A stretch of DNA of 64,000 nt. Origin: a bacterium (lineage in GTDB: Bacteria > Planctomycetota > UBA8108 > UBA1146). Shown here piece by piece: positions 1-64,000 of the stretch. The notes beneath the pieces are model-generated. The model was not told where the DNA came from and did no database searches. It worked only from the letters and a program-made list of their open reading frames with translations. The stretch covers positions 10,178-74,177 of the forward strand of contig JAPOLY010000004.1 of the NCBI GenBank assembly GCA_029976805.1, given 5' to 3'. The translations under genes and the position numbers were made by a program. Position 1 is the stretch's first letter. The number at the start of each line of letters is the position of its first letter.

Positions 1-84
1 GTGGGAGCCGGACTCCCCCGCGACGATGATTTCAAATCGTGTCCCCATCGCCGCGAGGTCGCCGCGCTCCAACAAGTCCACCCC

Positions 85-1425
85 CTAGCCGATGGCGGAG
101 GCCGTCATCGTGGCCGGGTCGAACTCGAAAGCTTTGCCTTCCCACATCGAACGGGAAGCCAGATCAACGATCACCATCACTTTGGTTCCCAACTCGACAT
201 TGGAGTCGGGCTGGCGACGGGTGCGGATGCAATCGAGCCAATTCTTGCGCAGCGCATCCTGATCATTGCCGATGTTTTCACAGACGACTTCTTCGGGATC
301 GACATCATCCGCAAAGATTCGCTGCGGAACCATCTTGCAGTTACCACCATTGAGGTAGACGGTTCCCATGTGTCCACGGACCATCGTCTCCAGACCATTT
401 TCGTTGCAGGTCGATCCAGCCACGATCAGGGTGTGACCTTTTTCAAACTGGACCTGCAAATTGACCTGGTCGTGGTTTTCCATCGCTTTGTCGACATAGT
501 GACCACCGGTCGCGACAACGCGGGTCGGCCAACCCTGATCGAGGGCCATGACCAGCGGAGTCACCTCATGGACCAGCAAGTCTCCGATGATGCCCGTCGA
601 AGCATCCCGGTAACGGCGCCAGCGTGCGTAGAACGCCGGGTCCCACTCCCTCTTGCCCAGAGGGCCGCACCACATATCCCAGTCGAGAGTCTCACCCGGT
701 TGCACCTTGGGATCGATGCCGTAATAAAGCCACTCTCCATTCTTGGAGTTACGACAGTAGGAGGTCTGGCTGAAGGTCATCTTGCCGATGTCACCGCGCC
801 CCATCAGTTCTTGCGCCGCCTTGTATTTGGGCAACATGATCTTTTGGGTACCCACCTGAATCAGGACATCCGGATTTTGCCGTACCACTTCCCGGAGACG
901 CAAGGCGTCGGGAAGATTCAGGGTCATCGGCTTTTCAAGATAGACATCCTTGCCGGCAAGAAGGCAATCTTCCGCCTGCTTTCCATGCCAATGCTCTGGC
1001 GACGCGATGACGACTCCATGAATGTCATCTCGCTCAAGCATCTCGCGGTAATCGGTGTAGACCGCCACCTCTCCGCCCTGACTGTTATTGACCTTATCTT
1101 CAGCCACTTTGCGGCGAACGGTATTGACGTCGCAGACCGCAACGATTTGAACCTTCTCTTCGCCCTTCTTGGCGAAACGCATGAAGGAATCGATGTGGCC
1201 CCCACCCATACCGCCGGTTCCCAGAATGGCGATATTGACCAAACCGTCAGCCCCCAAAGGAGCTCGACTGCGGGCGTTACCGATGGCTCCAGGTACCGCT
1301 CCGATCCGTGCCGCGCCCGGAGCGACACAACCGGTGACGGCCATCGCTCCTGCAGCAAGAGCCGCACCCTTGAGAAAGTCCCTGCGGCCGTTTTGGGGTG
1401 CCGCATTGTGATTTTGCTGTGTCAT
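85..1425 (-). CDS. Gfo/Idh/MocA family NAD(P)-dependent oxidoreductase, TAT-exported
   Basis: ORF 85..1590 trimmed to ATG at 1425. N-term MTQQNHNAAPQNGRRDFLKGAALAAGAMA is a twin-arginine signal. Rossmann motif ILGTGGMGGGH and the EKP motif typical of this family. GAGAGGAA RBS upstream. Confidence 0.85.
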   Translation of the reverse strand: MTQQNHNAAPQNGRRDFLKGAALAAGAMAVTGCVAPGAARIGAVPGAIGNARSRAPLGADGLVNIAILGTGGMGGGHIDSFMRFAKKGEEKVQIVAVCDVNTVRRKVAEDKVNNSQGGEVAVYTDYREMLERDDIHGVVIASPEHWHGKQAEDCLLAGKDVYLEKPMTLNLPDALRLREVVRQNPDVLIQVGTQKIMLPKYKAAQELMGRGDIGKMTFSQTSYCRNSKNGEWLYYGIDPKVQPGETLDWDMWCGPLGKREWDPAFYARWRRYRDASTGIIGDLLVHEVTPLVMALDQGWPTRVVATGGHYVDKAMENHDQVNLQVQFEKGHTLIVAGSTCNENGLETMVRGHMGTVYLNGGNCKMVPQRIFADDVDPEEVVCENIGNDQDALRKNWLDCIRTRRQPDSNVELGTKVMVIVDLASRSMWEGKAFEFDPATMTASAIG

Positions 1426-1450
1426 TGCAGGTTCCTCTCTGCTTTTCAAT

Positions 1451-2419
1451 TCAGGATTTCTTGATTTCATTATCTTGCCACCAGCGATCGCGTTCCCTTT
1501 CGAGAAGTCTCTTGGTCGCAAGAATGCCTTCGGCTTCATCGCCGGCACCTTCAAACTCAATGCCGACGTAGCCCCGGTATCCGGCATCACGGACGAGTCT
1601 CATCATGCGCCGATAATCCGTGTGAACTTCGCTTCCGTTCTCATCAAACTCATGGCTCTTTGCGCTGACCGCTTTGGCAAAGGGCATCAATTCCTCAATC
1701 CCCTGATAACGGTCGTAGGTCTTTCCGTTGCCGAGGTTGAAATTGCCGAAATCAGGCAGCGTTCCACATCGGGGATGGTTCACCATCTTCATGACTCCAG
1801 CGAGCCATGCCCCATTCGAAGAAAGTCCGCCGTGATTTTCAACGATGACATTCAGTCCTTGGGAAGCACCATATTCGGTCAAACGGGACAGACCGTCCGC
1901 TGCAAGTCGCATCTGCTCCTCGTAACTGCCAGAGCTCGCGGCATTGACGCGGATGGAGTGACAACCCAGAAACTTCGCGGCATCGATCCAGCGATGATGA
2001 TTTTTGATGGCCCGTGTGCGAGCCGCATCGTCGGGGTCTCCCAGATTTCCTTCGCCATCGCACATGATCAGCAGGCTTTTGACTCCATGGTCTTCACAGC
2101 GCTGTCGAAGATCCTTGAGGTAGGCTTCATCTCGGGCCTTGTCCTTGAAGAAACTGTTGACGTACTCCACCGCATCGAGGCCAAACTTCTCCCGGGTGAC
2201 CTGGGGAAAGTCGAGGTTCGTCATCTCGCCCTTGCGAAGAGTTCGGTGCAAAGACCACTCCGCCAGAGAGATGTCGAATGTTTGCGGGGGACGAGGTCCA
2301 GGAATCAACTGATAACCTCCTACACTCAATCCTCCACAACCGGATAATCCAGCGGCCAAACCGGCACCGGCAAGGGACAGAAATTTCCTGCGATCGATGG
2401 ATTCAAAGGAGTCGTTCAT
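1451..2419 (-). CDS. sugar phosphate isomerase/epimerase (xylose-isomerase-like TIM barrel), TAT-exported
   Basis: ORF 1451..2503 trimmed to [24 protein letters not shown] (TAT motif). Its ATG overlaps the TGA of the upstream MFS gene (ATGA), so translational coupling. Divalent-metal TIM-barrel motifs (HGGL, IEFEG). Confidence 0.85.
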
Positions 2420-3798
2420 GAGGCCGTTTTTTCTTCGTTGTCGGAGTTGGATCCAGAGGGGTAGCACAAGAGCAGGATTCCAATACAGACCACACTCGCC
2501 CACATCGGAATCGAGAAGAGACGCTCATAAGGCAGATGCCAGGGCGTCCCCTCCGTGATCACACTGGTGTCACTCGCCCAAACAGAGACACTTGTGGCGA
2601 TCTTGCTGCCCACGATGATGCCGATTCCGACGATCACCAGATTAAAGAGACTCTGTGCGCTGGCACGGATGTCCACCCGGCACTCTTCATCGACGATCAT
2701 GAAGGCGACAAAGATGAAGCAGCCGAAACAGAATCCATGCAGAGCCACTCCCACGAGCACCAGCCCCATGGCAGATTCACCGAGCCAACCCGGTGCATAG
2801 GCGAAGATGGCCATTCGCAAGGCGTAGGCGATCAATCCCATGAGCAACAGTTGCTTCCGCGAAAACTTGCTGGCCAGCAGGGGAATCATTGCGAGAACCA
2901 GAATCTCACTCATTTGGCCCACCGTCATCAGGCCTCCACCACCAATTCCAAACAGGGTATTGATGGAGTTTGCGAGATCGGCGTCATTCAACTGCGTTTG
3001 CAGTGTGCCCAAAAACCCGGATGTGTGGACAAAGTAGAACTGATGGATACAGGAGATCGGCACCGCGAGAGCAAAAAGGGTCAACAAAGGCTGACGCTTG
3101 ACCTCACCCAGAGCGGCAAAGGTCGCATTGTCCTCCGCTTTTCCTCCGGGTGGTGTGGCAGGAAGCAGAAAACAGAAGATTCCCATTCCTGCACCGATGA
3201 TGGCTGACAGTCTGAACGCATCCGCGTAGCCCGCATAAACCTCGGGGCTTGCCGCATTGGCAAAATCTCCCCCCGCATAACTTTTGAGAAGATGTTGGCC
3301 GATGATGATTCCAACCGCGATCCACCCCACCGTGCCCCATACCCGAACACGACCAAAGTCGCGATCCCGATCAGGGAGATGATGAAAACTCAGGGAATTG
3401 GTCAGCGACAGAGTCGGTGAATAGATCAAACTGTAGATCAGACTGTAGATCAGAAATTGGTTCACAGCCCCCTCACCGGGCTCGATGGAAGCCAATTGCC
3501 AAACCACGGCTGCGCCCGCCAAATGACTGATTCCCAGGAAATGCTCTGTCCGAAAGAATCGATCCGCAATCTGGCCGGCGATAAAGGGAGCCAGAATCGC
3601 ACCGACGGCACCCACCGCGAACATGTTGCCAATGTCTGCGTCCGCAAACTTCATGTGATTCTTGAGATAGGGGTACAACAGCGGCAGCCATGCCCCCCAG
3701 ATCGCATACTGGAGAAACATCATCAGCGACAATTTGAAATTCAGAACTTTATCGAGGGGCTGAGTCACGGTTACCCTTCCAGTGACAGAGGTCGTCAA
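2416..3798 (-). CDS. MFS transporter, nucleoside:H+ symporter (NupG/XapB)-like
   Basis: 460 aa, about 12 hydrophobic segments. N-terminal motif [19 protein letters not shown] resembles the NupG family. True start may be downstream of 3798. Contains an in-frame 12-nt tandem repeat coding [12 protein letters not shown]. Confidence 0.8.
3419..3456. repeat. 12-nt tandem repeat (about 3 units, ctgtagatcaga) inside the MFS CDS
   Basis: atagatcaaa ctgtagatcaga ctgtagatcaga seen directly; translates to [12 protein letters not shown]. Confidence 0.6.
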
Positions 3799-3972
3799 CC
3801 GAGGCAGACTCCGACGGGTCTCGACTGAAAAATCCGAACCAGGCCCGATTTGGCCTGCCAGAACCCCATCCAGTCACGACTCTATGGCGGATCAACAGGG
3901 AAAAGATCGTAAGGTCTGTGATCTTCCGAGGCTATGACCGACCCCTGAACCCATGAACGGAAGGAATCGTCG

Positions 3973-4689
3973 ATGAAGACCCGAATACTTTCACTGAGGA
4001 TCCCGCTGTGGACTCCTCTCTGGTTCTTCCTTCCAGCACTGATCCTGTCTGCACTGATCGCCGGCTGCTCCGGAATCCCCTCACTTGGCTCTGAAACCCA
4101 CTCCCGGGAGACCTCCCTCTTCGACGGAGTCTCCCTGAATGGCTGGCAGGGGCTGGTTGCCAACCCCTATCAACTTCAGAACATGGACGACGCGGAGAAA
4201 ACACAACTCCAGACAGAAGCGAATGAACAGATGCGCCGGCACTGGAAAGTGGAGGCCGGGGTCCTGTGCTTCGACGGAAAAGGCAGTCATCTGGTGACTG
4301 AACACGAATATGGAGATTTTGAGCTGCAAATGGAGTGGCAAATCACCCCGGGAGGAGACAGCGGGGTCTATTTGAGGGGTTGCCCACAGGTTCAGATCTG
4401 GGATCACCTGAAAAATCCCGTCGGCTCCGGGGGACTCTTCAATAATCAAAAAGCTGGGGCAACACCCCTGGAAGTGGCAGACTCTCCCCTTGGGGATTGG
4501 AATCACTTTCGTATCCTGCTGAAGGCGGATCGAGTCACCGTATACTTGAATGACAGGTTAGTTGTTAATGACACTCCCCTGGAAAACTACTGGCGGAGAA
4601 CCGAGCCGCTCCCCATCCGCGGTCCCATTGAACTGCAAAGCCACGGCACCCCCCTGAAATTTCGGAATATCACCATAAGGGAACTCTAA
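3973..4689 (+). CDS. DUF1080 (3-keto-disaccharide hydrolase family) lipoprotein
   Basis: 238 aa. Signal peptide with lipobox LIAGC|SG. Conserved DUF1080 core (WKVEAGVL...GDFELQMEWQI...GDSGVYLRG...IELQSHGTPLKFRNI). Divergent from the MFS/isomerase/oxidoreductase operon. Confidence 0.85.
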   Translation: MKTRILSLRIPLWTPLWFFLPALILSALIAGCSGIPSLGSETHSRETSLFDGVSLNGWQGLVANPYQLQNMDDAEKTQLQTEANEQMRRHWKVEAGVLCFDGKGSHLVTEHEYGDFELQMEWQITPGGDSGVYLRGCPQVQIWDHLKNPVGSGGLFNNQKAGATPLEVADSPLGDWNHFRILLKADRVTVYLNDRLVVNDTPLENYWRRTEPLPIRGPIELQSHGTPLKFRNITIREL

Positions 4690-4860
4690 GCCTGAATCCC
4701 TTCTGAGACAGTCTCTCGTGCGTTTTTTACAAACTAGTGCTTGAATCCCAATGTAAACACCACGAAACTACTTACAAATGGCCGAAATTATGGCCACAAG
4801 TAAATATTCATACTTCTGAGACCTGTCGTTCTTTATCGACCCATGGGAGGAATTCGATCG

Positions 4861-6204
4861 ATGTCACGCTTTATTTCACATGCCATGATCTTTGCCGTCA
4901 TGACACTCGTCCCCTTCGGCACTGCCGATTCACAGACGATGAACGGGGGATCCGCTTCCGGAGCCGCCGGTTCATCCGTAGCGGTCGATTTCACCATGGA
5001 CGCCGGTGCAGGCGAGATTCAGGGCTGGTCTCTGGGTGTTTGCAACGGGCCTGAGGTGACTCCCACCAGTGTTGGAACTGGAGATGGTGCCGCCAACAGC
5101 ACCTCTACCGTAAAAAATGGCAGTCCAGCCGACTTCATTGAAGACAGTCTCTACCCCGATGGATGGACCCAAGGGGTCGTCATCTGTTTCACCGGGTGCG
5201 CAACTCTTCCTGCTGGAACCAGCGGATTCCTTCTGGCCATCACCAGTTATGACATCGACGGTGGAGCTTCTCCCGGAGATTTCCCCCTCGACTACTGCTC
5301 GTCCCTCGGGTCACCGCCGGTGAGCACGGTGGTCGTTGTTGGTGGATCTTCCAATACCCCCTCCACCAACAGTGGATCGATCACTGTCGTCGACATTCCC
5401 GATCCGGGCTATTCCTACACCGCTTCCGACAGAACCGTCAATTATTCGCCAGACGACGGCAATGCATCCTTCAGCATCGACGTCACCATTGCCGAAATTG
5501 ACAACAGTGCTCTGGGAACTCCGTTCCCGAATGCCACCCAAGGCTTTTCCATGGGCCTGGCCCATGACCCTGCCCTTCTCGAAGCCTCTTCAGTCTCCTT
5601 CACCGGATCTGTGGCTGCTCTCGACGGAGGCAATGGCCCCGGATTCGCAGAACTCAGCATCTACACCGACGGTTGGACCGGTGGAGTCGTTTACTCCTTC
5701 ATTGGTGCCGAGACGATCACCTTCAGTGCTGCGGGTGAGACCGCCGTCATCGCCGATTACTCCACGGTTGCCGGAGCTCTGGCGGGAGACGAGGACGGAG
5801 CAGCTTCCGCTCTCACATGGTCCTCTGGACTCGGATCACCTCCGGTCAGCAATGTCATGGTGGTCGGTGGAAACTCACTGGCTGCTCAACTCAACGATGC
5901 CTCGATCACCTTTGAAGCGGTTTCCGTGACTCCATTCCTGCGCAGTGACGCCAATGCGGACGGTCGCAACGACGTCGCCGATGCGATCTGGATGCTCTCA
6001 GACCTCTTCCTGGGTGGGCCGACCTACAACTGCCTTGCCGCCAACGACGCCAATGGCGACGGTTTTTACGACACTGCAGACCCGGTCTTCGTGATCAGCT
6101 ACCAGTTCCTCGACGGAGCGGCACCTTCCGCCCCGTTCCCGGATTGCGGAATTGCCGCAGATCAGGAGCCGACCGACTGCCTTGAGCACCCTTACTGCAA
6201 CTAG
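4861..6204 (+). CDS. secreted repeat protein with C-terminal type-I dockerin repeat pair and Cys-rich tail
   Basis: ORF 4843..6204; start at MSRFISHAMIFAVMTLVPFGTA (signal peptide) with GGAGGA RBS 9 nt upstream. Two internal about 200-aa repeats (DGWTQGVV...SSLGSPPVSTVVVVGG / DGWTGGVV...SGLGSPPVSNVMVVGG). C-term DANADGRNDVADAIWMLSDLF + NDANGDGFYDTADPVFVISYQF dockerin motifs, then PFPDCG...DCLEHPYC. Confidence 0.7.
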   Translation: MSRFISHAMIFAVMTLVPFGTADSQTMNGGSASGAAGSSVAVDFTMDAGAGEIQGWSLGVCNGPEVTPTSVGTGDGAANSTSTVKNGSPADFIEDSLYPDGWTQGVVICFTGCATLPAGTSGFLLAITSYDIDGGASPGDFPLDYCSSLGSPPVSTVVVVGGSSNTPSTNSGSITVVDIPDPGYSYTASDRTVNYSPDDGNASFSIDVTIAEIDNSALGTPFPNATQGFSMGLAHDPALLEASSVSFTGSVAALDGGNGPGFAELSIYTDGWTGGVVYSFIGAETITFSAAGETAVIADYSTVAGALAGDEDGAASALTWSSGLGSPPVSNVMVVGGNSLAAQLNDASITFEAVSVTPFLRSDANADGRNDVADAIWMLSDLFLGGPTYNCLAANDANGDGFYDTADPVFVISYQFLDGAAPSAPFPDCGIAADQEPTDCLEHPYCN

Positions 6205-6221
6205 CAAGGCTGTCTCAGCAT

Positions 6222-6264
6222 AAAAAAGTGGTGTGATCCGAAGTTCGGATCACACCACTTTTCA
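6222..6264. terminator. bidirectional rho-independent terminator (perfect about 17-bp palindrome flanked by A- and T-tracts)
   Basis: aaaaaagtggtgtgatccgaa g ttcggatcacaccactttt, between convergent genes ending at 6204 (+) and 6284 (-). Confidence 0.65.
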
Positions 6265-6283
6265 TTTCAGAGAAACCGTTTCG

Positions 6284-7303
6284 TCAGGGCGAATCGATTT
6301 CCACAGCCAAGCCACTCGAGAGACTTCGAGCCTCCGCCTGAATCCACCGCGCCACATTTGCCGCCTCCGCCAAAGTCGGGGCAGGCGTTGAGGACTCCCC
6401 CCTGACCAGAGACAGAAAGTGCTCGATCTCCAACTGATACCCACCGGTCGGGGTCAGTTCGATCTCTTCCACCGAATCTCCCTGATAAAGGAGCAACTCC
6501 CGTCCCTCACGTGCAAGGTCGTAATCTGCGACGCCATCTGCAAAGGAAACCCGATAGCGCATTTGAAAGGGGTAACTGGCTGCGGGATACCATGCGCCCT
6601 CCGCTGTGACAGAAGAGGGCCCCTCTGGATAGGCGAATGTGGTCAGCATCTGATTTCGATCACCACTGGTCGTCACCGTCGAGGGAGATCCGAAAGTGGA
6701 CAAAATGAAATCCACGTCATGAATATGAAGATCAGTCAGAGCTCCGCCGGAACGGGATTCATCGTGATAAAAATCCTGACTCCAGCCGGGTATGGCACCA
6801 ATCCTTTGAAAGCGGGCAGTATTGACCGGGCCCAAACAACCGGTTTTGACTTGCTCACGCAACCATGACCAACCAGGCCAGTAACGCATGCACATCGCTG
6901 GCATGCATTCTCTACCGCTCTCTCGAGCCACCGTCGCCAGTTTCTCAATCTCTTCAGCCTCGAGGGCAACCGGCTTTTCTATGAGGACATCCTTGCCCGC
7001 CTGCAAGACGAGAGTGGCCAGCTCCACATGGGTGTCCGTGGGTGTGCACAGGCTGACCGCTTCCACCCCGGTATCCGCCAGAAAAGAGTCGAGGTCCCGG
7101 TGATGAGTGATTCCCAGATCGAGAGGGTTCACTTCCTCTTCCGCTCCCGTCTCGACATTTCCTGCCGAAGCAGAGTTAAGGTCCTCGGGGCACTGGATCG
7201 CCACCACTCTGGCATTGGCACCGCCTTCGATGGCATCCAGCCATGCCCGCAAATGGGTCTTGCCCATAAATCCAAAACCGATGATTCCAATTCCTGTCGC
7301 CAT
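6284..7303 (-). CDS. Gfo/Idh/MocA family oxidoreductase (cytoplasmic, no signal peptide)
   Basis: ORF 6284..7330 trimmed to MATGIGIIGFGFMGKTH (Rossmann GxGxxG). EKP motif (LIEKPVAL). Confidence 0.85.
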   Translation of the reverse strand: MATGIGIIGFGFMGKTHLRAWLDAIEGGANARVVAIQCPEDLNSASAGNVETGAEEEVNPLDLGITHHRDLDSFLADTGVEAVSLCTPTDTHVELATLVLQAGKDVLIEKPVALEAEEIEKLATVARESGRECMPAMCMRYWPGWSWLREQVKTGCLGPVNTARFQRIGAIPGWSQDFYHDESRSGGALTDLHIHDVDFILSTFGSPSTVTTSGDRNQMLTTFAYPEGPSSVTAEGAWYPAASYPFQMRYRVSFADGVADYDLAREGRELLLYQGDSVEEIELTPTGGYQLEIEHFLSLVRGESSTPAPTLAEAANVARWIQAEARSLSSGLAVEIDSP

Positions 7304-7314
7304 CTTCCTGCCCC

Positions 7315-8130
7315 TCAAATTCCCTGCCACTCGCTCAACCTTGAAGAAGCCACTTTCACGTCCCCGATTCGATCGTCGCCGGCTTCTCTTTCAATTACGA
7401 GATCCACGGCCAGATCGCGCTCCCGGATGACTTCAAAAAATCGTCCCCAATCGACACTTCCCGTGCCCACGGGGACTTCACTCCCCCAGGTCCCGGCTGT
7501 TGCAGAGGGATCGGCGTCCTTGATGTGAATCTGTCGAACCCAGGGAGAAAGGAGATCCAGAGAGGAGACCGGTTCACCCATACCGTAGAGGATCATATTG
7601 GCCGGGTCGAAATTGACTCCGATTCCCGGGTGATTCATCTCTTGAAGGACGGTCTGCAGAGTCTCTGCACTTTCCTGCCCCGTCTCCAGGGCAACCTGAC
7701 AACCCTGTTCAGCGAAGACGTCTGCGATCATCACCAGACGATCCATCATCTGCTGTCGCTCTGGGTCAGCGGGATCATGGGGAATGAAGCCGGCATGATA
7801 TGTGACCAAGTTCAATCCCAGTTCACTGGCCAATACCGCGTTTCCACGGGCGTTTTCAAGGTTGGCCCCCCAAGTCTGATCAGGACGAACTCCACCCGTT
7901 TCCCTGATCGTCTCAAAGGTGGAATAATCTTCTCCCACCATCTCCATCATTCCACTGACGACGATCAAATCCGATTCCCGAAGCATCTGCAGATCCTCGG
8001 TCACGGAAGTGGAAGAACGCAAAGGATCCAGAGCGAGCTGAATCCCTTTCACACCGGTTTCACCAACTTTGGTCAAAAGGTCCTGCATCCCTGTGGGTTG
8101 CAGAGACCAGGAACAAACCGCTTTACGCAT
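7315..8130 (-). CDS. sugar phosphate isomerase/epimerase (xylose-isomerase-like TIM barrel)
   Basis: ORF 7315..8142; ATG at 8130 (MRKAVCSWSL) with GAGGAT upstream; GTG at 8142 is an alternative. 11-nt gap to the downstream Gfo gene, so an operon. Confidence 0.8.
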   Translation of the reverse strand: MRKAVCSWSLQPTGMQDLLTKVGETGVKGIQLALDPLRSSTSVTEDLQMLRESDLIVVSGMMEMVGEDYSTFETIRETGGVRPDQTWGANLENARGNAVLASELGLNLVTYHAGFIPHDPADPERQQMMDRLVMIADVFAEQGCQVALETGQESAETLQTVLQEMNHPGIGVNFDPANMILYGMGEPVSSLDLLSPWVRQIHIKDADPSATAGTWGSEVPVGTGSVDWGRFFEVIRERDLAVDLVIEREAGDDRIGDVKVASSRLSEWQGI

Positions 8131-8373
8131 CGGAATCCTCACGCTTCAGAACGCTGAACCAGAGCCTCCGCTTACCAGCAGAGGACTGCAAGATTTGTGT
8201 GCCCCAGCATCCTTGTCGATGAATCGACAAGCAAGACGGAAATACCCTGAGCGACAGGGAATCCGAAAACCGAATTCAAAGTGAAGGGAGAATGTGATTG
8301 TGATGGAAAATGAGAATAGGAACGGAGTTGCGTGTGTTCATAAAACAGGACGGGAAATAAGGTAAAAAGAAAA

Positions 8374-8475
<102 letters not shown>

Positions 8476-8533
8476 TGAGCATACGAAGGCAGGTGACAAG
8501 ATTTCGCTAAGACGAATTCCTGCCAGAGGATGA

Positions 8534-8561
8534 AGCATATCCCTCTTCTCGGTTCTGTCAA
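8534..8561 (-). promoter_or_regulatory. putative sigma-70 promoter for tRNA-Asp (TTGACA-N16-TATGCT)
   Basis: Minus-strand TTGACA (rc of 8556-8561), 16-nt spacer, TATGCT (rc of 8534-8539), about 70 nt upstream of the mature 5' end. Confidence 0.4.
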
Positions 8562-8679
8562 GATCACCTGTTGGCAAACCGGAAATGACTTCCGAAAGAA
8601 GGCGGGAATCACAATTTTGGCACGATCAAAGGCCGAAAATCGTCGTTTTATTCACGGGTTTGGTTGTGTGGGGAAAAGG

Positions 8680-9225
8680 TCAAAACAACTGCAGAATCGC
8701 CCAGAAACCGATGGCAAAGTTGAGGGCAACTTTGGCCACCAGCCCGACCGCCTTGCCGATTGCCGAGGCGAGACCGATCTTGACCGCCTGCTCTGTTCCG
8801 GCCGCTTCTTCCCCTTGCATCTCCCCAAAAATCGCTCCGAACAGGGTTCCGACAACGATTCCCAGCAAGCCTCCGAAGAGTGGGAACAGCAGATTTCCAA
8901 AGATCGCTCCGGCAAAGCCCCCGATCATGCCGCCCACCGCCCCTCGCCAGCGGGAGCCTGCGGCCTTTCCGCCCACCAGACCACTGACGAATTCGAACCC
9001 TTCCGCCAACAATCCCAAACCAAACAGGGTCAATACGATTTCTCCCCCGATGATGACTTCACCAGCAGCGTCGGACACCCCGGAGAGCCATAAAATGGCG
9101 GCAGTCACACCGGGAAAAAATTGGCCCGGAAATCCCATTGCCACCAAAAAACACCCCAACAATGAGGAGAGTGCAATGACGAGGTAGTAGATCCCTCCAA
9201 CGGTCTCCGCTAGGGTAATTTCCAT
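8680..9225 (-). CDS. DUF456-like integral membrane protein
   Basis: ORF 8680..9291 trimmed to MEITLAETVGGIYYLVIAL with GGAAGGG RBS. Gly-rich hydrophobic segments (GGLLGIVVGTLFGAIFG). Confidence 0.65.
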   Translation of the reverse strand: MEITLAETVGGIYYLVIALSSLLGCFLVAMGFPGQFFPGVTAAILWLSGVSDAAGEVIIGGEIVLTLFGLGLLAEGFEFVSGLVGGKAAGSRWRGAVGGMIGGFAGAIFGNLLFPLFGGLLGIVVGTLFGAIFGEMQGEEAAGTEQAVKIGLASAIGKAVGLVAKVALNFAIGFWAILQLF

Positions 9226-9348
9226 GGGGTTCCCTTCCAAATGGCGGATCCCGGGTCGCGATACCTGACAAGATGCTTCGCACGTGACCACTGAACAAAA
9301 AACTTTGCAAGAGAGCTGACACCCTCAGCCTCCGAAAAGGATGCCATC

Positions 9349-9786
9349 ATGAGCCCCACTGACAAACAAGAATCCCTGTCACTTCGGAGCAACCTTTCCA
9401 TGCCGATCTTTCATCTGGTCTGCCTGCTGCTGGTGAGTCTGATCAGCTTCAGTGGCTGCTCAGGAACTCAGGGAGTAATAAACACCGTCGACAGCTCTGC
9501 CTCGGCGACACCGATCTCCTGGTCGAGAGTCCTTCTTGAAGATGAGTTGGTGGGATATGTCGGGTTTCGAAAAATCGACGTCAAGGTCGGTGGAACCCAA
9601 ACAGAGAACGAAATCAACTACGTGTACAATACTGTCTTTAACATCCTTGGCTCCTTTGATGCCTCCGGCAACACAAAGGTCTTCCGTCGCAATCAACCCG
9701 TCATGCTGGGAACCTTTGCCCCTGAGGAGTCCTTCAAACAAATCACAGGCCTGACGGGCAGAATCGAGATCGTCGAGGGTCTTTAG
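9349..9786 (+). CDS. hypothetical lipoprotein
   Basis: 145 aa. Hydrophobic N-terminus with lipobox ISFSGC|SG. AAAGG 8 nt upstream. Start could instead be the internal Met (MPIFHLV, 9400). Confidence 0.5.
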   Translation: MSPTDKQESLSLRSNLSMPIFHLVCLLLVSLISFSGCSGTQGVINTVDSSASATPISWSRVLLEDELVGYVGFRKIDVKVGGTQTENEINYVYNTVFNILGSFDASGNTKVFRRNQPVMLGTFAPEESFKQITGLTGRIEIVEGL

Positions 9787-9814
9787 TAGCCACCTGATCA
9801 AGAAGGAGCACCGG

Positions 9815-11782
9815 GTGATCCCCGAAAAGTCACGCCTGCTTCTGATTCTGTTTTTCGTCTCTCTTCTGATTCGCCTCGCAGTGATCAGTCAGATGTCTGC
9901 TCATGACATCAGTTTTCATTATCCCTTCGTGGATGAGATGACCAATGTCGATCAGGCTCGACTCTTCCTGGAGGAGGGGCCAGCCGCTGGAACCCCTTGG
10001 TGGAAACCCCCCGGATATCCCGCCCTTCTCGCAGTCATCGGCAGCGGCTTCGAAGATATCGGGCCGATGGGTCAGGGAGTCCCCCCTTCATGGGCATGGG
10101 CCGTCAAAGTGATTCAGGCGCTGCTCGATGCGGGGACCACCCTCCTGCTCGCACTACTGGCATTCCGTTGGGGTGGCCGTCGCGCGGCACTATGGACAGG
10201 CTTGCTCCATGGTCTGTGTGGGTTGTCTGCCTATTTTGCAGGTCAATTCCTCGACACCACTCTCTTTACTTTCCTGATCGTTCTTTCTGTGGAACGCCTC
10301 GATCATGTTCTCAATCAGGAAGACGAAAGTCGCCCAGCCCGGGAGAAATCCTGGGCTCTCGTCGGCTTCGTGACCGGTCTCGCAGCCATCACTCGCGCCA
10401 TCGCACTGCCACTCGGTCCCCTTTATTCACTGATCGTATTGCGGGCGACATGGAACACTCCTCTACGCTGGAACGCTTTCGGGGCACTGCTTCTTGGTTT
10501 TCTCATGTCAGTCGGACCGGTGATGGCCCTGAATCGTTGGGCCGGAGAAGATCGGGTTCTCATTAGTTCCAACGGTGGAATCAATTTGCTGATCGGTAAT
10601 CGGTCTGGAGGAGATATCGGTGCCGATGGGCTGACCTCAGTGGCTGCAGGACCTCGTTGGGATGAACTCCTCGAGTTGGCAGACCATTTGGAAAAGCCTT
10701 CGGAACGAAGTCAACTCTATACCCGCCTCGCCTGGGCTGAGATTTCTGCGGATCCGGGAGCCTGGCTGAAGCGAATGGGCGTCAAGGCTCTGGCCCTGAT
10801 CTCCGCCAGAGATGTTCCCAACAACAAAAATCTGGTCGCGGAAGAAGGACTGAATCCCATTTTGAAGATCCTCCGTTTCGGCCCCGGAACCTCCGGCTTC
10901 CTTATCGCACTCATGCTTTTTGGGGGCTGGAAGCTCCGCCGAGAGCTGTGGAGTCGGGGTCTTCCCATCGTGGTGACCATCGCGATTCTCACCCTCCTGA
11001 CGTGGATCTTTTTTGTTGCCGGGCGCTATCGGGTTCCCATGATCGCTCTGGGTTGCGTCCTCGGTGGTGTCGGACTGACCCGGGCTACGCTCCAATGGCG
11101 TGACGCACTTCCCCTCTTGCTCTTGAGCTTATGCACTCACCTGATCCCCATCCCTTCCAAAACATTGATGGAAACCTACTGCATCGATCCGATGGCCCTG
11201 GGGTATATCCATGAGCAACGGGGTGACCTCACTCTCGCGGAGGAGTGGTATCAAAAATGCCTGGAGCAGGATCCGGATGACGTCCGTGCACTGCACAATC
11301 TGGGGCATCTCTGTCAAAACAGGGGCGACTTCGGTATGGCCCTGCAATTCTTCGAGAAGGCTGTGATCGCCGATGCAGGTCATGCCCCTTCCTGGAATAG
11401 CCTTGGAACGATGCTGACCACTGTTGATGGCCCTCGTGCGCTGAAGTCTGTGCGCAAAGCCGTGGAGGTCGATCCCCAATACACCAACGCCTGGCTCAAC
11501 CTTGGACAATTGCTGGAATCTCAACAGATGTATCCGGGTGCACTGGATGCCTATCAAAGAGCCCGCAGACTTGAACCGGAGAATCCTCTGGCAGTGCTTC
11601 TGGAAGCGAGAGTGCGCCTGTTGAGACGTGAAACCGGGCAGGCAGAAAGGCTCCTTGAACGGACGGCAGGGAGAGAACTCTTCCCAGGTCTGGAGGAGCT
11701 GAGATCACGCTTGCAGGATCAGTTGCAAACTCTGATTGAATCAGAGACCACTTCGGATGAGAGCTCTCCCGCCGAAGACTGA
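9815..11782 (+). CDS. GT39/ArnT-like (PMT_2) membrane glycosyltransferase with C-terminal TPR repeats
   Basis: 655 aa. GTG start with AAGGAG 7 nt upstream. N-terminal multi-TM PMT_2-like region (DEMTNVDQA...WWKPPGYPALL). C-terminal TPR repeats (YQKCLEQDPDDVRALHNLGHL, FEKAVIADAGHAPSWNSLG). Confidence 0.8.
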   Translation: MIPEKSRLLLILFFVSLLIRLAVISQMSAHDISFHYPFVDEMTNVDQARLFLEEGPAAGTPWWKPPGYPALLAVIGSGFEDIGPMGQGVPPSWAWAVKVIQALLDAGTTLLLALLAFRWGGRRAALWTGLLHGLCGLSAYFAGQFLDTTLFTFLIVLSVERLDHVLNQEDESRPAREKSWALVGFVTGLAAITRAIALPLGPLYSLIVLRATWNTPLRWNAFGALLLGFLMSVGPVMALNRWAGEDRVLISSNGGINLLIGNRSGGDIGADGLTSVAAGPRWDELLELADHLEKPSERSQLYTRLAWAEISADPGAWLKRMGVKALALISARDVPNNKNLVAEEGLNPILKILRFGPGTSGFLIALMLFGGWKLRRELWSRGLPIVVTIAILTLLTWIFFVAGRYRVPMIALGCVLGGVGLTRATLQWRDALPLLLLSLCTHLIPIPSKTLMETYCIDPMALGYIHEQRGDLTLAEEWYQKCLEQDPDDVRALHNLGHLCQNRGDFGMALQFFEKAVIADAGHAPSWNSLGTMLTTVDGPRALKSVRKAVEVDPQYTNAWLNLGQLLESQQMYPGALDAYQRARRLEPENPLAVLLEARVRLLRRETGQAERLLERTAGRELFPGLEELRSRLQDQLQTLIESETTSDESSPAED

Positions 11783-11817
11783 TCCCCCTTCAGCAGATAT
11801 GAAGCCCGACTTCCGGC

Positions 11818-13482
11818 TCAGGGCCGTGGCTGGCCCTTCCATACCGTCAGATAATCGCGGCGAATCTGATCTTCGCCTTTGCCCCGGATCCAGACGTAGT
11901 TTCCGGTCACAATATCCATGTTCCCATCTCGATCGAGGTCATCGAGATGAACGGCAGAGTGAACCGGATTGCCCACCTCCAGGGTTTTAACATCCCACGC
12001 CTTGGAATCTCCGAGATTTTCCGCCCACACCAGCGAGTCCCACTGCCCCCATTCCTCCGATGAAATCTGCGGCATGAATGCAGCACCGACCACATCGTAA
12101 TCGCCGTCACCATCGAGATCACCGACAGCGGCGCGCTCACAACCGGGCAACAACAGGATTTCATGGAAACCCACAAATTCTTTCCCCACTCGCTCCAGCC
12201 AACGAACTCCATGAACCGGTTTGGGAGTGTGGTCATCGAGTGTGTCGCCATTGACCAACAGCAGGTCCCGATCCCCATCCCGGTCAATATCGACCCGCAT
12301 CAGATCGGAGGACCCCCAAGCCGCATGGGGAAGGCGCAAGAGTTCCTTCATGGTGAAACTGCCGTCGCCCTCGTTGGTAAACTGAACCAGAACTTCGTGC
12401 TCCTGTGAGAGCAGGGCGATAATATCTTCGTCCTCATCGTCATCGACGTCATCGAGGATCGCCGCGACAAATCCGTCGCGTTCATCGAGGGTTTTGACGA
12501 CGAACTGATCCTGGATGTTTTTCAACCACAACAGTTTCCCGGGACCACGAAAGCCGAACGCACAAACGACCATGTCCGTATCCCCATCCAGATCAAGGTC
12601 TGCCACGTCGATGTCACAGGCTCTTCCCAGATTCACGGGGACCGATACGGTTCTCCAGCCACCACCCTCTGAGAGGATGTAGGAAACACCACCCTTTTCT
12701 TCATCGGTAGGATTCATACCCCCGAGGCTGGCGACAAAAATGTCGAGCTTTCGATCATTGTTGTAGTCACCGTGACTGATCGCTGCGGGATAATTGAAAT
12801 CGACAGGACCCATGAAGGGTCGAAGCGCCCCCGAGTCGATGGATCCGTAAGGGATCGCCATCAACCGCCGGCTTCTCAACTCGGAAATCAAAATCCCCTG
12901 GGGAACTCCTCTTTCACCCTTGAGCAACATGATGTCTGAAACCGCGGGGATGCGTTCCTTTTCCAGCCCTCTGGGAGTCAGACCGATCACTTCAAACTGC
13001 AAGTCCTCCTCCGCGGGATGACGAACCGTCGCCAAAGATTCCGGGGCTTCCCTTTCATACCAATAAAGTGCGATGGCCAGCTCTTCGGGAGTCGGCGGTG
13101 GCTGATTCCAAGGCCCATTCATTTCTGCCATCGAAAGGATCACTTTTTCCCAGGCAGCCTTCGGAAGGGCATCCGCAGGCAACGGTGAATGACAGCGACT
13201 GCATGCTCCCATCACCAGATTCTCAGCTTGTGCGATCTGCTCCTCAGTGGGAGTCGGCAAGTCTGACCGCTTGAGTTGGGGTTCCATGAGAAAAGAGAGA
13301 GACTCTTCGGGGATGGTCGCTTTGGAAGGTGATGAGACGGATGTTTCCGTTTTGGAATCCGGCTCAGGAGTCTCAGAGACCTTCTCAACGGGCACTGCAG
13401 GTCTTTCAGCGGTGCAACCTGTCAAAACCCCACCGATGATCAAGAGATGGGTCAAAAACGATTTTTGGACCAATTTGATCAC
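11818..13482 (-). CDS. FG-GAP / ASPIC-UnbV-like repeat lipoprotein
   Basis: ORF 11818..13509. A GTG at 13482 gives MIKLVQKSFLTHLLIIGGVLTGC|TA, a clean lipoprotein signal; GTG at 13509 is the alternative. Multiple DxDxDGxxD Ca-binding FG-GAP-like repeats (DLDGDTDMVV, DIDRDGDRDLLLV, DLDGDGDYDVV, DLDRDGNMDIV). Confidence 0.7.
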   Translation of the reverse strand: MIKLVQKSFLTHLLIIGGVLTGCTAERPAVPVEKVSETPEPDSKTETSVSSPSKATIPEESLSFLMEPQLKRSDLPTPTEEQIAQAENLVMGACSRCHSPLPADALPKAAWEKVILSMAEMNGPWNQPPPTPEELAIALYWYEREAPESLATVRHPAEEDLQFEVIGLTPRGLEKERIPAVSDIMLLKGERGVPQGILISELRSRRLMAIPYGSIDSGALRPFMGPVDFNYPAAISHGDYNNDRKLDIFVASLGGMNPTDEEKGGVSYILSEGGGWRTVSVPVNLGRACDIDVADLDLDGDTDMVVCAFGFRGPGKLLWLKNIQDQFVVKTLDERDGFVAAILDDVDDDEDEDIIALLSQEHEVLVQFTNEGDGSFTMKELLRLPHAAWGSSDLMRVDIDRDGDRDLLLVNGDTLDDHTPKPVHGVRWLERVGKEFVGFHEILLLPGCERAAVGDLDGDGDYDVVGAAFMPQISSEEWGQWDSLVWAENLGDSKAWDVKTLEVGNPVHSAVHLDDLDRDGNMDIVTGNYVWIRGKGEDQIRRDYLTVWKGQPRP

Positions 13483-13640
13483 GTTCTGCTCGATGAATTC
13501 GTTGCTCACTGGAATCCCCCCCTAACTCAATCATAGAATAACACCCAGATTGAGGGCGTCATCCCCGGGTAAACTGAATCGACCCGTTAGAGGCCTGTCA
13601 TACCGGACCCCACGCACATTTTTGCCTTCGAGGAGGAACT

Positions 13641-14666
13641 TTGAACCATTTCCAATCACGATCAGGTCAACGGGATCTTTTTTTCCCGATATGCCTGACG
13701 GCTCTTTTCAGCCTCATTTTTGGTCTGGGTCTTCCTCTTCTTCTCGAGGCGAAGGCGCCGGCCCCATTCATTACTGAAGACAAAGAACCCACTTTCAAGA
13801 CCCCGGAAGCGCTTCAAAAGTTCAAGGATGCCTGCGTCATTTTTTCTGAGAAGAACTGGAAGGAAGCGACCAAGGCTTTTCAGGAGATCGTCAAGGAAAC
13901 GGCGGACAAGGCTTCGCGCAAGATCGTCGATGCCTATGTCGACGCCGCCAAGGGTGGAAAAAAGCTGGATCGTATCAGCAAGGACATCGAAAAGAAAAAT
14001 TGGCGCAAGGCCTGGACTGGCTGGCTGACCCAACAGAAAAAATATGGCTCGACACCCCTGTCCACCCACCTCGATGAATTGCACAAAACCATCTATCCGG
14101 AATTGTTTTTCGATCTTGCGACCTTCGAAACCGATCCGCCTGAGCCGGAAAAAAAAGCCCGCGAGGCATGGCCCGAAAATCAAACACGCCTGACGCAAGA
14201 TCCTGACGTGATTCATGAAGGCAAGGGAGCCCTGATCTGGTCTGCAGGAAACTCCGGAGGAGCGGGATTCGGCGGCTTTGGAAACTTTGCATTCGGGAGA
14301 TTGCCGCTGGCCAGTCTTGAAGAGGTGGTCGTCGATGATTACCGGTGGCTGAATTTCTCGATCTTCAATGAAGACGACAACTTTGGGAAATACATCGTCT
14401 ACTTCGGTACTGATCCGATTCAGGGCGGCAATCAGGGCTGGGCCAATACGGGCGGACTCGCCGGCTATCTGCGCAACAATTGCTATTCACACCAGATCAC
14501 GATCCGTCGCAAAGGCTGGAATCATTTCCGTGTCGATCTCGCCAGAGAACTGAAAAAGGATCCCAATCTGACCTGGACCGACATTCAGTCGATGATCCTG
14601 CTGACGGTTCCCCCGTCGCACAAGAAAACGCTCGTCATCGATGCCGTCAAGCTGGAGAGACCCTAG
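13641..14666 (+). CDS. hypothetical secreted protein
   Basis: 341 aa. TTG start 3 nt after AGGAGGA. Hydrophobic N-terminus (LFFPICLTALFSLIFGLGLPLLLEA). No recognisable domain. Its stop overlaps the truB stop (CTAG). Confidence 0.5.
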   Translation: MNHFQSRSGQRDLFFPICLTALFSLIFGLGLPLLLEAKAPAPFITEDKEPTFKTPEALQKFKDACVIFSEKNWKEATKAFQEIVKETADKASRKIVDAYVDAAKGGKKLDRISKDIEKKNWRKAWTGWLTQQKKYGSTPLSTHLDELHKTIYPELFFDLATFETDPPEPEKKAREAWPENQTRLTQDPDVIHEGKGALIWSAGNSGGAGFGGFGNFAFGRLPLASLEEVVVDDYRWLNFSIFNEDDNFGKYIVYFGTDPIQGGNQGWANTGGLAGYLRNNCYSHQITIRRKGWNHFRVDLARELKKDPNLTWTDIQSMILLTVPPSHKKTLVIDAVKLERP

Positions 14667-15586
14667 TCCGTCTCAGCCTTCGATTCCGGGTTGCGGATCC
14701 CTCTGGAGAGCCAACGACGCGCCTTGATGGTGCCGTCCTCTGCAGGCTCCAGGATTCCCTGAACCACGCCACCGGACCACGCCACGTAATCTTCTGAAAT
14801 CTGCCCGGGGATTTGCTGACCCTGTGCGAGAGCCCGGCACTCGGAGTCCGTGAGTTCCTGCTTCGGCAGATGGTCGACCAACCGCTCCAGCGGCCACCAC
14901 TCCGATCTGCCAATTTGATCGATACGAGTCGAATCAGCGAGGGTGTGGATTCCACAAGCGGTTCTCTGCAAGCCAATCAGGGTTGCCGGCACCTCCAATG
15001 CCGATCCCAGATCATGGGCCAGGCTCCGGATGTAGGTCCCGGGACCACAATCGATTCGCAGGCGGCAACGGGGACCATCCACTTCCAACAACTCCAGAGC
15101 ATCGATTCGAACCTCACGGGGTTTCATGTCGACTTCCACTCCAGCACGGGCTTCCTCATAGGAGCGACGACCGTCGACACGGATCGCACTGTGACGGGGA
15201 GGGACCTGCATTTGCACACCGAGGAACTGCGGCAGAACAGCCTCGATAGCAGCTCTGGGCGGAATCGCTACGGGCTCCTCAGGTCGCCAAAGAGGACCCT
15301 CTGCGTCACCACTGTCACTCCCCAACCCCCACCAGATCGTTGCGACGTAACTCTTGTCGTGAACCGTGAGCCACTGCTGGAATTTACTGCCCAAACCTCC
15401 GGTGAGAACCATGACTCCGCTCGCGAGAGGATCGAGAGTTCCACAGTGGCCGAGCCCCCGAAACCCCACCTGGCGCTGGACACGATTAACCACTGCACGG
15501 GAAGATGGTCCCCGCGGTTTCCAGACGACGATGCCGCCATCCAGAATCTCTTCATCATTTCGCGATTTTCGGGATCGGCGACCCAT
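14663..15586 (-). CDS. truB: tRNA pseudouridine(55) synthase TruB
   Basis: ORF 14663..15625 trimmed to MGRRSRKSRND. This region parallels E. coli TruB (MSRPRRRGRD...GHTGALDPLATG; here GHCGTLDPLASG), including the catalytic Asp motif. Confidence 0.85.
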   Translation of the reverse strand: MGRRSRKSRNDEEILDGGIVVWKPRGPSSRAVVNRVQRQVGFRGLGHCGTLDPLASGVMVLTGGLGSKFQQWLTVHDKSYVATIWWGLGSDSGDAEGPLWRPEEPVAIPPRAAIEAVLPQFLGVQMQVPPRHSAIRVDGRRSYEEARAGVEVDMKPREVRIDALELLEVDGPRCRLRIDCGPGTYIRSLAHDLGSALEVPATLIGLQRTACGIHTLADSTRIDQIGRSEWWPLERLVDHLPKQELTDSECRALAQGQQIPGQISEDYVAWSGGVVQGILEPAEDGTIKARRWLSRGIRNPESKAETD

Positions 15587-15749
15587 ACCACCCACAATTC
15601 CGATTGCGGCCCCAGCAGAAAGCACGGTTCTTCCTGAATCGAATTATCTAAACCAATTCCTGCTCAGTTGCCACTGATCGCAAGAACTGAAGGGAGGGTT
15701 GCACATAGACCGACCGTTTCCTGACAGCACAGGACACGGTGGATGAATA

Positions 15750-16102
15750 TGGTGGAGGCGCCGGGAGTCGAACCCGGGTCCCGAAACGTTTCCCGCCGAG
15801 CTTCTACAGGCATAGTCCGTTCTTTAAAACCGAGGTCAGCTCCAACGGACAGGATCCGATCCACGGTCGCCAGTTCGATCTCGCCTCAAAGACCACTGGC
15901 AGGGTCTTCTTCGGCCAGTCCAGTAAAATGGCCCTCCGTCCGCAGCCCTGGACATGCTGCGGGGGAAGGGGCGCCAGTATTAGGCAGCCAGTGCGAAGTT
16001 GTTGTTCGCAGTCAAAACTTTTGCCGGTGTTTAAGGAGGCCTCCGGACAACCTCCACCTGCCACACGACGTTCCATCGTCCGGTCGAAACCGTTTCGCCC
16101 CC
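15750..16102 (-). ncRNA. ssrA: tmRNA (ssrA), tag peptide ANNNFALAA
   Basis: Minus-strand 5' GGGGGCGAAACGGUUUCGACCGGAC... and 3' ...GGGUUCGACUCCCGGCGCCUCCACCA. The tRNA-like acceptor stem has G3:U70 (alanine identity). Internal ORF gcg aac aac aac ttc gca ctg gct gcc taa = ANNNFALAA* at 15980-16009. Adjacent to smpB. Confidence 0.92.
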
Positions 16103-16204
16103 GATAGAACTGCGTTCACTGTCACAACAGCAAACGTGTGATTTCTTAATGTATCCTGATTTACGGATTCGGCAAGGAATCCTGACAAGGCAAAGCCCCA
16201 CTCG

Positions 16205-16654
16205 TCAGCGACGGCGACGCATTTCGCGGTCGATCTCCCGCTTGGTTTCCCTGTCTTTTGTGGCCTTGCGCTTGTCATGGGCCTTCTTGCCGCGACCGAT
16301 CCCGATCTCGACCTTGACCTTGCCCTTCTCATTGAAATAGATCTTCAGGGGGACGATGGTCAGCCCCTTTTCCTCCATCTTGACTCGCAATTGATTTGCT
16401 TCTCTTTTGTGAAGCAGAAGCTTCCGTTTGCGGGTCGGCTCATGGTTGGAGTATCCGCCATGGCTGTATTCAGCAATGCGCACCTTGTGCATGAAAGCCT
16501 CGCCCGTCTCAACACGAACAAACCCATCGACCATTTCACATTGGCCTGCACGAAGACTCTTGACCTCGGAGCCCTGCAGGACAATTCCTGCCTCCAGAGT
16601 ATCAAGGATCTCCAGTTCGAAGCGTGCCCGTCGATTCTGGGCCACCACCTTCAT
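16205..16654 (-). CDS. smpB: SsrA-binding protein SmpB
   Basis: ORF 16205..16705 trimmed to MKVVAQNRRARFE (SmpB N-term IAQNKKA-like) with GAGGAAGG RBS. Basic C-terminal tail. Confidence 0.9.
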   Translation of the reverse strand: MKVVAQNRRARFELEILDTLEAGIVLQGSEVKSLRAGQCEMVDGFVRVETGEAFMHKVRIAEYSHGGYSNHEPTRKRKLLLHKREANQLRVKMEEKGLTIVPLKIYFNEKGKVKVEIGIGRGKKAHDKRKATKDRETKREIDREMRRRR

Positions 16655-16749
16655 CGCATCGATTCCTTCCTCGCTACCCGATCCACCCCGAAATATCGGG
16701 GTCAAGGAAGAGTTTTACCATGAACTGGGCCAACATCGTCGGGGAGTCT

Positions 16750-16778
16750 TGACTTTCCCGGGGGGAAAGGATATTCAT
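16750..16778 (+). promoter_or_regulatory. putative promoter for the tRNA-Leu/tRNA-Val pair (TTGACT-N17-TATTCA)
   Basis: TTGACT at 16750-16755, 17-nt spacer, TATTCA at 16773-16778, about 10 nt before the tRNA-Leu 5' end. Confidence 0.35.
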
Positions 16779-16788
16779 GCTTTCTTGT

Positions 16789-16877
16789 GCCGAAGTGGCG
16801 GAACTGGCAGACGCGCCAGGTTCAGGTCCTGGTCCGGTTTATACCGGGTGGAGGTTCGAATCCTCTCTTCGGCACCA
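16789..16877 (+). tRNA. tRNA-Leu (anticodon CAG), long variable arm
   Basis: GCCGAAG...CTTCGGCACCA acceptor. D-arm TGGCGGAACTGGCAGACGCG nearly identical to E. coli tRNA-Leu. Anticodon stem-loop CCAGG-TTCAGGT-CCTGG. Variable stem CCGG/CCGG. T-loop GGTTCGAATCC. Confidence 0.88.
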
Positions 16878-16891
16878 ACCTTAAAACTTGG

Positions 16892-16968
16892 GGGCGTTTA
16901 GCTCAGCTGGCTAGAGCGCATCGTTCACATCGATGAGGTCACTGGTTCGAGTCCAGTATCGCCCACCA
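16892..16968 (+). tRNA. tRNA-Val (anticodon CAC)
   Basis: GGGCGTT-TA-GCTCAGCTGGCTAGAGC. Anticodon stem-loop CATCG-TTCACAT-CGATG. T-arm ACTGG-TTCGAGT-CCAGT. 3' ATCGCCC-A-CCA. One U6:U67 mismatch in the acceptor stem. Confidence 0.78.
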
Positions 16969-16979
16969 TCCAGAATTCA

Positions 16980-17021
16980 AAATCCCGCTTCAGCCATGGG
17001 CTGAAGCGGGATTTCTTTTTG
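16980..17021. terminator. rho-independent terminator after the tRNA pair (bidirectional)
   Basis: aaatcccgcttcagcc-atgg-gctgaagcgggattt followed by cttttt. A-tract on the left serves the convergent minus-strand gene ending at 17040. Confidence 0.7.
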
Positions 17022-17039
17022 GCATTCACGGTAATGCGA

Positions 17040-17234
17040 TTAACGATCCGGGCCACGTTCAAGGCTGTCGAGGATGTCATCGTTCATCTCCCCCATCAAA
17101 AACAGGCGGACCGCCTGATCTTTGGTGTATCGGGGATGGGGCCGTTTTTGCTTCTTCAAACGTTTGTCATTCAGCAAGTAGACCACCGGAACGGCAGCAA
17201 TGACGACGAATAGAATCCCCAGGGCTATTTCCAT
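17040..17234 (-). CDS. small single-TM membrane protein (64 aa), hypothetical
   Basis: ORF 17040..17327 trimmed to MEIALGILFVVIAAVPVVYLLNDKRLKKQKRPHPRYTK with AGGAGAAG RBS. Confidence 0.45.
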   Translation of the reverse strand: MEIALGILFVVIAAVPVVYLLNDKRLKKQKRPHPRYTKDQAVRLFLMGEMNDDILDSLERGPDR

Positions 17235-17334
17235 GCTTCTCCTGCCTGGAGGCAAAATTCTTCTGCCTCTCTGAGGCGAACGTTGGTGACGATTCGGGGT
17301 ATCCCGTCCCGCGAAAAAATGTCTCATAGCCCGT

Positions 17335-17392
17335 CAAAATAAAAGAGGCGAGGCCAACGACACCGTTTGGGGTGAATCGCTGGCCCGCCTCT
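17335..17392 (-). terminator. rho-independent terminator (minus strand) about 210 nt downstream of the rhodanese/CstB operon
   Basis: Minus-strand RNA agaggcgggcc...ggccucgccucu followed by UUUUAUUUU. Stem arms 17345-17355 and 17382-17392. Confidence 0.5.
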
Positions 17393-17601
17393 GAGGAGGT
17401 GCATTGGCAGCTGAGATAACTCTCTATTTCAGGCACTCCGACCTTGAGATTCGGCAGTGCCTTCATCGTCTCGACCCGGACTCCACTCAAAGGTCTCTTT
17501 AACCTCTGAGCAGGGATGGGAAGTCCCAGGCCGCCCCCCGCAGCTTTTCAAGTCGGGAGGACTCTCTCTTCAACTTCTATGAAATCGTTCCCACTCCTGC
17601 A

Positions 17602-18174
17602 TCAACCACAGTTGATACAGGAACGCGGGCGATTCCAGGGGAGCCACGAGATCACCGTGGCCAAGCCACAAGTTCCGCTGGCTCCGGCATGGATCAAGCC
17701 CAATCCAATTGCGACTGAACCGATCCAATAGAGCGAATTCACAAAAATAGCCAAACAGGACAGGCTTAAAATCAGGGATCCAGCCACCATCTGGGTCTGC
17801 CTCATGACATCAACCCTTGACCCAGCCTGACGAGTTCTCACTTCAAAACCTGCAGAGGTCCAATTGCGGATTCCTTCAGCGAGATGGAATCCGTCACCCC
17901 CCTCTATTAACCAGCGCTGTAACGCCTCTTCGGAACGAATACCGGTACGACAGTAAAAAATCGGTATACGCTTCCCAATGAATATCTGAAGGGTTTCAAA
18001 GTCAAAAGTTGAAAGCGGGTGCGAAAGTGCTCCTGAAATCGCCTCTGCCTGAAACTCAGCATGTTCTCGCACATCGATCAGCAGCGCATGTCCACTATCC
18101 ATCAGTGCTCGGGACTCTTCATTCGAAAGCCCTCTCTGAAGATTCTTTTCGACCGTTTGTTTTTCCATGTCCAT
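17602..18174 (-). CDS. rhodanese-domain protein with C-terminal DUF2892-like membrane segment (YgaP-like)
   Basis: ORF 17602..18177; ATG at 18174 overlaps the TGA of the upstream gene by 1 nt. Rhodanese core with catalytic Cys (IFYCRTGIRS). Hydrophobic C-term with conserved Cys (GASGTCGLATVISWLPW). Confidence 0.75.
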   Translation of the reverse strand: MDMEKQTVEKNLQRGLSNEESRALMDSGHALLIDVREHAEFQAEAISGALSHPLSTFDFETLQIFIGKRIPIFYCRTGIRSEEALQRWLIEGGDGFHLAEGIRNWTSAGFEVRTRQAGSRVDVMRQTQMVAGSLILSLSCLAIFVNSLYWIGSVAIGLGLIHAGASGTCGLATVISWLPWNRPRSCINCG

Positions 18175-19598
18175 CAAACCCTCTTCGCACGCAATGCCTG
18201 CATGCCACCGGAGAGATTGATGACTGACCAGCCCATGGCATTCAAAAAGCTGGCTGAACGAGCTGAGCGATCCCCTGATTCACAGACGACGTACCAGGTC
18301 ACCCCACGATCCAACTCTTCGAGGCGAGACCTCAAGAGTGTGTGAGAGAGATTGATCGCGCCAGGAATATGATCTTTTTCGAATTCGGAGGCTTTTCGAA
18401 CATCCAGAATCCTGCGCCCCGATAACTCGATCTTGGTGGAAATCTCTACCGGGTCCGACTCTTCGATCGTTCCCCACGCCCCCAGATAACTGCTCAAACC
18501 GATGATTTCGTCAGGATGAACCCACCCCAGAACCTTGTCGTATCCGACCCTGATCAGGCGACGAATCAGCACCTCAAGATCTTCTTCTTCACACACGAGA
18601 AGCAGGCGATCTGAAAGTTCGACAAAACTGCCCAACATCGAGTGAAGTTTGCTGCTCATAGGGATCGATAGGGATCCCGGCAAAAACTGCTCCTTGAACA
18701 GTTCCCAATCGCGGGTATCCACCACGATGGCACCGCTTTCATAAGCGGCCACAAACTGATCCTCATTCATTCTTTTTGGAGTTCTGATCCTCTCAAGTAC
18801 CGGAACCCCATCCCTGTTGAGGCGTTTCATCTCTGAAAAATACAGGGGGGGTTCCGGTTGTCCCGAAAGGATTTCCTGCACGAACTCCTCTTCGCTCGCT
18901 GAATGGGAGAGGGCAGAATTGAATCGCTTTTCATAACCAATGGTACTTGTGGGCACTGCGCCCAATCTTTTTCCACACGCACTGCCAGATCCATGACCAG
19001 GCCAAACCTGAACAAACTCGGGAAGAAGGTTGATCAAGTGAGCGCTTTGGAATAGTTCTCGGGCTGCGGGCTCCATCGACCCTGTATGGCCAGCAGCGGT
19101 CTCCAGCAAATCCGGGCGTCCCAGATCACCCACAAAAAGAAAGTCTCCGGAAAGCAGTGTCAGTGGCTGATCTGCCCCTGCCCCACGATCGGTGACCAAA
19201 AAGGACAAGTGCTCAGGGGTATGTCCAGGGGTATGAAGAACCTTGAAGTCGATATTTCCGATGGAGAAGGTCTCTCCATTTTTGAGCAGTCGATGCTCGT
19301 AGGAACCACCCCTAGAATGCTGATCGAGCCAACGGGGACTCCATTCCTTGTCACCTTCACCCGAAAGAAACAGTTCCACACCGGGAAGTTCACCCAATTC
19401 ACGGAGCCCTGACAAAAAGTCGGCATGAATATGGGTTTCCGCAGCGGCCACGATCTTGAGACCCTGCTGCTTTGCCAGATCGACATAGCGGTCGATATCC
19501 CGCATGGGATCGAAAATGATGGCCTCACCGGTGCGCTCACAGCCAATGAGATAGCTGTATTGAGCCAACTGATCGTCTGTGATCTGCCTAACAAACAT
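18174..19598 (-). CDS. persulfide dioxygenase (MBL-fold, ETHE1-like) fused to rhodanese domains; CstB/Blh-like
   Basis: ORF 18174..19649 trimmed to MFVRQITDDQLAQYSYLIGCE (GGAG RBS). MBL metal motif ETHIHADF and VLHTPGHTPEH. C-terminal rhodanese domain(s). Confidence 0.8.
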   Translation of the reverse strand: MFVRQITDDQLAQYSYLIGCERTGEAIIFDPMRDIDRYVDLAKQQGLKIVAAAETHIHADFLSGLRELGELPGVELFLSGEGDKEWSPRWLDQHSRGGSYEHRLLKNGETFSIGNIDFKVLHTPGHTPEHLSFLVTDRGAGADQPLTLLSGDFLFVGDLGRPDLLETAAGHTGSMEPAARELFQSAHLINLLPEFVQVWPGHGSGSACGKRLGAVPTSTIGYEKRFNSALSHSASEEEFVQEILSGQPEPPLYFSEMKRLNRDGVPVLERIRTPKRMNEDQFVAAYESGAIVVDTRDWELFKEQFLPGSLSIPMSSKLHSMLGSFVELSDRLLLVCEEEDLEVLIRRLIRVGYDKVLGWVHPDEIIGLSSYLGAWGTIEESDPVEISTKIELSGRRILDVRKASEFEKDHIPGAINLSHTLLRSRLEELDRGVTWYVVCESGDRSARSASFLNAMGWSVINLSGGMQALRAKRV

Positions 19599-19697
19599 AG
19601 ACGCAACTCCACTCAGGTTCATCATCTGAGAGGCAGAAAACGCCGTCATCGTTCCCGACTTTTTTGAGTTTTTTTTAACTGGTTTGAATGTATAGGC

Positions 19698-20498
19698 TTA
19701 CAGCTCCTCCAGAGCCTTCCTCAAGCGCTCATTCAGCCCCTCGGGAATATGGTCTTCCGCCAGAGACTGACAAATATCCTGAGCCAGGTCCATGGAAGCA
19801 AAGACGGACTGACACCGCTGGCAGATCACCTCAGAACTGAACTCCTCATTCAGATCCAGGGATCGCTGCTTCGCCTCAAGCAAATCGAGGCAAACCTGGA
19901 TCGGATAAGCAGCGGGTGGAACGTCATCGGGTGTTCTGGGAAGACGGTCATCGACCAGTTTCCTGAGTTTGAGTCGTGCCCTGTGGACCCGGGATTTCAC
20001 CGTTCCCTCTTCCATTCCCATCACTGAAGCGATTTCCGGAACGGTCAACCCGATGATGTCCTTGAGTACCAGTGGCATACGAAAGTCCTGGGGCATTTCA
20101 GCAATGGCCCGCTCCAAATCCTCTCTTGACTCGATATGAATTATTTGGATATCAGCGGGATCCATTTCAGAAGCAGTTTGCGCAATCCGGGGCTCACCAA
20201 ACGGAAGGAGCTCATCGAGAGATCCGATTTTGTCCGGCTCTCCGGCACGCTTGCGATGCATTTTTTGACAAACCCGGGCCGCGATGGAGTAAAGCCAGGT
20301 TGAGACTTTTGAGCGTCCTTCAAAAGATTCCCAGTTTTGATATGCGAGCATGAAGGTCTCTTGGACCAGATCCTCTGCCTCAGCCGCATTCCCACAGAAT
20401 TTTAATCCGAGAGAGTAGAGTCGTCCCCCCTGCTCAGCCACCAATCGGGGGAGTGCCGTTTCCGGATCGCCTGGCCATGGATCAGATTCAGAACGCAT
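19698..20498 (-). CDS. ECF-type RNA polymerase sigma-70 factor with Cys-containing C-terminal extension
   Basis: ORF 19698..20534 trimmed to MRSESDP. Sigma-2 region (DLVQETFMLAYQNWESF) and sigma-4 HTH (LTVPEIASVMGMEEGTVKSRVHRAR). About 90-aa extension with C...CxxC...C. Confidence 0.8.
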   Translation of the reverse strand: MRSESDPWPGDPETALPRLVAEQGGRLYSLGLKFCGNAAEAEDLVQETFMLAYQNWESFEGRSKVSTWLYSIAARVCQKMHRKRAGEPDKIGSLDELLPFGEPRIAQTASEMDPADIQIIHIESREDLERAIAEMPQDFRMPLVLKDIIGLTVPEIASVMGMEEGTVKSRVHRARLKLRKLVDDRLPRTPDDVPPAAYPIQVCLDLLEAKQRSLDLNEEFSSEVICQRCQSVFASMDLAQDICQSLAEDHIPEGLNERLRKALEEL

Positions 20499-20552
20499 AA
20501 TGGATATCCAATTCTTCTCACAAAGAAACATCAATCCTTCTATTAAATCAAT

Positions 20553-20918
20553 TCACTCCTCGACATGGAAGAGTTTGTTGTAGACCTTCCATTCACCCTT
20601 CACCCTCAATAAAGAGAGGGTATCGAAGAAAGTCATGCCCAAATACTCTTCACTCAGCATGACACAACCTGTTTCACCTGCGTACTCCACAGATTCAATC
20701 TCAAGATGCTGCTTTGCACCATTCTCTTGGGGTGAAGGTTGTTGGGCAGCGACGAAACCAGCGAACTCCTCCAGAGACATCTGCACCAACTCGCCATGGA
20801 GGTAACCTGCAATCAGCGCCTTCTCATGAAACACCGACCGCACTTTCTCTGCGTCTGACTCGTAGAGGCTTTCGTAGTACCTTTGGACCAACTGCTCGAT
20901 TTCCCGTTCTTCGCTCAT
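20553..20918 (-). CDS. NTF2-like (SnoaL/DUF4440-like) small protein
   Basis: ORF 20553..20972 trimmed to MSEEREIEQLVQRYYESLYESD, a typical NTF2-like opening helix. Confidence 0.6.
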   Translation of the reverse strand: MSEEREIEQLVQRYYESLYESDAEKVRSVFHEKALIAGYLHGELVQMSLEEFAGFVAAQQPSPQENGAKQHLEIESVEYAGETGCVMLSEEYLGMTFFDTLSLLRVKGEWKVYNKLFHVEE

Positions 20919-21071
20919 CAGGGTTCCTTTCACTGGTTGCAAAACAGAATACCCAAAAGCCTGAAATCTCACAGAGCAGATTTATTCAGACTCAGAAACT
21001 CTTGTACGATCTCTGTCTTTCCGCTGGGATTTTCCGAAGGAATCCTTACGATGGAACTTCTGTCATGATCA

Positions 21072-21147
21072 GGGCGAATAGCTCAGTTGGTAGAGCGCTT
21101 CGTTTACACCGAAGATGCCGGGGGTTCGAGTCCCTCTTCGCCCACCA
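21072..21147 (+). tRNA. tRNA-Val (anticodon TAC)
   Basis: GGGCGAA-TA-GCTCAGTTGGTAGAGC. Anticodon stem-loop CTTCG-TTTACAC-CGAAG. T-arm GGGGG-TTCGAGT-CCCTC. Perfect 7-bp acceptor stem and CCA. Confidence 0.9.
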
Positions 21148-21174
21148 TTTTTTCTCTCCCGACTCTCCCTGAAA

Positions 21175-22317
21175 TCAACAGCCGTTGTACTGAAGACAAT
21201 CCAGTGCATCGGCAGTCGAATCGGTTCCACAGTCGGGGAAGGGAGCGGGGAGCGTCCCGCTGCCGCTGAAAAGGTAGGCAAGGATCGAAACGGCGTCCGC
21301 CAGGTTGATCGAACCATCGTCATTGCCGTCGACCGCACTCTCACAGTCGACCATTCCCCCATCAAACAGGTAAATCAGCGCTGAAACCGCATCGCTAATG
21401 TTCAGGCTGCCATCGCCATTGACATCGCCTCTACGGAAGCCTCCGGTAGCTGGGGCGCAGCCGGGGCCGATTCCCGTTCCGGACAGAGTGTAATTCGAGA
21501 AGAAGTTCCACAGCGCCTGCTGTGAAAACCCGGGCCAGACATGATCCCCATTCTGAATACGATAGTGTGCGACCGTATGGCAACCGGGCCCCTCGGTCCA
21601 TTCGAAGAGGGTGACTCCCCCGCCTTGGGAAGTTTCCACAGGCACCGACTGGGTCTGATTCACCCCAGCCCAAAAGCTGTTCTGAACGCTGGTCGCAATC
21701 GAATACTGGTTACCGTTGTAGGGTGCATAAAAGTCGTTGGTCCCGAGAATGTGGACGATGCCGATGGGTTGGGCGGGTGTGCAGGCAGATTGAGTCCATT
21801 CCCACATGTTGGCTGCAACGACACCCACTGCCGCAAAATGGTCGCTGAGCTCACAGGCGTAATCCCACATCAGGCTGCCACCGAGCGAAAACCCACAAGC
21901 AAACATCCGCTGAGAATCCGCAGAATAATCTGCAACCATGGCATCGATCATGGCATCCGCAAAACCGACTTCGTCAATCCCTGTGCTGTAGGGGCCCAGA
22001 TTGTTCCAGCATAGACAACCATTGACGTCGAGGAGCGGCTCGGGATAGACCGCAATAAATCGCTCCGAATCCGCCAGCGGACGGAAGTCCCCTTCAAACT
22101 GCATGAAAATAGCCCCGGTATCTCCCCCTCCAGCAAATGCAAAAAGCACGGGAAGCTGATCGGCAGGATCAAAGTTGACGGGTAGATAAACCGTATACTC
22201 CCGCGTCACGCCATTGACGTCCACGGTTCGGGGGATGAGCTGTTGGGAATACGCCTGAGCCTGACCGATAAACAGACAAAGAAAGGTAAGTAGACCTTTG
22301 AAGCAGTATGCCTTCAT
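21175..22317 (-). CDS. secreted alpha/beta-hydrolase esterase (PHB-depolymerase/feruloyl-esterase-like) with C-terminal dockerin repeat pair and Cys-rich tail
   Basis: ORF 21175..22377 trimmed to MKAYCFKGLLTFLCLFIGQAQA (signal). Nucleophile elbow GFSLGG. C-term DVNGDGSLNISDAVSALIYLF + DGNDDGSINLADAVSILAYLF, then PAPFPDCG...DCLQYNGC. Confidence 0.75.
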   Translation of the reverse strand: MKAYCFKGLLTFLCLFIGQAQAYSQQLIPRTVDVNGVTREYTVYLPVNFDPADQLPVLFAFAGGGDTGAIFMQFEGDFRPLADSERFIAVYPEPLLDVNGCLCWNNLGPYSTGIDEVGFADAMIDAMVADYSADSQRMFACGFSLGGSLMWDYACELSDHFAAVGVVAANMWEWTQSACTPAQPIGIVHILGTNDFYAPYNGNQYSIATSVQNSFWAGVNQTQSVPVETSQGGGVTLFEWTEGPGCHTVAHYRIQNGDHVWPGFSQQALWNFFSNYTLSGTGIGPGCAPATGGFRRGDVNGDGSLNISDAVSALIYLFDGGMVDCESAVDGNDDGSINLADAVSILAYLFSGSGTLPAPFPDCGTDSTADALDCLQYNGC

Positions 22318-22495
22318 GCTTTTTCCCTCATTCATGTCGTGCCCTGAAAAGCCTTTATATTGTACAGAGTCTCCCATGAATCATGATAAAAATGTCCTTG
22401 TCTGGCCCAGTTGGCGGCGGGATTGATTTCCCCCTGAATTTTCAGGATGATTTCAGAGCTGATTTAATTCTGAACCTACAGAAACGGAATCCACG

Positions 22496-23533
22496 TTGGT
22501 CGCTGCCCTGCTGATCCTGTTGCTGCCTTTGCTTGATCCCATTCAGGCACAGTCTCCGCCGGCAACGGGGACCGATTCAGGCCGCACCTCTATTAGTCCA
22601 GTGTCGATTCAGCAACTGCCCACAGAGCGAATCCGACTTCGTAGCCTGATCGCTGAAGGACGATCCATCGTCGCCCTGCCGTATCTGGAAGCCTACCTGA
22701 TTCAGTATCCCGAAAATCCGGCACTGTTGCTCCTCAAGGGAGAAGCCTGTTTTGCCCTTGAGCGGTATCAGCTAGCAGTGGATTCCTTTTCCCGGGGAGT
22801 TGAAAAGGAGCCGAAAAAACTGGGTGAGTTGTTCAACTATGGTCGGGCACTTCAGAACCTGGGTCGGCATGAGGAAGCAATCGAGGTTTTCAGTGCGATG
22901 CAGAGTCGACAGGAAACGGCCCTCAGGGTTCGGGGAATCTTTGGTGAAGGGCTTTCACTACAATCGCAAAATCAGCTCCTGGAAGCTCGCAACAAATTTG
23001 AGGAAGTCTTGAAGGTTGACGATCAATTCGATCGAGCCCGTTACCGTTTGGCACAACTGCTTCTGGATGAGGATCCCCACCTTGCCCTCGATCTGCTCGA
23101 TCAAGTGCTGCTCCGAGACCCCCTTCAACATGGCGCCGCATACAACCGCGCACTGGCCTTGAGGAACCTGAAGAAACCTGATGAAGCACGGGCAGCCATG
23201 GCCCGTTATCAGAAAATCCTGTCGGGGAGATCGAGGATTGCTTTGCTGAAGGAACGCTGGGCTCTGAATCCTGAAGATGGATCCATTCTTCTCGAATTGG
23301 GAAGAGTCCACCGGGAGCTCAATGTCTATGGAGAATCACTGCGCTGGTTTGCCCGTGCAGGGGCAGCGATGCCCAATGCTTCCGAGCCCCCCCTCGAGAC
23401 GGTCAGCACCCTGCTTCAGGCAGGACGCATGACTGAAGCGGAACAATTGGTCCAGAGACTGGGGGGAACTGCAATCGCCCAGAAGGCCAAAGAACTGCTC
23501 GAAAGTTTCAGGGCCGGTTCCCGAAAAAAGTGA
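22496..23533 (+). CDS. TPR repeat protein
   Basis: 345 aa with repeated TPR-like helices (ALLLLKGEACFALERYQLAVDSF..., YNRALALRNLKKPDEARAAM...). N-terminus may be mis-set (GTG at 22496). Confidence 0.6.
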   Translation: MVAALLILLLPLLDPIQAQSPPATGTDSGRTSISPVSIQQLPTERIRLRSLIAEGRSIVALPYLEAYLIQYPENPALLLLKGEACFALERYQLAVDSFSRGVEKEPKKLGELFNYGRALQNLGRHEEAIEVFSAMQSRQETALRVRGIFGEGLSLQSQNQLLEARNKFEEVLKVDDQFDRARYRLAQLLLDEDPHLALDLLDQVLLRDPLQHGAAYNRALALRNLKKPDEARAAMARYQKILSGRSRIALLKERWALNPEDGSILLELGRVHRELNVYGESLRWFARAGAAMPNASEPPLETVSTLLQAGRMTEAEQLVQRLGGTAIAQKAKELLESFRAGSRKK

Positions 23534-23537
23534 CCCA

Positions 23538-24263
23538 TCAAATCGGCCAGTGCTGTCGCGAAGGCTCCTTGCGACGGATTTCCGTATCCTGTCGCGGTCC
23601 TGCGATCACCAGTATCGAAAAAAGGTAGAGGTAAAAGACGCCCACGAATCCGAGCACCGCTGCACCGGAGACAGATCCCTGACCAAAGACAGACAAAAAG
23701 GAACCGATGTCCATTTTCCCTGCGGGTACGCGATTGAACCCCAGCAGCAACCAGGTCCCCAAAACAATCAGGAAGAGCCATATGTAGGTTCGCTGCAATC
23801 GGCGACCCAGAGCCTCGATCCGACTCATTTTGTAGTGAGGGGCGAGCAAATCATTGCAGAGGGTTTCCCGCCACTTGCCTTCCGCAAGATCCTGCCCCTG
23901 CAACAGTGCGGGCACCATCAGATGGACTTCAAGCATGCGAACCCTCATGCGCCAGACATCAAAGTATCGGTACCGGCGCGCCTCGATGTGCAACAGCAGA
24001 TACAGCAGGACACAACAGAAAGGCAGTAACAGCATCGACGCTTCTGGAGTGGAATAGGCCAGAGAAATGATGGCCATCGTCGAAACCACTGCCCAATGGG
24101 TGGTCGCATCCATTCGCTGACGCCAGACATTCGCCCTCGCCAGTTCTCCACGATAGAAATGGGCCAGAACCTGCAGATTGGAAGCGGGAAATCTTTGAAC
24201 CAGGGTACTTTCACCCGTGAATTCCTTGGAAGAACTGTTTCCCTTGTTGTCGGACTGATCCAT
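23538..24263 (-). CDS. DUF2270-like integral membrane protein
   Basis: 241 aa with about 4 TM segments. Family assignment is from memory of the DUF2270 pattern, so low certainty. Confidence 0.55.
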   Translation of the reverse strand: MDQSDNKGNSSSKEFTGESTLVQRFPASNLQVLAHFYRGELARANVWRQRMDATTHWAVVSTMAIISLAYSTPEASMLLLPFCCVLLYLLLHIEARRYRYFDVWRMRVRMLEVHLMVPALLQGQDLAEGKWRETLCNDLLAPHYKMSRIEALGRRLQRTYIWLFLIVLGTWLLLGFNRVPAGKMDIGSFLSVFGQGSVSGAAVLGFVGVFYLYLFSILVIAGPRQDTEIRRKEPSRQHWPI

Positions 24264-24392
24264 GCGAAATTCCCCTGCCCCATATCGGTTCCCTAAAGCG
24301 TGCCCATTCGTACCCGGAAGGTCAAGTCCGGCCTTGCCCGGAACCCAAACTCACCACAGACTGAACCCACGAATCAGCTGAGAGGATCCCCC

Positions 24393-27300
24393 TTGAAGAT
24401 ACTACGGCCTTCAACATTGCCACTGCTCACCCTTGTGACCACTTGCTGGCTACTCACCTTCCTGAATCCGATCGAAGCATCTCCCGCCTCCCCGGCCCCC
24501 CTCGCTCCCAGCGGGGGTGAACCGATGCGGTGGCCCCTTTTCCCGCAAATCTCTCCGAATGGAGATCTGGTCGCTTTCGTTTGGGAAGGAGATCTTTGGC
24601 TTGCCCCGACGAAGGGTGGCCAAGCCCGGAGATTGACGGATCACCCGGCGATGGATTCAGGCGTCCGTTGGAATCGAAGTGGTACACATCTGCTCTTCTC
24701 TTCCCGAAGGGAAGGGAGTGACGATGTCTGGAAGATCTCTGTGGATGGCGGCCAACCACAAAGACTGACTTGGTGGAGCGGAACCGATCGCGCCTGCGAC
24801 TGGTACCCGGATGAAAAATCGATCCTGATCTCCAGCGACCGTGTTGATACCTGGAAGCGCGGTGGAACTCGTCTTTATTCTCTGACTCTCCCCGGAGAAG
24901 ACTCCACCATTCATGAACCACAGCGCATCACTTTGGCCGCTGCAGCCAACGCACGTCTTTCTCCTTCGGGAAAGAAGATCCTTGCGACCCGCTGGGGAAC
25001 TGGAATTACACGTCAAGGATATGAAGGATCGATGGCGAGCCAGATCTGGCTCTACGATTTGACCAGTCAGGAATGGACACAGTTGACCCCGACCTACAAG
25101 GACCACCGATCTCCGGTGTGGATCGACGACGATCACTTCCTCATGGTCAAAACCATCGACGGTCGAGGTCAATTGGTTGAGCGGGATCTCTCTGGAAAAT
25201 TTGAGAAGGTCTGGACCAATCTCGAGTCTGATTCGGTGCGGTCCCCCAGCATTTCCCGTGATGGACAACACATCTTCTTCGAGTCCGAAATGAACGCGTG
25301 GCACCTGCAAAGAAAAACAGGAGAGCTGAAAATGGTGTCCTGGTATGCCCTGGAAGATCTGACTCTTCTCGGCTTGCAGGATCTCTCCTACAACCGCGCC
25401 ACCAGTGCCTCCGTCTCCGCTGACGGCAAAATGCTGGCAGTGGGCAGTGAAGGTGACATCTTGGTGCGCAGGGTCAAAAAGGGCCTCTCCGTCAATCGTG
25501 TGACCCAGCACCCTGCCAAAGACACGAATCCGGTCTGGCTTCCTTTGGAAGAAGGACAATCGGTTCAAAATCTGCTCTTCGTCAGTCGTCGAGGAGGAAC
25601 AGAGAACCTCTACACGTTGAAAAGCACCGAAGAGGGTGAACCCCGATTGGATCGCTGCCGCTCCACTGAAGTCACGCCTTTCCCAGGATCTGGCGACCGC
25701 CGCAGGTATCCGCAGATATCTCCCGATGGCAAACTGCTGGCCTTCGTTCTGGGAGACGGTGACCTCGCCATCCAAAATCTGGATGGCAGTGATTCTCGGG
25801 TTCTTCATACCGGCTGGTCACCTCCCAGCTTTGAGTGGTCCCCGGACAGTCGCTGGATCGCTTTTTCGACTCAGGACAACAATTTCAACCGGGACATTTG
25901 GCTCGTCCCCGTCGATGGCACCCGTGCCCCCTTCAATTTGACCGCCAACCCTCGCCCCGATCGCAGCCCCCGCTGGAGTCCCGATGGAAAGAAGTTGGCC
26001 TTTATCTCACAAAGGGATGAATCCGGTGGTGACCTCTGGTGGTTGTGGCTGACAGAAGCAGATGACCAACCTGGAGCCGAGGATCGTGAACTCGCCAGCG
26101 ACCCCCTTCCTCCCCAGGAAAAATCGGACGATGGGAAGAAGGAAAAAAACGAGTCCAAGAATGAAAAAGAGGACTCCGCCAAGAAAACTCCGAAAGTCAA
26201 AATCGATCTGAAGGGGATCCGCGATCGCTTCACCCGGGCTTTCAGTTCGGATTCCGGAGTGCGTGGGCCCGCCTGGGGATCCAAATCGAAGAAGATCTTT
26301 TTTGTTTCGAGCCATGAGTCCACCTCTGCCGTTTACAGCGTCGACACGACTGCCAGATCCTCAGCCAAAAAGGTCACCAGCGGACGTGATCCCTTCGGTC
26401 CCTGGATTGCGAAATCGAAGAAATACCTGCGACTGGCTTCAGGGGTCCCCAACCTCATCAGTGAAAGTGGATCCAGCACCAGCTTGCCGATTTCCAGCAA
26501 ATTCATGGTCGATCAGCAAGAGCGACAGGGTGCCGTTTTTGATGAGGCCTGGGCGACGATGCGGGATCGCTTCTATGACATCGATCTCAAAGGGCTGGAT
26601 TGGGACGCCATCGGTGAACTCTACCGTCCTTACGCGGTTCAACGGCGCCACCGCAGCGAATTTGAATGGATCATCAACCGCATGATTGGCGAGTTGAATT
26701 CCTCCCATCAACGATTCTCGGCTGCCGGAAAATGGTCCCGGTCGATCCGTGCCACGGGGGTCCCCGGCTGGCGCTGGGAAAGGGATTCCGCTTCCGGACG
26801 ATATCAGGTCGGACAGATCGTTCCGGGAACTCCGGCTGCAGACGAAGCGGTCGACGTCCAGCCCGGTGATCTCATCCTGGCCATCGACGGATCGCCTCTG
26901 ACCTCTGGCAACAACACCTCTATCCCGCTCAATGGCACCGTCGGCAAGCGGGTGGCATTCGAGTTGGAACGCAACGGTGAAACCTTCGAAGTGATTCTTC
27001 GTCCCATCTCCAACAACGTCCTGCGTAGCAGGCTTTACGATCATTGGCTCGAGGAATGTCGTCAGCAGGTTCACAGGGAGTCCGCCGGACGACTGGGATA
27101 CCTTCATATTCGAAGTATGGACCAGACCAGCCTCGACCGTTTTGCAGTGCAGCTCTATGAAGCGGGCCATGATCGGGAAGGCCTCATCATCGATGTGCGT
27201 GAAAATGGTGGCGGCTGGACAACCGATCGCTTGCTCGTCTCCCTGACGCGGCAACCCCATGCGTTGACTCAACCCCGTGCCGGAGGACTGGGCTACCCCA

Positions 27301-27674
27301 ATGATCGCCTTGCTGCACCGTCGTGGACTAAACCGATTGCAGTCCTGTGCAATGAAAACTCCTACAGCAATGCCGAAATCTTCTCCCACGCCATCAAAAA
27401 CCTTAAACGCGGCCCCCTGATCGGCATGCCCACTTCAGGAAGTGTGATCAGCACCGGCAGCTCTACCCTGATCGACGGCAGCAGTATTCGGGTTCCCTTC
27501 CGCGGTTGGTACACCATTCCCGGAGGGCTCGACATGGATCTCAATGGAGCGATCCCCGATCTCCTGATTCCTTCCACCCCGGAAGCAGAGGAAAACCACT
27601 GGGATTTCCAGCTGGACATGGCCATCGAACAGCTTCTGGAGGACCTTCCCCCTGCCCCGAGGGCTACTTTTTAG
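24393..27674 (+). CDS. tricorn-protease-like S41 peptidase (beta-propellers + PDZ + C-terminal S41 domain), secreted
   Basis: ORF 24300..27674. A TTG at 24393 lies 6 nt after AGAGGA and gives MKILRPSTLPLLTLVTTCWLLTFLNPIEA (signal); ATG at 24300 is the alternative. Repeated TolB-like WD40 beta-propeller motifs (SPDGKLLAF, SPDGKKLAF). PDZ-like region. C-terminal tail-specific protease domain (DVRENGGG...SYSNAEIFSHA). Confidence 0.78.
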   Translation: MKILRPSTLPLLTLVTTCWLLTFLNPIEASPASPAPLAPSGGEPMRWPLFPQISPNGDLVAFVWEGDLWLAPTKGGQARRLTDHPAMDSGVRWNRSGTHLLFSSRREGSDDVWKISVDGGQPQRLTWWSGTDRACDWYPDEKSILISSDRVDTWKRGGTRLYSLTLPGEDSTIHEPQRITLAAAANARLSPSGKKILATRWGTGITRQGYEGSMASQIWLYDLTSQEWTQLTPTYKDHRSPVWIDDDHFLMVKTIDGRGQLVERDLSGKFEKVWTNLESDSVRSPSISRDGQHIFFESEMNAWHLQRKTGELKMVSWYALEDLTLLGLQDLSYNRATSASVSADGKMLAVGSEGDILVRRVKKGLSVNRVTQHPAKDTNPVWLPLEEGQSVQNLLFVSRRGGTENLYTLKSTEEGEPRLDRCRSTEVTPFPGSGDRRRYPQISPDGKLLAFVLGDGDLAIQNLDGSDSRVLHTGWSPPSFEWSPDSRWIAFSTQDNNFNRDIWLVPVDGTRAPFNLTANPRPDRSPRWSPDGKKLAFISQRDESGGDLWWLWLTEADDQPGAEDRELASDPLPPQEKSDDGKKEKNESKNEKEDSAKKTPKVKIDLKGIRDRFTRAFSSDSGVRGPAWGSKSKKIFFVSSHESTSAVYSVDTTARSSAKKVTSGRDPFGPWIAKSKKYLRLASGVPNLISESGSSTSLPISSKFMVDQQERQGAVFDEAWATMRDRFYDIDLKGLDWDAIGELYRPYAVQRRHRSEFEWIINRMIGELNSSHQRFSAAGKWSRSIRATGVPGWRWERDSASGRYQVGQIVPGTPAADEAVDVQPGDLILAIDGSPLTSGNNTSIPLNGTVGKRVAFELERNGETFEVILRPISNNVLRSRLYDHWLEECRQQVHRESAGRLGYLHIRSMDQTSLDRFAVQLYEAGHDREGLIIDVRENGGGWTTDRLLVSLTRQPHALTQPRAGGLGYPNDRLAAPSWTKPIAVLCNENSYSNAEIFSHAIKNLKRGPLIGMPTSGSVISTGSSTLIDGSSIRVPFRGWYTIPGGLDMDLNGAIPDLLIPSTPEAEENHWDFQLDMAIEQLLEDLPPAPRATF

Positions 27675-27693
27675 GCCTTTCGCCAAAAAGAGC

Positions 27694-27739
27694 CGCAGAC
27701 CTCCCCCGGGTTCAGTTGACCCGGCCGGGGGGTCTGCGG
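27694..27739. repeat. GC-rich imperfect inverted repeat (about 18-bp stem, 9-nt loop) between the protease gene and the small-peptide ORF
   Basis: ccgcagacctcccccggg ttcagttga cccggccggggggtctgcgg. Not followed by a U-tract. Confidence 0.5.
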
Positions 27740-27745
27740 TACTTT
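27716..27745 (+). promoter_or_regulatory. putative promoter TTGACC-N18-TACTTT upstream of the small-peptide ORF
   Basis: TTGACC at 27716-27721 (inside the hairpin loop and right arm) and TACTTT at 27740-27745. ATG at 27752. Confidence 0.3.
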
Positions 27746-27751
27746 CGCACT

Positions 27752-27853
27752 ATGTCCAACAGAAATAACCGACGGGTCAAGAAGGCCAACCACGGCAAGC
27801 GTCCGGCGAACCACAACCGCCGCCAGAAGCGCACGGCCAAGTTCAAGAACTAG
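27752..27853 (+). CDS. putative 33-aa highly basic peptide (MSNRNNRRVKKANHGKRPANHNRRQKRTAKFKN)
   Basis: Short ORF inside track ORF 27506..27853. 14 of 33 residues are K/R/H and none acidic. Preceded by a promoter-like sequence and a stem-loop. No strong SD. Confidence 0.35.
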   Translation: MSNRNNRRVKKANHGKRPANHNRRQKRTAKFKN

Positions 27854-28025
27854 TTTCCTCCGGAAACCGGTTCCCCTTCCCCGCTGACGAGAATCAGATC
27901 TTTCAACCATCCACCCCGGTGGCATGGTCGCACCCCATACTGTAAAAAGATCCCGTCGCCTCTCGATGGTTGCGACAGAGTTCTCGATCCCGATTCCGGA
28001 TCAAGCAAGAAATGGGGAGTGCCCG

Positions 28026-29045
28026 ATGGACAAGAACCTGCTGAAAGAAACTGCACAAAAGATGGTCGCCCGCGGCAAGGGCATCCTTGCTGCCGATGAG
28101 AGCCACCCCACCTGTGGAAAACGCTTTGAGGCTCTCGGCATCGAAAACACCTCAGAAAACCGCCGAATCTACCGGCAAATGTTTTTCAACAGTCCGGATG
28201 TCGAAAAATACATCTCCGGAGTCATCCTGTTTGATGAAACTCTTCGCCAGAGCGACGATGCCGGCGTTCCTTTCCCGGAAAACCTGAATGCAAAAGGTCT
28301 CGTCCCCGGAATCAAGGTGGATACGGGTGCCAAGGATCTCGCCGGATTCCCGGGAGAGAAAGTCACGGAAGGCCTCGACGGTCTCAGGGATCGACTCGCC
28401 GAATACTTTGAGTTGGGTGCCCGCTTTGCAAAGTGGCGCGCCGTGATCACCATCGGAGACGGTATTCCATCCGAGGGATGTTACATGGCCAATGCCCATG
28501 CCCTCGCCCGTTATGCCCGTTTGTGTCAGGAAGCGTCGATCGTCCCCATCGTCGAACCGGAAGTGTTGATGGATGGCGACCACGACATCGACGTTTGCGA
28601 TCGGGTGACCACCAATGCCTTGCATTTGACTTTCCGTCAACTGGAAGAGCAGGACGTAATGCTGGAAGGGATAGTACTCAAGCCCTCCATGATCATTCCG
28701 GGAACCGGTGCCGCAGCGGCAGGCCGCGACGTCGTGGCCTCCAGAACGGTCGATTGTCTCAAACGTACCGTTCCTGATGCGGTTCCGGGAATCGCATTCC
28801 TTTCTGGCGGGCAAAGCGATGAAGACGCCACCGGCCATCTGGATGCGATGAACAAGTTGGGTGGTCATCCCTGGAACCTGACTTTCTCCTACGGCAGAGC
28901 ACTTCAGGCAACAGCCATGAAGACCTGGGCGGGCAAGGCGGAAAATCTTGCCGCTGCATCAGCAGCCTTCATGCAAAGGGCACGGAGCAATGCCGCCGCA
29001 TCGACCGGGGAGTGGGATCAGACTCTGGAGCAATCCGCTTCCTGA
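28026..29045 (+). CDS. fructose-bisphosphate aldolase, class I (eukaryotic-type)
   Basis: ORF 27924..29045 trimmed to MDKNLLKETAQKM (GGGGAG 7 nt upstream). Conserved ILAADES, IVEPEVLMDGDHD, LSGGQS and TFSYGRALQA Schiff-base aldolase motifs. Confidence 0.88.
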   Translation: MDKNLLKETAQKMVARGKGILAADESHPTCGKRFEALGIENTSENRRIYRQMFFNSPDVEKYISGVILFDETLRQSDDAGVPFPENLNAKGLVPGIKVDTGAKDLAGFPGEKVTEGLDGLRDRLAEYFELGARFAKWRAVITIGDGIPSEGCYMANAHALARYARLCQEASIVPIVEPEVLMDGDHDIDVCDRVTTNALHLTFRQLEEQDVMLEGIVLKPSMIIPGTGAAAAGRDVVASRTVDCLKRTVPDAVPGIAFLSGGQSDEDATGHLDAMNKLGGHPWNLTFSYGRALQATAMKTWAGKAENLAAASAAFMQRARSNAAASTGEWDQTLEQSAS

Positions 29046-29185
29046 ATTACCTGGCAGTCATCATCGGTACACCACTGAATCAGATCTGATTCGGTGCAAC
29101 CAGTTTGCAGATTCGGTGTTATTCTTTTGTGACCCTGATGGCTTCGGTTCTTTTGAGGCCTGAAACGATCAAATGGAGATAAACC

Positions 29186-30796
29186 ATGAGTCTGATTCCC
29201 GGCCTTCTGTTCCTCGTTGGCAGCCTACTCACTGTTCAGCCGGTCATTGATTCTCCTCCGACCGATCAACCCGCAACCGTTGATTCAGCCGATTCTCCAA
29301 AAGGGATGGGGATCGCCGACGCGAGGCATCTCCTCGATCGAACCTGCTTCGGAGTTCCCCACCAGACACTGGAGAACTACGCTTCCCTGACCAGAGATCA
29401 AGCGGTCGATCAACTGATCAGCACCTTGAAAACCGAAGCTCAAACGCCCCTTCCAGAATGGACCGGATTAACGGTTCAGGAGATCCGGGATCTTCGTCTG
29501 GAGGACAGGCAAGCTTTCGGGAAAACACAAAGAGGTTGGCAACAGGAAGCCCGATCCTGGTGGGCACAGGAAATCCTGACCACTTCGTCACCCCTGACTG
29601 AACGTCTGGTTTTGATGTGGCATGGGCATTTCACTTCAGAAATGCGGACCGTCAGATCACCTCACGCAATGCTCGCTCAAAATCGGCTCTTCCGTAAAAA
29701 TGGAAGCGACAACTTCGCAGAACTCTTGAGAGCCGTTTCCATGGACAGCGCCATGGCCATCTATCTCAACACCCAACAGAGCAAAAAGGGCAAACCCAAT
29801 GAGAACTTTGCCCGGGAACTCTTCGAACTCTTTAGTCTTGGAGAAGGCCATTACACGGAACGGGACGTCAAGGAAGCAGCCCGTGCCTTTACCGGATATC
29901 GAGTTCAGGGATCCCTGGGGCAGGTTCGCAAAGTCTCCCGTCTCCATGATTCTTCCGTCAAAACAATTCTGGGTAAAAGAGGCCGTCTTGATGGAATGGA
30001 TGTCGTCAATTTGGTCCTCAAGCATCCCGCGTGTGGTGAGTGGATTGCACGCCGGTTCTGGCTCGAATTCGTCTCACCGACGCCTGATCAGGAAGTGATC
30101 AAAATGTGGGGAAAAGTGCTACGACGATCCGATTGGGATTTGAACGCATTCTTGTCACACGTCTTCAAATCAGATCAGTTCTGGGCAGCAGAGTATCGGG
30201 GAGCTCTGGTCAAAAGCCCGGTCGATCTGGTCATGGGCTCGCTACGAAGATTGGATATCACCGAGATTCCAGGGCTGCAGATCAACCGCAACCTTCAAGC
30301 GATGGGACAGGTTCTCTTCGACCCACCAAATGTGGCGGGCTGGCCCGGTGGAACCGCATGGATCGATTCGACGTCTTTGCTGGAGAGACGCAAGTTTCTT
30401 CAGGACGCCGTCCCTACAGCCATGATTTTTTCCACATGGCAAAAGCGCGAAGGCTCTGCCAGTGTCGGCAAGTCAGGGATGAATCCCGAGAAAACACCCG
30501 ATATGGATCCGGAGATGGATCCGGAGATGTCTCCAGACATGAAACCGGAAATGAATCCAGCAGGAAACAGGATGGCCAAGCGATTGAACCGTCGACAGAT
30601 TCGCCGTTATCGCCCAGTTGCAGCGCAGTCCGTTGAACAGCTGTACCAACAATTCATCGGCGGAAAATCGATGAATGAAGAAGCATGGACCCTTTCATGG
30701 TTGCCTTTTCAACCAGTCACAGATGCCGATCAGAGCGATACCGGCTTTGGACGGCTGCAAGAACTGATTCTCGACCCGACCTATCAGCTGAAATGA
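29186..30796 (+). CDS. DUF1800 family protein
   Basis: 536 aa. N-terminal signal-like segment. DUF1800 core (LVLMWHGHFTS...LSLGEGHYTERDVKEAARAFTG). Contains a short acidic M/P/E/D-rich tandem repeat. Confidence 0.8.
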   Translation: MSLIPGLLFLVGSLLTVQPVIDSPPTDQPATVDSADSPKGMGIADARHLLDRTCFGVPHQTLENYASLTRDQAVDQLISTLKTEAQTPLPEWTGLTVQEIRDLRLEDRQAFGKTQRGWQQEARSWWAQEILTTSSPLTERLVLMWHGHFTSEMRTVRSPHAMLAQNRLFRKNGSDNFAELLRAVSMDSAMAIYLNTQQSKKGKPNENFARELFELFSLGEGHYTERDVKEAARAFTGYRVQGSLGQVRKVSRLHDSSVKTILGKRGRLDGMDVVNLVLKHPACGEWIARRFWLEFVSPTPDQEVIKMWGKVLRRSDWDLNAFLSHVFKSDQFWAAEYRGALVKSPVDLVMGSLRRLDITEIPGLQINRNLQAMGQVLFDPPNVAGWPGGTAWIDSTSLLERRKFLQDAVPTAMIFSTWQKREGSASVGKSGMNPEKTPDMDPEMDPEMSPDMKPEMNPAGNRMAKRLNRRQIRRYRPVAAQSVEQLYQQFIGGKSMNEEAWTLSWLPFQPVTDADQSDTGFGRLQELILDPTYQLK

Positions 30797-30802
30797 GATC
30801 CC

Positions 30803-32014
30803 ATGGAATTTGATCGCAGAACCTTTCTCCATCTCAGTGGAGGCGCATGCCTTCCATGGCTGGTTCCCGGAGTCGAAGCTTGGGCATTTGACGACCCTCA
30901 ACAGAAGCAATTGAAGGTCGCTCCCGGTTTGCGAGAGCGGACCCTGATACTTGTGGAGCTTCAGGGCGGAAATGACGGTTTGAATACCGTGATCCCCCTC
31001 CGGGATGAGCGTTATCAGGAATTGAGACCCCGTATCGGTTTGAAAAAGAACCAGATCATCGAGTTGGATTCGAAACAGGGAATGCATTCTTCCCTGAAAC
31101 CACTGACAGAGGCATGGGAGGCTGAGGAAGCCAACTGGATACTCGGCCTCGGTTACCCGGATCCCAATCGATCCCACTTCCGTTCCATCGAAATCTGGGA
31201 AACCGGCTCCGACAGTGACGAGGAATTGCAGGAAGGCTGGCTGACGAGAATGCTCAAGGCTCAGCCCGATCCAGAGCGTGCCGCCGAAGGAATCATTATC
31301 GGTGGAGGTGACGCCGGCCCTCTATACGGGACCGGCTTGCGGGTAATCAACATGGATGACCCCGAAAAATTTTCTCGCCAGGCTCGGGCAGTTCCGGAAG
31401 TGGCTCGCGGAACGGACGCTCGCAAGGCACTGGAGCACCTTCTCGATGTTCAGGATGACATCAAAAAAGCCGCAGGGATCATCGAAGAAAAAATTCAGGC
31501 TTCACCGGATCACGGAGTCCGGTTCCCCGGCACCCGGTTCGGCCAGCGTTGCAAGATTGCCGCAGAGATGGTCACCTCTGGAGTCCCCTGCCCAGTCATC
31601 AAGATCTCTATCGGCGGTTTTGACACACATAACAACCAACTCAATCGCCACTCCCGTCTGTTGACAGAACTGGCGGACGGTTTGGCAGCCCTGCGCAAGG
31701 CACTGATCGCCACCGGTAAATGGGATCGCACCCTGATCAGCACCTACTCGGAGTTTGGACGCCGTGCCAGAGAGAATGGCAGTGAGGGGACCGACCACGG
31801 CACCGCCGCTCCACACCTGTTGCTCGGTGGCAATATCAAGGGAGGCTTCTCTGGCAGGCAGCCTGATCTCGGGAAATTGGTCCGGGACGACCTGATCCAC
31901 ACCACCGACTATCGCCGTCTCTATGCCACCATTGAGCAGAATTGGTTTGGACTGAAGGGCAGATCTGAGGTTTCCCGCGGAGCAAAACCTCTCGACGTCA
32001 TTCGCAAGAGCTGA
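30803..32014 (+). CDS. DUF1501 family protein (sulfatase/alkaline-phosphatase-like), TAT signal
   Basis: 403 aa. MEFDRRTFLHLSGGACLPWLVPGVEAWA twin-arginine signal. Immediately downstream of DUF1800, the canonical planctomycete pair. Confidence 0.85.
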   Translation: MEFDRRTFLHLSGGACLPWLVPGVEAWAFDDPQQKQLKVAPGLRERTLILVELQGGNDGLNTVIPLRDERYQELRPRIGLKKNQIIELDSKQGMHSSLKPLTEAWEAEEANWILGLGYPDPNRSHFRSIEIWETGSDSDEELQEGWLTRMLKAQPDPERAAEGIIIGGGDAGPLYGTGLRVINMDDPEKFSRQARAVPEVARGTDARKALEHLLDVQDDIKKAAGIIEEKIQASPDHGVRFPGTRFGQRCKIAAEMVTSGVPCPVIKISIGGFDTHNNQLNRHSRLLTELADGLAALRKALIATGKWDRTLISTYSEFGRRARENGSEGTDHGTAAPHLLLGGNIKGGFSGRQPDLGKLVRDDLIHTTDYRRLYATIEQNWFGLKGRSEVSRGAKPLDVIRKS

Positions 32015-32101
32015 TCTGGCCCAAATGGGATCCGCGACCGGATCAGATCGCTTTAAGATTGACGCTTTTGCGGTATTCTAAGGGGCGAAAGGGAACACCT
32101 C

Positions 32102-33955
32102 TTGGATCTGAATCTTCTTTTGTTGAGCACGGTGGCCTTCATTCTGGGCCCCGCCACTGCTTCTTTGGGCCGCAGGTTTCCCTTGTTCCTGCCGGTTCTT
32201 GATGGCTTTGTCCTTCTCTCGGTAACAGGCCTGATTCTCATGGAAGTGATCCCTCACTCGATGGAGGAAGTCGGCCTGTGGGCGATTCCACTGGCACTGC
32301 TGGGGCTTCTCGTTCCCAGCATGATTGAGAAGCGCTACCACAAAATGGCTCATAGCGCCCACCATTGGGCGACCTGGTTTGGAGTCTCCGCCATCCTGAT
32401 CCACTCGACACTGGATGGCGTGGCACTGTCGCTGGGTAGCGCGGGAACCCCAGCTGAAGGATTGGCTTTGGCGGTCATCCTTCACCGACTTGTCGAAGGA
32501 ATGGCCATTTGGTGGATAGTTCGTCCCCAATACGGGATAGCCCCTGCGCTGACTCTCATAGGATTGGGAACACTGATCCACGCCGGTGGGTTTATCGGTG
32601 GGCAGGAAATTCAAACAGCTCTGAAGAACTTTCCCCTGGGTGGATTACTCGCATTCCTCGGTGGGTCCCTACTCCATGTCCTGATTCATTCCGCTTCTCC
32701 AAAAATCGAGGAGTCTGGAAAAACCCCTGCCCTCTCCGCCATCGGAGCCCTCTTGGGGATGCTGTTTTTGGCAACCCATGTCACTGACAGCGCACATATC
32801 GGATCCGGTCATGACCACGCCCATGGTGGAGTGACCCAACTGTTTGAAAACTTCCTGGCATTGGCACAGGAAAGCGCACCGGCTCTGTTACTTGCCTACA
32901 CCGTCGCCGGCCTGATCCATGCACTGCTTCCCAAAACCACCATCGATTGGATGGGGAAAGGCTCTCATGCCCAGCAGTCTGTGCGTGGCATGCTGTTTGC
33001 CCTGCCATTGCCGATTTGTTCCTGCGGAGTACTCCCCCTCTATCGGAGTCTTGTCGAACGAGGAGTCCCAACAGCTGCGGCGATCACTCTGCTGATCGCC
33101 ACTCCGGAATTGGGAATCGACGCCGTTTTCCTGTCCGTCACTATGATCGACGGCCCCTTTGCCCTTGCCCGGGTCCTCGCCGCGGCGGCTCTGGCAATTT
33201 TCGGCGGCCTGCTCGCCGTTCACTATGTGCCCAAGATCAAGGGACACCTACTCAAGGAAGACCCCTCTGAGCCTGAAGCCCCCCTTGGGAAACGAATTTT
33301 GGCGGGATTGAAAGTTGGACTCTGTGATCTGGTCGACGGGACCGCTCCGTGGATCATCCTCGGCTTGTTCCTGGCTTCCGCCCTTTCACCATTGGTTGCG
33401 GACGGTTCGATCCTCGACAGGATTCCCGACCTTTGGAAGGTACCGGCGTTTGCCCTGCTCGGCCTGCCGGTGTACGTCTGCGCCAGCGGAGCCACCCCTT
33501 TGGCCGCTGTGCTCATTGCGGGAGGAGCTTCTCCCGGAGCAGCGCTGGCTTTTCTGCTGACCGGCCCAGCCACCAATGCCACCACCTTCGGGGTACTGGC
33601 AGATCTTCACGGCAAAAAAACGGCCATCCTATTCGCAGTCAGTGTCGGTTTGGGTGCCATCGCCTGTGGATACGCCGTCGACGCAGCACTGCCCAATGTG
33701 AATGTGGGCGCAGCCGCTCATCTGGGTCACGACCACATGCACGACCATGGAGAATCCGGGTTCGCCTTTACCGAAATCGCCCTCTATGCACTGGGGGGAC
33801 TGTTCCTGCTCAGTCTTTTCCGTAAAGGGCCCAGGCCATTCATGACCCAGGTCTTCGGAGTTCCAACCACCGACAATCAGGAAGATGACGGCTCCTGCTG
33901 TTCTTCCAACGTGGTCGAGCCCTCCCCACCCACTCCGCCCTCAGGCGGCTCATGA
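32102..33955 (+). CDS. fused metal permease: N-terminal ZIP-like domain + C-terminal COG0701-type permease with CSC motif and His-rich loops
   Basis: 617 aa, about 14 hydrophobic segments. N-part has LHRLVEGMAIWW (ZIP-like HxxxEG). C-part has LPICSCGVLPLY (COG0701/ArsP-like CxC). His-rich loops HIGSGHDHAHGG and HLGHDHMHDHGESG. Confidence 0.65.
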   Translation: MDLNLLLLSTVAFILGPATASLGRRFPLFLPVLDGFVLLSVTGLILMEVIPHSMEEVGLWAIPLALLGLLVPSMIEKRYHKMAHSAHHWATWFGVSAILIHSTLDGVALSLGSAGTPAEGLALAVILHRLVEGMAIWWIVRPQYGIAPALTLIGLGTLIHAGGFIGGQEIQTALKNFPLGGLLAFLGGSLLHVLIHSASPKIEESGKTPALSAIGALLGMLFLATHVTDSAHIGSGHDHAHGGVTQLFENFLALAQESAPALLLAYTVAGLIHALLPKTTIDWMGKGSHAQQSVRGMLFALPLPICSCGVLPLYRSLVERGVPTAAAITLLIATPELGIDAVFLSVTMIDGPFALARVLAAAALAIFGGLLAVHYVPKIKGHLLKEDPSEPEAPLGKRILAGLKVGLCDLVDGTAPWIILGLFLASALSPLVADGSILDRIPDLWKVPAFALLGLPVYVCASGATPLAAVLIAGGASPGAALAFLLTGPATNATTFGVLADLHGKKTAILFAVSVGLGAIACGYAVDAALPNVNVGAAAHLGHDHMHDHGESGFAFTEIALYALGGLFLLSLFRKGPRPFMTQVFGVPTTDNQEDDGSCCSSNVVEPSPPTPPSGGS

Positions 33956-34064
33956 TGCTCCTGATCCTGAGACCCGGTCGGGTCTGGTTGTCCTGAGTAC
34001 TTTCTATGGCTAGCATCCGGGTTGATCCCTGTGGGGATCCTGAACCCTTGAGGAAGGAAGGCCC

Positions 34065-34493
34065 ATGCCTTACCCCGAAGAACTGGTTGCGCCGATGCGC
34101 AAAGAACTCACCGATCACGGGATCGCCGAGCTGAAATCTGCCACCGAAGTGGAGGATTTCCTCGGGTCTGACGAAACATCCCTGGTCATCATCAACAGTG
34201 TCTGTGGTTGCGCCGCCGGTGGTGCGCGTCCGGGGGCTGTTCTTTCGATCCAGGCGGAAACCCGCCCTGACCGCGTCGGTACTGTCTTCGCCGGCCAGGA
34301 TGTGGAGGCCACCCAAAAGGCTCGTGACTTCTGCTCACAGGTTCCACCCAGCAGCCCTTCCATGGCTCTCTTCAAGGGCTCGGAGTTGGTCTGGTTCCTG
34401 CCTCGACACATGATCGAGGGACGTGACCCGCAGAGCATCGCCTTCGATCTGGTTCAGGCCTTCGAGGAGCACTGCTCCAGCAAGGCCAACTGA
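34065..34493 (+). CDS. bacilliredoxin-like BrxA/BrxB (DUF1094/YphP) family thiol-disulfide oxidoreductase
   Basis: 142 aa with the CGC active-site motif (INSVCGCAAGGARP) typical of the YphP/YqiW family. GGAAGG RBS. Confidence 0.7.
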   Translation: MPYPEELVAPMRKELTDHGIAELKSATEVEDFLGSDETSLVIINSVCGCAAGGARPGAVLSIQAETRPDRVGTVFAGQDVEATQKARDFCSQVPPSSPSMALFKGSELVWFLPRHMIEGRDPQSIAFDLVQAFEEHCSSKAN

Positions 34494-34496
34494 ACC

Positions 34497-34796
34497 TTGG
34501 GGACTTTTCATGATCACATGGGTGAACTCCACGGCATCACCGTGGTGGTCCGCCAAAAAGATGGGAACACTTGGATCGGCCGCTGTCACAGTGAGGATGC
34601 CATCGAGGTGATCCTTCACGATGCCGACCAGCACGTGGTCAGTGAAAGTGACGAGAATCCCGTCGATTGGCTCTCCAGAGCCCGGCAGATGGGACACTGG
34701 CCCAGAGTGTCGACCATACGCATTCCCCGAGAAACGGTGAGCGCACTGGTCCGGCTTTCTGACGTCAATCAAAAAGGGGAGTTGCCAGAGTCCTGA
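34497..34796 (+). CDS. hypothetical small protein
   Basis: 99 aa; TTG start at 34497 or ATG at 34518. No recognisable domain. Followed by a strong terminator. Confidence 0.4.
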   Translation: MGTFHDHMGELHGITVVVRQKDGNTWIGRCHSEDAIEVILHDADQHVVSESDENPVDWLSRARQMGHWPRVSTIRIPRETVSALVRLSDVNQKGELPES

Positions 34797-34822
34797 CTCT
34801 GGCAACTCCCCTTTTCTTTTTT
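34777..34822. terminator. strong rho-independent terminator (bidirectional: A-tract / 15-bp GC stem / T-tract)
   Basis: aaaaaggggagttgccagag tcctga ctctggcaactcccc ttttcttttttgc, between convergent + and - operons. Confidence 0.8.
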
Positions 34823-34878
34823 GCTTCCTTATTTGCTTCCTTTTTCAAACCGCAGCGCCGTCGACTTAATCCGTCGAC

Positions 34879-35982
34879 TCAGTTCTTCAATGACGGCGGT
34901 GGCGGAGAATCCCCGACCAACAGTCTCGTCATGCGACTCATATCGAGAAGCATCGGTACCGATGGATCATCACTGTTGAGGATCACTTCCGGGATATCGA
35001 GATTCTTGACCGCTTCCAATGCGAGCAGGATTCGGCCCCCGGTCGTATCGAGAGCCTGGTTGCGCAGGTCGTCGCGCAGGGCTTTCGACTTTTCGATGGC
35101 CAGATCCCCTTCCGCGATCAGGATATCCCTCTCTGCGTCACCCTCTGATCGGGTTTTGAGGTCGTAGAGCTGGGCTTCTGACGAGATCGTGGCGATTTCC
35201 ACCTCGAATGCCGAGCGTTTCTCCTGAATCGTTTGCTCCCAGTCCCGCTCCTTGGCAAGGACTGCTGCTGCAATCTGGCGCTTCTGGGTCTGGACCTTCT
35301 GATCTTCCTCGGCCTGCTTGGTCAAAGCCTCTTCCAGCTTTGATTCCTGACGCAACAACTGTTTATTCTGCAGTTTGCTTTCGTAGTCGGGAAGGAACTT
35401 GACCGCACGGATCAACAGGTCTTCCGGTTCGACATGGAAACTCGCCAGTTCCGATCGAAGAACGGTGAGGGTTTCAGTTGCCTGAACAGAACGCTTGTCC
35501 GTCAACTGGAGGTCTTCCGAGGTCAACTTCGCAAGTTCAGTGCGCAAAACATTCAGGACCTGCGAACGGACACGCTCCACATACGATAGACGCAAGCCCT
35601 CTTCCACCAACTTGTAACCGGATCCTTCGACGATTCGGTAGGTCAGTGAAACATCGATGGTCACGTTATTGTTATCTTTGGTTCGAAGCTCGAGGGGCGG
35701 CTGCCAATCCTCGATCCCCCGGGAAGTATTGCGGCTGTCCCGCAACTTTTCACCATCGACAAAGTGCAGGAAATGAGTCTGGCGCGGCAACAGGTGCCAG
35801 CGATGATAACTCGGAATGGCAAGAACCAGCCCGGTGCGAAAATCTTCCTGCACCACTCCCTTGCCCGGTCCGAAGACCACTTGTTTGACACCGATGGAAG
35901 CGGGTGGAACTTTCTTGGTCACGGCGGTCACCAGAAACAAACCCACGATCAAAATCGACAGAAAAACGGAGAGAAACTTCAT
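34879..35982 (-). CDS. SPFH/band-7 domain protein (HflC-like)
   Basis: 367 aa. N-terminal TM (MKFLSVFLSILIVGLFLVTAV), SPFH core, long coiled-coil C-terminus. Start overlaps the upstream SPFH gene's stop (ATGA). Confidence 0.8.
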   Translation of the reverse strand: MKFLSVFLSILIVGLFLVTAVTKKVPPASIGVKQVVFGPGKGVVQEDFRTGLVLAIPSYHRWHLLPRQTHFLHFVDGEKLRDSRNTSRGIEDWQPPLELRTKDNNNVTIDVSLTYRIVEGSGYKLVEEGLRLSYVERVRSQVLNVLRTELAKLTSEDLQLTDKRSVQATETLTVLRSELASFHVEPEDLLIRAVKFLPDYESKLQNKQLLRQESKLEEALTKQAEEDQKVQTQKRQIAAAVLAKERDWEQTIQEKRSAFEVEIATISSEAQLYDLKTRSEGDAERDILIAEGDLAIEKSKALRDDLRNQALDTTGGRILLALEAVKNLDIPEVILNSDDPSVPMLLDMSRMTRLLVGDSPPPPSLKN

Positions 35983-37208
35983 CGACGGTCTCCCTTCAAT
36001 TCGGGAATCCCCTGAGCCCCTGCGGACTGTCCCGCCGGGGGTAGCAAATGTTCGACTCGAACCGGTGAGGAATCCCTGCGATACGGCACCACACTGAACT
36101 TGACGCGCTGGAAGAGCCTGGAAAGTTCTTCTCGGACGAGGACTTCACCCTGACGCTCCAGTGCTGCCACACGGGCCAGCAAACCTTCAGCTTCCTTGCG
36201 GGCACTGTTTTCCAGAGCCCGTGCTTCCTGAGTCTTACGAGCCTCTTCTGCCTTGCCTGCGTTGATTTGGGTGATCTTGTAGGCATCCGCAGATTTCTCG
36301 ATCTGGACCCGCTCTGTTTCAGCATTGATCTTGTCTGCTTCGAGCTTTCCCAAAGCCTGTTCATATTCAGAGGCCTTGGTTCGCTCTGTTTCCGCGAGCT
36401 TGCGTTCCAGCTCATTGATCAGCTTGGCCTGCTCAATACGCAGTCGCTCCACCTCCTGGTTGGCGTTTTTGCGATCCTCGATGGCATTTTCGACCTTGAT
36501 ATCAAAACTGGGTTTCGGAGTGATGATCTGCAGAATCTCAATGCCGTGATTCTTGAGATACTCATTCAGCCGAGTCTTGGATTGATTCGTGGCGGTGGTG
36601 TAGTTGCTGGGGTCGGCAATATCCTCGGAGGAGTAGCGACCAAACTCATCACGAAGGACAGACCTTGCGAAAGCCCTGACCCAGTTACGCTTGAAGGCCT
36701 CACCGGGCCCACTGTCCTGTAACACCTTGGCTGCTTGGGAGGGGATCAACTGGTACTGAAGTGAAATCACATTGAATTTGAAGGAGGAACCATCGGAGGC
36801 CCTGACGGATAATTCACGGACATGGTTGTAATCAATGTTTCTTTTGCCCGTCATTTGGAACTCGTTGGGCGATTTGTCCATGACATACGCCTCGCTGAGC
36901 CAGGGCAGGAAGAAGGTCACTCCCGGAGTGGTGATCACTTCTTCTTCACCGGTCACATAATTGACGACCACCGCGACTTCCGTATCGGATATATCGACAA
37001 TTCCCGCTCTACCGGTGAGAATCAGAAACCCGAATACTCCCAAAATCAATGCCAGCAAAAATCCAGGTACCGCCATCGGGTGCAACTGGAAGTCGCTGCC
37101 TCCTGAATTACGTTTACCGCCGCCTCCCCCGGATTTTTTACCCGGTTTTTCCGGCGGTGGTGGTGGCCAACTGTCCGGAATATCATTTCCTGCAGGAACT
37201 GATGCCAT
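35979..37208 (-). CDS. SPFH/band-7 domain protein (HflK-like) with Pro/Gly-rich N-terminus
   Basis: 409 aa. PPPPPEKPGKKSGGGGGKRNSGG N-term, one TM, SPFH domain, coiled-coil C-terminus. Confidence 0.8.
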   Translation of the reverse strand: MASVPAGNDIPDSWPPPPPEKPGKKSGGGGGKRNSGGSDFQLHPMAVPGFLLALILGVFGFLILTGRAGIVDISDTEVAVVVNYVTGEEEVITTPGVTFFLPWLSEAYVMDKSPNEFQMTGKRNIDYNHVRELSVRASDGSSFKFNVISLQYQLIPSQAAKVLQDSGPGEAFKRNWVRAFARSVLRDEFGRYSSEDIADPSNYTTATNQSKTRLNEYLKNHGIEILQIITPKPSFDIKVENAIEDRKNANQEVERLRIEQAKLINELERKLAETERTKASEYEQALGKLEADKINAETERVQIEKSADAYKITQINAGKAEEARKTQEARALENSARKEAEGLLARVAALERQGEVLVREELSRLFQRVKFSVVPYRRDSSPVRVEHLLPPAGQSAGAQGIPELKGDRR

Positions 37209-37311
37209 CTTTCCCCCTGTCTGACGGGACTTCTAATCGTCGAATATCATAGACGTTTAAGAATAATCCCACAACGAGAACAAAGGGCCCCGGAGCACTC
37301 CACTAAGGAGT

Positions 37312-38247
37312 TTATCCGAGGATTTCCTCTCCCAGCGCACTCGCGAGAATGGCAACGCCCACTTCTGCGGTTTTGTTGCCGTGGTCAAGCACGGGATTGA
37401 CCTCTACCAGTTCAAGGGAACCGACTTTGCCGGTCTCGGCGATCATTTCCATCGCCAGATGAGCTTCCCGGTAGGTGAAGCCCCCCTCCAACGCGGTTCC
37501 GGTACCCGGTGCAAATCGGGGGTCGATGACGTCGATATCAAAACTCACATGAAGGTGATCACAGTCGGCAAGAGCATGAGAGATCGCTTCCTCAAGCACC
37601 ACAGGCAAGCCCCTGCGGTCGACGTCTTCCATCGTGTAGGCACGAATATTGTTTTCGCGGATATTTCGACGTTCCCCCGGATCCAGATCGCGGAGCCCGA
37701 CCTGAACGATGCGGTGGGGTTCCAACTTCGTTCCGGCATAACCCACCTCGGTCAACTCTTGGGGCCCATTTCCGAGGAGACAGGCTAGCGGCATACCGTG
37801 GATATTTCCTGTCGGCGAAGTGTCCGGAGTGTTCAGGTCAGCATGAGCATCCAGCCAGAGAACACCGATTTTTGGAATCGAACCGGGGTTTTGACTGTGA
37901 TAGTGACTCGCGACACCGCTGATAGTTCCCACAGCAACGGAGTGATCCCCTCCGAGGACCAGCGGTAAGCGACCGCTGTCCAGTGACCCCTTCACGCGAT
38001 CACTCAGTTGTTCGCAAGTCTGGGAAATCGTCTCAAGGTAACGGGCTTTGGGATCTCCCGGCTTTTCCAGCTCAGGGATGGGAACCGCAATATCCCCTCC
38101 GTCGATCACATTCAGCTCAAGTCGCTCCAATGCCTTGGTCAGTCCAGCGATTCTCAAGGCTGTCGGGCCCATGGCGACCCCTCTTTGACCAGCACCGTGA
38201 TCCAGAGGCACGCCGATTAATTCAACAGGCTGATCCTTCGACTTCAT
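37312..38247 (-). CDS. rocF: arginase (ureohydrolase family)
   Basis: 311 aa. Collinear with B. subtilis RocF: LVLGGDHSVAVGT, WLDAHADLNTP..SPTGNIHGMPLA, SFDIDVIDP, LTYREAHLAMEM, VEVNPVLD. ATG overlaps the TGA of the upstream selenoprotein gene. Confidence 0.88.
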   Translation of the reverse strand: MKSKDQPVELIGVPLDHGAGQRGVAMGPTALRIAGLTKALERLELNVIDGGDIAVPIPELEKPGDPKARYLETISQTCEQLSDRVKGSLDSGRLPLVLGGDHSVAVGTISGVASHYHSQNPGSIPKIGVLWLDAHADLNTPDTSPTGNIHGMPLACLLGNGPQELTEVGYAGTKLEPHRIVQVGLRDLDPGERRNIRENNIRAYTMEDVDRRGLPVVLEEAISHALADCDHLHVSFDIDVIDPRFAPGTGTALEGGFTYREAHLAMEMIAETGKVGSLELVEVNPVLDHGNKTAEVGVAILASALGEEILG

Positions 38248-39296
38248 GGCTGACTCACTTCCAGTTCTTCTTTCAGGGCTGCGAGTTTGGAACTCATGAG
38301 ATTGATCCGGGGTTTGAGGTCAGCACGGGATCCATAGGCCCTGCGGTAGGTCGTCAATGCTGTTTCAGCCGCACCAAGATCCTTTGCGGTGATCGCCCCA
38401 TCAAAAACCAGCCGCCAATAATCGGAAAAAATGTTGATTCTGGCATCATTGAGACGGGTCCCCGCCCGATACAGTTCGAGCATCTCCCGGGAAGTATCCA
38501 GATACAACTTTCCGCGCCCGACCTTGTCCTCGGAATCCAGAGCCCTGACTTTGCGGACATAGTCCTGCAAGAGGCGGTTGACCGGTTGGTAGGCATTCCA
38601 GCGCTCGAAACGGGCCAACAATTTTTTGTCGACTCCTTCGGTTTTGGCCGCCTGCTCCAGTTCCTTTTCCGTGGATTTGCGCAGATCCATAATCGATTCC
38701 AGTAACACCAGGCTCGCCTTGGCTGCGGCCTGATCTGCGGAACCCTCTTCACTGTTTTTGACCCAGGATCTCGCTTTGACCAACTCTGAGGCCACTTCCA
38801 CCGCACCACGGACCCTGTTTTCAGCGCTGGGACGGAAAGCTCCCGCAGTGTCATTCCGCAAGATCACCTGACCGTCCGCATCCATCACCACCGTGGTCGG
38901 GAAGGATCGCGCTCCGATCTCTCTCAGCAGATCCTGATCAGGTTTGTCCTGAAGTCGAGCGCTGATATTGACGTAGGGCACAAAATCCTTGCCGGCCATT
39001 TCCTTCCACCAATCGGACTGGAGAGGACCCCTCTCCAAAGCGGTGCAAGGCGGTCATGGAGCATAGGATCGGGTGAAGTAGGCAACGATGGGCAAATTGT
39101 CCCTGCGCGCTCTTTCCACTGCAGAGTCGAGGGAGCGTTCCCATTTGACCGCCTTGAGAAAGGAGGACTCCTGCTTTTTTTTCCAGCGGCGCTCCAATTC
39201 TTCCGGCGATTGGGCTCCCAGATCACTGGAGATCAGGAAGCTTGCCGGGAGCAAGGCCAGCAGTGCGATCAATATCCGCAGACGTGAACGGGTCAT
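38244..39296 (-). CDS. secreted thioredoxin-fold protein with in-frame TGA (putative selenocysteine, U-P-P-C motif); the two track ORFs 39054..39296 and 38244..39038 are one frame
   Basis: Both ORFs share a frame and are separated only by TGA at 39054-39056: ...PIVAYFTRSYAP-U-PPCTALERGPLQSDWW.... The downstream piece begins at a TTG with no ATG. N-terminal signal peptide MTRSRLRILIALLALLPASFL. SECIS-like hairpin follows. Confidence 0.6.
39020..39036 (-). promoter_or_regulatory. SECIS-like hairpin 18 nt downstream of the in-frame UGA (stem GGAGAGG/CCUCUCC, apical GG(G)UC)
   Basis: mRNA UGA ccgccuugcaccgcuuu GGAGAGGGGUCCUCUCC agucc. Outer cacc/ggug pairing extends it. Position and apical GGUC resemble bacterial SECIS (fdhF-type). 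Confidence 0.45.
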
Positions 39297-39386
39297 GTTT
39301 CAGGATCCTCTCGTGCGTCAAACTTGTGCCATCGATCCTTCTGATCGGTAGCAGGCGGGCTCAGGTTATCATAACTTGGTCTCCAG

Positions 39387-39929
39387 ATGGGCCTAGATCG
39401 CCTTCGGACGGGGGAATGGGTGACAGAGAAGCCAAGAAAACGGAAACCGGGATTTACGGTCAGGGCTGCCGTCGAACGCGACGATGAAATCCTCTTTTTG
39501 CGGGCAAAAGACTCCAGCTCGTCCGCAGAGGATGGCTGCTGGTATTTCCTGCCGGGAGGTCATGTCGAACATGGCGAAACCCTCGAATCCGCACTATGCA
39601 GGGAGATCCGCGAAGAGACCGGTCTCGAAATCGAGGGTTTGCAACCCGCCTTTCTGCGGGAGTTTATCGCAGGCCGACACCAACGGCTTTCTCCCGAGAT
39701 GCCGCCCGAACTGCATGTGATCGCCCTGATCTACCGCTGCAAGGTTTCAGCGGGATCCCGGGAAAACTTTGTTCATGGTGTCGACGGTGTCCAGGCAACC
39801 GAAGATCTGGAGTGGATTCCCCGCTCAAGGCTGCAACACCTCGATATTCGCCCCCCCCATCTCAAAGTGGCCCTCGCCACTCCCATCGAGGCGGGAACCG
39901 GAGTCGATTATTGGGCAGAGGAAGACTGA
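39387..39929 (+). CDS. NUDIX hydrolase
   Basis: Nudix box GGHVEHGETLESALCREIREETGLEI. Start uncertain (ATG 39387 or internal GTG). Confidence 0.75.
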   Translation: MGLDRLRTGEWVTEKPRKRKPGFTVRAAVERDDEILFLRAKDSSSSAEDGCWYFLPGGHVEHGETLESALCREIREETGLEIEGLQPAFLREFIAGRHQRLSPEMPPELHVIALIYRCKVSAGSRENFVHGVDGVQATEDLEWIPRSRLQHLDIRPPHLKVALATPIEAGTGVDYWAEED

Positions 39930-40035
39930 TCTTTTCTCGACAAAGCGTTACTGGATGCTGTGGGAAGAGCGGCTAGGATTCGTGCACGCCAGAGTTGAAA
40001 GCCCGCGAACATCGCGGAGTGGATGAGGAGGCGGG

Positions 40036-41874
40036 TTGTCCCCGACCAAAAGCGCAAAGAAAAAGAGCGCGAAGAAGAGCACCAAAAAACCGACAAAAAA
40101 GGCGGCTAAAAAAGTCGCCAAAAAGAAGGCCACGAAAAAAGCGGCTCAAAAACGATCTACCGGAGGCAAGACCGGATCCCGATCGAAACCGGAGCAGGCG
40201 GATCTTTTCAGTCAAAGTTCCAAGGGTAAAGCCACCAAGGCCTCTCCTCCCCGATCTAAAAAGAAGATCAAAAAATCTCGTGAGACCTCTGGAGAGGATG
40301 CTTCTTCAGCCAACAAGGCTGAACAGTTGGCGGCCAAGCAGAAGGACATCTCCGTCAGTGAATTTTTCGCCAAGAATCGGCACCTGCTCGGTTTTGACAG
40401 CCCCGCCCGAGCTCTCCTGACCACCGTCAGGGAAGCAGTCGACAACTCTCTGGATGCCTGTGAAGAAGCAGAATACTTGCCGACAATTGTCGTTGAAGTC
40501 ACCGCTGCCTCCGAAGAACAACACACCATTCTTGTCCGGGATAATGGGCCAGGCATCGTTCCCGCACAGTTGCCCAAGATTTTTGGTCGACTGCTTTATG
40601 GATCGAAGTTCCATGCCCGCAAGCAGACCCGGGGTCAACAGGGAATCGGGATCAGTGCTGCAGGCATGTATGGAAACTTGACCACCGGCAAACCGATGGT
40701 GGTCACCAGCAGAACCTCCAGAAGAAAACCTGCCACCCAGGTCACCCTTGCCATCGACATGGCCAAAAACCAACCCGTGGTCAAAAAAGAGCGGGAAGTG
40801 GATGTCGATTGGGCCCATGGAACCGAAATCCATATCGAGTTGGAAGGGACCTACAAAAAAGGCAAACACTCCATCGATGCTTTCCTGGAACAGGTCTCCC
40901 TAGCCAACCCCCATGTTGAAATCCAATACAAAAACCCTGTAGACAAAGAGCCCATCATTTGGGAACGGGTGACGAAGAAACTTCCGGAAGCCCCCATGGA
41001 AATCCTGCCTCATCCACACGGAGTGGAACTGGGAATCCTCATGCAAATGATGAAGGACACCTCTTCCAGAACTGTCAGCGGATTCCTGTGCAGCGAGTTT
41101 TGTCGAATGACCCCGAATGTGGTGAAAAAGGTCAGTGAGCAAAGCGAAGAACTGGGCAAGTACATCGACACCGATCGTCACCCCCGCAGGCTGAGCAGCG
41201 CCGATGTCAAGATTCTTCACAAGTCCATCGAACGGACCAAGATGATGGCGCCGCCAACCAACTGCCTCTCCCCCATCGGAGAAGAATTGATGGCGAAAAC
41301 CCTCAGGCGCAACTTTGACCCCGAACTGGTCCTGACAGTCTCCCGTCAACCTGCCGTCTATCGAGGCAATCCTTTCCAGGTAGAGGCGGGGATCGCTTAT
41401 GGCGGAGAACTCCCCGGCGACGAGCTCGCCAGCATTTTCCGCTTTGCCAATCGGGTTCCCCTGCAATACGAACAGGGCGCATGCGCCATCACGCAATCGA
41501 TCATTTCGACCCCGTGGAAGAACTACGAGGTTCAACAGGCCCGGGGAGCATTGCCAACGGGTCCGTTGGCGATTCTGGTTCACATTGCGAGTGTGTGGGT
41601 TCCATTCACCTCGGAAAGCAAAAAAGCGGTCGCCGGATACGACGAGATCCTCAAGGAGATGCGCCTCGCTATCATGGAGGCGGGTCGAAAATTGGCGATC
41701 CACCTGCGCAAGAAACGTCGACTCGCGGACGCAGAGCGCAAAAAGGATTACATCAAGAAGTACATTCCCCAGATCGGCATCGCCCTCCAGGACATTCTGG
41801 AGCTGAGCGATAAACAGAGAACCGGAGCAGAGTCCAAGCTGGCCGATGTTCTCGAAAAAAGCCGGAAGATGTAA
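40036..41874 (+). CDS. DNA topoisomerase VI subunit B (GHKL ATPase) with lysine-rich N-terminal extension
   Basis: 612 aa; TTG start after GAGGAGG. Bergerat ATP-binding motifs ([49 protein letters not shown]). N-terminal about 95 aa is AKK/KKA-rich and H1-like. An alternative TTG near 40321 would remove the tail. Confidence 0.85.
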
Positions 41875-41884
41875 GGGAGACTGA

Positions 41885-43036
41885 ATGACAAAGAAAATCA
41901 CCCGGGCATACCTGGACAAGGTCCGCCGGGAAAACGCAAAAAAAGACAAGAAGACCATTTCCAGCATCGAGAATGCTGCAGATGACATTTACAAAAAGAT
42001 TCAGCGCAGGGGCAAACCCTTGATGCGTTTCCCAGTCCGTAGTCTCAGCAACGTCTCCTACGACAAGCGCAAGGGATACCTCGAGATCGGTCGAGCTCGC
42101 AAGGAACGCACCCTGACCGTCAACACCGTCAAGGGTTTCGCACAAACACTTCGCATGATGGGTCTTTCCCGGGAACTGGTGATCAACAACGATTTTGCCA
42201 CCAAGCGAGACGTCTATTACCAATCCAAAAATTGGGAAGAAGCCAAGTTTGACGACCAAACCGAATCGGACACGGTCATGGATGACATCGAAGCGCTCTT
42301 CTCAGTCGACGATGTCAGTCGTGAGCAGTTGCGCTTTGTTCCCGATGAACATGGCGGAGCTGTGGCTGGGGATCTGGTGGTCCTCGACCCCGACCTGGAA
42401 TCCGGAGAGATCGAACGCATTGACTGCACACGCTTCGGCAGTGGTGCCTATTCCATCCCCACTTCCGTCGAACATTTGAGCTTTGAAACTGGCGCCAAGT
42501 TCATCCTCGCTATCGAAACCGGAGGTGTTTTCCAAAGGCTTCAAAGTCACAAGTTCTGGAAAACCTCCAATTGCATTCTCATCAACATGGCGGGAGTCCC
42601 CACCCGCTCGACCCGCCGATTCATTCGCCGACTCAGCGAACAGGCCAAGATTCCGGTCTACGCCTTCGTCGATTGCGATCCCTACGGGATCTCCAATATT
42701 TATCGAACATTGAAGGTAGGATCGGGTAATGCCGCGCACATTAATCGCTTCTTCTGCGTTCCCAATGCCACCTATCTGGGAGTTACCCCTCAGGACATCA
42801 TTGATTACGAGCTTCCGACCCACCCCTTGAAGGATGTCGATATCAAACGTGCCAAGGACGCCCTCAAGAATGACCCCTTCTTCAAAAGCAAGAAGCAGTG
42901 GAAATCTGCGATTGAGCAATTGTTGTCGATGGGAGTCCGTGCGGAACAACAGGCTTTGGCGATGTGGGGCCTGAACTACGTCATTGAAGAATATTTGCCC
43001 CAAAAGCTGAAAAATCCGGGTAAATTCCTTCCCTGA
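41885..43036 (+). CDS. DNA topoisomerase VI subunit A (Spo11/Top6A; CAP + Toprim)
   Basis: 383 aa, 10 nt after Top6B. Toprim DxD (YAFVDCDPYGISI) and Top6A/Spo11 core motifs. Confidence 0.88.
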   Translation: MTKKITRAYLDKVRRENAKKDKKTISSIENAADDIYKKIQRRGKPLMRFPVRSLSNVSYDKRKGYLEIGRARKERTLTVNTVKGFAQTLRMMGLSRELVINNDFATKRDVYYQSKNWEEAKFDDQTESDTVMDDIEALFSVDDVSREQLRFVPDEHGGAVAGDLVVLDPDLESGEIERIDCTRFGSGAYSIPTSVEHLSFETGAKFILAIETGGVFQRLQSHKFWKTSNCILINMAGVPTRSTRRFIRRLSEQAKIPVYAFVDCDPYGISNIYRTLKVGSGNAAHINRFFCVPNATYLGVTPQDIIDYELPTHPLKDVDIKRAKDALKNDPFFKSKKQWKSAIEQLLSMGVRAEQQALAMWGLNYVIEEYLPQKLKNPGKFLP

Positions 43037-43065
43037 GAGCACGGCCGGCGTTTTGCCGCAGTTGC

Positions 43066-44409
43066 GTGAAGGAAGAGAGTTTGCTGATGCGTCTTCAGGC
43101 ATTTTTCCTAGGGGCACTTCTGTTGCTTTGCCCAGTGGTCATCTCGGCACAGCCTCAGGAATCCGGCCCCGATTCCGACCCTTTGGTCGTGATCGAAACA
43201 GGCTTTGAGTGGCTCCAGGATCGAATCCCCGAAGGGATGAGGTCAACAATCCTGTTTATGGAACAGTGGCAATGGTTGCTTCTGGCAGTGATTGCCGTTG
43301 CCGCCTGGCTGATTCAAAAAATCAGCTCGCATATCGGTGGTTCCATTCTGAATTCCATCCTGGCAAGAGTCGGTCAGTCTGAAAAGACGACTGCCGTGAT
43401 CACATCGGTGGGTAAATCACTGGGATGGTTTGCATCAGCACTGACTGTCGACCTGTTGGCACCAGCACTCCAATTTTCACAATTTGGAGTTTCACTCATG
43501 GACGTGGTCGTGCGTTCGCTCGCAACCATCGGTGGCCTGCTTTTGGCCTATCGCCTGGTTGATCTTCTCGGTGCTCGCATGGAGGAGGCCGCCAGTCTTT
43601 CCGAGAGCAAACTGGACGACCAGCTGGCTCCCATGATTCGTAAAAGCCTGAAGTTTCTCGTCACCATTGGAGCAGTGATATACCTGATCCAGAGTACGGG
43701 AGAAGATGTGATGCCCCTTGTCACCGGTCTCGGTGTGCTCGGTATCGGTGTCAGTCTTGCTGCCAAGGACACCTTCGCCAATCTTTTTGGTTCCATCACG
43801 GTATTCACCGATCGTCCCTTCCAGCTCGGCGATTGGGTCAAGGTCGGAGGGATTCAGGGGGTCGTTGAGGAGATCGGCTTCCGTTGCACCCGGATCCGCA
43901 CTTTTGAGAGTTCTCTGGTCAGTGTGCCCAACTCGGAACTGGTCAACGGCGTCATCGACAACATGGGCCAACGAAACTACCGCAGATTCAAAACCATGGT
44001 TGGTCTCCGCTACGAAACCCCCGCGGACAAAATTGAAGCGTTTTGTGAAGGCGTCAAAGCGATCGCAGCTGCTCAGGAGAAGATTGAAACAGAGACGGTC
44101 AGAGCCGCTCTGGTGGATTTCGGGGCATCCAGCCTGGACGTGCTCGTCAACGTTCGCTTGATCGTTGCGGATTACACCGAAGAACTTCAGACCAAACAGC
44201 GCTTCCTTCTTGAGGTGATTCGTCTTGCCGAGGAATTGGAAGTCGGGTTCGCTTTCCCATCAACAAGCCTTTACGTCGAGTCCACTCCGGAGCACCCCTT
44301 CCCTGCAGAAAAAGTGCCCTCCGGAGATCAGCTCCGACAACAAGTGGAAAAGTTTGGCCCCGGAGGAGATCTTTCGAGAACTTCCGGAAGTGGAAACTTC
44401 GCTCCCTGA
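43066..44409 (+). CDS. mechanosensitive ion channel (MscS family) protein
   Basis: 447 aa. N-terminal signal/TM segments and MscS pore-helix/beta-domain motif (GVLGIGVSLAAKDTFANLFGS...FQLGDWVKVGGIQGVVEEIGFRCTRIRT). Alternative start at 43087. Confidence 0.85.
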   Translation: MKEESLLMRLQAFFLGALLLLCPVVISAQPQESGPDSDPLVVIETGFEWLQDRIPEGMRSTILFMEQWQWLLLAVIAVAAWLIQKISSHIGGSILNSILARVGQSEKTTAVITSVGKSLGWFASALTVDLLAPALQFSQFGVSLMDVVVRSLATIGGLLLAYRLVDLLGARMEEAASLSESKLDDQLAPMIRKSLKFLVTIGAVIYLIQSTGEDVMPLVTGLGVLGIGVSLAAKDTFANLFGSITVFTDRPFQLGDWVKVGGIQGVVEEIGFRCTRIRTFESSLVSVPNSELVNGVIDNMGQRNYRRFKTMVGLRYETPADKIEAFCEGVKAIAAAQEKIETETVRAALVDFGASSLDVLVNVRLIVADYTEELQTKQRFLLEVIRLAEELEVGFAFPSTSLYVESTPEHPFPAEKVPSGDQLRQQVEKFGPGGDLSRTSGSGNFAP

Positions 44410-44422
44410 AGAGAATGAAGAT

Positions 44423-45253
44423 CTAGATCAGTCGTTTCAAAAGTGACTGCAAAAGCAGCTTGGGCTGATCCACGTGCAACCAGTGGCCGGCGTTCGGCAA
44501 GACTTCCAGTGTATGCCGAGGCCCATCACTCTCGCACAGTGATTTCATACGGGATCGGGTCGACTCTCCCACCACTTTCGATCGCTCCCCCACGATGAAG
44601 TCGATGCGTTCCACACCTTCATGGGAGAGACACGGCCATGCGTCAAACTCGTGGTGGCTCAACAAGAGATTTTCAATACGGTCCAGATTGAGTGGCAGGT
44701 GCAGGGTTTCGCCTTCCCTACGAAGATTTTTTCCGACCCAACCGGCAATCTCAGGTCGAAAACCGAATCTTCCCATGTAATCGACGAACTCGCCTCGGGT
44801 AGTAAACGCTGCGGGTGCTGCCCGAAGTGCATCCATCAACGTCAGAACCTGAAAGTCCGCTCTGGATTTCCCGGACATCAACAATGGGCCAGGATCCGCA
44901 TCCAGGACGAACGCCTGACGAATCGATGACTGCCGAAGAGCGAGCAGGATGCCAATCTTGGAACCGAAGGAGTGCCCTGCCACCGCATGAATCTCACCGT
45001 CAAAAGTCTCCATCATCTCTTCAAGATCGTTGATACAGGAATCCAGTTGATCCGGGGGGCTTCCTGACTCGGATCTACCATGCAGCCTGTGATCAGGAAC
45101 CAGCACTCCCAAATCAGGCCGGGCTTGGGCCAGATCCCGGGCAAATCCCGCCCAATTGCCCCCAGCACCCAGAATTCCGTGCAACAAAAGGACCCATCTG
45201 TCTGGGCTCGCTCCTTGGGCTACTCTCGTCATGAGGTGCAATTTCGCTGTCAT
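44423..45253 (-). CDS. alpha/beta hydrolase fold protein
   Basis: ORF 44423..45340 trimmed to MTAKLHLMTRV with AGGAG RBS. HG oxyanion motif (LLLHGILG) and GHSFG nucleophile elbow. Confidence 0.75.
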   Translation of the reverse strand: MTAKLHLMTRVAQGASPDRWVLLLHGILGAGGNWAGFARDLAQARPDLGVLVPDHRLHGRSESGSPPDQLDSCINDLEEMMETFDGEIHAVAGHSFGSKIGILLALRQSSIRQAFVLDADPGPLLMSGKSRADFQVLTLMDALRAAPAAFTTRGEFVDYMGRFGFRPEIAGWVGKNLRREGETLHLPLNLDRIENLLLSHHEFDAWPCLSHEGVERIDFIVGERSKVVGESTRSRMKSLCESDGPRHTLEVLPNAGHWLHVDQPKLLLQSLLKRLI

Positions 45254-45402
45254 GGGAAACTCCTGACATGATCCTCGGCTCTCTCCCCGCCGGTCGGGGT
45301 ATTCCGGTATTCTAGTATTCTGGATCCGATTCACCGTCACCCAAATCCAAAATTAGACTTGCCGGAATTCTCATTCAGCACTGCAGGAGTTATACTTTCT
45401 TC

Positions 45403-48231
45403 ATGGGTAATCAAGATAAAAACCCCGATCAAAATAGCCAAAAGTCGCGGAGTTCCCGACCGGAGCCCGTTCACTCCGGATTGCGCCCCTGGCTCGCCGC
45501 GGTCTTTGGTCTGTTTGCCCTGTTGGGAATCAACTCTTTCTACCTGTTGGCGGTCACGGTCGCTGAAAAGGTTCTCAAAAGTCAGTTCCAGGATTCTTTT
45601 TACCAGTGGATGTTCCTCGTCCATCTGGTTCTCGGTGTTTTGATCATTTTACCTTTTGTGGTTTTTGGCTTCTGGCACCTGAAGCGATCTTGGTCGCACC
45701 CCAACCGACGGGCAGTCAAAGCGGGTATGGGCCTTTTCATTGCCAGCTTGCTTCTCTTGATTTCAGGAGTACTGCTGACCCGGATTGAAGGAATTCTCGA
45801 GATCCGGTCCCCCGCCTGGAGAACCATCTTCTATGCCACTCATGTTGCTACACCGATGGTTACGATTTGGCTCTTTGTTCTCCACAGGCTTGCAGGAGTG
45901 CCGATTCGCTGGGCAGTCAGTTATCGCTGGAGCTTCGCTGGACTCTTGTTCGTCCTCCTGATGCTCGTCTGGCATCAGTACTCGGTCCCCCCCGGAATGA
46001 CGCCTGCTGCAGGAGACCAATATTTTGAGCCTTCACTTGCACGGACCAGTGACGGCAAGTTCATCGAGGCCCACCGACTGATGCGAGATGACTCTTGTCG
46101 AGAGTGCCACCCTGACGTTCATTCCCGTTGGTCCGAATCTGCACACCGATTCAGTTCATTCAACAACCCTGCTTATTTGGCAAGTGTCAAAAACACTCGT
46201 GATTTCCTCATGGAGAGGGATGGCGACGTCCATGCCTCCCGATTCTGTGCTGGCTGCCATGACCCGGTTCCATTCTTCAGTGGCGCATTTGATGATCCGG
46301 ACTTCGACATGGATAACCACCCCACTGCCCATGCCGCCATCACATGTACCGTCTGTCATGCCATTGAGTCTGTCCCGGGTCCGAGAGGAAATGGCGAATA
46401 TGTGATCGGACAGCCTGAGCTCTATCCGTTTGCCATGAGCGAGGACCCGCTTCTCAAATGGGTCAATCGTCAACTGATCAAGGCCAAGCCTGCGTTCCAC
46501 AAAAAAACCTACCTCAAGCCTCTGCACGAACAGGCAGAGTTTTGCGGCTCGTGCCACAAGGTTCATATCCCCGAAGAACTCAATCATTACAAATGGCTCC
46601 GAGGGCAGAACCACTACGATTCGTGGCTTCTCAGCGGGGTCAGTGGGCACGGCGTCGCTTCCTTCTATTACCCCGCGCAGGCTGAGAACGATTGCAATGG
46701 CTGTCACATGCCGGCGATGCCCAGTACCGATTTTGGTGCAAAAGACATCACCGGTACGGGAATCCTTTCTGTGCATGACCACCTGTTCCCGGGAGCCAAT
46801 ACGGCAATGCGAGCCATGGTCGGGACCAGTGAATCTTCTCTGGAAGTGCATCGGAAGTTCCTCGAAGGCTCTATCGACGTCGATATCTTCGGCATTCGCC
46901 GTGGAGACGATGTGGATGCTCCCCTTGAGGCCCCGATTCATCCGAGGGTTCCTGCAATCGAGCCTGGCGAAACCATCCTTGTGCAAACAGTCCTGCGAAC
47001 GATGGGAATGGGTCACCATTTCACCGAGGGGACCGCCGACTCCAATCAGACCTGGGTCTCTATGGAAGTCTTTTTGGACGGCGAACCGATCGCTTCCAGC
47101 GGGCTTCTTGATGAAAAGGGAGTTCTGGACCCCTGGTCCCACATGATGAACGCCCTTGTTCTTGACCGGGAAGGGAATCGGATCCACGAGCGCAATGTCG
47201 AAGACATCTTTATTGCGCTCTACAACCACCAGATTCCTCCGGGCGCGGCGGATTCTCTCCACTATCGCCTCGACGTTCCGAATGCACCGGGATCAAAGTT
47301 GACGGTACGAGCCAAAGCCCTCTACAGAAAATTTGACACTCACTTCCTGAGCCTGTTCATGGATGGTGAGCGAAATGATCTTCCTGTGGTGACATTGGGT
47401 GAGGACGAAGTGACCTTTGTCATCGGTGGCCCCGAAGTCGAGATCGATATCGAGGAGAGCAAGCCCACCTGGATGCGCTGGAATGATTATGGAATCGGCA
47501 TGCTCCGCAAGGGATCCAAAGGCGCAGTTCGAGGAGAGTTGGTGACGGCCATCTCTGCCTTCGAGGAGGTGACTCGCCTCGGACGACCTGATGGGGCCAT
47601 GAACAAGGCAAGAGCACTGATCAAGGCGGGAAGACTGGATGAAGCGGCCCTGTCTCTGGACAAAGCCGCTCAGCACGATCCTCCTCCCCCACCCTGGAGC
47701 CTTGATTGGTTTGGCAGCCTTGTGAACCGGGAAAACGGTTACTACGACGCCGCCCTGACCACCCTTCTGCGTCTCTACGAAACCCGTTATCCGGGTGCTG
47801 CGGAGAGAGGCTTTGATTTTTCCAGAGACGTGCGGTTGCTCAATGAACTGGGAACGGTCTGCTTTGCCATCGCCCGTCAAAGAGAAGAAGGCAAATCGGA
47901 AAATCTCCAGATCGCCCTCAACTGGTTCGACAAGGTCTTGGTAGAAGACCCGGAAAATACCTCCGCTCATTGGAATCTTGCCCAGATCCACGACCTGTTG
48001 GCGCTGGATCAAAATCAGGGCGCCGATTCCCCATCCGATTCGGTCGACCACGCTGCCAAGGCCAATTTCCACAGAAGCGAGCACTCTCGATACAAAGTCG
48101 ACGACAATGCCCGGGATGTTGCCGTTTCCGCCCACCGGTCCAATAATCCACCCGCAAATGCCTCAGCCGAAGCGATTGTGATTTACCCTCTTCAGCCGAT
48201 AGAATCCGGTGAAGAAGAGGGCAAGAAGTAA
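45403..48231 (+). CDS. membrane-anchored pentaheme c-type cytochrome with C-terminal TPR region
   Basis: 942 aa. About 4 N-terminal TM helices. Five CxxCH motifs (CRECH, CAGCH, CTVCH, CGSCH, CNGCH). C-terminal TPR-like repeats. Confidence 0.75.
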   Translation: MGNQDKNPDQNSQKSRSSRPEPVHSGLRPWLAAVFGLFALLGINSFYLLAVTVAEKVLKSQFQDSFYQWMFLVHLVLGVLIILPFVVFGFWHLKRSWSHPNRRAVKAGMGLFIASLLLLISGVLLTRIEGILEIRSPAWRTIFYATHVATPMVTIWLFVLHRLAGVPIRWAVSYRWSFAGLLFVLLMLVWHQYSVPPGMTPAAGDQYFEPSLARTSDGKFIEAHRLMRDDSCRECHPDVHSRWSESAHRFSSFNNPAYLASVKNTRDFLMERDGDVHASRFCAGCHDPVPFFSGAFDDPDFDMDNHPTAHAAITCTVCHAIESVPGPRGNGEYVIGQPELYPFAMSEDPLLKWVNRQLIKAKPAFHKKTYLKPLHEQAEFCGSCHKVHIPEELNHYKWLRGQNHYDSWLLSGVSGHGVASFYYPAQAENDCNGCHMPAMPSTDFGAKDITGTGILSVHDHLFPGANTAMRAMVGTSESSLEVHRKFLEGSIDVDIFGIRRGDDVDAPLEAPIHPRVPAIEPGETILVQTVLRTMGMGHHFTEGTADSNQTWVSMEVFLDGEPIASSGLLDEKGVLDPWSHMMNALVLDREGNRIHERNVEDIFIALYNHQIPPGAADSLHYRLDVPNAPGSKLTVRAKALYRKFDTHFLSLFMDGERNDLPVVTLGEDEVTFVIGGPEVEIDIEESKPTWMRWNDYGIGMLRKGSKGAVRGELVTAISAFEEVTRLGRPDGAMNKARALIKAGRLDEAALSLDKAAQHDPPPPPWSLDWFGSLVNRENGYYDAALTTLLRLYETRYPGAAERGFDFSRDVRLLNELGTVCFAIARQREEGKSENLQIALNWFDKVLVEDPENTSAHWNLAQIHDLLALDQNQGADSPSDSVDHAAKANFHRSEHSRYKVDDNARDVAVSAHRSNNPPANASAEAIVIYPLQPIESGEEEGKK

Positions 48232-50045
48232 TGACCGATCCTTCCAATATTCCAGACTCTCCTGATCCCGAAAATCAGGACGACGAAGTCATTGGGCATG
48301 CATTCCAAAAAAGTATTCGAATCCTTGGAGTCCTTGCTCTTCTCGCAGCCGGATTCTGGTTTTTGTCTAACTACGAGCCTTCCGCAGAACCGGTCGAATC
48401 TGGACCCGAAGTACCGATCCGGCCCAGAGGTCATGACGGAACAGTCAGCGCTCCCCCTCTCCCTTTCAAAGACATCACTCTCAATGCAGGCATCGATTTC
48501 ACCCACGACGATGGAGCCCGAGGCAAAAAGTTGCTCCCCGAAACGATGGGAAGCGGCTGCGCATTTGTCGACGTCGACTCCGATGGGGACAGTGATATCC
48601 TTCTCGCCAGTGGCCGTCCGTGGAAATGGACCAGCGAAAAACCTGCGAATTCCACACTTCGATTGTGGCTGAACGACGGTAACGGTCAATTTGTCGAAGC
48701 CAGCCGGGAATGGCGACTCGAGATCGACGCTTACTGCACAGGATTGGCCGTGGGTGACATCGACGGTGACGGAGATCAGGATGTTTTCGTCGCGGCAGTG
48801 GGCTCGGACCTGCTCCTGATGAATCAGGGGGACCACTTCAGTGTTGCAGATCAAGCTGGAGTTTCCGGAGGCCCCGACGCCTGGTCGAGCAGTGCAGGCT
48901 TCTTCGATGCGGATGCTGATGGAGATCTGGATCTTTTTGTTTGCCAGTATGTTCAATGGTCTCCAGAGAAAGACCTCGAAGTCGATTATCGACTCACTGG
49001 TGTTGGCAGGGCCTATGGCCCCCCCACCAACTTTGAGGGAAGTCCGTGCCGCCTTCACCTCAACGATGGTTCCGGAACCTTTAAAGATTTCAGCGTTCAG
49101 GCAGGACTGCAGACTCCGGATCTCTCCAAGGCGACCAAAGCTCTTGCGATGTTGACGACTGACTTCGACCGCGACGGCGACATCGATGTCATCGTCGCCA
49201 ATGACACCACACGAAACTTTGTATTCAGAAACGATGGGCAGGCCCGTTTCGAAGAAGTCGGAGTCGAATGTGGATTGGCATACGACGCCAATGGATCTGC
49301 AACGGGAGCAATGGGACTGGACCTTTGCGATTACCGTAATGATGGCGGATTGGGAATTGCCGTAGCCAACTTTTCGGCAGAGATGACGGGTCTGTATCGC
49401 TCGATGCCCGCTTCGGAGCTTTTTATCGACGAATCGGTGAATGAAGGGATTGGTCCCCCCAGTCGAAAGGCACTTTCCTTTGGACTGCTCTTTTTTGATG
49501 TCGATCTGGATGGTCGCCAGGATCTCATTCAGGCCAACGGGCATCTCGAGGAAGAGATTGCCACAGTTCAACCGGGCCAAGAATACCGACAGCAGGCACA
49601 ACTTTTCTGGAATCGTGGTCCCGGTGCTGGTTGCTATGTGGAGGTTGCTGGAGAAAAGACCGGTGATCTGTCGATTCCGGCGATTGGCCGGGGCCTCGCC
49701 AGTGCAGACATCGATGGGGATGGTGACTTGGACCTTCTGTTGACCCAGGTGGGTGAACCGGTCCGTCTGCTCAGAAACGATCAAGGGACGGGACACCAAT
49801 GGATTCGCATCCGCACTGAAGGAATCTCGCCCGGCAGTTGGATTGAATGTCGTCAGGGAGAATCAGTCCAAAGGCAAATGATCGGGACAACCCGCTCTTA
49901 TCTGAGCCAGTGCGAAGCAGTGGCCACCTTTGGGCTGGGGAAATCCACAGAAATCCCCGTTATCACTGTTCTTGAGCAGGGAAAATCTGCCTACACCTTT
50001 GAGCCCGAGGGATTGAATCGCACTATTTCAATACCCGTCAAGTGA
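48231..50045 (+). CDS. ASPIC/UnbV-CRTAC1-like FG-GAP repeat protein
   Basis: 604 aa. ATG overlaps the TAA of the cytochrome gene (TAATG). Repeated Ca-binding FG-GAP motifs (DVDSDGDSDILL, DIDGDGDQDVFV, DADADGDLDLFV, DFDRDGDIDVIV, DIDGDGDLDLLL). Confidence 0.8.
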   Translation: MTDPSNIPDSPDPENQDDEVIGHAFQKSIRILGVLALLAAGFWFLSNYEPSAEPVESGPEVPIRPRGHDGTVSAPPLPFKDITLNAGIDFTHDDGARGKKLLPETMGSGCAFVDVDSDGDSDILLASGRPWKWTSEKPANSTLRLWLNDGNGQFVEASREWRLEIDAYCTGLAVGDIDGDGDQDVFVAAVGSDLLLMNQGDHFSVADQAGVSGGPDAWSSSAGFFDADADGDLDLFVCQYVQWSPEKDLEVDYRLTGVGRAYGPPTNFEGSPCRLHLNDGSGTFKDFSVQAGLQTPDLSKATKALAMLTTDFDRDGDIDVIVANDTTRNFVFRNDGQARFEEVGVECGLAYDANGSATGAMGLDLCDYRNDGGLGIAVANFSAEMTGLYRSMPASELFIDESVNEGIGPPSRKALSFGLLFFDVDLDGRQDLIQANGHLEEEIATVQPGQEYRQQAQLFWNRGPGAGCYVEVAGEKTGDLSIPAIGRGLASADIDGDGDLDLLLTQVGEPVRLLRNDQGTGHQWIRIRTEGISPGSWIECRQGESVQRQMIGTTRSYLSQCEAVATFGLGKSTEIPVITVLEQGKSAYTFEPEGLNRTISIPVK

Positions 50046-50177
50046 CTCCCACTTGTCATTTGTGTATCTGGTAACGCTCAAACTTCCGATACAAAGTCAT
50101 CCAGTATGGCAATGCTATAAATGAAACGGGGTCAGTCCCCTGCAAATTCAGAACATTCGCTTATTGGGGGATATGAT

Positions 50178-50999
50178 ATGAGTTTCCGAACGATCTCATG
50201 GTTGATTCTTGTAATTGCATTCCTGACAACAAATCTCGATGCTCAGGTGGCCGGACTGGAAATCGTCGGTGGTGAAGGATACGCCGAAACAACGATTACA
50301 GCCCAGATTCTCTTCTCAACCGATCTTCCCACCCATGGTTTCAGCCTTGGTGTTTCCCACGACCCTGCGATTCTGTCCGTTGAATCCCTCGCGAATGTTC
50401 AGGCCGGAGCACTCCTTCAGGCATTAAATGGGAATTCAGGTCCCGACTTCTTTGAAGTCAACATCGCTCCTGTTGGCGGGACAGGGATCACCGTCGCTTG
50501 CATTACCGATCTGTTCAGCCCCTTCGACCTGTTACCCATGATGACCTCCGAACCCCTGATCCAGATCGATTACCTGATTCTTCCGGCTGCTCCAGTGGGC
50601 ACTCTTTCACCCTTGACCCTGACTTCCGATTTGGGCAGCCCACCCGTGCAAACCGTCATGGTCCTTGAGTTGGCAGAGGTGACCCCCACGATGGCTTCCG
50701 GATCTATCCTGATTACGGAACCTCTCTTTATCCGCGGGGACCTGAATCAGAATGGCAGCGTCAGCCTTCTCGATGGAGTTCTCCTCCTGTACCGGGTTTC
50801 TGGGCTCGAGCCCCCCGGCAGCTGTCGTGACGCCGACGATATCAATGACGATGGAGTCTTGACGATCGGGGATGCGGTCTACCTCTTTCAGTACATGTTC
50901 ACGGGTGGTGCACCGATCCCGGGATCAGATGGGACTTGCAATCCGGATCTGACCAATGACGATCCCCTCGATTGCGCTGATTTCCTGATCTGCGACTGA
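50178..50999 (+). CDS. secreted protein with C-terminal dockerin repeat pair and Cys-rich tail; paralog of the 4861..6204 gene
   Basis: ORF 50121..50999 trimmed to MSFRTISWLILVIAFLTTNLDAQ. Shares GFSLGVSHDPAILSVESL and SDLGSPPVQTVMVL blocks with the 4861 gene. C-term DLNQNGSVSLLDGVLLLYRV + DINDDGVLTIGDAVYLFQYMF, then GSDGTCNPD...DCADFLIC. Confidence 0.65.
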   Translation: MSFRTISWLILVIAFLTTNLDAQVAGLEIVGGEGYAETTITAQILFSTDLPTHGFSLGVSHDPAILSVESLANVQAGALLQALNGNSGPDFFEVNIAPVGGTGITVACITDLFSPFDLLPMMTSEPLIQIDYLILPAAPVGTLSPLTLTSDLGSPPVQTVMVLELAEVTPTMASGSILITEPLFIRGDLNQNGSVSLLDGVLLLYRVSGLEPPGSCRDADDINDDGVLTIGDAVYLFQYMFTGGAPIPGSDGTCNPDLTNDDPLDCADFLICD

Positions 51000-51118
51000 T
51001 CCGTCGGCTCAAGCCGCAACGCTTCCGAAATCCTGACCACTTCTTCTGTGATTTATTCACTGTCAGCGGGTATTCTGCCTCTGCTTGATCAGGAAACCCG
51101 TTTCATTCAGGGGGCAGC

Positions 51119-51604
51119 TTGGGCACCATAATTCCCAGATATCAACCCAATGCACCGCTCCCAGGTGTTCCCTATTGGCCAGGAGTGAATCAAAAAGACT
51201 CCGATTTTCATATCCTGCCGAGGCAGTCCCCCGGTCCATGGAATAAAGATCACAGTTACCTCCACGGAGTCGACCTCTTCAATCATGGTTGTTACTGGGA
51301 AGCCCATGAAGCCTGGGAGGACCTGTGGCTTCCTCTCGAAAATGAAGACCCCCTGCGAATCTTTACCCAGGGATTGATCCAGGCGAGCGCTGCACTGTTG
51401 AAAATTCGTCTTCAACAACCGCGCCCCGCCAACTCGATTTGGGGCAGGGGGAAGTCCAGACTCGTTTTGATCGACTCTCAACAGGAGGACACTCATTACC
51501 GGGGGATCCACATCCAGAAATTCTGTCACGTGATTGACCAGATCATAGAAAACGAGAACCCCCAATTTCCCTCGCCCCTGATCCGACTCGAGGAGTTGGA
51601 TTAA
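51119..51604 (+). CDS. DUF309 domain protein
   Basis: 161 aa (TTG start). Conserved DUF309 core FNHGCYWEAHEAWEDLWL. Confidence 0.7.
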   Translation: MGTIIPRYQPNAPLPGVPYWPGVNQKDSDFHILPRQSPGPWNKDHSYLHGVDLFNHGCYWEAHEAWEDLWLPLENEDPLRIFTQGLIQASAALLKIRLQQPRPANSIWGRGKSRLVLIDSQQEDTHYRGIHIQKFCHVIDQIIENENPQFPSPLIRLEELD

Positions 51605-52308
51605 TGCTTCCAAAGATTCTTCATCAAACGGAACAAGCGGTCTATGCAAGCAAGCCTTCGGGCATGTTCGTTCACCCTACCGATGAGCAACGAGGCAGTG
51701 GAGAGACGCTTTTGACATGGATTCGCGATCGAGTCGGTCAATTCGTCTACCCCGTTCACCGAATCGATCGTGCTTCATCCGGAATCGTATGTATGGGAAT
51801 GAGTTCGGAGTCCGCAGCCGGATTGCAATCGTTGATCCAGGAACCTCAGGCCATCAAGAGTTACCTCGTACTGGTCAGAGGCGATACAGAGCCCGATTTT
51901 GAATGTGACCTGCCACTCTCGAGAAAAAAGAAAGAACCCCCTGTCCCTGCCTTGACCCGCTTTCGCAAGATCATGGGGAAAAATGGTTTCAGCCTTCTTG
52001 AAGCCCGAATTGAAACAGGGAGAAGGCATCAGATTCGCAGGCACCTCGCACGTCTCGGTCATCAAGTGGTCGGAGACAGCACCTACGGTAAAGGCCGTAT
52101 CAATGAAAGCTTGCGGAGAGACCACGGCCTTCCAAGACTCTTCCTTCACGCTTATCTTCTCGACCACCCCGGAGGAACTTCTTCCATTGCTGAGCATCGA
52201 CAGGTCGATCCTCTCCCTGCAGACCTTCTCGTCTTCCTGAGACTGCTCTTCGGTGAGCCTCAGCTGCTTCCTGGTGGTTTTCTGGAAGAGGCTGGCGAGA
52301 CGTGCTGA
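51604..52308 (+). CDS. RluA-family pseudouridine synthase (TruC/RluA-like)
   Basis: 234 aa. Catalytic HRIDRASSGIV motif and GRRHQIRRHLARLGHQVVGD. ATG overlaps the upstream stop (TAATG). Confidence 0.8.
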   Translation: MLPKILHQTEQAVYASKPSGMFVHPTDEQRGSGETLLTWIRDRVGQFVYPVHRIDRASSGIVCMGMSSESAAGLQSLIQEPQAIKSYLVLVRGDTEPDFECDLPLSRKKKEPPVPALTRFRKIMGKNGFSLLEARIETGRRHQIRRHLARLGHQVVGDSTYGKGRINESLRRDHGLPRLFLHAYLLDHPGGTSSIAEHRQVDPLPADLLVFLRLLFGEPQLLPGGFLEEAGETC

Positions 52309-53858
52309 ACCGTGACCACTCTCTGATCTATTGGATTTGGGGGGTTCCCCTCGCGGTCTTGATTCTCCGCAGCCTCTTTCAAGGCTTTCTCTATCCATGG
52401 GAGCTGAGTGGAGATGAAGCCCAGTATTGGGATTGGTCACGACACCCTTCCCTTTCCTATTACACCAAGGGTCCGGGAGTGACCTGGTTGATCACGATCA
52501 CCACGTCCATCTTTGGTGACGGTATTTTCGGGATTCGTCTGGGAAGTTTTCTCTGTCATGGTATTGCCGGAGTCGCCGTCGGCAGCATTGCCGCCAAACT
52601 GTCGGACCAGCACCCCCCCACAGTTTTGACGACTGTGATCGGTTATCAATGCCTCTTCGGGTACCAGATCGGTGGCTCCCTGGTGACGGTGGACATGATG
52701 ATGGTCGCGGGCTGGTCCATCGCCACTCTCGGCACACTCCAAGTTCTGGAAAAAGCCGATGCAGGAAACTCTGTTCGCCATCCCCTCTGGATCATGGGTC
52801 TGGGTCTGGGTTTTGCGTTTCTTGCCAAATACACCGCTCTGCTGGGAGCGTTGGGTTTGGGAGTATCACTCTGGCTGCAACGATCACGATTGAACAATGC
52901 CAGGGGACTCCGCACGGGAATCGCAGGTGCCTGTGGATTTCTTCTCTTGGGAATGCTTCCTGTCATCCTTTGGAATGCTCAGCGTGGTTGGCCAACGATC
53001 GAGCACCTGTTGGGACACCTTCATGTCCCTGGCGGTGACAGCGGAACCACCTCATGGCTCGAGTATGATCCGATCTGGACTCTGAAGTATCTGGCACAAG
53101 TTCTCGGTCTCGCTGGCCCCCTGGTGGGTTGGATCATGCTGAGAAGCTTTTTCCTTCAAAACCCCGTCACTCCAAAACAATCGGGAATCATCTCGGTGTT
53201 GCGATGGAGTGCCCTGCCTTTGCTGGTCTTTTACCTGCTCATTTCCATCAAGGGGCCCACTGAGGGAAACTGGGCGGTCGGTGCCTACGCCCCTCTTCTT
53301 CCCCTCGGTGCATTCTGGCTCCAGCATGAATGCTCTGAATTCCAGAAGCGGATCTGGTGCATCCTGATCGGAATACGAGGCCTGTTGACGGGGATACTGT
53401 TGCTGACTTTGATCACCAGTGCTCCCACTCTCAACTCTTGGCTCAACTCTGCGGACCTGAAGGGGCTGCCGATTCACAGGATTTCAGGACACCAGCAGTT
53501 TGCAGACCAATTACACCGAAAAATGCAGGCTGAAGGTCTTTCTGAGGCCCCTGTCGTTTGCAACTACTACGACAAGACTGCACTGCTGGCCTACTATCTC
53601 CCTCTTCGGCCCGAAGTCTACTGCGCTTCTGTCGCACTCGGATCCCGACCTTCAGCGTATGATGATTTCACGACCACCCGGTTTCCTTCTTCCCGTTTTT
53701 CCGGCAGGCAGGTAATCCTGGTCGGAGCAGACCTCGTGTCTTGGGAGTTGGCCCTGCAACCGACAGAGATTCGGTCACTGGGTACACTGATTCAAAGAAA
53801 TCGACCCCGCGAAATCTTTGTGGCAAAGTTGGGCACTTCAGAAGGGAATCGCCCATGA
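52302..53858 (+). CDS. GT39/ArnT-like (PMT_2) membrane glycosyltransferase
   Basis: 518 aa, multi-TM. DE/acidic loop (SGDEAQYWDWSRHPSLSYYTKGPG) typical of the ArnT/PMT family. Overlaps the upstream gene by 7 nt. Confidence 0.8.
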   Translation: MLNRDHSLIYWIWGVPLAVLILRSLFQGFLYPWELSGDEAQYWDWSRHPSLSYYTKGPGVTWLITITTSIFGDGIFGIRLGSFLCHGIAGVAVGSIAAKLSDQHPPTVLTTVIGYQCLFGYQIGGSLVTVDMMMVAGWSIATLGTLQVLEKADAGNSVRHPLWIMGLGLGFAFLAKYTALLGALGLGVSLWLQRSRLNNARGLRTGIAGACGFLLLGMLPVILWNAQRGWPTIEHLLGHLHVPGGDSGTTSWLEYDPIWTLKYLAQVLGLAGPLVGWIMLRSFFLQNPVTPKQSGIISVLRWSALPLLVFYLLISIKGPTEGNWAVGAYAPLLPLGAFWLQHECSEFQKRIWCILIGIRGLLTGILLLTLITSAPTLNSWLNSADLKGLPIHRISGHQQFADQLHRKMQAEGLSEAPVVCNYYDKTALLAYYLPLRPEVYCASVALGSRPSAYDDFTTTRFPSSRFSGRQVILVGADLVSWELALQPTEIRSLGTLIQRNRPREIFVAKLGTSEGNRP

Positions 53859-54463
53859 ACTCACTGGACCCGGTCCCCCCGATTCCACGCTGGCCCTTCC
53901 TGATAGTGTTGATCTCGATCCCCCTGCTGACCCCCTTCGACAGTGGAATCATCTCGGCAATACCTGAAAACCCGGGACAGCAAAGAGGGGATCTGCTGGC
54001 CCTCTTCAGGATCCTCGGATACCTGCCGACCTGGGTGGGAGTCTCTCTCCTTCTGCTGGTCGCACAATCGAGTGCTAACAGGCCGAGACTGCCTTCTCAT
54101 ACCAAGAGTCTCCTGTTGACTCCAATGATCTCAGGGGCCTTCTCAGAAGCCTTGAAACCGATCTTCAGAAGACCTGATCCTGTACCCGGGATAACCGACA
54201 CGTGGCAAAGGGCCCCTTTTGGCCCTGAGTGGTGGGACGGCACCGATTTCTGCTTTCCCAGCGGCCACAGCGCAGTGGCATTCGGCGCTGCCATCGCCAT
54301 CAGCAGACATTGGCCAGGAACGACCCCTTGGATCTTTCTGGCAGCAGCAGGTTGCGCAGCGACTCGAATTCTCGAACACGGTCACTACCCCACTGACGTA
54401 CTCGCAAGCTTGCTGATTGCGCTTTGGGTGAGTCAAAAGCTGGAACCTGTCATTCGTGACTAA
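53855..54463 (+). CDS. PAP2 family phosphatase (lipid phosphatase)
   Basis: ORF 53741..54463 trimmed to MNSLDPVPP (ATGA overlap with GT39). PAP2 signature KxxxxxxRP...PSGHS...SRxxxxxHxxxD (FRRPDP...PSGHSAVAFG...SRHWPG..HYPTDV). Confidence 0.8.
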   Translation: MNSLDPVPPIPRWPFLIVLISIPLLTPFDSGIISAIPENPGQQRGDLLALFRILGYLPTWVGVSLLLLVAQSSANRPRLPSHTKSLLLTPMISGAFSEALKPIFRRPDPVPGITDTWQRAPFGPEWWDGTDFCFPSGHSAVAFGAAIAISRHWPGTTPWIFLAAAGCAATRILEHGHYPTDVLASLLIALWVSQKLEPVIRD

Positions 54464-54582
54464 ACTTACCTCTATCGCTGAGTTCTCCCTCAAACGAGTG
54501 CCAATCAAGTCCTTTGGAACAAAGGTATTCCGGACCCCGATAACCCAAGTACTTATTATCTGCAGGCGGTATATTTTGCCTT

Positions 54583-54927
54583 ATGGAAGAGTACAGAAAT
54601 CAAACACTACCGTTCGATCCTGTATTGGTCAGTGATTTGTTGCGCACCATGGCCCATCCCATGCGCCTGCGAATGCTTCAGTTGTTGATACTGAATCGTT
54701 ACAACGTGGGTGAACTCGCCAAGGTCTGCAAGATTCAAAATCACATGGCTTCCGAACACCTTCGATTGATGCAAAGGTCAGGATTACTCTCCAGTCAACG
54801 GGAAGGTCGCAAGATCTACTACACCGTGACGAATTCAGGAGTGATTGAACTTTTGCGTTGTATTGCAGGTTACGGAATCAAGGCCGAGACAAATTTCGAA
54901 CACGGAACCATTCCAGGGCAAGATTAA
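54583..54927 (+). CDS. ArsR/SmtB family transcriptional regulator
   Basis: 114 aa. Winged HTH (LRTMAHPMRLRMLQLLILNRYNVGELAKVCKIQNHMASEHLRLMQRSGLL). Confidence 0.8.
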   Translation: MEEYRNQTLPFDPVLVSDLLRTMAHPMRLRMLQLLILNRYNVGELAKVCKIQNHMASEHLRLMQRSGLLSSQREGRKIYYTVTNSGVIELLRCIAGYGIKAETNFEHGTIPGQD

Positions 54928-54952
54928 TCCTCAGTTCGTGTCATCAGCCCGG

Positions 54953-56245
54953 TCACTGATGTCTCAGTGCTGAGATGGGATCAAGAGCAGCAGCTCTTCT
55001 GGCCGGATAAATTCCTGACGTAATTCCGACAGCGACGGAAATCGTCAAGGCCACCATTATGCTTATTGGGGTTATCACCGCAGTCCAACCCGTAAAAATC
55101 ACGAGGATCTGGACCAGGCCAAACCCCAGGAAGATACCCAATACGCCACCCAGGATAGAGATGGTTGTCGTCTCAGTCAGAAACTGGGCGATGATATGCC
55201 TCTTTTGAGCCCCCAATGCCCTGCGAACTCCGATCTCTCGAGTGCGTTCAGTGACGGTCGCCAGCATGATGTTGGCGATGCCGATCCCCCCTACCAGAAG
55301 GGAAATGGACGCAATCGCGACCAGTGCAATGTTGAAGACCTGTTGGGTCTTCCGTCTTTGGGCCAACACCTCCAGGGGAACGATCATTTCGTAATCTTTT
55401 TCCGGATGGTTTCGGGAAAGAAGATTTTCTATCGTTCGGGAGGTCAAGATCACCTGATCAAGATTTTCGACCTCAACCACGATCTGGTTCAATTCCACGT
55501 CAGTGGCTTCCCAGCTACCTGCGCTTCCAGAAAAGGATCTCGTTCCCTGTCGCTTGAGTACCGTCTGATAGGGAATATAGATTTCCGAGCTGCGGGCGTC
55601 GGCGACCAGCGCCTTTTGCGCATAGCCCTGAAAACGGTCCTCGGAAAGGACACCGACGATGGTGAACTTTTGATCCTCAATCGTCAGTACATAACCGATG
55701 GGATCTTCATAAATTCCCAGTTCCTGAAGCAAACCTGAGCGGACTACACAAACGCGGGCCAAATCTTCTTCATCCTGGGGACTCAGAGCCCTGCCACTTG
55801 CGATCTCCAATCCGAATACTTCAAAGTAGTCTGGCTCAACAGCAAACAGGGTGCTTTCGACCCAGCGGCTTCCATTCCATGCCTTCTTTTTACTGAGATG
55901 GACTGGCAGTACCCGTTCGATTCCGGGAATCGTCTCCACGATCTGCCGGTGATCCTTGAATTTCAGACCGTAATAGTTGATCCAGCCTCTGCGGCTACTG
56001 CTACCACTGCTGCTGTTATTCTCTGGCTGGTCCGGCTCCACAGAGTTGATAATAATGTTCTGGATACCCAGACGACCGATTTCCTGCAGCAACTCTTTCT
56101 CGGCACCAGCCCCCAAAGCCAACATGGCAATCACGGATCCGACTCCGAACACGACCCCCAACATGGTCAGCACTGTTCTCATGGGGTAACCCAGAAGGCT
56201 CTGTAATCCCATACGCAGAAGTTCTTTTTTCTTCCGCGAAATCAT
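54953..56245 (-). CDS. ABC transporter permease (FtsX/MacB-type)
   Basis: 430 aa. N-terminal TM, large periplasmic domain, C-terminal FtsX 3-TM bundle. Confidence 0.85.
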   Translation of the reverse strand: MISRKKKELLRMGLQSLLGYPMRTVLTMLGVVFGVGSVIAMLALGAGAEKELLQEIGRLGIQNIIINSVEPDQPENNSSSGSSSRRGWINYYGLKFKDHRQIVETIPGIERVLPVHLSKKKAWNGSRWVESTLFAVEPDYFEVFGLEIASGRALSPQDEEDLARVCVVRSGLLQELGIYEDPIGYVLTIEDQKFTIVGVLSEDRFQGYAQKALVADARSSEIYIPYQTVLKRQGTRSFSGSAGSWEATDVELNQIVVEVENLDQVILTSRTIENLLSRNHPEKDYEMIVPLEVLAQRRKTQQVFNIALVAIASISLLVGGIGIANIMLATVTERTREIGVRRALGAQKRHIIAQFLTETTTISILGGVLGIFLGFGLVQILVIFTGWTAVITPISIMVALTISVAVGITSGIYPARRAAALDPISALRHQ

Positions 56246-56925
56246 GAGGCCTCCTCGATCACCAGTCCATCGTGGATTCGAACCTGCCTCTGAGCTCGCA
56301 GAGCCACTTCCTGATCGTGAGTGATCATGATGATGGTCCTTCCATCACCATGAAGCGAATCCATCAACTCGAGAACTTCCTGACCTGTTTTCGAATCCAG
56401 ATTTCCGGTCGGTTCATCAGCCAAAAGAATCAACGGGTCATTAACCAGAGATCGGGCAATTGCCACTCGTTGACATTCTCCTCCGGACAATTGAGACGGA
56501 CGATGAGAGAGCCTGTGAGACAAACCCACTGAGTCGAGGATCGAGCGACAATGCTCTTCCTTTTCCCTGATGGAAGATTCGCCATACAAGAGTGGTACCT
56601 GAACATTTTCAAGAACTGTCAATTGCGGAATCAACTGAAAACTCTGAAAGATGAATCCGATGTCTTCGTTTCGGATTCTTGAAAGCTCGTCGTCGGACTG
56701 CTGAGAAACATCTTTTCCACCCAAGAGGTAAGACCCCTCAGTAGGAACATCCAGGCACCCCAACAGATTCAGAAGGGTAGACTTGCCCGACCCTGAGGTT
56801 CCCATAATAGAAACAAATTCCCCTTGAGTGACATCGAGATGAATCCCTTTGAGAACATGTAATCGCGGCTCAACTTCACCGTAGTATTTGTGGATTCCCT
56901 CAAGGGAAATGATCGGCTGGGGCAA
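56242..56925 (-). CDS. ABC transporter ATP-binding protein (MacB/LolD-type)
   Basis: ORF 56242..57069 trimmed to TTG at 56925 (MPQPIISLEGIHKYYG), 1 nt after the HlyD stop. Walker A GTSGSGKST, signature LSGGECQRVAIARSL, Walker B ILLADEPTGNLD. Confidence 0.85.
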   Translation of the reverse strand: MPQPIISLEGIHKYYGEVEPRLHVLKGIHLDVTQGEFVSIMGTSGSGKSTLLNLLGCLDVPTEGSYLLGGKDVSQQSDDELSRIRNEDIGFIFQSFQLIPQLTVLENVQVPLLYGESSIREKEEHCRSILDSVGLSHRLSHRPSQLSGGECQRVAIARSLVNDPLILLADEPTGNLDSKTGQEVLELMDSLHGDGRTIIMITHDQEVALRAQRQVRIHDGLVIEEAS

Positions 56926-56926
56926 T

Positions 56927-58429
56927 TCAGGGCTTACTTCCCGGGAGAATGGCTGCCGTCGTTCCCACCGCTGGTTTTTCTTCAGTGGAAGTCTCTGTCT
57001 GATCAGGTTTGTAAAGCAGGACTTTTTCACCCTCAGACAATCCCTCTGTGATTTCGAGATAGCTCTCATTCGAACGCCCCACCTGAACGCTGCGTTTCTC
57101 CGGTTTCCCGGTGGTCATGACATAGCAGTGGAAGGCTCCCGATTCTGCGTAAACCGCTTGGATCGGAACGTGCAATACGTTTTCCAGATTACCCGTGTTG
57201 ATCACCACTTCCGCAGAAGTTCCCGGTTTCAGGGAGAGGTCACTTCCACGTAACTGAATCTCCACCGAAAACCTGCGAACACGATCCCCCCAGCGTCGGT
57301 CACCGGCATTGGCCACCGAATCAATTTTTGTGACTTCTCCATTGTAGATTCGGGTCTTGTTGACGTCGGAGCGAATCTCGGCAGCCATCCCGACCTTGAC
57401 CTTGTCGATATCGGCTTCATGGATCTTGATCAAAACAGCCATCTCACTGGGATCAGGAATGGTCAAAAGGACATGGTTGAAGTAGGTGTCTCCACCAACA
57501 CGCACCTCGTCGCGATCCCAAGGTCTGTCCGGGTTCCCGTAGAAGACAACCCCGCTGGCGGTCGAGAAAACAGACATTTTGCTGAGATTGTCTTTTTCAC
57601 GATCCAATTCCTCCTGCGACTCCCCCACACGGCGCTCATACTGACTGACTTTCAGGTCGATATTGGCGAGGGATTTCTCTGCCGCTCTGGTTTCCATTTC
57701 GAGAGCTCGTGCCGCCTGAGAGACGCTGGACTCTTTCTGTTTGACGGAAAGAGGCTTTTCGTAGGAATCATAAAGATTTTTGTTTTGATTGGCGGTCACC
57801 AGAGCTTCTCGCCGCTCCTTCAGTTTGATTCTCTCCTGCTCGAACTGATCGGAAGTCACAAAGCCCTTCTCCAGCATCGTCGGCATGTCTTTCCAAAGGC
57901 CCTCAGATCGATCCAGTTCCGACTGAGCCCTTTCAATGGCCAGACTCAGCTCTCTTGCCCTGCGGGGAATATCACCTTGCCTCAGTTTTTCCAGCTCAAC
58001 TTGTGCCACTTCCAGCCCCAGTTGCGCTTTCTCCAAATTGGTCTTGTTGCGATCCTCCTGGATCTTTCGATCGTTGCGTGCTGAAAACAGGGACGTTTCC
58101 TCGGCAATCAACTCGTTTTCCAGTTGGTCGATCCGTTTTTGGACCTCTGTTTTCTCCAGTTCGACGATGAGGTCACCCTCCTTGACCTGAGAGCCTTCAT
58201 CGACCATCCACTCGATGCGGCGTCTTCCCCGAACTTCGGAGCGAATACGGGTCGCATTGCGTGTAGTGAGAGTTCCTCTTTCAGTCAGCGTAATGGAAAG
58301 ATCACCCCGACTGACGGTCACCACTCCTCCACCGCTATTCTCAGCTGTTTCTCCGCCAAAAAAGAAAAAGAAAATACCTGCGAGAATGATCAGGCCGACG
58401 ATCAGGCGGATCTGTTCTTTTGATTTCAT
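56927..58429 (-). CDS. HlyD/MacA-type periplasmic adaptor (efflux membrane-fusion protein)
   Basis: 500 aa. N-terminal TM, lipoyl/beta-barrel segments, long coiled coil. Confidence 0.85.
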   Translation of the reverse strand: MKSKEQIRLIVGLIILAGIFFFFFGGETAENSGGGVVTVSRGDLSITLTERGTLTTRNATRIRSEVRGRRRIEWMVDEGSQVKEGDLIVELEKTEVQKRIDQLENELIAEETSLFSARNDRKIQEDRNKTNLEKAQLGLEVAQVELEKLRQGDIPRRARELSLAIERAQSELDRSEGLWKDMPTMLEKGFVTSDQFEQERIKLKERREALVTANQNKNLYDSYEKPLSVKQKESSVSQAARALEMETRAAEKSLANIDLKVSQYERRVGESQEELDREKDNLSKMSVFSTASGVVFYGNPDRPWDRDEVRVGGDTYFNHVLLTIPDPSEMAVLIKIHEADIDKVKVGMAAEIRSDVNKTRIYNGEVTKIDSVANAGDRRWGDRVRRFSVEIQLRGSDLSLKPGTSAEVVINTGNLENVLHVPIQAVYAESGAFHCYVMTTGKPEKRSVQVGRSNESYLEITEGLSEGEKVLLYKPDQTETSTEEKPAVGTTAAILPGSKP

Positions 58430-59994
58430 GAAACGATCATCCCTTCCTCAGAGACGAAGAGCAGCCCCAACAATCGATAGATTTCAAGAATCTGGATTTC
58501 ATGGGAGACAATCCGATCCAATTGGGAATTCTTGGCTTCTGTCAGAGCTGTTTGTGCTTCAACAACATCACGGTTCGTCACCGTGCCACGAGTCTGATCG
58601 ATCTCTGCTTTTTCAACTGTCAGGGAAAGAGACTCGATGGTCCGGGATCCGATTTCCAGCTGGAATTTGAGTTGGTCCAACTGACGCAGGGCGGACTGTA
58701 CTTCCAGGCGAACCTGCTGTTCCTTGAGATCAAGCCCCCTGATTTCTCTCTCGAGAGCGATCTCTGCGTTTCGGAACGCATTTCTGCGTCCCATTCGATC
58801 CAGCGGAATCTCCAGGTTCAATCCTGCTGAGTAGGACTCACTGTCACCCCAGTCAAGACTCGAAAAGGAATCGGTGATCTCGGATGAGGATCCATAACTG
58901 AGACTCAGGTTCAGGTCAGGCAACAATCCGTTTCTGGCGATATCGAGATCACCCCTGACGTCCTCCAGCTGATCCCTTGCGGTCAAAAGGTCCAACCGAT
59001 TATTCATGGCTGCGGCCAAAGCCGCATCCAAAGAGATGGAGAACTCGGACAGTTCCGGAAAGTCACCCATCAACTCGATATCACTGTCGATCGAAACTCC
59101 CAAATCAATTTTGAAGTTGTCGAGCGCATCCTGAAACTGTTCGACGGCATTGGATTGACTGTTTTTGGCAACAAGCAATGCCTGTTCCGCTCGAAAGACA
59201 TCCAGACTGCTTCCTGTACCGATTCGAAACAAAGCCTTCGCCTGGTCGTAGGCGAACTGTTGACCTCGAACATTTTCCTCAGCATTTGCCAGCTGAATCT
59301 TCTGACTCAACAAGTTGTAAAACTTCTGTGTGATCTGAATCGCGAAACTCTGGCGGTAGTCTTCGAAGTTTCTCGCAGCATACAGAAGATTACGCTCGGC
59401 ACCGGTCAAAGCGTCGTAAGGAATCGATTTCCCCGCCCCCCTCAACAGGGGTTGGGTAATACTCGCACTGAAATTTCCAGAGTAATCACCCACGGCAGAG
59501 GTTCCGTCGTCCACGCGGTCACTCCCTGCAGACACGCTGAGACGACCGCCTGTAAAAAGGTATTGCTGACCATTGAGAGACAGGCCGGCAACCTTGGAAA
59601 GTTCGTCTTCGTCTGATGAACCGGAAACATTGTAAGAGAGGCTTCCGGAAAAAACGGGCCTGAGAAAATCTCTGCGGGTCACCCCCAATGAGAGCGCGGA
59701 CAGGAAAAGGGATTCCCTTTGACTGAGATAACCGCGATTGAGACGGGTTCCCAATCTCAGTGCAGATTCAAGGGTGATGTGCTCAACGATGACCGGAGGT
59801 TTTTCGGAGTCATCGATCACAGACTGGCTGAATGGATCGATAAGATCCTCGCTGCGGAAACGCTGAACCTCAGCGGTCACTTCGGAGCGAATCTCTTCAC
59901 CCTGGTCCTGAGCCAAACGGTGATCCCGGCTGGCACATCCGCTGAGGCTGACCAGAAGGGTCATGGCAATTAGTGATCGGGTTGCATGCGTCAT
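58426..59994 (-). CDS. TolC-family outer-membrane efflux protein (lipoprotein signal)
   Basis: 522 aa. MTHATRSLIAMTLLVSLSGC|AS lipobox. Two TolC-type repeats. Stop overlaps the HlyD start (ATGA). Confidence 0.85.
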   Translation of the reverse strand: MTHATRSLIAMTLLVSLSGCASRDHRLAQDQGEEIRSEVTAEVQRFRSEDLIDPFSQSVIDDSEKPPVIVEHITLESALRLGTRLNRGYLSQRESLFLSALSLGVTRRDFLRPVFSGSLSYNVSGSSDEDELSKVAGLSLNGQQYLFTGGRLSVSAGSDRVDDGTSAVGDYSGNFSASITQPLLRGAGKSIPYDALTGAERNLLYAARNFEDYRQSFAIQITQKFYNLLSQKIQLANAEENVRGQQFAYDQAKALFRIGTGSSLDVFRAEQALLVAKNSQSNAVEQFQDALDNFKIDLGVSIDSDIELMGDFPELSEFSISLDAALAAAMNNRLDLLTARDQLEDVRGDLDIARNGLLPDLNLSLSYGSSSEITDSFSSLDWGDSESYSAGLNLEIPLDRMGRRNAFRNAEIALEREIRGLDLKEQQVRLEVQSALRQLDQLKFQLEIGSRTIESLSLTVEKAEIDQTRGTVTNRDVVEAQTALTEAKNSQLDRIVSHEIQILEIYRLLGLLFVSEEGMIVS

Positions 59995-60197
59995 CAGTTC
60001 CTGACCAGACGTTGTTTTTCAAACCTGGAGGTTCACTTTACCCGATAGGAATTATTCAACAATCGCGACACCGGTTCAGACCCCAATAGCGCAGTCGATT
60101 TGGAAACTTCTTCATGGTCAGACTGGAAGGTCCCTGAAGGGGCTTAATTCGATCCAGAAATGGAAATCGCCCCTTTCCTTGCGGAAAGGGGCGATCA

Positions 60198-60273
60198 TGG
60201 CTCCCCGGGTTGGACTCGAACCAACAACCAAGTGATTAACAGTCACCTACTCTGCCAATTGAGCTACCGGGGA
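60198..60273 (-). tRNA. tRNA-Asn (anticodon GTT)
   Basis: Minus strand TCCCCGG-TA-GCTCAATTGGCAGAGT... Anticodon stem-loop GGTGA-CTGTTAA-TCACT. T-loop GGTTCGAGTCC. CCGGGGA-G-CCA. Followed by hairpin 60166-60196 (atcgcccctttcc ttgc ggaaaggggcgat). Confidence 0.88.
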
Positions 60274-60314
60274 ATTGCTGTGTGTGAAGAAACTTATCCC
60301 TCAGGGAGAGAAGT

Positions 60315-60320
60315 GTCAAT
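60315..60320 (-). promoter_or_regulatory. perfect TTGACA -35-like hexamer about 45 nt upstream of tRNA-Asn (weak -10 TAAGTT at 17 nt)
   Basis: Minus-strand TTGACA-cttctctccctgaggga-TAAGTT. Confidence 0.3.
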
Positions 60321-60452
60321 CATTGCTGGCCAATGGGACCCACAAGCGGAAAAATTGACCTGCCACCCCCCTTACAGGAGTCCGGATCAGGCCACCCCGG
60401 AATATTGACTTTAATCAATATTCTGCGATCCTTCAACACGAAAGGAGGGGGA

Positions 60453-61508
60453 ATGGCAAATCCAACCGCACAGAGATGGGGCAGATCCCAAGAAGTCTCC
60501 CTGGGCCCCACAGAGGTAGAACGACTGAGAAAACGATTCCCTGAGTTTATCGGTCAATCGGAGTCTCTTCTGAGAGTTCTTCAGCAGATCGAACAGTACG
60601 CCGCCTCTGACGCACCGGTACTGATTCAGGGTGAAAGCGGCACCGGGAAAGAACTGGTCGCCCGGGCATTGCACCGGCTGGGCCCCCGACGCCATGGCCC
60701 CATCGTCGCCGAAAACTGTGCCGCGCTGGCTCCTTCCATGCTCGAGGGAGAGCTGTTCGGCCACAATCGCGGAGCCTTTACCGGAGCCCACTCAGAGAGA
60801 GCGGGGCTGATCGAATCTGCCCACGGCGGAGTTCTATTTCTCGATGAAATCACTGAAACGAGCCTGGAACTACAATCGAAACTTCTGCGGGTATTGCAGG
60901 AAAAGGAGATCCGTCGCCTCGGTAGCAGTCAGTCTCGAAAGGTCGATTTCCGCCTGATCTGCGCCAGCCATCGCAACGTTGAAAACACAGTAGAGGCCGG
61001 TCTGTTTCGTGAGGATTTGAGATATCGCATCGATGTTCTCCGAATCCAGCTGCCTTCCCTGCGCCACCGTAGACAAGACATCCCCCAACTTTGCAGGACT
61101 TTCCTTGGGAGATATTGCCAAAAAATAGGCAGGAGGATCCCCACTATTTCAGCGGATGCCATGACCGTTTTGATCAGCTCCCGGTGGCAGGGAAACATCC
61201 GGGAACTGCAGAACGAAATGGAAAGACTGGCCAATCAGATGGGACCGAGAATCCATGCCGACCATCTCTCGGAATCTCTGCAACAGGAAGGGATCCCCCA
61301 TCCAATGGCACTCAAGCTGCGTGCTGAAGTGGGGACCGATCTTCAAAAGCTGGAAAAAATCGTCCTCGGTGGTGTCGTCAAGGACGTCCTCAGGGAAACT
61401 TCAGGCAACAAGGCCCAGGCCGCTCGCCTGCTGGGAATTCCCAAGACAACCCTGTATCGCCGACTCGACCGATATGGGGTCCGAAGACAACACGGACAGC
61501 AACCCTAA
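60453..61508 (+). CDS. sigma-54-dependent transcriptional activator (AAA+ and Fis-type HTH only, no N-terminal sensory/receiver domain)
   Basis: ORF 60333..61508 trimmed to MANPTAQ with AGGAGGGGG RBS. Walker A GESGTGKE, GAFTGA motif, Walker B LFLDEI, C-terminal HTH AARLLGIPKTTLYRRL. Confidence 0.85.
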   Translation: MANPTAQRWGRSQEVSLGPTEVERLRKRFPEFIGQSESLLRVLQQIEQYAASDAPVLIQGESGTGKELVARALHRLGPRRHGPIVAENCAALAPSMLEGELFGHNRGAFTGAHSERAGLIESAHGGVLFLDEITETSLELQSKLLRVLQEKEIRRLGSSQSRKVDFRLICASHRNVENTVEAGLFREDLRYRIDVLRIQLPSLRHRRQDIPQLCRTFLGRYCQKIGRRIPTISADAMTVLISSRWQGNIRELQNEMERLANQMGPRIHADHLSESLQQEGIPHPMALKLRAEVGTDLQKLEKIVLGGVVKDVLRETSGNKAQAARLLGIPKTTLYRRLDRYGVRRQHGQQP

Positions 61509-62080
61509 CTGTTGATCTGGTGAACCTGGGCGATGTATGGCAAGTTCCGGTAGTACCCCTGCCAATCCAGCCCATAGCCGACAACGAAATTATTGGGGAT
61601 CTCGAAACCACAATAATCAATATGACTCAACTTCACATTGTTCGCCGGCTTGTGCAGCAAAGTGCAGATGCTGATCGAGGCCGGATTTCTCGACTCCAGA
61701 TTTGATTGCAGATATTTGAGGGTCAAACCGGTATCGACAATATCTTCGACCAGTAAGACATGACGATTTGAAATCGATTGTTGAAGATCCAGATCGAGCT
61801 TCACCTCACCACTCGTGACGACTGAATCACCATAAGATGAGGCCCTGAGAAAATCGACAGTGAAGGGGAAATCCAACTGACGAACCAGGTCCGCCACGAA
61901 AACAAAGGCCCCTTTGAGAACGCATACAATGACAGGATCCTTGTCTCCCAATTGCTCACGAATCTCTGTACTCAGATCGCTGATTCGCTGACGGATTTCC
62001 TGCTCTTCATGAAGAACTTCCAGTCGGTGCCCGGGCAATGGTGGATCCGGTTGCAATCTCATGTGGCCCATTTGGTTCAT
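61505..62080 (-). CDS. hpt: hypoxanthine(-guanine) phosphoribosyltransferase
   Basis: 191 aa. PRPP-binding motif VLLVEDIVDTGLT and the type-I PRTase fold. Start may be the internal Met (MRLQP). Confidence 0.85.
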   Translation of the reverse strand: MNQMGHMRLQPDPPLPGHRLEVLHEEQEIRQRISDLSTEIREQLGDKDPVIVCVLKGAFVFVADLVRQLDFPFTVDFLRASSYGDSVVTSGEVKLDLDLQQSISNRHVLLVEDIVDTGLTLKYLQSNLESRNPASISICTLLHKPANNVKLSHIDYCGFEIPNNFVVGYGLDWQGYYRNLPYIAQVHQINS

Positions 62081-62122
62081 CCTCTTTCTCTTCCCCTTTT
62101 GTCGATCAGGGCTGTTCTGCTC

Positions 62123-62932
62123 TCAAATCCAGGAATTGTTGATAATCTCGCCGACGCCCCCGGCTCCCGGAACGATGTAATCAATCTCGTTCAAACCACT
62201 TTCGCGAGAATCTTCTCCAGGGCGCATGGAGAACACCTCTTCAGGACTTTCCCCACGATCAAGTCGCAATGCCCAAATTTTCACTCCGGGTTGCTCGCTC
62301 TTCATATTGCGGATGAACTCGGGGGTCACGATCAAATGGGCGGTCATGATGGTTGCAGGCGTGCCTCCCACTTCCGACCGGTAGTGCTGGATCACCTTTG
62401 ACAGAGAAGACCCTGTCGCACCCATGGGGTCCGGAAAAATCAAATGGGCCCCATCCACATCTCCACCGATCTTGCTGCCGTGGAGAGCTGCCCCAGTCAC
62501 CGCTCCGGTTTCATCCGTCGTTCTTTCCATGATCACATGATCCTGGCGAACATTGGCGGGATCGATCACTTGATGAAGGACATTCTGACACAGATGCGAA
62601 GGGATCGTACCGGCACGGGCGACGTTGACGGTCACAGCTCTGGATCCGGGGTCTACAATCTGTCCATGAAAGACGCCCTTGGGCGTCGACTGAATCATGT
62701 TCGTTTCACATTCGATCAAACGACGGGGAAACTCGTGACCGATCATTCTCTGTAGAAGTCCACGGTAAAGAGTTTCCAGAATCTCATTGAACCGGGGCTG
62801 GCGGGTTTCCGGATTCCCCAACTCCGCCAGTAATCCCAGCGTAAACGGTTCAGCGAGAATATGGACATCTTCGCCATAAGCGTGATCGAGACCATTCTTT
62901 TCGTGGCCCAGATGATTGTAACTGTTCTCCAT
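62123..62932 (-). CDS. upp: uracil phosphoribosyltransferase with N-terminal extension
   Basis: 269 aa. C-terminal two-thirds collinear with E. coli Upp (FPDPMGATGSS versus IVDPMLATGGS; DYIVPGAGGVGE versus GYIIPGLGDAGD). Confidence 0.72.
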   Translation of the reverse strand: MENSYNHLGHEKNGLDHAYGEDVHILAEPFTLGLLAELGNPETRQPRFNEILETLYRGLLQRMIGHEFPRRLIECETNMIQSTPKGVFHGQIVDPGSRAVTVNVARAGTIPSHLCQNVLHQVIDPANVRQDHVIMERTTDETGAVTGAALHGSKIGGDVDGAHLIFPDPMGATGSSLSKVIQHYRSEVGGTPATIMTAHLIVTPEFIRNMKSEQPGVKIWALRLDRGESPEEVFSMRPGEDSRESGLNEIDYIVPGAGGVGEIINNSWI

Positions 62933-63399
62933 CAGTCAGTTCCTCCACCGGTATCCAAGTCCGCCGGGCCGAATGCATGTGGCAACAACTCTTCCAGAAG
63001 AGTCATCGTGATTCGATCTTCTTCGCCGGTATAGATCTGAAGTTTGCGGGAATCGGGCAAATCAGACAAGACTTGTCGACATGCCCCACAGGGCATAGCC
63101 GTTACCACTTCACCATGAGAGTTTCTGGCCACGACAGCGATCGCTTCAGGAATCCCCGGAGAACCGGCGGATGCCCAGTGCATCACGGCAGAGCGCTCGG
63201 CACAGAGGGTTAATCCGTAACTGGAATTTTCGACATTGCATCCGGGGAAAATCTGGCCTCCGCTAAGGAGGGCAGCACCGACGCGAAATCCTGAAAAGGT
63301 TGCTCTGGAACAGTCCAATTGAGCAATGGCAACCTCATAAAGATCTTCCACTGGTACCGAAAGCCCGGTTCCAGCAGATCCGGATTCAGAGTTCATCAC
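62932..63399 (-). CDS. cdd: cytidine deaminase
   Basis: 155 aa. Zinc-binding motifs CAERSAV and PCGACRQ. Stop overlaps the upp start by 1 nt. Confidence 0.85.
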   Translation of the reverse strand: MMNSESGSAGTGLSVPVEDLYEVAIAQLDCSRATFSGFRVGAALLSGGQIFPGCNVENSSYGLTLCAERSAVMHWASAGSPGIPEAIAVVARNSHGEVVTAMPCGACRQVLSDLPDSRKLQIYTGEEDRITMTLLEELLPHAFGPADLDTGGGTD

Positions 63400-63471
63400 A
63401 TTCCTCCCTCATCCTGTCGCGGGAAATCATACCCGAGACAGGGGCCCATGTCCCGGAGAGCGACCAGGGAA

Positions 63472-63957
63472 TCAGAAACTGACCTGAAGCAATCCGGAAC
63501 AGGAAGGATTTTCTACCCAATGAGTCACCGCAGTGGGAAAGACAACCCGATCGCCTCGCAGAACCTGATGCAAATCGACGGTAGTCTGGTCCCCTTCACC
63601 GGCGAGAAGCAATTCAGAGACCGCTCCCCGAGCATGTGCCAAAGGCACTTTTCGACTGTACAGGGAGAGACAAGAGACGGTCGTCACGATCTCCGGCTGC
63701 ATCGGGTCATCTTCCAGCAAACCCCACAGGTCGGCGAGAACCGATTCAATCGGTCGATCAAGATAGAGCGAGTCGTCCCACTGCAGCGCCAACAACCCTG
63801 GCTCGAGAGCGAGGGCTTCATGAAACAGAGAACCAGCGAGCTGCCAGTTTTCGAGACGAAGGTGCACCAGTGCTTCGAGAAAACGGACCAGCCCAATACC
63901 AGACTGCTCTTGATTTGCCCGATCCAGATGCCTCAAAGAGTCCTCGACGTCTCCCAA
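63472..63957 (-). CDS. hypothetical protein (possibly cupin-like); N-terminus may lie beyond the window edge
   Basis: 161-aa ORF, no confident domain. Confidence 0.35.
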   Translation of the reverse strand: MGDVEDSLRHLDRANQEQSGIGLVRFLEALVHLRLENWQLAGSLFHEALALEPGLLALQWDDSLYLDRPIESVLADLWGLLEDDPMQPEIVTTVSCLSLYSRKVPLAHARGAVSELLLAGEGDQTTVDLHQVLRGDRVVFPTAVTHWVENPSCSGLLQVSF

Positions 63958-64000
63958 TTGATAAGCACTCCACGCATCACAGATGGCAGTGCGAAGAATC

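Follow-up and report, generated by a model that had tools for sequence, protein, structure and literature searches.

A conserved planctomycete gene cluster as a candidate variant of the 3-keto-glycoside cleavage route

The 64,000-nt window, i.e. the whole stretch of DNA analysed, carries at its left end a cluster of genes that may encode an uncharacterised form of a non-Koshland, stepwise route of oxidation, elimination and hydration, in which sugar linkages are cleaved after oxidation of the sugar and not by hydrolysis, with import and cytoplasmic finishing, a reading to which we accord an even chance. Since pathways of this type have been reported before (Liu 2021; Bitter 2023; Nasseri 2024), recently in gut bacteria, the cluster is regarded as a variant and not as a new route; it would represent a predicted marine planctomycete version that is conserved across several environmental phyla. 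The original prediction of a 3-keto-glycoside role agrees with the likely closest characterised relatives of oxidoreductase A, TIM barrel B and DUF1080 lipoprotein D, all from 3-keto-glycoside pathways, but the similarity is remote and none of the three proteins reaches an equivalog threshold. In the remote-homology and structure comparisons that it had proposed, the nearest characterised relative is AL3 for A by sequence and profile, DgpC for B and BT2157 for D; the Foldseek ranking for A is flat.

Inspection of the sequence at positions 85-4689 revealed three minus-strand genes, C, B and A, and the divergent gene D. The stop codon TGA of C and the start codon ATG of B share the bases ATGA ('tcat' at 2416-2419, read on the minus strand), and the stop codon of B (1451-1453) is separated from the ATG of A (1425-1423) by a 25-nt spacer (1426-1450) carrying GAGAGGAA; the overlap and the gap are both as originally reported. 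These four genes and their order stand, while the limits of the proposed four-gene module do not: the cluster extends on the right to 8142, adding gene E and then the pair F and G, and on the left it passes the window edge, with positions 1-81 of the minus strand being the start of the next gene of the operon. The earlier inventory had left out the cytoplasmic F/G pair (6284-8130) as well as the most strongly conserved partners, namely an ApbE-family protein, a second TAT-exported GFO protein (GFO2) and a membrane protein with a haem motif. No further GFO, TIM-barrel or DUF1080 gene was found in the other 56 kb of the window, and the cluster lacks a glycoside hydrolase, a SusCD pair or a regulator that would indicate the substrate.

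Synteny, whose absence the original prediction had named as counter-evidence, is conserved in several phyla. Among 49 loci with full flanks, B occurs near A in 29, an MFS gene of the same family in 36, a DUF1080 gene in 29 and both F and G in 19, the last group including Gemmatimonadota. Co-occurrence of A with B, the MFS family, DUF1080 and F/G is seen in Phycisphaerae and Gemmatimonadota, and in Phycisphaerae the same A orthologue is found in an MFS-DUF1080-A operon. The order of all seven genes is preserved in 11 of 11 close relatives. The grouping is not due to chance; specific orthologues, beyond mere family members, remain linked across phyla.

The sequence shows how the genes are ordered, to which families they belong, which targeting motifs they carry and which residues and synteny are conserved; the catalytic steps, the substrate and the transported species given below are all inferred. 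Protein A would be exported in folded form via the TAT system with NAD bound; in the periplasm it would act on an oligosaccharide or glycoside, oxidising its non-reducing sugar at the C3 hydroxyl. The TAT-exported, membrane-anchored, metal-dependent TIM barrel B, the lipoprotein D or both would then take the proton from C2 and expel the substituent at C1, and the resulting 2-hydroxy-3-keto-glycal would be hydrated to a 3-keto-sugar. In one, redox-neutral version, as in Bacteroides, the NADH bound to A would reduce the 3-keto-sugar and C would import the free sugar. Alternatively, C may import the keto-sugar or the glycal, which G and F would hydrate or isomerise and then reduce with NAD(P)H; this version requires another means of re-oxidising A, for which the ApbE-family protein, GFO2 and the CxxCH membrane protein are candidates, as an outlet to the respiratory chain. 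In family and compartment, A corresponds to the TAT-exported GFO enzyme of the characterised system (AL3/BT2158), B to its exported TIM barrel (AL1/BT2156), D to its DUF1080 lipoprotein (AL2/BT2157) and F to its cytosolic GFO enzyme (AL4/BT2159). Export by TAT suits proteins that first fold around a cofactor. A precedent is the NADP-containing glucose-fructose oxidoreductase of Zymomonas. A genetic precedent for the later steps exists in Caulobacter, where a transporter, a reductase and two 'epimerases' act downstream of periplasmic 3-oxidation and DUF1080.

Gene A (85-1425, minus strand) encodes a TAT-exported NAD-type oxidoreductase of the Gfo/Idh/MocA family (446 aa; PF01408 and three GFO C-terminal families), a candidate glycoside C3 dehydrogenase. 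Its N-terminus, MTQQNHNAAPQNGRRDFLKG, passes the TIGR01409 threshold (23.9 versus a cutoff of 16.7), which upholds the predicted twin-arginine signal, though the Pfam TAT_signal score lies slightly below its cutoff (21.6 versus 22.7). The lipobox-like V-T-G-C motif of A lacks conservation in the A family. The top NCBIfam match is the BT_2158 glycoside 3-dehydrogenase model (102 bits against a 750-bit cutoff), and by both sequence and profile the closest solved relative is AL3 (8tdf/8tdh; profile E 1.3e-24), with 4gqa at 5.5e-23 and 3cea at 4e-22 in the profile search. Only the 8tdf chain aligns with A beyond the Rossmann domain, through the D-x3-H motif. With 29 added to the 8tdf chain numbering to obtain the published AL3 residue numbers, Gln161, Arg192, Asp248 and His252 of AL3 correspond to Q194, R225, D282 and H286 of A; the EKP lysine is also kept, and none of K165, Q194, R225, D282 and H286 varies among the 35 family members. 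The AF2 model of A has a pLDDT of 84. In the Foldseek search, DgpA, scyllo-inositol dehydrogenase and the NAD-dependent sulfoquinovosidase are all present and 8tdf is absent from the best 50 matches. Sequence comparison suggests that the nearest characterised enzyme is AL3/BT2158, with a marginal lead over inositol dehydrogenases.

Gene B (1451-2419, minus strand) encodes a xylose-isomerase-like TIM barrel of 322 aa (PF01261, 104 bits) with a TAT signal and a lipobox, a candidate metal-dependent 3-keto-glycoside beta-eliminase. Its twin-arginine signal has no HMM match, but R10 and R11 of the motif DRRKFL are at least 90% conserved in the B family, in favour of the signal originally proposed; the L-x-G-C motif is found in the majority of members. 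The closest solved protein is 4OVX (sequence E 6e-121; Foldseek identity 64%, target-normalised TM 0.97), followed by DgpC subunits of C-glycoside deglycosidases (CGDs). Residues E194-N-H196, D223, K254, H256 and E288 are invariant in the family, and five of the six active-site residues of the DgpC eliminase are kept, Ser252 occupying the position of a His metal ligand in CGDs. No gene for a DgpB-like partner is found in the cluster, and B has no detectable relation to BT2156/AL1-type lyases; on these comparisons it is placed in the DgpC-like branch, not in the BT2156/AL1 branch.

The Foldseek neighbours of B also include the 3-keto-D-glucoside 4-epimerase YcjR (6wn6), UlaE and psicose/tagatose 3-epimerases, which raises the possibility of a redox-neutral periplasmic epimerisation or isomerisation comparable to that of E. 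coli YcjS/YcjR/YcjQ. Here a rare sugar or glycoside would be oxidised at C3 by A, B would invert a centre next to C3 in the 3-keto intermediate and A would reduce the product back, with C importing the converted sugar and G and F processing it further. Such a cycle fits a periplasmic enzyme with non-exchangeable NAD, and B keeps E194 and E288, whose equivalents serve as metal ligands and acid/base residues in the D-psicose 3-epimerase family. However, every epimerase ranks below DgpC, in Foldseek as well as by profile (E 1e-11 for DgpC versus 0.06 or worse for UlaE), and B carries two features of the eliminases, the E-x-H motif and a beta7 Lys, which enzymes of the D-psicose 3-epimerase type are not known to have. 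Epimerisation would also leave the persistent co-occurrence of DUF1080 proteins unexplained, for which lyase/hydratase activity on 3-keto-glycosides is the sole mechanistically dissected function in the cited literature, and we consider it unlikely.

The left flank hints at a tie to respiration. The first 27 codons of the gene cut by the window edge (1-81, minus strand; GTG start 3 nt past the stop codon of A) translate to VDLLERGDLAAMGTRFEIIVAGESGSH, which matches the start of the gene at 8611-9489 of the related locus L004, a member of the ApbE family of FAD:protein FMN transferases (PF02424, 107.8 bits); a signal peptide would not fit at the N-terminus. Of 75 loci, 74 have an ApbE gene immediately downstream of A; GFO2 follows in 67 of 70 and the membrane protein in 51 of 65, and no other part of the neighbourhood is as well conserved. 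Conservation of the CxxCH motif is 90% or higher. None of the described 3-keto-glycoside systems contains a counterpart of these three partners, which leaves part of the biology unexplained. The cluster may instead encode a respiratory periplasmic dehydrogenase for free sugars, anhydrosugars or cyclitols (e.g. levoglucosan-like or 1,5-anhydro compounds) that performs no glycosidic cleavage: electrons from A and GFO2 would reach the respiratory chain by way of a flavinylated partner and the CxxCH protein, and the TIM barrels and DUF1080 would process the keto products. Levoglucosan and C-glycoside operons share the same combination of GFO and TIM proteins, and cytochrome-linked LacABC-type 3-dehydrogenases provide precedents. 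Against this, neither A nor GFO2 nor the membrane protein has a conserved canonical flavinylation motif, no direct route from NAD-type GFO enzymes to cytochromes is known, and the levoglucosan dehydrogenase model gives A only 36.5 bits (cutoff 650). This scheme, which overlaps with the 3-keto-glycoside reading and is compatible with it, appears improbable.

Gene D (3973-4689, plus strand) encodes the predicted divergent DUF1080 lipoprotein (238 aa; PF06439, 142 bits), with the lipobox L-I-A-G-C32 in place. It is a short form, and a candidate 3-keto-glycoside lyase/2-hydroxy-3-keto-glycal hydratase or sugar-binding lipoprotein. The nearest characterised protein appears to be BT2157, of which D retains Gln166, Gln273 and His275 (as Q141, Q222 and H224); several catalytic-channel residues are absent or altered, Glu164 being replaced by Gln139 and Asn134 by Asp129, and both the finger insertions and the insertion carrying Glu103 are missing. 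D has Phe where its orthologues have a Tyr that may correspond to Tyr190. At the one locus inspected (L024) among those with the MFS-DUF1080-A operon of Phycisphaerae, the DUF1080 protein is a long form with the motifs GGNSG, E-x-Q and Q-x-H, on a visual comparison with the 3osd alignment and not on an alignment of its own; these hold Asn134, Glu164/Gln166 and Gln273/His275 in BT2157. The replacements in D, the overlap of PF06439 with CBM66, and the listing of the Thermogutta DUF1080 protein THTE_1561 as a characterised endo-xanthanase/lichenase are consistent with D standing outside the pathway, either as a lectin-like (CBM66/ConA-fold) surface lipoprotein that captures the substrate or as a conventional glycanase. 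This is decidedly improbable: all orthologues of D keep Gln166 and the Q-x-H pair of the BT2157 channel, and DUF1080 genes accompany A in distant phyla, also within one operon.

Inositol or cyclitol catabolism, with A as inositol dehydrogenase, B as an IolE/IolI-type enzyme and C as inositol importer, which the original prediction had named as the alternative, is barely credible: IolG is the second-best NCBIfam match of A (93.7 bits) and inositol and scyllo-inositol dehydrogenases are among its PDB and Foldseek neighbours, but this score is far below the cutoff of 355 and IolG-type enzymes align over the Rossmann domain only; B has no IolE match, reaches 16.9 bits with the IolO model (cutoff 300) and has IolI at rank 26 in Foldseek, behind the DgpC chains, its likeness to IolE/IolI being limited to the common fold; no IolB, IolC, IolD or IolJ match was found among the cluster proteins and 30 further large ORFs of the window; and A and B are exported, while known Iol enzymes, as in the B. 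subtilis iol pathway, are cytoplasmic.

The import and finishing steps of the proposed 3-keto-glycoside route would be performed by C, F and G. Gene C (2416-3768, minus strand) encodes an MFS protein of 450 aa whose assignment as NupG-like is borne out by the match to the nucleoside:H+ symporter family (NupG/XapB/YegT; PF03825 Nuc_H_symport, 262 bits); the TIGR00889 score is 223 (cutoff 446), and the closest solved chains are YegT (E 3e-45) and NupG (2e-30). Gene F (6284-7303, minus strand; PF01408) encodes a cytoplasmic Gfo/Idh/MocA oxidoreductase without a signal peptide, a candidate keto-sugar reductase, called as 339 aa from ATG 7303, for which NCBIfam and a further relative search gave no close characterised relative. 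Gene G (7315-8130, minus strand), 11 nt upstream of F, encodes a cytoplasmic xylose-isomerase-like TIM barrel (271 aa; PF01261, 88 bits), a candidate hydratase/isomerase for the imported keto-sugar. Its closest solved chain is 3TVA (E 2.5e-30), labelled only generically as 'Xylose isomerase domain protein TIM barrel', and the next is AsbF.

The start codon of C is most likely GTG 3768 (450 aa) and not TTG 3798 (460 aa): the Shine-Dalgarno sequence with its start codon, GGAAGGG-N6-GTG, does not vary across the intergenic alignment, and a length of 450 aa is also what independent gene calls yield. Between C and D, a conserved non-coding element (3904-3942; GTCRTAGCCTC-N18/19-CTTASGAT, read on the C strand) is retained in loci L001-L004, L013 and L081-L084, in which the intergenic sequence on either side diverges, and is a candidate operator or promoter element. 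Gene E (4843-6204, plus strand) encodes a secreted protein of 453 aa that has no Pfam match, contains internal repeats and resembles a dockerin at its C-terminus; it is conserved (51-93% identity) at the same position in close relatives only, being present in 11 of 11 loci with A at least 70% identical and full flanks. The convergent genes E and F are separated by a perfect 18-bp hairpin (6224-6262) with an A-run on one flank and a U-run on the other. The fold energy of positions 6200-6290 is -36 kcal/mol (z = -5.9; none of 200 shuffles folds as well), and the hairpin is a probable bidirectional terminator.

Three minus-strand genes occupy the left end of the window: gene A (85-1425), encoding a Gfo/Idh/MocA-family oxidoreductase (GFO) with PF01408 and GFO C-terminal domains, gene B (1451-2419), encoding a xylose-isomerase-like TIM-barrel protein (PF01261, 104.1 bits against a gathering cutoff of 31.1), and gene C (2416-3768, or 3798), encoding an MFS transporter (PF03825, 262 bits). 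The tight coupling of these genes, part of the original prediction, was borne out: ATGA at 2419-2416 is common to the C stop and the B start, and the 25-nt gap between B and A contains GAGAGGAA. The start of C was placed at GTG 3768 because the arrangement GGAAGGG-N6-GTG is invariant in the intergenic alignment and independent gene calls give a product of 450 aa. Divergently from C, gene D (3973-4689, plus strand) codes for a DUF1080 protein (PF06439) and is followed on the same strand by gene E (4843-6204), which codes for a secreted protein with no Pfam match. Within this protein a stretch of about 170 aa occurs twice, and the C-terminus has a pair of calcium-loop-like (dockerin-type) D-x-N/D-x-D-G repeats. 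Between E and the convergent gene F lies a perfect, GC-rich hairpin of 18 bp (6224-6262); the 91-nt segment 6200-6290 has a fold energy of -36 kcal/mol (z = -5.9), with an A-run on one flank and a U-run on the other, and the hairpin is likely a bidirectional intrinsic terminator. Genes F (6284-7303, minus strand; PF01408, 77 bits) and G (7315-8130, minus strand; PF01261, 88.2 bits, also exceeding the gathering cutoff), the latter 11 nt upstream of F, encode a cytoplasmic GFO and a cytoplasmic TIM-barrel protein. A tRNA-Asp (GTC) gene on the minus strand (8384-8460) forms the right-hand boundary of the cluster. At the other end, a GTG codon 3 nt past the A stop opens a signal-less ApbE-family gene, of which only the start (81-1, minus strand) lies within the window and encodes VDLLERGDLAAMGTRFEIIVAGESGSH.

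Pfam assigned A, B, C and D to the families first proposed for them, and the export signals were recovered as well: the NGRRDFLKG motif of A passes the TIGR01409 model (23.9 against a cutoff of 16.7), with R14, R15 and F17 of GRRDFLK invariant in the family, the RR pair of B is at least 90% conserved in its family, and D carries the lipobox LIAGC. Given the conserved RR pair and L-x-G-C as the majority form in its family, B is probably a TAT-exported lipoprotein. The lipobox-like VTGC of A is not conserved among its orthologues, and A is therefore not classed as a lipoprotein. The module was originally placed at 85-4689; the genes lie there, but the unit extends beyond these limits, to the right through E, F and G and to the left off the window edge.

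The divergent intergenic region between C and D contains a conserved element (3904-3942) of the form GTCRTAGCCTC-N18/19-CTTASGAT, with an imperfect inverted core TCGTA/TACGA. Nine related contigs retain it amid flanking intergenic DNA that has diverged, and it may be an operator or promoter. Consensus scans of 1-8700 for promoters and terminators gave nothing beyond shuffled expectation. An Rfam scan of the same region (E up to 1) found no ligand-naming riboswitch or leader; it matched the tRNA-Asp and, by chance, miRNA models on the terminator hairpin, and nothing else.

The Pfam scores of A (PF01408, 69.4 bits against a cutoff of 24; PF19051, 40.4; PF22725, 39.5; PF02894, 38.5) place it within the Gfo/Idh/MocA family. 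The closest solved chains are 8tdf/8tdh (phmmer E 1.7e-17; E 1.3e-24 with a 35-sequence profile), the sole chains that align past the Rossmann domain. With 29 added, the residue numbers of the 8tdf chain become those of Gln161, Arg192, Trp195, Asp248 and His252, listed together with Tyr349 as active-site residues of the Alistipes enzyme AL3 (Nasseri 2024, 10.1101/2024.03.25.586180), which identifies 8tdf as AL3. In the alignment, four of these six are matched by residues that are invariant in the family of A (Q194, R225, D282 and H286), the Arg column with only moderate alignment confidence; Trp195 corresponds to Lys228, and Tyr349 lies outside the aligned region. K165, in the EKP motif of A and likewise invariant, aligns to the EKP lysine of AL3. 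The lead of AL3 in the profile search is thin, with 4gqa (E 5.5e-23) and a Lactobacillus inositol dehydrogenase (E 4e-22) next. The top NCBIfam match of A, BT_2158_fam (NF058561; residues 14-324 of A, positions 2-284 of 487 in the profile), reached 102.4 bits, far below its cutoff of 750, and the IolG model (TIGR04380) reached 93.7 bits, below its cutoff of 355, the better of two stretches covering residues 63-218. Assignment of a substrate to A by fold was abandoned, since a Foldseek search of the PDB (AF2 model, pLDDT 84) gave a flat list (E 1e-20 to 1e-17) of DgpA, scyllo-inositol dehydrogenase, NAD-dependent sulfoquinovosidase, 1,5-anhydrofructose reductase and others.

The closest solved relative of B is 4OVX, a Planctopirus limnophila structure without an assigned function that is mentioned in Mori 2021, PMC8563793 (sequence E 6e-121; 64% identity and target-normalised TM 0.97 by Foldseek, AF2 pLDDT 88). 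Among function-assigned proteins the best matches are the DgpC/CGD chains (profile E of about 1e-11, Foldseek E 4e-15, 16-18% identity), which outrank UlaE, Art22, YcjR, the psicose epimerases and IolI. In AgCGD2 the CGD metal ligands are E147, D179, H269, K271 and E305, and the catalytic His, represented by His143 in PuCGE, lies two residues past the first Glu. The HMM alignment superposes E194-N-H196 of B on E141-V-H143 of DgpC, whose His143 is the proposed catalytic base. D223, K254 and E288 align with Asp, Lys and Glu of DgpC, and their match to the CGD ligands D179, K271 and E305 is drawn from motifs. Five of the six CGD active-site positions are conserved in B and invariant in its family (E194, H196, D223, K254 and E288); the remaining His ligand is replaced by Ser252, with H256 nearby. 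A gene for a DgpB/CarC-like beta subunit was found neither at 1-8142 nor among the downstream genes of two related contigs (L004 and L081). A relationship of the BT2156/AL1 type was not detected: no NCBIfam model of such a family matched B, and a PDB profile search to E = 1 returned only 4OVX, CGD/Dgp/Dfg chains, Art22 and epimerases. The BT2156/AL1 site consists of a His/Asp/His metal site and a catalytic Glu, while the motif of B is E-x-H, not H-x-H.

With 142.1 bits (cutoff 26.8), the DUF1080 protein D matches PF06439 over nearly the whole profile (3-187 of its 187 positions), and it belongs to the short form, its closest full-length solved match being 4QHZ. The channel residues of the Bacteroides DUF1080 protein BT2157 are Glu103, Asn134, Glu164, Gln166, Tyr190, Lys245, Gln273 and His275. 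With the numbering checked via 3osd + 25, Gln166, Gln273 and His275 are identical in D (Q141, Q222 and H224), Asn134 and Glu164 are changed to D129 and Q139, and the insertion that carries Glu103 is missing. Tyr190 possibly corresponds to position 156 of D (Y/F; Phe in the window copy), and Lys245 could not be placed in the alignment. One Phycisphaerae locus, L024, was inspected: there the DUF1080 protein encoded in an operon with A is of the long form and carries GGNSG, E-x-Q and Q-x-H, the motifs in which five channel residues of BT2157 lie. The transporter C belongs to the nucleoside:H+ symporter (NHS) family of MFS proteins; TIGR00889 scored 223 bits, under its cutoff of 446, and the nearest solved chains are YegT (E 3e-45) and NupG (E 2e-30). 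No close characterised relatives of F or G were found, the best match of G being 3TVA, which bears only a generic TIM-barrel label.

A genome scan yielded 80 loci with A orthologues (51-98% identity) in Planctomycetia, Phycisphaerae and Gemmatimonadota MAGs. Synteny was counted by tblastn of the window proteins on these loci, and partners of A were tabulated for the 49 loci whose flanks reach 6 kb or more on each side. All seven genes occur in the window order in each of the 11 loci with full flanks and an A orthologue of at least 70% identity. Across the 49 loci, A is accompanied by a B orthologue (56-97% identity) in 29, by a NupG-family MFS gene in 36 (20 at 50% identity or more), by any DUF1080 gene in 29, and by both F and G in 19. 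The arrangement varies while the association is kept: Gemmatimonadales have G-F beside B-A, and Phycisphaerae have MFS-DUF1080-A with B a few kb downstream. Lack of synteny had been named at the outset as an argument against the module; because the association is conserved across loci, that objection fails. No further GFO, TIM-barrel or DUF1080 gene was found among the ORFs scanned past 8142, in the remaining 56 kb of the window. Clustering as a mere by-product of paralogue richness was ruled out, given this absence of family members and the linkage maintained by specific orthologues, as for B. A homologue search with B gave at least 8000 matches at E 1e-10 or better, the best 120 all at least 62% identical, and homologues at this level also appear under the source names Acidobacteriota (Blastocatellia) and Rhodocaloribacter. 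On the Phycisphaeraceae chromosome that carries L024, a sulfatase-like gene (6000-7364, minus strand; sequence judged by eye) lies directly upstream of the MFS-DUF1080-A operon, which hints at sulfated glycans as substrates in that lineage.

The strongest linkage of A is to genes downstream of it: an ApbE gene, directly adjacent, in 74 of 75 loci, a second TAT-GFO gene (GFO2) in 67 of 70, and a gene for a CxxCH membrane protein in 51 of 65. The window holds the N-terminus of the ApbE-family protein, and its counterpart in the near-identical contig L004 scores 107.8 bits against PF02424. In L004 and in L081-L084 the operon continues past A in the order ApbE, GFO2, CxxCH membrane protein (these three at 8611-11588 in L004 and 12345-15316 in L081), a third TAT-GFO, a second exported TIM barrel and a 1019-aa protein. 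The CxxCH membrane protein is 257 aa long, is predicted to form four hydrophobic helices, contains a single conserved CxxCH motif and is labelled PF27139 in precomputed matches. The EKP lysine is replaced in GFO2 (C-E-A-P). The 1019-aa protein (13921-16980 in L004) has two CxxCH motifs and a C-terminal motif of the same dockerin-type kind as E. A canonical ApbE flavinylation motif ([DN]xx[ST]G[AS][ST]-type) is absent from the window proteins and is conserved in none of A, GFO2, the CxxCH protein or any other cluster protein or orthologue. A literature search found no link between ApbE and the Gfo/Idh/MocA family, nothing on the Pfam name Aq_1264_TM and nothing in the eLife flavinylation survey. 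The unit is without counterpart in described systems.

The oxidation-elimination-hydration route of glycoside cleavage has been established for BT2156-59/AL1-4 and in Agrobacterium (Liu 2021, PMC8121099; Bitter 2023, PMC10628242; Nasseri 2024, 10.1101/2024.03.25.586180). We give roughly even chances to the cluster encoding a variant of this route with import and cytoplasmic finishing, every step being drawn from gene anatomy, homology and synteny. The exported A, with NAD, would oxidise C3 of a glycoside. The membrane-anchored B, with its eliminase-type metal site, and/or D would then cleave the 3-keto-glycoside by beta-elimination, and the resulting glycal would be hydrated. The 3-keto-sugar could be re-reduced by A, which would make the cycle redox-neutral as in Bacteroides, or it could be imported by C and its processing finished by G and F. 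The import branch has genetic precedent in Caulobacter, where a transporter, two 'epimerases' and a reductase are required downstream of periplasmic 3-oxidation (Price 2022, PMC9007349). It would need another oxidant of A, for which the ApbE/GFO2/haem-motif unit is a candidate. The 3-keto-glycoside cleavage originally proposed stands as the best-supported reading in the form of a variant of the published route, but all curated equivalog cutoffs tested (BT_2158, BT_2159, IolG and LgdA) were missed, and the locus belongs to none of these families.

Cytochromes have been raised as possible re-oxidants of the periplasmic dehydrogenase (Nasseri 2024, 10.1101/2024.03.25.586180). A is the first gene of a conserved four-gene unit and is followed by the signal-less ApbE, by GFO2 with a degenerate catalytic motif and by the four-helix membrane protein with its one c-type haem motif. 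In a more far-reaching model, which we consider improbable, this unit would connect the respiratory chain to a periplasmic glycoside 3-dehydrogenase of the NAD type; cleavage would yield electrons instead of being redox-neutral, the NupG-like MFS protein would take up the keto-sugar, and F and G would reduce it in the cytoplasm. If true, this would be an undescribed way of recycling non-exchangeable NADH in an exported enzyme and would add a new client class of ApbE-type flavinylation ahead of TAT export.

A less probable alternative is a redox-neutral epimerisation of the YcjS/R/Q type: it would suit a non-exchangeable cofactor, and YcjR is among the structural neighbours of B. However, DgpC outranks YcjR as a match of B, B possesses the eliminase E-x-H and Lys, and the linkage to DUF1080 is left without explanation. 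Equally less probable is a respiratory dehydrogenase acting on free sugars or anhydrosugars, which would agree with the ApbE/haem unit; it overlaps the cleavage model and leaves room for it. D may, with low probability, have no enzymatic role and serve as a lectin-like lipoprotein for binding. Inositol catabolism, the alternative named in the original prediction, is not supported: IolG-type matches to A are confined to the Rossmann domain, with the inositol dehydrogenases of the PDB aligning to residues of about 60-225 only. In addition, B shows no signal of IolE or IolI, A and B carry export signals, and other iol genes are absent.

The proposed cleavage system belongs to a kind already known, from which it differs in five respects: the branch of the TIM barrel, the short Q-x-Q DUF1080, the dedicated NHS-family MFS, the cytoplasmic TIM+GFO pair and, above all, the conserved ApbE/GFO2/CxxCH unit. 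With BT2156-BT2160 of Bacteroides thetaiotaomicron and AL1-AL5 of Alistipes (Liou 2020; Liu 2021, PMC8121099; Nasseri 2024, 10.1101/2024.03.25.586180) it shares a TAT Gfo/Idh/MocA protein, an exported TIM barrel, a DUF1080 lipoprotein and a cytosolic GFO. AL3 is the nearest solved relative of A, the alignable NAD and sugar-pocket residues are common apart from Trp195, and both systems would be periplasmic with NAD presumably tightly bound. Identity is low, however, and the NCBIfam equivalog thresholds are all missed; B falls on the DgpC/4OVX branch instead of the BT2156/AL1 branch, the short-form D has Q-x-Q for E-x-Q and GGDSG for GGNSG, a SusR-type regulator is absent, and the MFS importer, the cytoplasmic TIM barrel and the ApbE/GFO2/CxxCH unit are extra.

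The DgpA plus DgpB-C/CarBC/CGD systems and the Agrobacterium GlycDH-AtOGE-AtHYD-Gfo system (Mori 2021, PMC8563793; Bitter 2023, PMC10628242) have the same logic of oxidation, elimination, hydration and reduction. DgpC/CGD alpha subunits are the nearest characterised relatives of B by profile and fold, sharing the E-x-H (metal Glu and catalytic His), Asp, Lys and Glu positions, and a DgpA-type GFO heads the Foldseek list of A. Unlike B, a predicted TAT lipoprotein with 16-18% identity, Ser for a His metal ligand, no DgpB gene and no lid-domain evidence, these enzymes are cytoplasmic or unexported, and aromatic C-glycosides are not indicated here. The lacABC neighbourhood of Caulobacter crescentus (Arellano 2010; Price 2022, PMC9007349) shows a division of labour like that proposed for C, G and F, but its dehydrogenase is the FAD/cytochrome c LacABC, not a TAT NAD-type GFO, and the likeness meant for the transporter and the epimerases is one of role. 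In the levoglucosan pathway (LgdA/LgdB1/LgdB2/LgdC), a GFO dehydrogenase, a TIM-barrel eliminase and a hydratase act on a 3-keto intermediate, as proposed here; however, that pathway is cytoplasmic and lacks DUF1080, and its levoglucosan dehydrogenase model, with a cutoff of 650 bits, gives A a score of 36.5. In E. coli YcjS/YcjR/YcjQ, a GFO 3-dehydrogenase adjoins a TIM-barrel enzyme for 3-keto-glycosides, but the system is cytoplasmic and epimerises rather than cleaves. The glucose-fructose oxidoreductase of Zymomonas mobilis is a TAT-exported GFO with a non-dissociable nicotinamide cofactor and a periplasmic ping-pong redox cycle; it matches A weakly (E 1.6e-5), and its substrates are free glucose, at C1, and fructose, with no action on glycosides.

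Groups such as the Planctomycetota, Gemmatimonadota and Acidobacteriota are important for the turnover of polysaccharides, and for most of their many paralogues annotated as 'oxidoreductase', 'sugar phosphate isomerase' or DUF1080 there is no explanation. Stepwise cleavage via 3-keto intermediates is a recent finding, worked out mainly in gut Bacteroidota, Agrobacterium and C-glycoside degraders, and the locus suggests that Planctomycetota and Gemmatimonadota of sea and soil have a separate form of it that is strongly conserved. Confirmation of the activity would give a function to very large protein families, such as that of B, and would also add a capacity for glycan degradation overlooked by CAZyme-based surveys of ocean carbon cycling. 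Pathway homologues in marine bacteria would be expected by specialists; it is the cross-phylum conservation, the family size and the flavin/haem linkage that make the locus a worthwhile experimental target, the ApbE/GFO2/haem-motif linkage offering a handle on the question, posed by the authors of the pathway, of how the periplasmic dehydrogenase has its tightly bound cofactor re-oxidised in the living cell.

The genes to the right of the tRNA-Asp (DUF456, TPR, FG-GAP, TruB and others) are unrelated to the cluster. A DUF1800/DUF1501 gene pair (29186-32014, plus strand) adjoins a class I fructose-bisphosphate aldolase gene at 27924-29045. Adjacent genes at 40036-43036 (plus strand) encode subunit B (Topo-VIb transducer and HATPase) and subunit A (Spo11/Toprim) of topoisomerase VI, a type IIB topoisomerase of archaeal/eukaryotic type that is uncommon in bacteria. 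Further along (45403-50045, plus strand), a protein of 942 aa that combines TPR repeats with a multihaem region resembling cytochrome c554 is followed by an FG-GAP/ASPIC (UnbV) protein.

Follow-up and report, generated by a model that had tools for sequence, protein, structure and literature searches.

The presence of an archaeal-type topoisomerase in a planctomycete raises the question, put as an open one by the 2024 survey of bacterial topoisomerase VI (Topo VI), of what this enzyme does in bacteria and with which partners (PMC11302465). Within the 64-kb window considered here, that is the whole stretch of DNA that was analysed (64,000 nucleotides), the ORFs at 40036-41874 and 41885-43036 were confirmed as a complete top6B-top6A operon of a type IIB topoisomerase (Topo VI, A2B2) in a bacterium; the initial annotation had read them in this way, and both were found at exactly these positions with matching family HMMs and structures. 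All features described below lie on the forward strand. The first gene encodes a B subunit of 612 aa from a TTG start (ORF list, HMMs and structure matches) and the second an A subunit of 383 aa from an ATG start, with a 5Y-CAP/winged-helix domain, an all-beta domain and a Toprim domain (ORF, Pfam and the match to 1d3y). Two Shine-Dalgarno sequences can be read directly from the DNA: GAGGAGG (40025-40031), 4 nt 5' of the top6B TTG, and GGGAG (41875-41879), which directly follows the top6B TAA and precedes the top6A ATG by 5 nt. The co-oriented genes are separated by only 10 nt, and this gap holds the second Shine-Dalgarno sequence, which indicates translational coupling; the pairing of a B and an A gene is present in all related loci. 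The operon almost certainly specifies a functional, native Topo VI, and the enzyme is predicted to be catalytically competent since all catalytic signatures are intact, strand passage being expected from those same residues.

The B subunit matched HATPase_c (PF02518, 3e-11), PF13589 and, over its full length, Topo-VIb_trans (PF09239, 6e-58), and the NCBIfam models NF003218 ('DNA topoisomerase VI subunit B') and TIGR01052 scored 648 bits (cut-off 274) and 515 bits (cut-off 381), respectively, whereas the MutL model of the same collection reached 18.8 bits against a cut-off of 180. Among solved structures the protein matched Methanosarcina mazei Top6B (2q2e_B) at 1e-137. The core of the AF2 model is confident, and Foldseek placed the model with Top6B (1e-56) as against about 1e-11 for GyrB and MutL, aligning it with the M. 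mazei subunit over 498 columns at a TM-score of 0.70. The domain order is a disordered tail, a GHKL ATPase, an H2TH domain and a transducer, without an Ig-like C-terminal domain. In the GHKL/Bergerat ATPase domain (residues about 125-252; 40408-40791; PF02518, PF13589 and alignment) the Bergerat motifs noticed in the initial annotation are complete: the N-box (E133/N137/D140), the G1 box (D169-N-G-P-G173) and the G2 box (G200-QQ-G-I-G205) align to those of M. mazei Top6B and are invariant in a 73-sequence alignment. The H2TH region lies inside a continuous alignment to 2q2e_B spanning residues 95-590, as seen from the structure-sequence alignment and Foldseek. This domain sets Topo VI-B apart from the Topo VIB-like partners of Spo11. 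The transducer domain (residues 406-569; 41251-41742; PF09239 and alignment) contains the WKxY element (W494-Y497), which contacts DNA in the Top6 of M. mazei (PMC13040014), and the switch lysine K529 within SESKK; W494, Y497, S526, E527 and K529 are invariant in the same 73 sequences.

The A subunit exceeded the Pfam cut-offs of TP6A_N (PF04406, 1.3e-15), Topo_VI_alpha (3.5e-15) and TOP6A-Spo11_Toprim (PF21180, 4.4e-60), and matched M. jannaschii Top6A (1d3y) at 2e-106 with 54.5% identity. It fell below the curated cut-offs of all six NCBIfam A-subunit equivalog models (the best scoring 459 against 675, and the model named Topo VI-A 275 against 424), these models representing narrow archaeal sub-families. 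The Spo11-like character with a Toprim DxD, claimed from the sequence at the outset, is borne out and extended to the CAP domain: the Toprim domain (residues 206-375; 42500-43009; PF21180) carries E211 in AIETGG and D263-C-D265 in DCDPYG, both motifs aligning to 1d3y, and an ungapped alignment to the same structure pairs R108 and Tyr112 (codon at 42218-42220) with R99 and Y103 of M. jannaschii, the latter having been named as the catalytic tyrosine (PMC7671362). Several MAG assemblies at NCBI encode exactly the Top6A of the window, and its close homologues carry the label Planctomycetota. Many MAG records name the protein 'DNA topoisomerase IV subunit A', and this mislabelling can distort automated surveys of where Topo IV occurs.

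The operon is native to the chromosome of a Planctomycetota bacterium and has been inherited vertically, as follows from GC content and codon usage which resemble those of its neighbours, from retained synteny and from the strong conservation of Top6A. The comparison of 40036-43036 with the surrounding genes, which had been proposed as a check, showed matching composition: CAI-like values are 0.79-0.81 for the topo VI genes and 0.754 +/- 0.019 for other genes, GC is 0.52-0.54 against 0.546, and GC3 is likewise native. Synteny is kept in three related loci (L006, L002 and L001) in which Top6A is 97, 94 and 86% identical and the flanking genes are 46-89% identical, Top6A being the best-conserved protein of the neighbourhood, and the ten-gene neighbourhood is retained in relatives down to a Top6B identity of 78%. 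Genes near the operon encode a NUDIX protein, an arginase, SPFH and MscS proteins and a hydrolase. The nearest structure to Top6A is of Methanococcales type (M. jannaschii, at the identity given above), in agreement with the published position of the bacterial Topo VI cluster next to the Methanococcales (PMC11302465). The initial annotation had offered horizontal acquisition or an ancient planctomycete trait; composition, synteny, the lack of mobile-element or defence genes nearby and the affinity of Top6A to the Methanococcales speak for an old trait passed on vertically in this lineage, with an ultimately archaeal origin.

Two other identities for the gene pair were weighed against these results. 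That the B subunit is a GHKL protein of MutL, Hsp90 or histidine-kinase type, with the A subunit a non-catalytic Spo11-like relic, could draw on marginal NCBIfam matches to MutL and histidine kinases (15-19 bits), but these lie 160-970 bits under the respective cut-offs whilst the Top6B models are exceeded by 134-374 bits; moreover, B has the transducer, the switch lysine, the H2TH region and WKxY, and A has R108/Y112, the glutamate and DxD. This reading is refuted by the HMMs, structure matches, invariant motifs and Foldseek, and its probability is practically nil: the B subunit does not group with MutL- or Hsp90-type GHKL proteins and the A subunit does carry a tyrosine-bearing CAP domain. 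There is hardly more to be said for a recently acquired mobile or defence module, whether Topo VIII or Mini-A carried by an integrated element or a Toprim nuclease of the Wadjet/MksG or Gabija type, which we regard as extremely improbable. The Toprim of Top6A gives weak PADLOC matches to JetD (25 bits, 1.7e-6), and Topo VIII is found on integrated elements in some Planctomycetes (PMC7671362). However, the similarity to JetD corresponds to a known remote homology of Toprim domains (PMC13040014), the two separate subunits have the full Topo VI architecture and not the fused Topo VIII form, and the native composition and conserved synteny do not fit a recent arrival; neighbourhood annotation and PADLOC found no mobile-element or defence genes near the operon, among them no SMC, Mks, Jet, integrase or plasmid genes.

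As a native Topo VI, the enzyme belongs to known biology, and a specialist would not be surprised to meet it in Planctomycetota, from which it has been published before: Allen and Maxwell (2024) reported it from 17 bacterial families, five of them PVC, all of which have gyrase and which, outside Pseudomonadota and Terrabacteria, are without Topo IV; PVC bacteria with Topo VI possess gyrase and not Topo IV (PMC11302465). The absence of gyrase and Topo IV genes from the window, as stated in the initial annotation, was borne out by a Pfam scan of 42 ORFs of the window, all but one of at least 200 aa. From what is known of the family, the ATP-operated GHKL gate of Top6B would capture one DNA duplex and the Top6A dimer would make a transient Tyr112-linked double-strand break through which it is passed, resulting in the relaxation of supercoils and, preferentially, in decatenation; Topo VI is a preferential decatenase (PMC8837201). 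By analogy with its published relatives, Topo VI most likely takes the place of Topo IV, which is missing in this phylum.

What is new relative to published Topo VI is the N-terminus of the B subunit, a lysine-rich tail with a conserved clamp-type motif which is undescribed; the 2024 survey makes no mention of an N-terminal extension or a clamp motif, its sole 'clamp' being the GHKL clamp and its sole 'N-terminal' referring to the GHKL of a Plasmodium protein (PMC11302465). The extension covers residues 1 to about 93 (40036-40314; structure alignments and AF2), is lysine-rich and intrinsically disordered, and contains about 34% K+R, its DNA showing imperfect repeats of AAAAAAGGCGGCT type. The alignment with archaeal structures begins only at residue 95-100 of Top6B, and the tail is without a counterpart in solved archaeal Top6B; AF2 assigns a pLDDT of 36-44 over residues 1-100 (about 40 for 1-93), with the first helix beginning at residue 94. 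This, the most unusual feature of the protein, drew no remark in the initial annotation. Nearly all bacterial homologues have the tail, and among distant representatives with a delimitable N-terminus, the core of 65 of 81 is preceded by fewer than 35 residues. Relatives with 83-94% identity in the core show 36-50% in the tail; the tail evolves fast but preserves one island, QADLF. Judging from composition, its polycationic segments would confer non-specific affinity for DNA.

The island, residues 54-58 (40195-40209), is a short linear motif which on the published regular expressions and on its conservation matches the bacterial beta-clamp-binding motif, defined as Q-phi-x-[L/M]-[F/L] or Q-phi-x-[L/M]-x-[F/L] (PMC11139829). 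These motifs are short and degenerate, and predictions of this kind easily yield false positives. QADLF fits the 5-mer and is one residue off the QADMF of E. coli Pol III alpha, in which replacement of Met by Leu improved the inhibitory activity of the peptide in competition assays (PMC11139829). It lies about 45 residues upstream of the ATP gate, in a region modelled as disordered where no secondary structure precedes residue 94. The motif profile has Q and F in 30/30 sequences and L in 28/30, with D or S at position 3, whilst the placement of the motif varies from 34 to 67 residues from the core and from 6 to 75 from the N-terminus. A clamp-type motif was found in 26 of 66 tails, where shuffles gave an expectation of 0.03, and on pooling, in 74 of 149 non-redundant bacterial Top6B tails with about 1 expected by chance; the strict 5-mer accounts for 21/149 (0.33 expected) and the 6-mer allowing Val for 53/149 (0.56 expected). 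The form differs between phyla, being QxDLF in Planctomycetota, Q-x-S/A-F-x-F in Myxococcota and, in Eisenbacteria, the hexapeptide QLEVxF, which resembles the QVELEF of Pol III alpha and occurs in 31 of 84 tails (0.10 expected); a perfect consensus, QLSLF or QLDLF, is seen in several lineages. In controls, the motif was absent from all six lysine-rich A-subunit tails and was found in only 2 of 81 distant representatives.

Other observations tell against a clamp-binding motif. About half of the non-redundant Top6B tails are without it under the published regular expressions, and position 2 is G, S or E in some close relatives (QGGLF, QEDLF), which in E. coli peptides would weaken binding, a change of Leu to Ala costing about 40-fold (PMC11139829). 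Most known clamp-binding motifs are flanked by acidic residues, since the surroundings of the pocket are positive, and a wide basic context is atypical (PMC11139829). QADLF has E at -1 and S/Q after the motif, and the profile shows [D/S]-E-P after it, but the wider tail is strongly basic.

The explanation which we prefer is that bacterial Topo VI may be tethered both to DNA and to the DnaN clamp. QADLF would dock on DnaN, in the hydrophobic pocket between its domains II and III, and so link the gate by which the T-segment enters to clamps that remain on freshly replicated DNA; the decatenase would in this way be concentrated at the precatenanes behind the fork. No publication describing such a tethering was found. 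The clamp motif of Hda is also in a disordered N-terminus (PMC11139829). That the two published classes of clamp motif both occur in orthologous tails, but in different phyla, would be difficult to account for if they did not target the same pocket. That QADLF binds DnaN, as predicted from its sequence, stands at or marginally under an even chance; the 64-kb window holds no DnaN sequence of the organism. The statement as a whole, of a native Topo VI with its tail and a clamp-tethering step, may with equal probability be right or wrong, whilst the evolutionary version, in which a Topo VI that passed from Archaea to Bacteria was adapted to the replisome through a disordered Top6B module of polycationic repeats and a DnaN motif, is put forward tentatively and falls just short of an even chance.

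This proposal presupposes a tail which exists. Were the extension an annotation artefact, translation would begin near residue 98 at an in-frame TTG (Leu98), giving a Top6B of archaeal length with the upstream frame as an untranslated leader; JGI calls two close homologues (P0042 and P0043) at 515-517 aa, starting MEMAKKQKD or MAKKQKD, the called top6B start is itself TTG and not ATG, and low-complexity, A-rich DNA may stay open by chance. Against this, the first possible start codon is preceded by the strong Shine-Dalgarno sequence described above, and the AGGATGAGGAGGCGGG-TTG context is conserved in the related loci L002 and L006; all relatives are open from the first start after a stop, with many indels which are all in-frame; across 149 non-redundant tails the frame is open and the amino-acid island kept, despite the low overall identity of the tails; and the 612-aa form is the one predicted by independent gene callers in the records of NCBI, ENA and Logan. 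The tail is therefore very probably real and translated, and the artefact very unlikely. A more serious competitor accepts the same genuine Topo VI but regards the tail as a non-specific polycationic anchor to DNA or the nucleoid, of H1 type or like that of actinobacterial TopA, in which QxDLF is otherwise used: it might bind SMC, ParB or a lineage-specific partner, fold back on the enzyme as a regulatory strap, or act as a degron. The basic composition with its imperfect repeats, the basic context atypical of clamp motifs, the half of B tails without a strict motif and the motif-less lysine tails which some lineages carry on the A subunit all agree with such an anchor; lysine repeats alone enhance the binding of a topoisomerase to DNA (PMC5714199), and Topo IV is recruited by a non-clamp partner, MukB (PMC3950513). 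However, the island matches the clamp motif specifically at its Q, L and F positions and in D/S at position 3, some lineages have exactly QLSLF or QLDLF, and the other published class of clamp motif appears in the same place in a different phylum. The variable spacing argues against a fixed structural strap, and AF2 shows no intramolecular docking, the island having a pLDDT of about 40 and no secondary structure. The anchor is accordingly considered plausible but somewhat doubtful.

If clamp tethering is true, Topo VI would be the first topoisomerase known as a client of the beta-clamp, and a topoisomerase would join the list of such clients. It would provide a mechanistic explanation of how an archaeal decatenase replaces Topo IV, would have implications for the coupling of decatenation to replication in lineages without Topo IV, and would be a clear case in which an archaeal enzyme obtained by horizontal transfer was connected to the bacterial replisome through the gain of a short linear motif. 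According to a 2009 conjecture of Forterre and Gadelle, partners specific to each domain restrict the passage of topoisomerases from one domain to another, and a clamp-motif tail would then be an answer to that conjecture. The conservation of a clamp-type motif in a bacteria-specific tail makes the question of the partners of Topo VI readily testable.

In comparison with known systems, the window enzyme shares its two-subunit architecture and domain order with archaeal Topo VI (M. mazei 2q2e and 9o0g, S. shibatae 2zbk, M. jannaschii 1d3y), its Top6B being 43-45% identical to that of M. mazei and its Top6A most similar to that of M. jannaschii, but the solved archaeal Top6B structures are without the lysine-rich extension of about 93 residues and its QADLF. 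Conversely, M. mazei Top6B has an Ig-like C-terminal domain which the window protein is without, the alignment ending at archaeal residue 496 of 621 with about 22 query residues remaining (PMC11302465), and the archaeal KGRR loop reads KKGKH in the window Top6B. The enzyme falls in the same phylum-level group as other PVC Topo VI (Pirellula staleyi, Lacipirellula parvula, Thermogutta terrifontis and others; PMC11302465), with which it has in common the affinity of the A subunit to the Methanococcales and the absence of the Ig-like domain; those enzymes coexist with gyrase and not with Topo IV, and the same would be expected of the window organism by analogy. Topo VIII, Mini-A and the MksG/JetD nucleases have a homologous Toprim and 5Y-CAP module in common with the window Top6A, but they are fused single-chain or A-only proteins of mobile elements or defence operons, whereas the window pair has a separate full-length B subunit in a chromosomal housekeeping context without partner defence genes.

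Topo IV (ParC/ParE), the canonical bacterial decatenase, likely has the same role of clearing precatenanes and catenanes and offers a precedent for recruitment, both through a DnaX-dependent association with the replisome, which is blocked by a dnaX mutation (PMC12435782), and through the contact of MukB with ParC (PMC3950513); it differs in being a type IIA enzyme with a non-homologous A subunit and three gates, recruited via the ParC C-terminal domain and not by a clamp-binding motif. The known clamp partners (the Hda N-terminus, Pol III alpha with QADMF and QVELEF, Pol II and Pol IV) have a Q-phi-x-[L/M](x)[F/L] motif of 5-6 residues in a disordered terminus, as does the window Top6B, which differs in a flanking context that is strongly basic, not acidic; topoisomerases are absent from the 2024 beta-clamp review and from the table of bacterial partners in a 2022 review. 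The tail itself has a parallel in the TopA of Streptomyces and Mycobacterium, which shares a low-complexity, lysine-rich, disordered appendage of AKK type, the lysine repeats of the Streptomyces enzyme stabilising the enzyme-DNA complex and raising processivity (PMC5714199); yet this is a type IA topoisomerase with a C-terminal tail in which no clamp-type motif is embedded.

Two adjacent genes on the forward strand, top6B (40036-41874; TTG start, 612 aa) and top6A (41885-43036; ATG start, 383 aa), encode the B and A subunits of topoisomerase VI (Topo VI). The initial annotation had placed this ORF pair at 40036-43036, coordinates which proved exact, and family and structure matches agree with the assignment. 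In Pfam, Top6B matched HATPase_c (3e-11) and the Topo VI-B transducer (6e-58), and Top6A matched TP6A_N (1.3e-15), the Topo VI alpha all-beta domain (3.5e-15) and the Top6A/Spo11 Toprim domain (4.4e-60). Top6B scored 648 bits (cut-off 274) and 515 bits (cut-off 381) against the NCBIfam Topo VI-B equivalogs, and Top6A matched all six A-subunit models strongly, though each under its narrow curated cut-off (best 459 vs 675). Structural homologues were the Top6B of M. mazei (1e-137) and the Top6A of M. jannaschii (2e-106, 54.5% identity over 301 residues). The proposal of a Bergerat GHKL B subunit beside a Spo11-like A subunit with a Toprim DxD is borne out motif by motif: R108 and Y112 of Top6A correspond, in an ungapped alignment, to the catalytic R99 and Y103 of M. 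jannaschii, and the Toprim residues E211 and D263-x-D265 are both present, whilst the N-box (E133/N137/D140), G1 (D169-G173) and G2 (G200-G205) of Top6B, together with its WKxY DNA-contact motif (W494/Y497) and switch lysine K529, are invariant across 73 homologues.

A kinship of Top6B with MutL or Hsp90 is ruled out by the scores, as the MutL and histidine-kinase NCBIfam models gave 15-19 bits, and the A subunit carries the catalytic Tyr112. The core of the Top6B AlphaFold2 model is confident, and Foldseek ranked Top6B structures (1e-56 to 1e-38) ahead of GyrB, ParE and MutL (1e-12 to 1e-9). Topo VIII and Mini-A are ruled out by architecture and context. The earlier observation is thus confirmed by family scores, motifs and the Foldseek ranking, and we regard a functional, native Topo VI, with activity predicted, as nearly certain.

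Most NCBIfam Top6A models (PRK04342 sub-families) carry the name “DNA topoisomerase IV subunit A”, and many MAG records therefore call Top6A a Topo IV subunit A (P0123, P0124, P0129, P0136 and others); automated surveys could consequently report Topo IV where a genome has only Topo VI. Many distant Top6B representatives (including P0252, P0255, P0257, P0277, P0293 and P0313) are 1000-1570 aa long and matched the query in 2-3 separate stretches, which suggests large insertions, possibly inteins, in the GHKL or transducer regions.

Directly after the top6B stop codon (TAA, 41872-41874) come GGGAG and, 5 bases further on, the top6A ATG, a classic arrangement for translational coupling. Scans of 39300-44600 were uninformative, with one sigma-70 promoter-like site (2.1 expected) and eight intrinsic terminator-like sites (7.0 expected). 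The genes around the operon are ordinary chromosomal ones: an ArsP-type permease, two SPFH/Band-7 proteins, an arginase-family enzyme, a hypothetical protein and a NUDIX hydrolase lie 5', and an MscS channel, an alpha/beta hydrolase, a cytochrome/TPR protein and an FG-GAP/ASPIC protein lie 3'. The rest of the window holds a DUF1800/DUF1501 pair, a tricorn-like protease, an aldolase, a sigma-54 activator and a MacB-HlyD-OEP efflux system, with five tRNAs and one tmRNA. As had been stated, gyrase and Topo IV genes are absent from the 42 window ORFs scanned; dnaN was not found among them either.

Several neighbouring features deserve mention in their own right. The tmRNA (15750-16102, reverse strand) matched Rfam at 161.6 bits (E 6.8e-64, model positions 1-374 of 374), and ARAGORN, which also seeks tmRNA, listed nothing beyond the five tRNAs; perhaps the gene is unusual or permuted in form and escapes that program. 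The NUDIX hydrolase (39387-39929, forward strand), directly 5' of top6B and conserved in synteny, matched the PADLOC candidate-defence model PDC-S07 (E 1.2e-12), probably through generic NUDIX similarity. The two SPFH/Band-7 genes (34879-37208, reverse strand) overlap by 4 nt (35979-35982) and are kept as a pair in relatives, the upstream one having a Pro/Gly/Lys-rich N-terminus. Genes for a TPR protein and an FG-GAP/ASPIC protein are paired twice (9815-13509 and 45403-50045), in what looks like a recurring two-gene module; one pair is convergent, and the other has a 1-base overlap and a TPR partner with a multihaem cytochrome c554-like region.

Composition and synteny bear on the suggestion in the initial annotation of either horizontal acquisition or an ancient planctomycete trait. 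The comparison of GC and codon usage which it called for shows native values for the operon. GC is 0.536 for top6B and 0.516 for top6A, the other genes of the window having 0.546 +/- 0.021; GC3 is 0.63 (0.59 +/- 0.03); and the codon-adaptation index, with the remainder of the window as training set, is 0.79 and 0.81 (0.754 +/- 0.019). The operon genes are, if anything, better codon-adapted than those around them. The ten-gene neighbourhood is intact in three related genomes, in which Top6B is 89, 82 and 78% identical. Within the syntenic block no protein is better conserved than Top6A (97, 94 and 86% in loci L006, L002 and L001, respectively), flanking genes being at 46-89%, and its evolution is unusually slow for a horizontally derived enzyme. 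The exact Top6A sequence is also encoded on contigs of several NCBI MAG assemblies (e.g., GCA_041256765.1), all with identical gene order, and the labels on close homologues read Planctomycetota, Planctomycetia or Planctomycetes. A defence role was rejected, PADLOC giving just a remote JetD Toprim similarity (25 bits) that was already known. The Planctomycetota genome of the window thus has a complete Topo VI operon of its own. The locus is an old housekeeping one, inherited vertically and subject to strong purifying selection, and is neither a recent acquisition nor a defence or mobile module; of the two suggested origins, the ancient trait is the one favoured.

Top6A is still 75-80% identical in lineages labelled as other phyla. 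At a distant bacterial locus (L004, CAXGOF010000230.1, 160-2158) the subunits are discordant, with Top6B just 54% identical to that of the window and the first 117 residues of Top6A 92% identical; possible explanations are an exchange at the level of single subunits, an extremely conserved A subunit or a contig that is a chimera. Planctomycetota-type Top6B (65-78% identical to the window) and Top6A (86%), with the same tail and motif, also occur in bins named “Bacillota bacterium” (P0033, P0157) or “uncultured Rickettsiales” (L003), contigs which are probably mis-binned.

Three bacterial genomes with Topo VI were known to Forterre and Gadelle (2009; PMC2647321). Allen and Maxwell (2024; PMC11302465) reported it in 17 bacterial families, five of them from the PVC group (Pirellulaceae, Lacipirellulaceae, Thermoguttaceae, Sedimentisphaeraceae and Anaerohalosphaeraceae), and inferred that it passed from archaea to bacteria at least twice, one bacterial cluster adjoining the Methanococcales. 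The window Top6A, judged by the strength of its PDB match to M. jannaschii, the closest structure, fits that cluster of the published tree. The same authors found gyrase in all Topo VI bacteria and no Topo IV except in Pseudomonadota and Terrabacteria, and proposed that Topo VI supplies the missing decatenase (PMC11302465). Topo VI in a planctomycete, as first framed, is therefore correct and already documented. What is added here is a bacteria-specific Top6B tail with a conserved clamp-type motif, an architectural variant which is observed and whose function we infer; the operon itself is ordinary, and it is the tail that makes the role and partners of bacterial Topo VI directly testable.

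Alignment to archaeal Top6B structures begins at query residue 95-100, and the preceding residues are about 34% Lys+Arg, match no Pfam family and are fully disordered in the AlphaFold2 model (pLDDT about 40, first helix at residue 94). Translation could in principle start instead at a downstream in-frame TTG at Leu98, where two JGI gene calls begin. However, a strong Shine-Dalgarno sequence (GAGGAGG) lies 4 nt 5' of the top6B TTG, which is the first start codon following a stop, this context recurs identically in related loci, independent gene callers report the 612-aa protein, and nearly all bacterial homologues have tails (25-165 residues, 20-40% K+R); on these grounds the tail is very probably real and translated. 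It evolves fast (36-50% identity where the core has 83-94%), and its DNA contains imperfect 12-13-nt repeats. Related loci came from a contig scan with full-length Top6B, which gave six loci and in which the low-complexity pattern AKKVAKKK dominated the matches. An exhaustive search of 50%-identity representatives, whose entries lack taxonomy, provided, as controls, distant N-termini that are for the most part short: 65 of the 81 with a delimitable N-terminus have <35 residues ahead of the core. The distant bacterial loci L004 and L005 are tail-less. AT skew reaches +0.27 in the 2-kb bin 40001-42000, as against -0.15 to +0.15 in every other bin, likely reflecting the Lys-codon-rich (AAA/AAG) coding strand of top6B, especially that of the tail (GC 0.49). 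Lys-rich N-terminal tails of 19-67 residues, e.g., (KKKTT)n, also occur on the A subunits of some other bacterial lineages, one labelled Myxococcota; those of P0178, P0183, P0189, P0192, P0201 and P0228 have no Q..LF-type island.

Within the tail a short island, QADLF (residues 54-58; nt 40195-40209, forward strand), is conserved and takes the forms QADLF, QGGLF, QASLF, QLSLF, QLDLF and QSDLF in relatives. In 30 non-redundant tails the successive positions are Q (30/30), A/L/S/G, D/S/G, L (28/30) and F (30/30), followed by [D/S]-E-P, at 34-67 residues ahead of the core and 6-75 from the N-terminus. Of 66 non-redundant tails, 26 have the loose pattern Qx[SDGN][LMI]F, where shuffles that preserve composition predict 0.03. 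When homologues were sought anew around another clade, labelled Candidatus Eisenbacteria, the hexapeptide QLEVxF emerged in 31/84 non-redundant tails (0.10 expected), as a rule 10-20 residues in from the N-terminus, and tails labelled Myxococcales or Deltaproteobacteria start with Q-x-[S/A]-F-x-F.

QL[S/D]LF is credited to Dalrymple et al. (2001), as cited in PMC9690074 and PMC11417375, as the bacterial beta-clamp-binding motif, redefined in 2024 as Q-phi-x-[L/M]-[F/L] or Q-phi-x-[L/M]-x-[F/L] (PMC11139829). When the published expressions were run literally on 149 pooled non-redundant tails, the 5-mer occurred in 21 (0.33 expected), the 6-mer in 10 (0.31 expected) and the 6-mer with Val permitted at position 4 in 53 (0.56 expected); 74 tails had some form, and about half have no motif by strict definitions. 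Tails exceed the cores of their own proteins 3-10-fold in motif density, and the motif is found in 0/6 of the Lys-rich A-subunit tails and just 2/81 of the distant N-termini, controls which support the specificity of the enrichment. The Top6B tail is thus bacteria-specific, disordered and polycationic, with a conserved clamp-type short linear motif.

Two other roles were considered for the island. A PCNA-type PIP box was rejected, the aromatic pair required after the motif (definition in PMC11139829) being missing, and an intramolecular strap is unlikely as AlphaFold2 docks nothing and the spacing varies. Clamp motifs are short and degenerate, which is a caveat on any such assignment, and in several close relatives position 2 is occupied by Gly, Ser or Glu, residues which would weaken clamp binding in the E. 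coli system (PMC11139829). Nothing that connects Topo VI with the bacterial clamp was found in the open-access literature: the 2024 clamp review (PMC11139829) nowhere mentions topoisomerase, and the table of a 2022 review has topoisomerases under PCNA partners only. That the island is a true DnaN-binding motif we would put, from its sequence pattern, at an even chance at best.

Decatenation is the preferred activity of Topo VI (PMC8837201) and, given this preference and the published PVC pattern (PMC11302465), the enzyme is probably the decatenase and relaxase of the cell, replacing Topo IV. The Lys-rich segments of the tail would add non-specific DNA affinity, as lysine repeats do in Streptomyces TopA (PMC5714199), and the QADLF island may bind DnaN, in which case some 45 flexible residues would tether the enzyme to clamps that stay behind on nascent DNA. 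Since the Top6B N-terminus lies at the ATP gate, where the T-segment enters, such a tether would set the enzyme on sister-duplex crossings behind the fork. There is precedent for a replisome-linked decatenase, as a dnaX mutation stops Topo IV travelling with the replisome (PMC12435782) and ParC is recruited by MukB (PMC3950513).

Known clamp motifs usually have acidic flanks (PMC11139829), whereas the window tail is globally basic; the immediate flanks of the island are neutral or acidic, and about 12 residues around it are Lys-free. A disordered N-terminus also houses the clamp motif of Hda (PMC11139829). The E. coli Pol III alpha subunit has an internal QADMF and a C-terminal QVELEF (PMC11139829); QADLF fits the 5-mer definition and differs from the former solely by Met to Leu, a substitution which gave the QADMF peptide better inhibitory activity in competition assays (PMC11139829).
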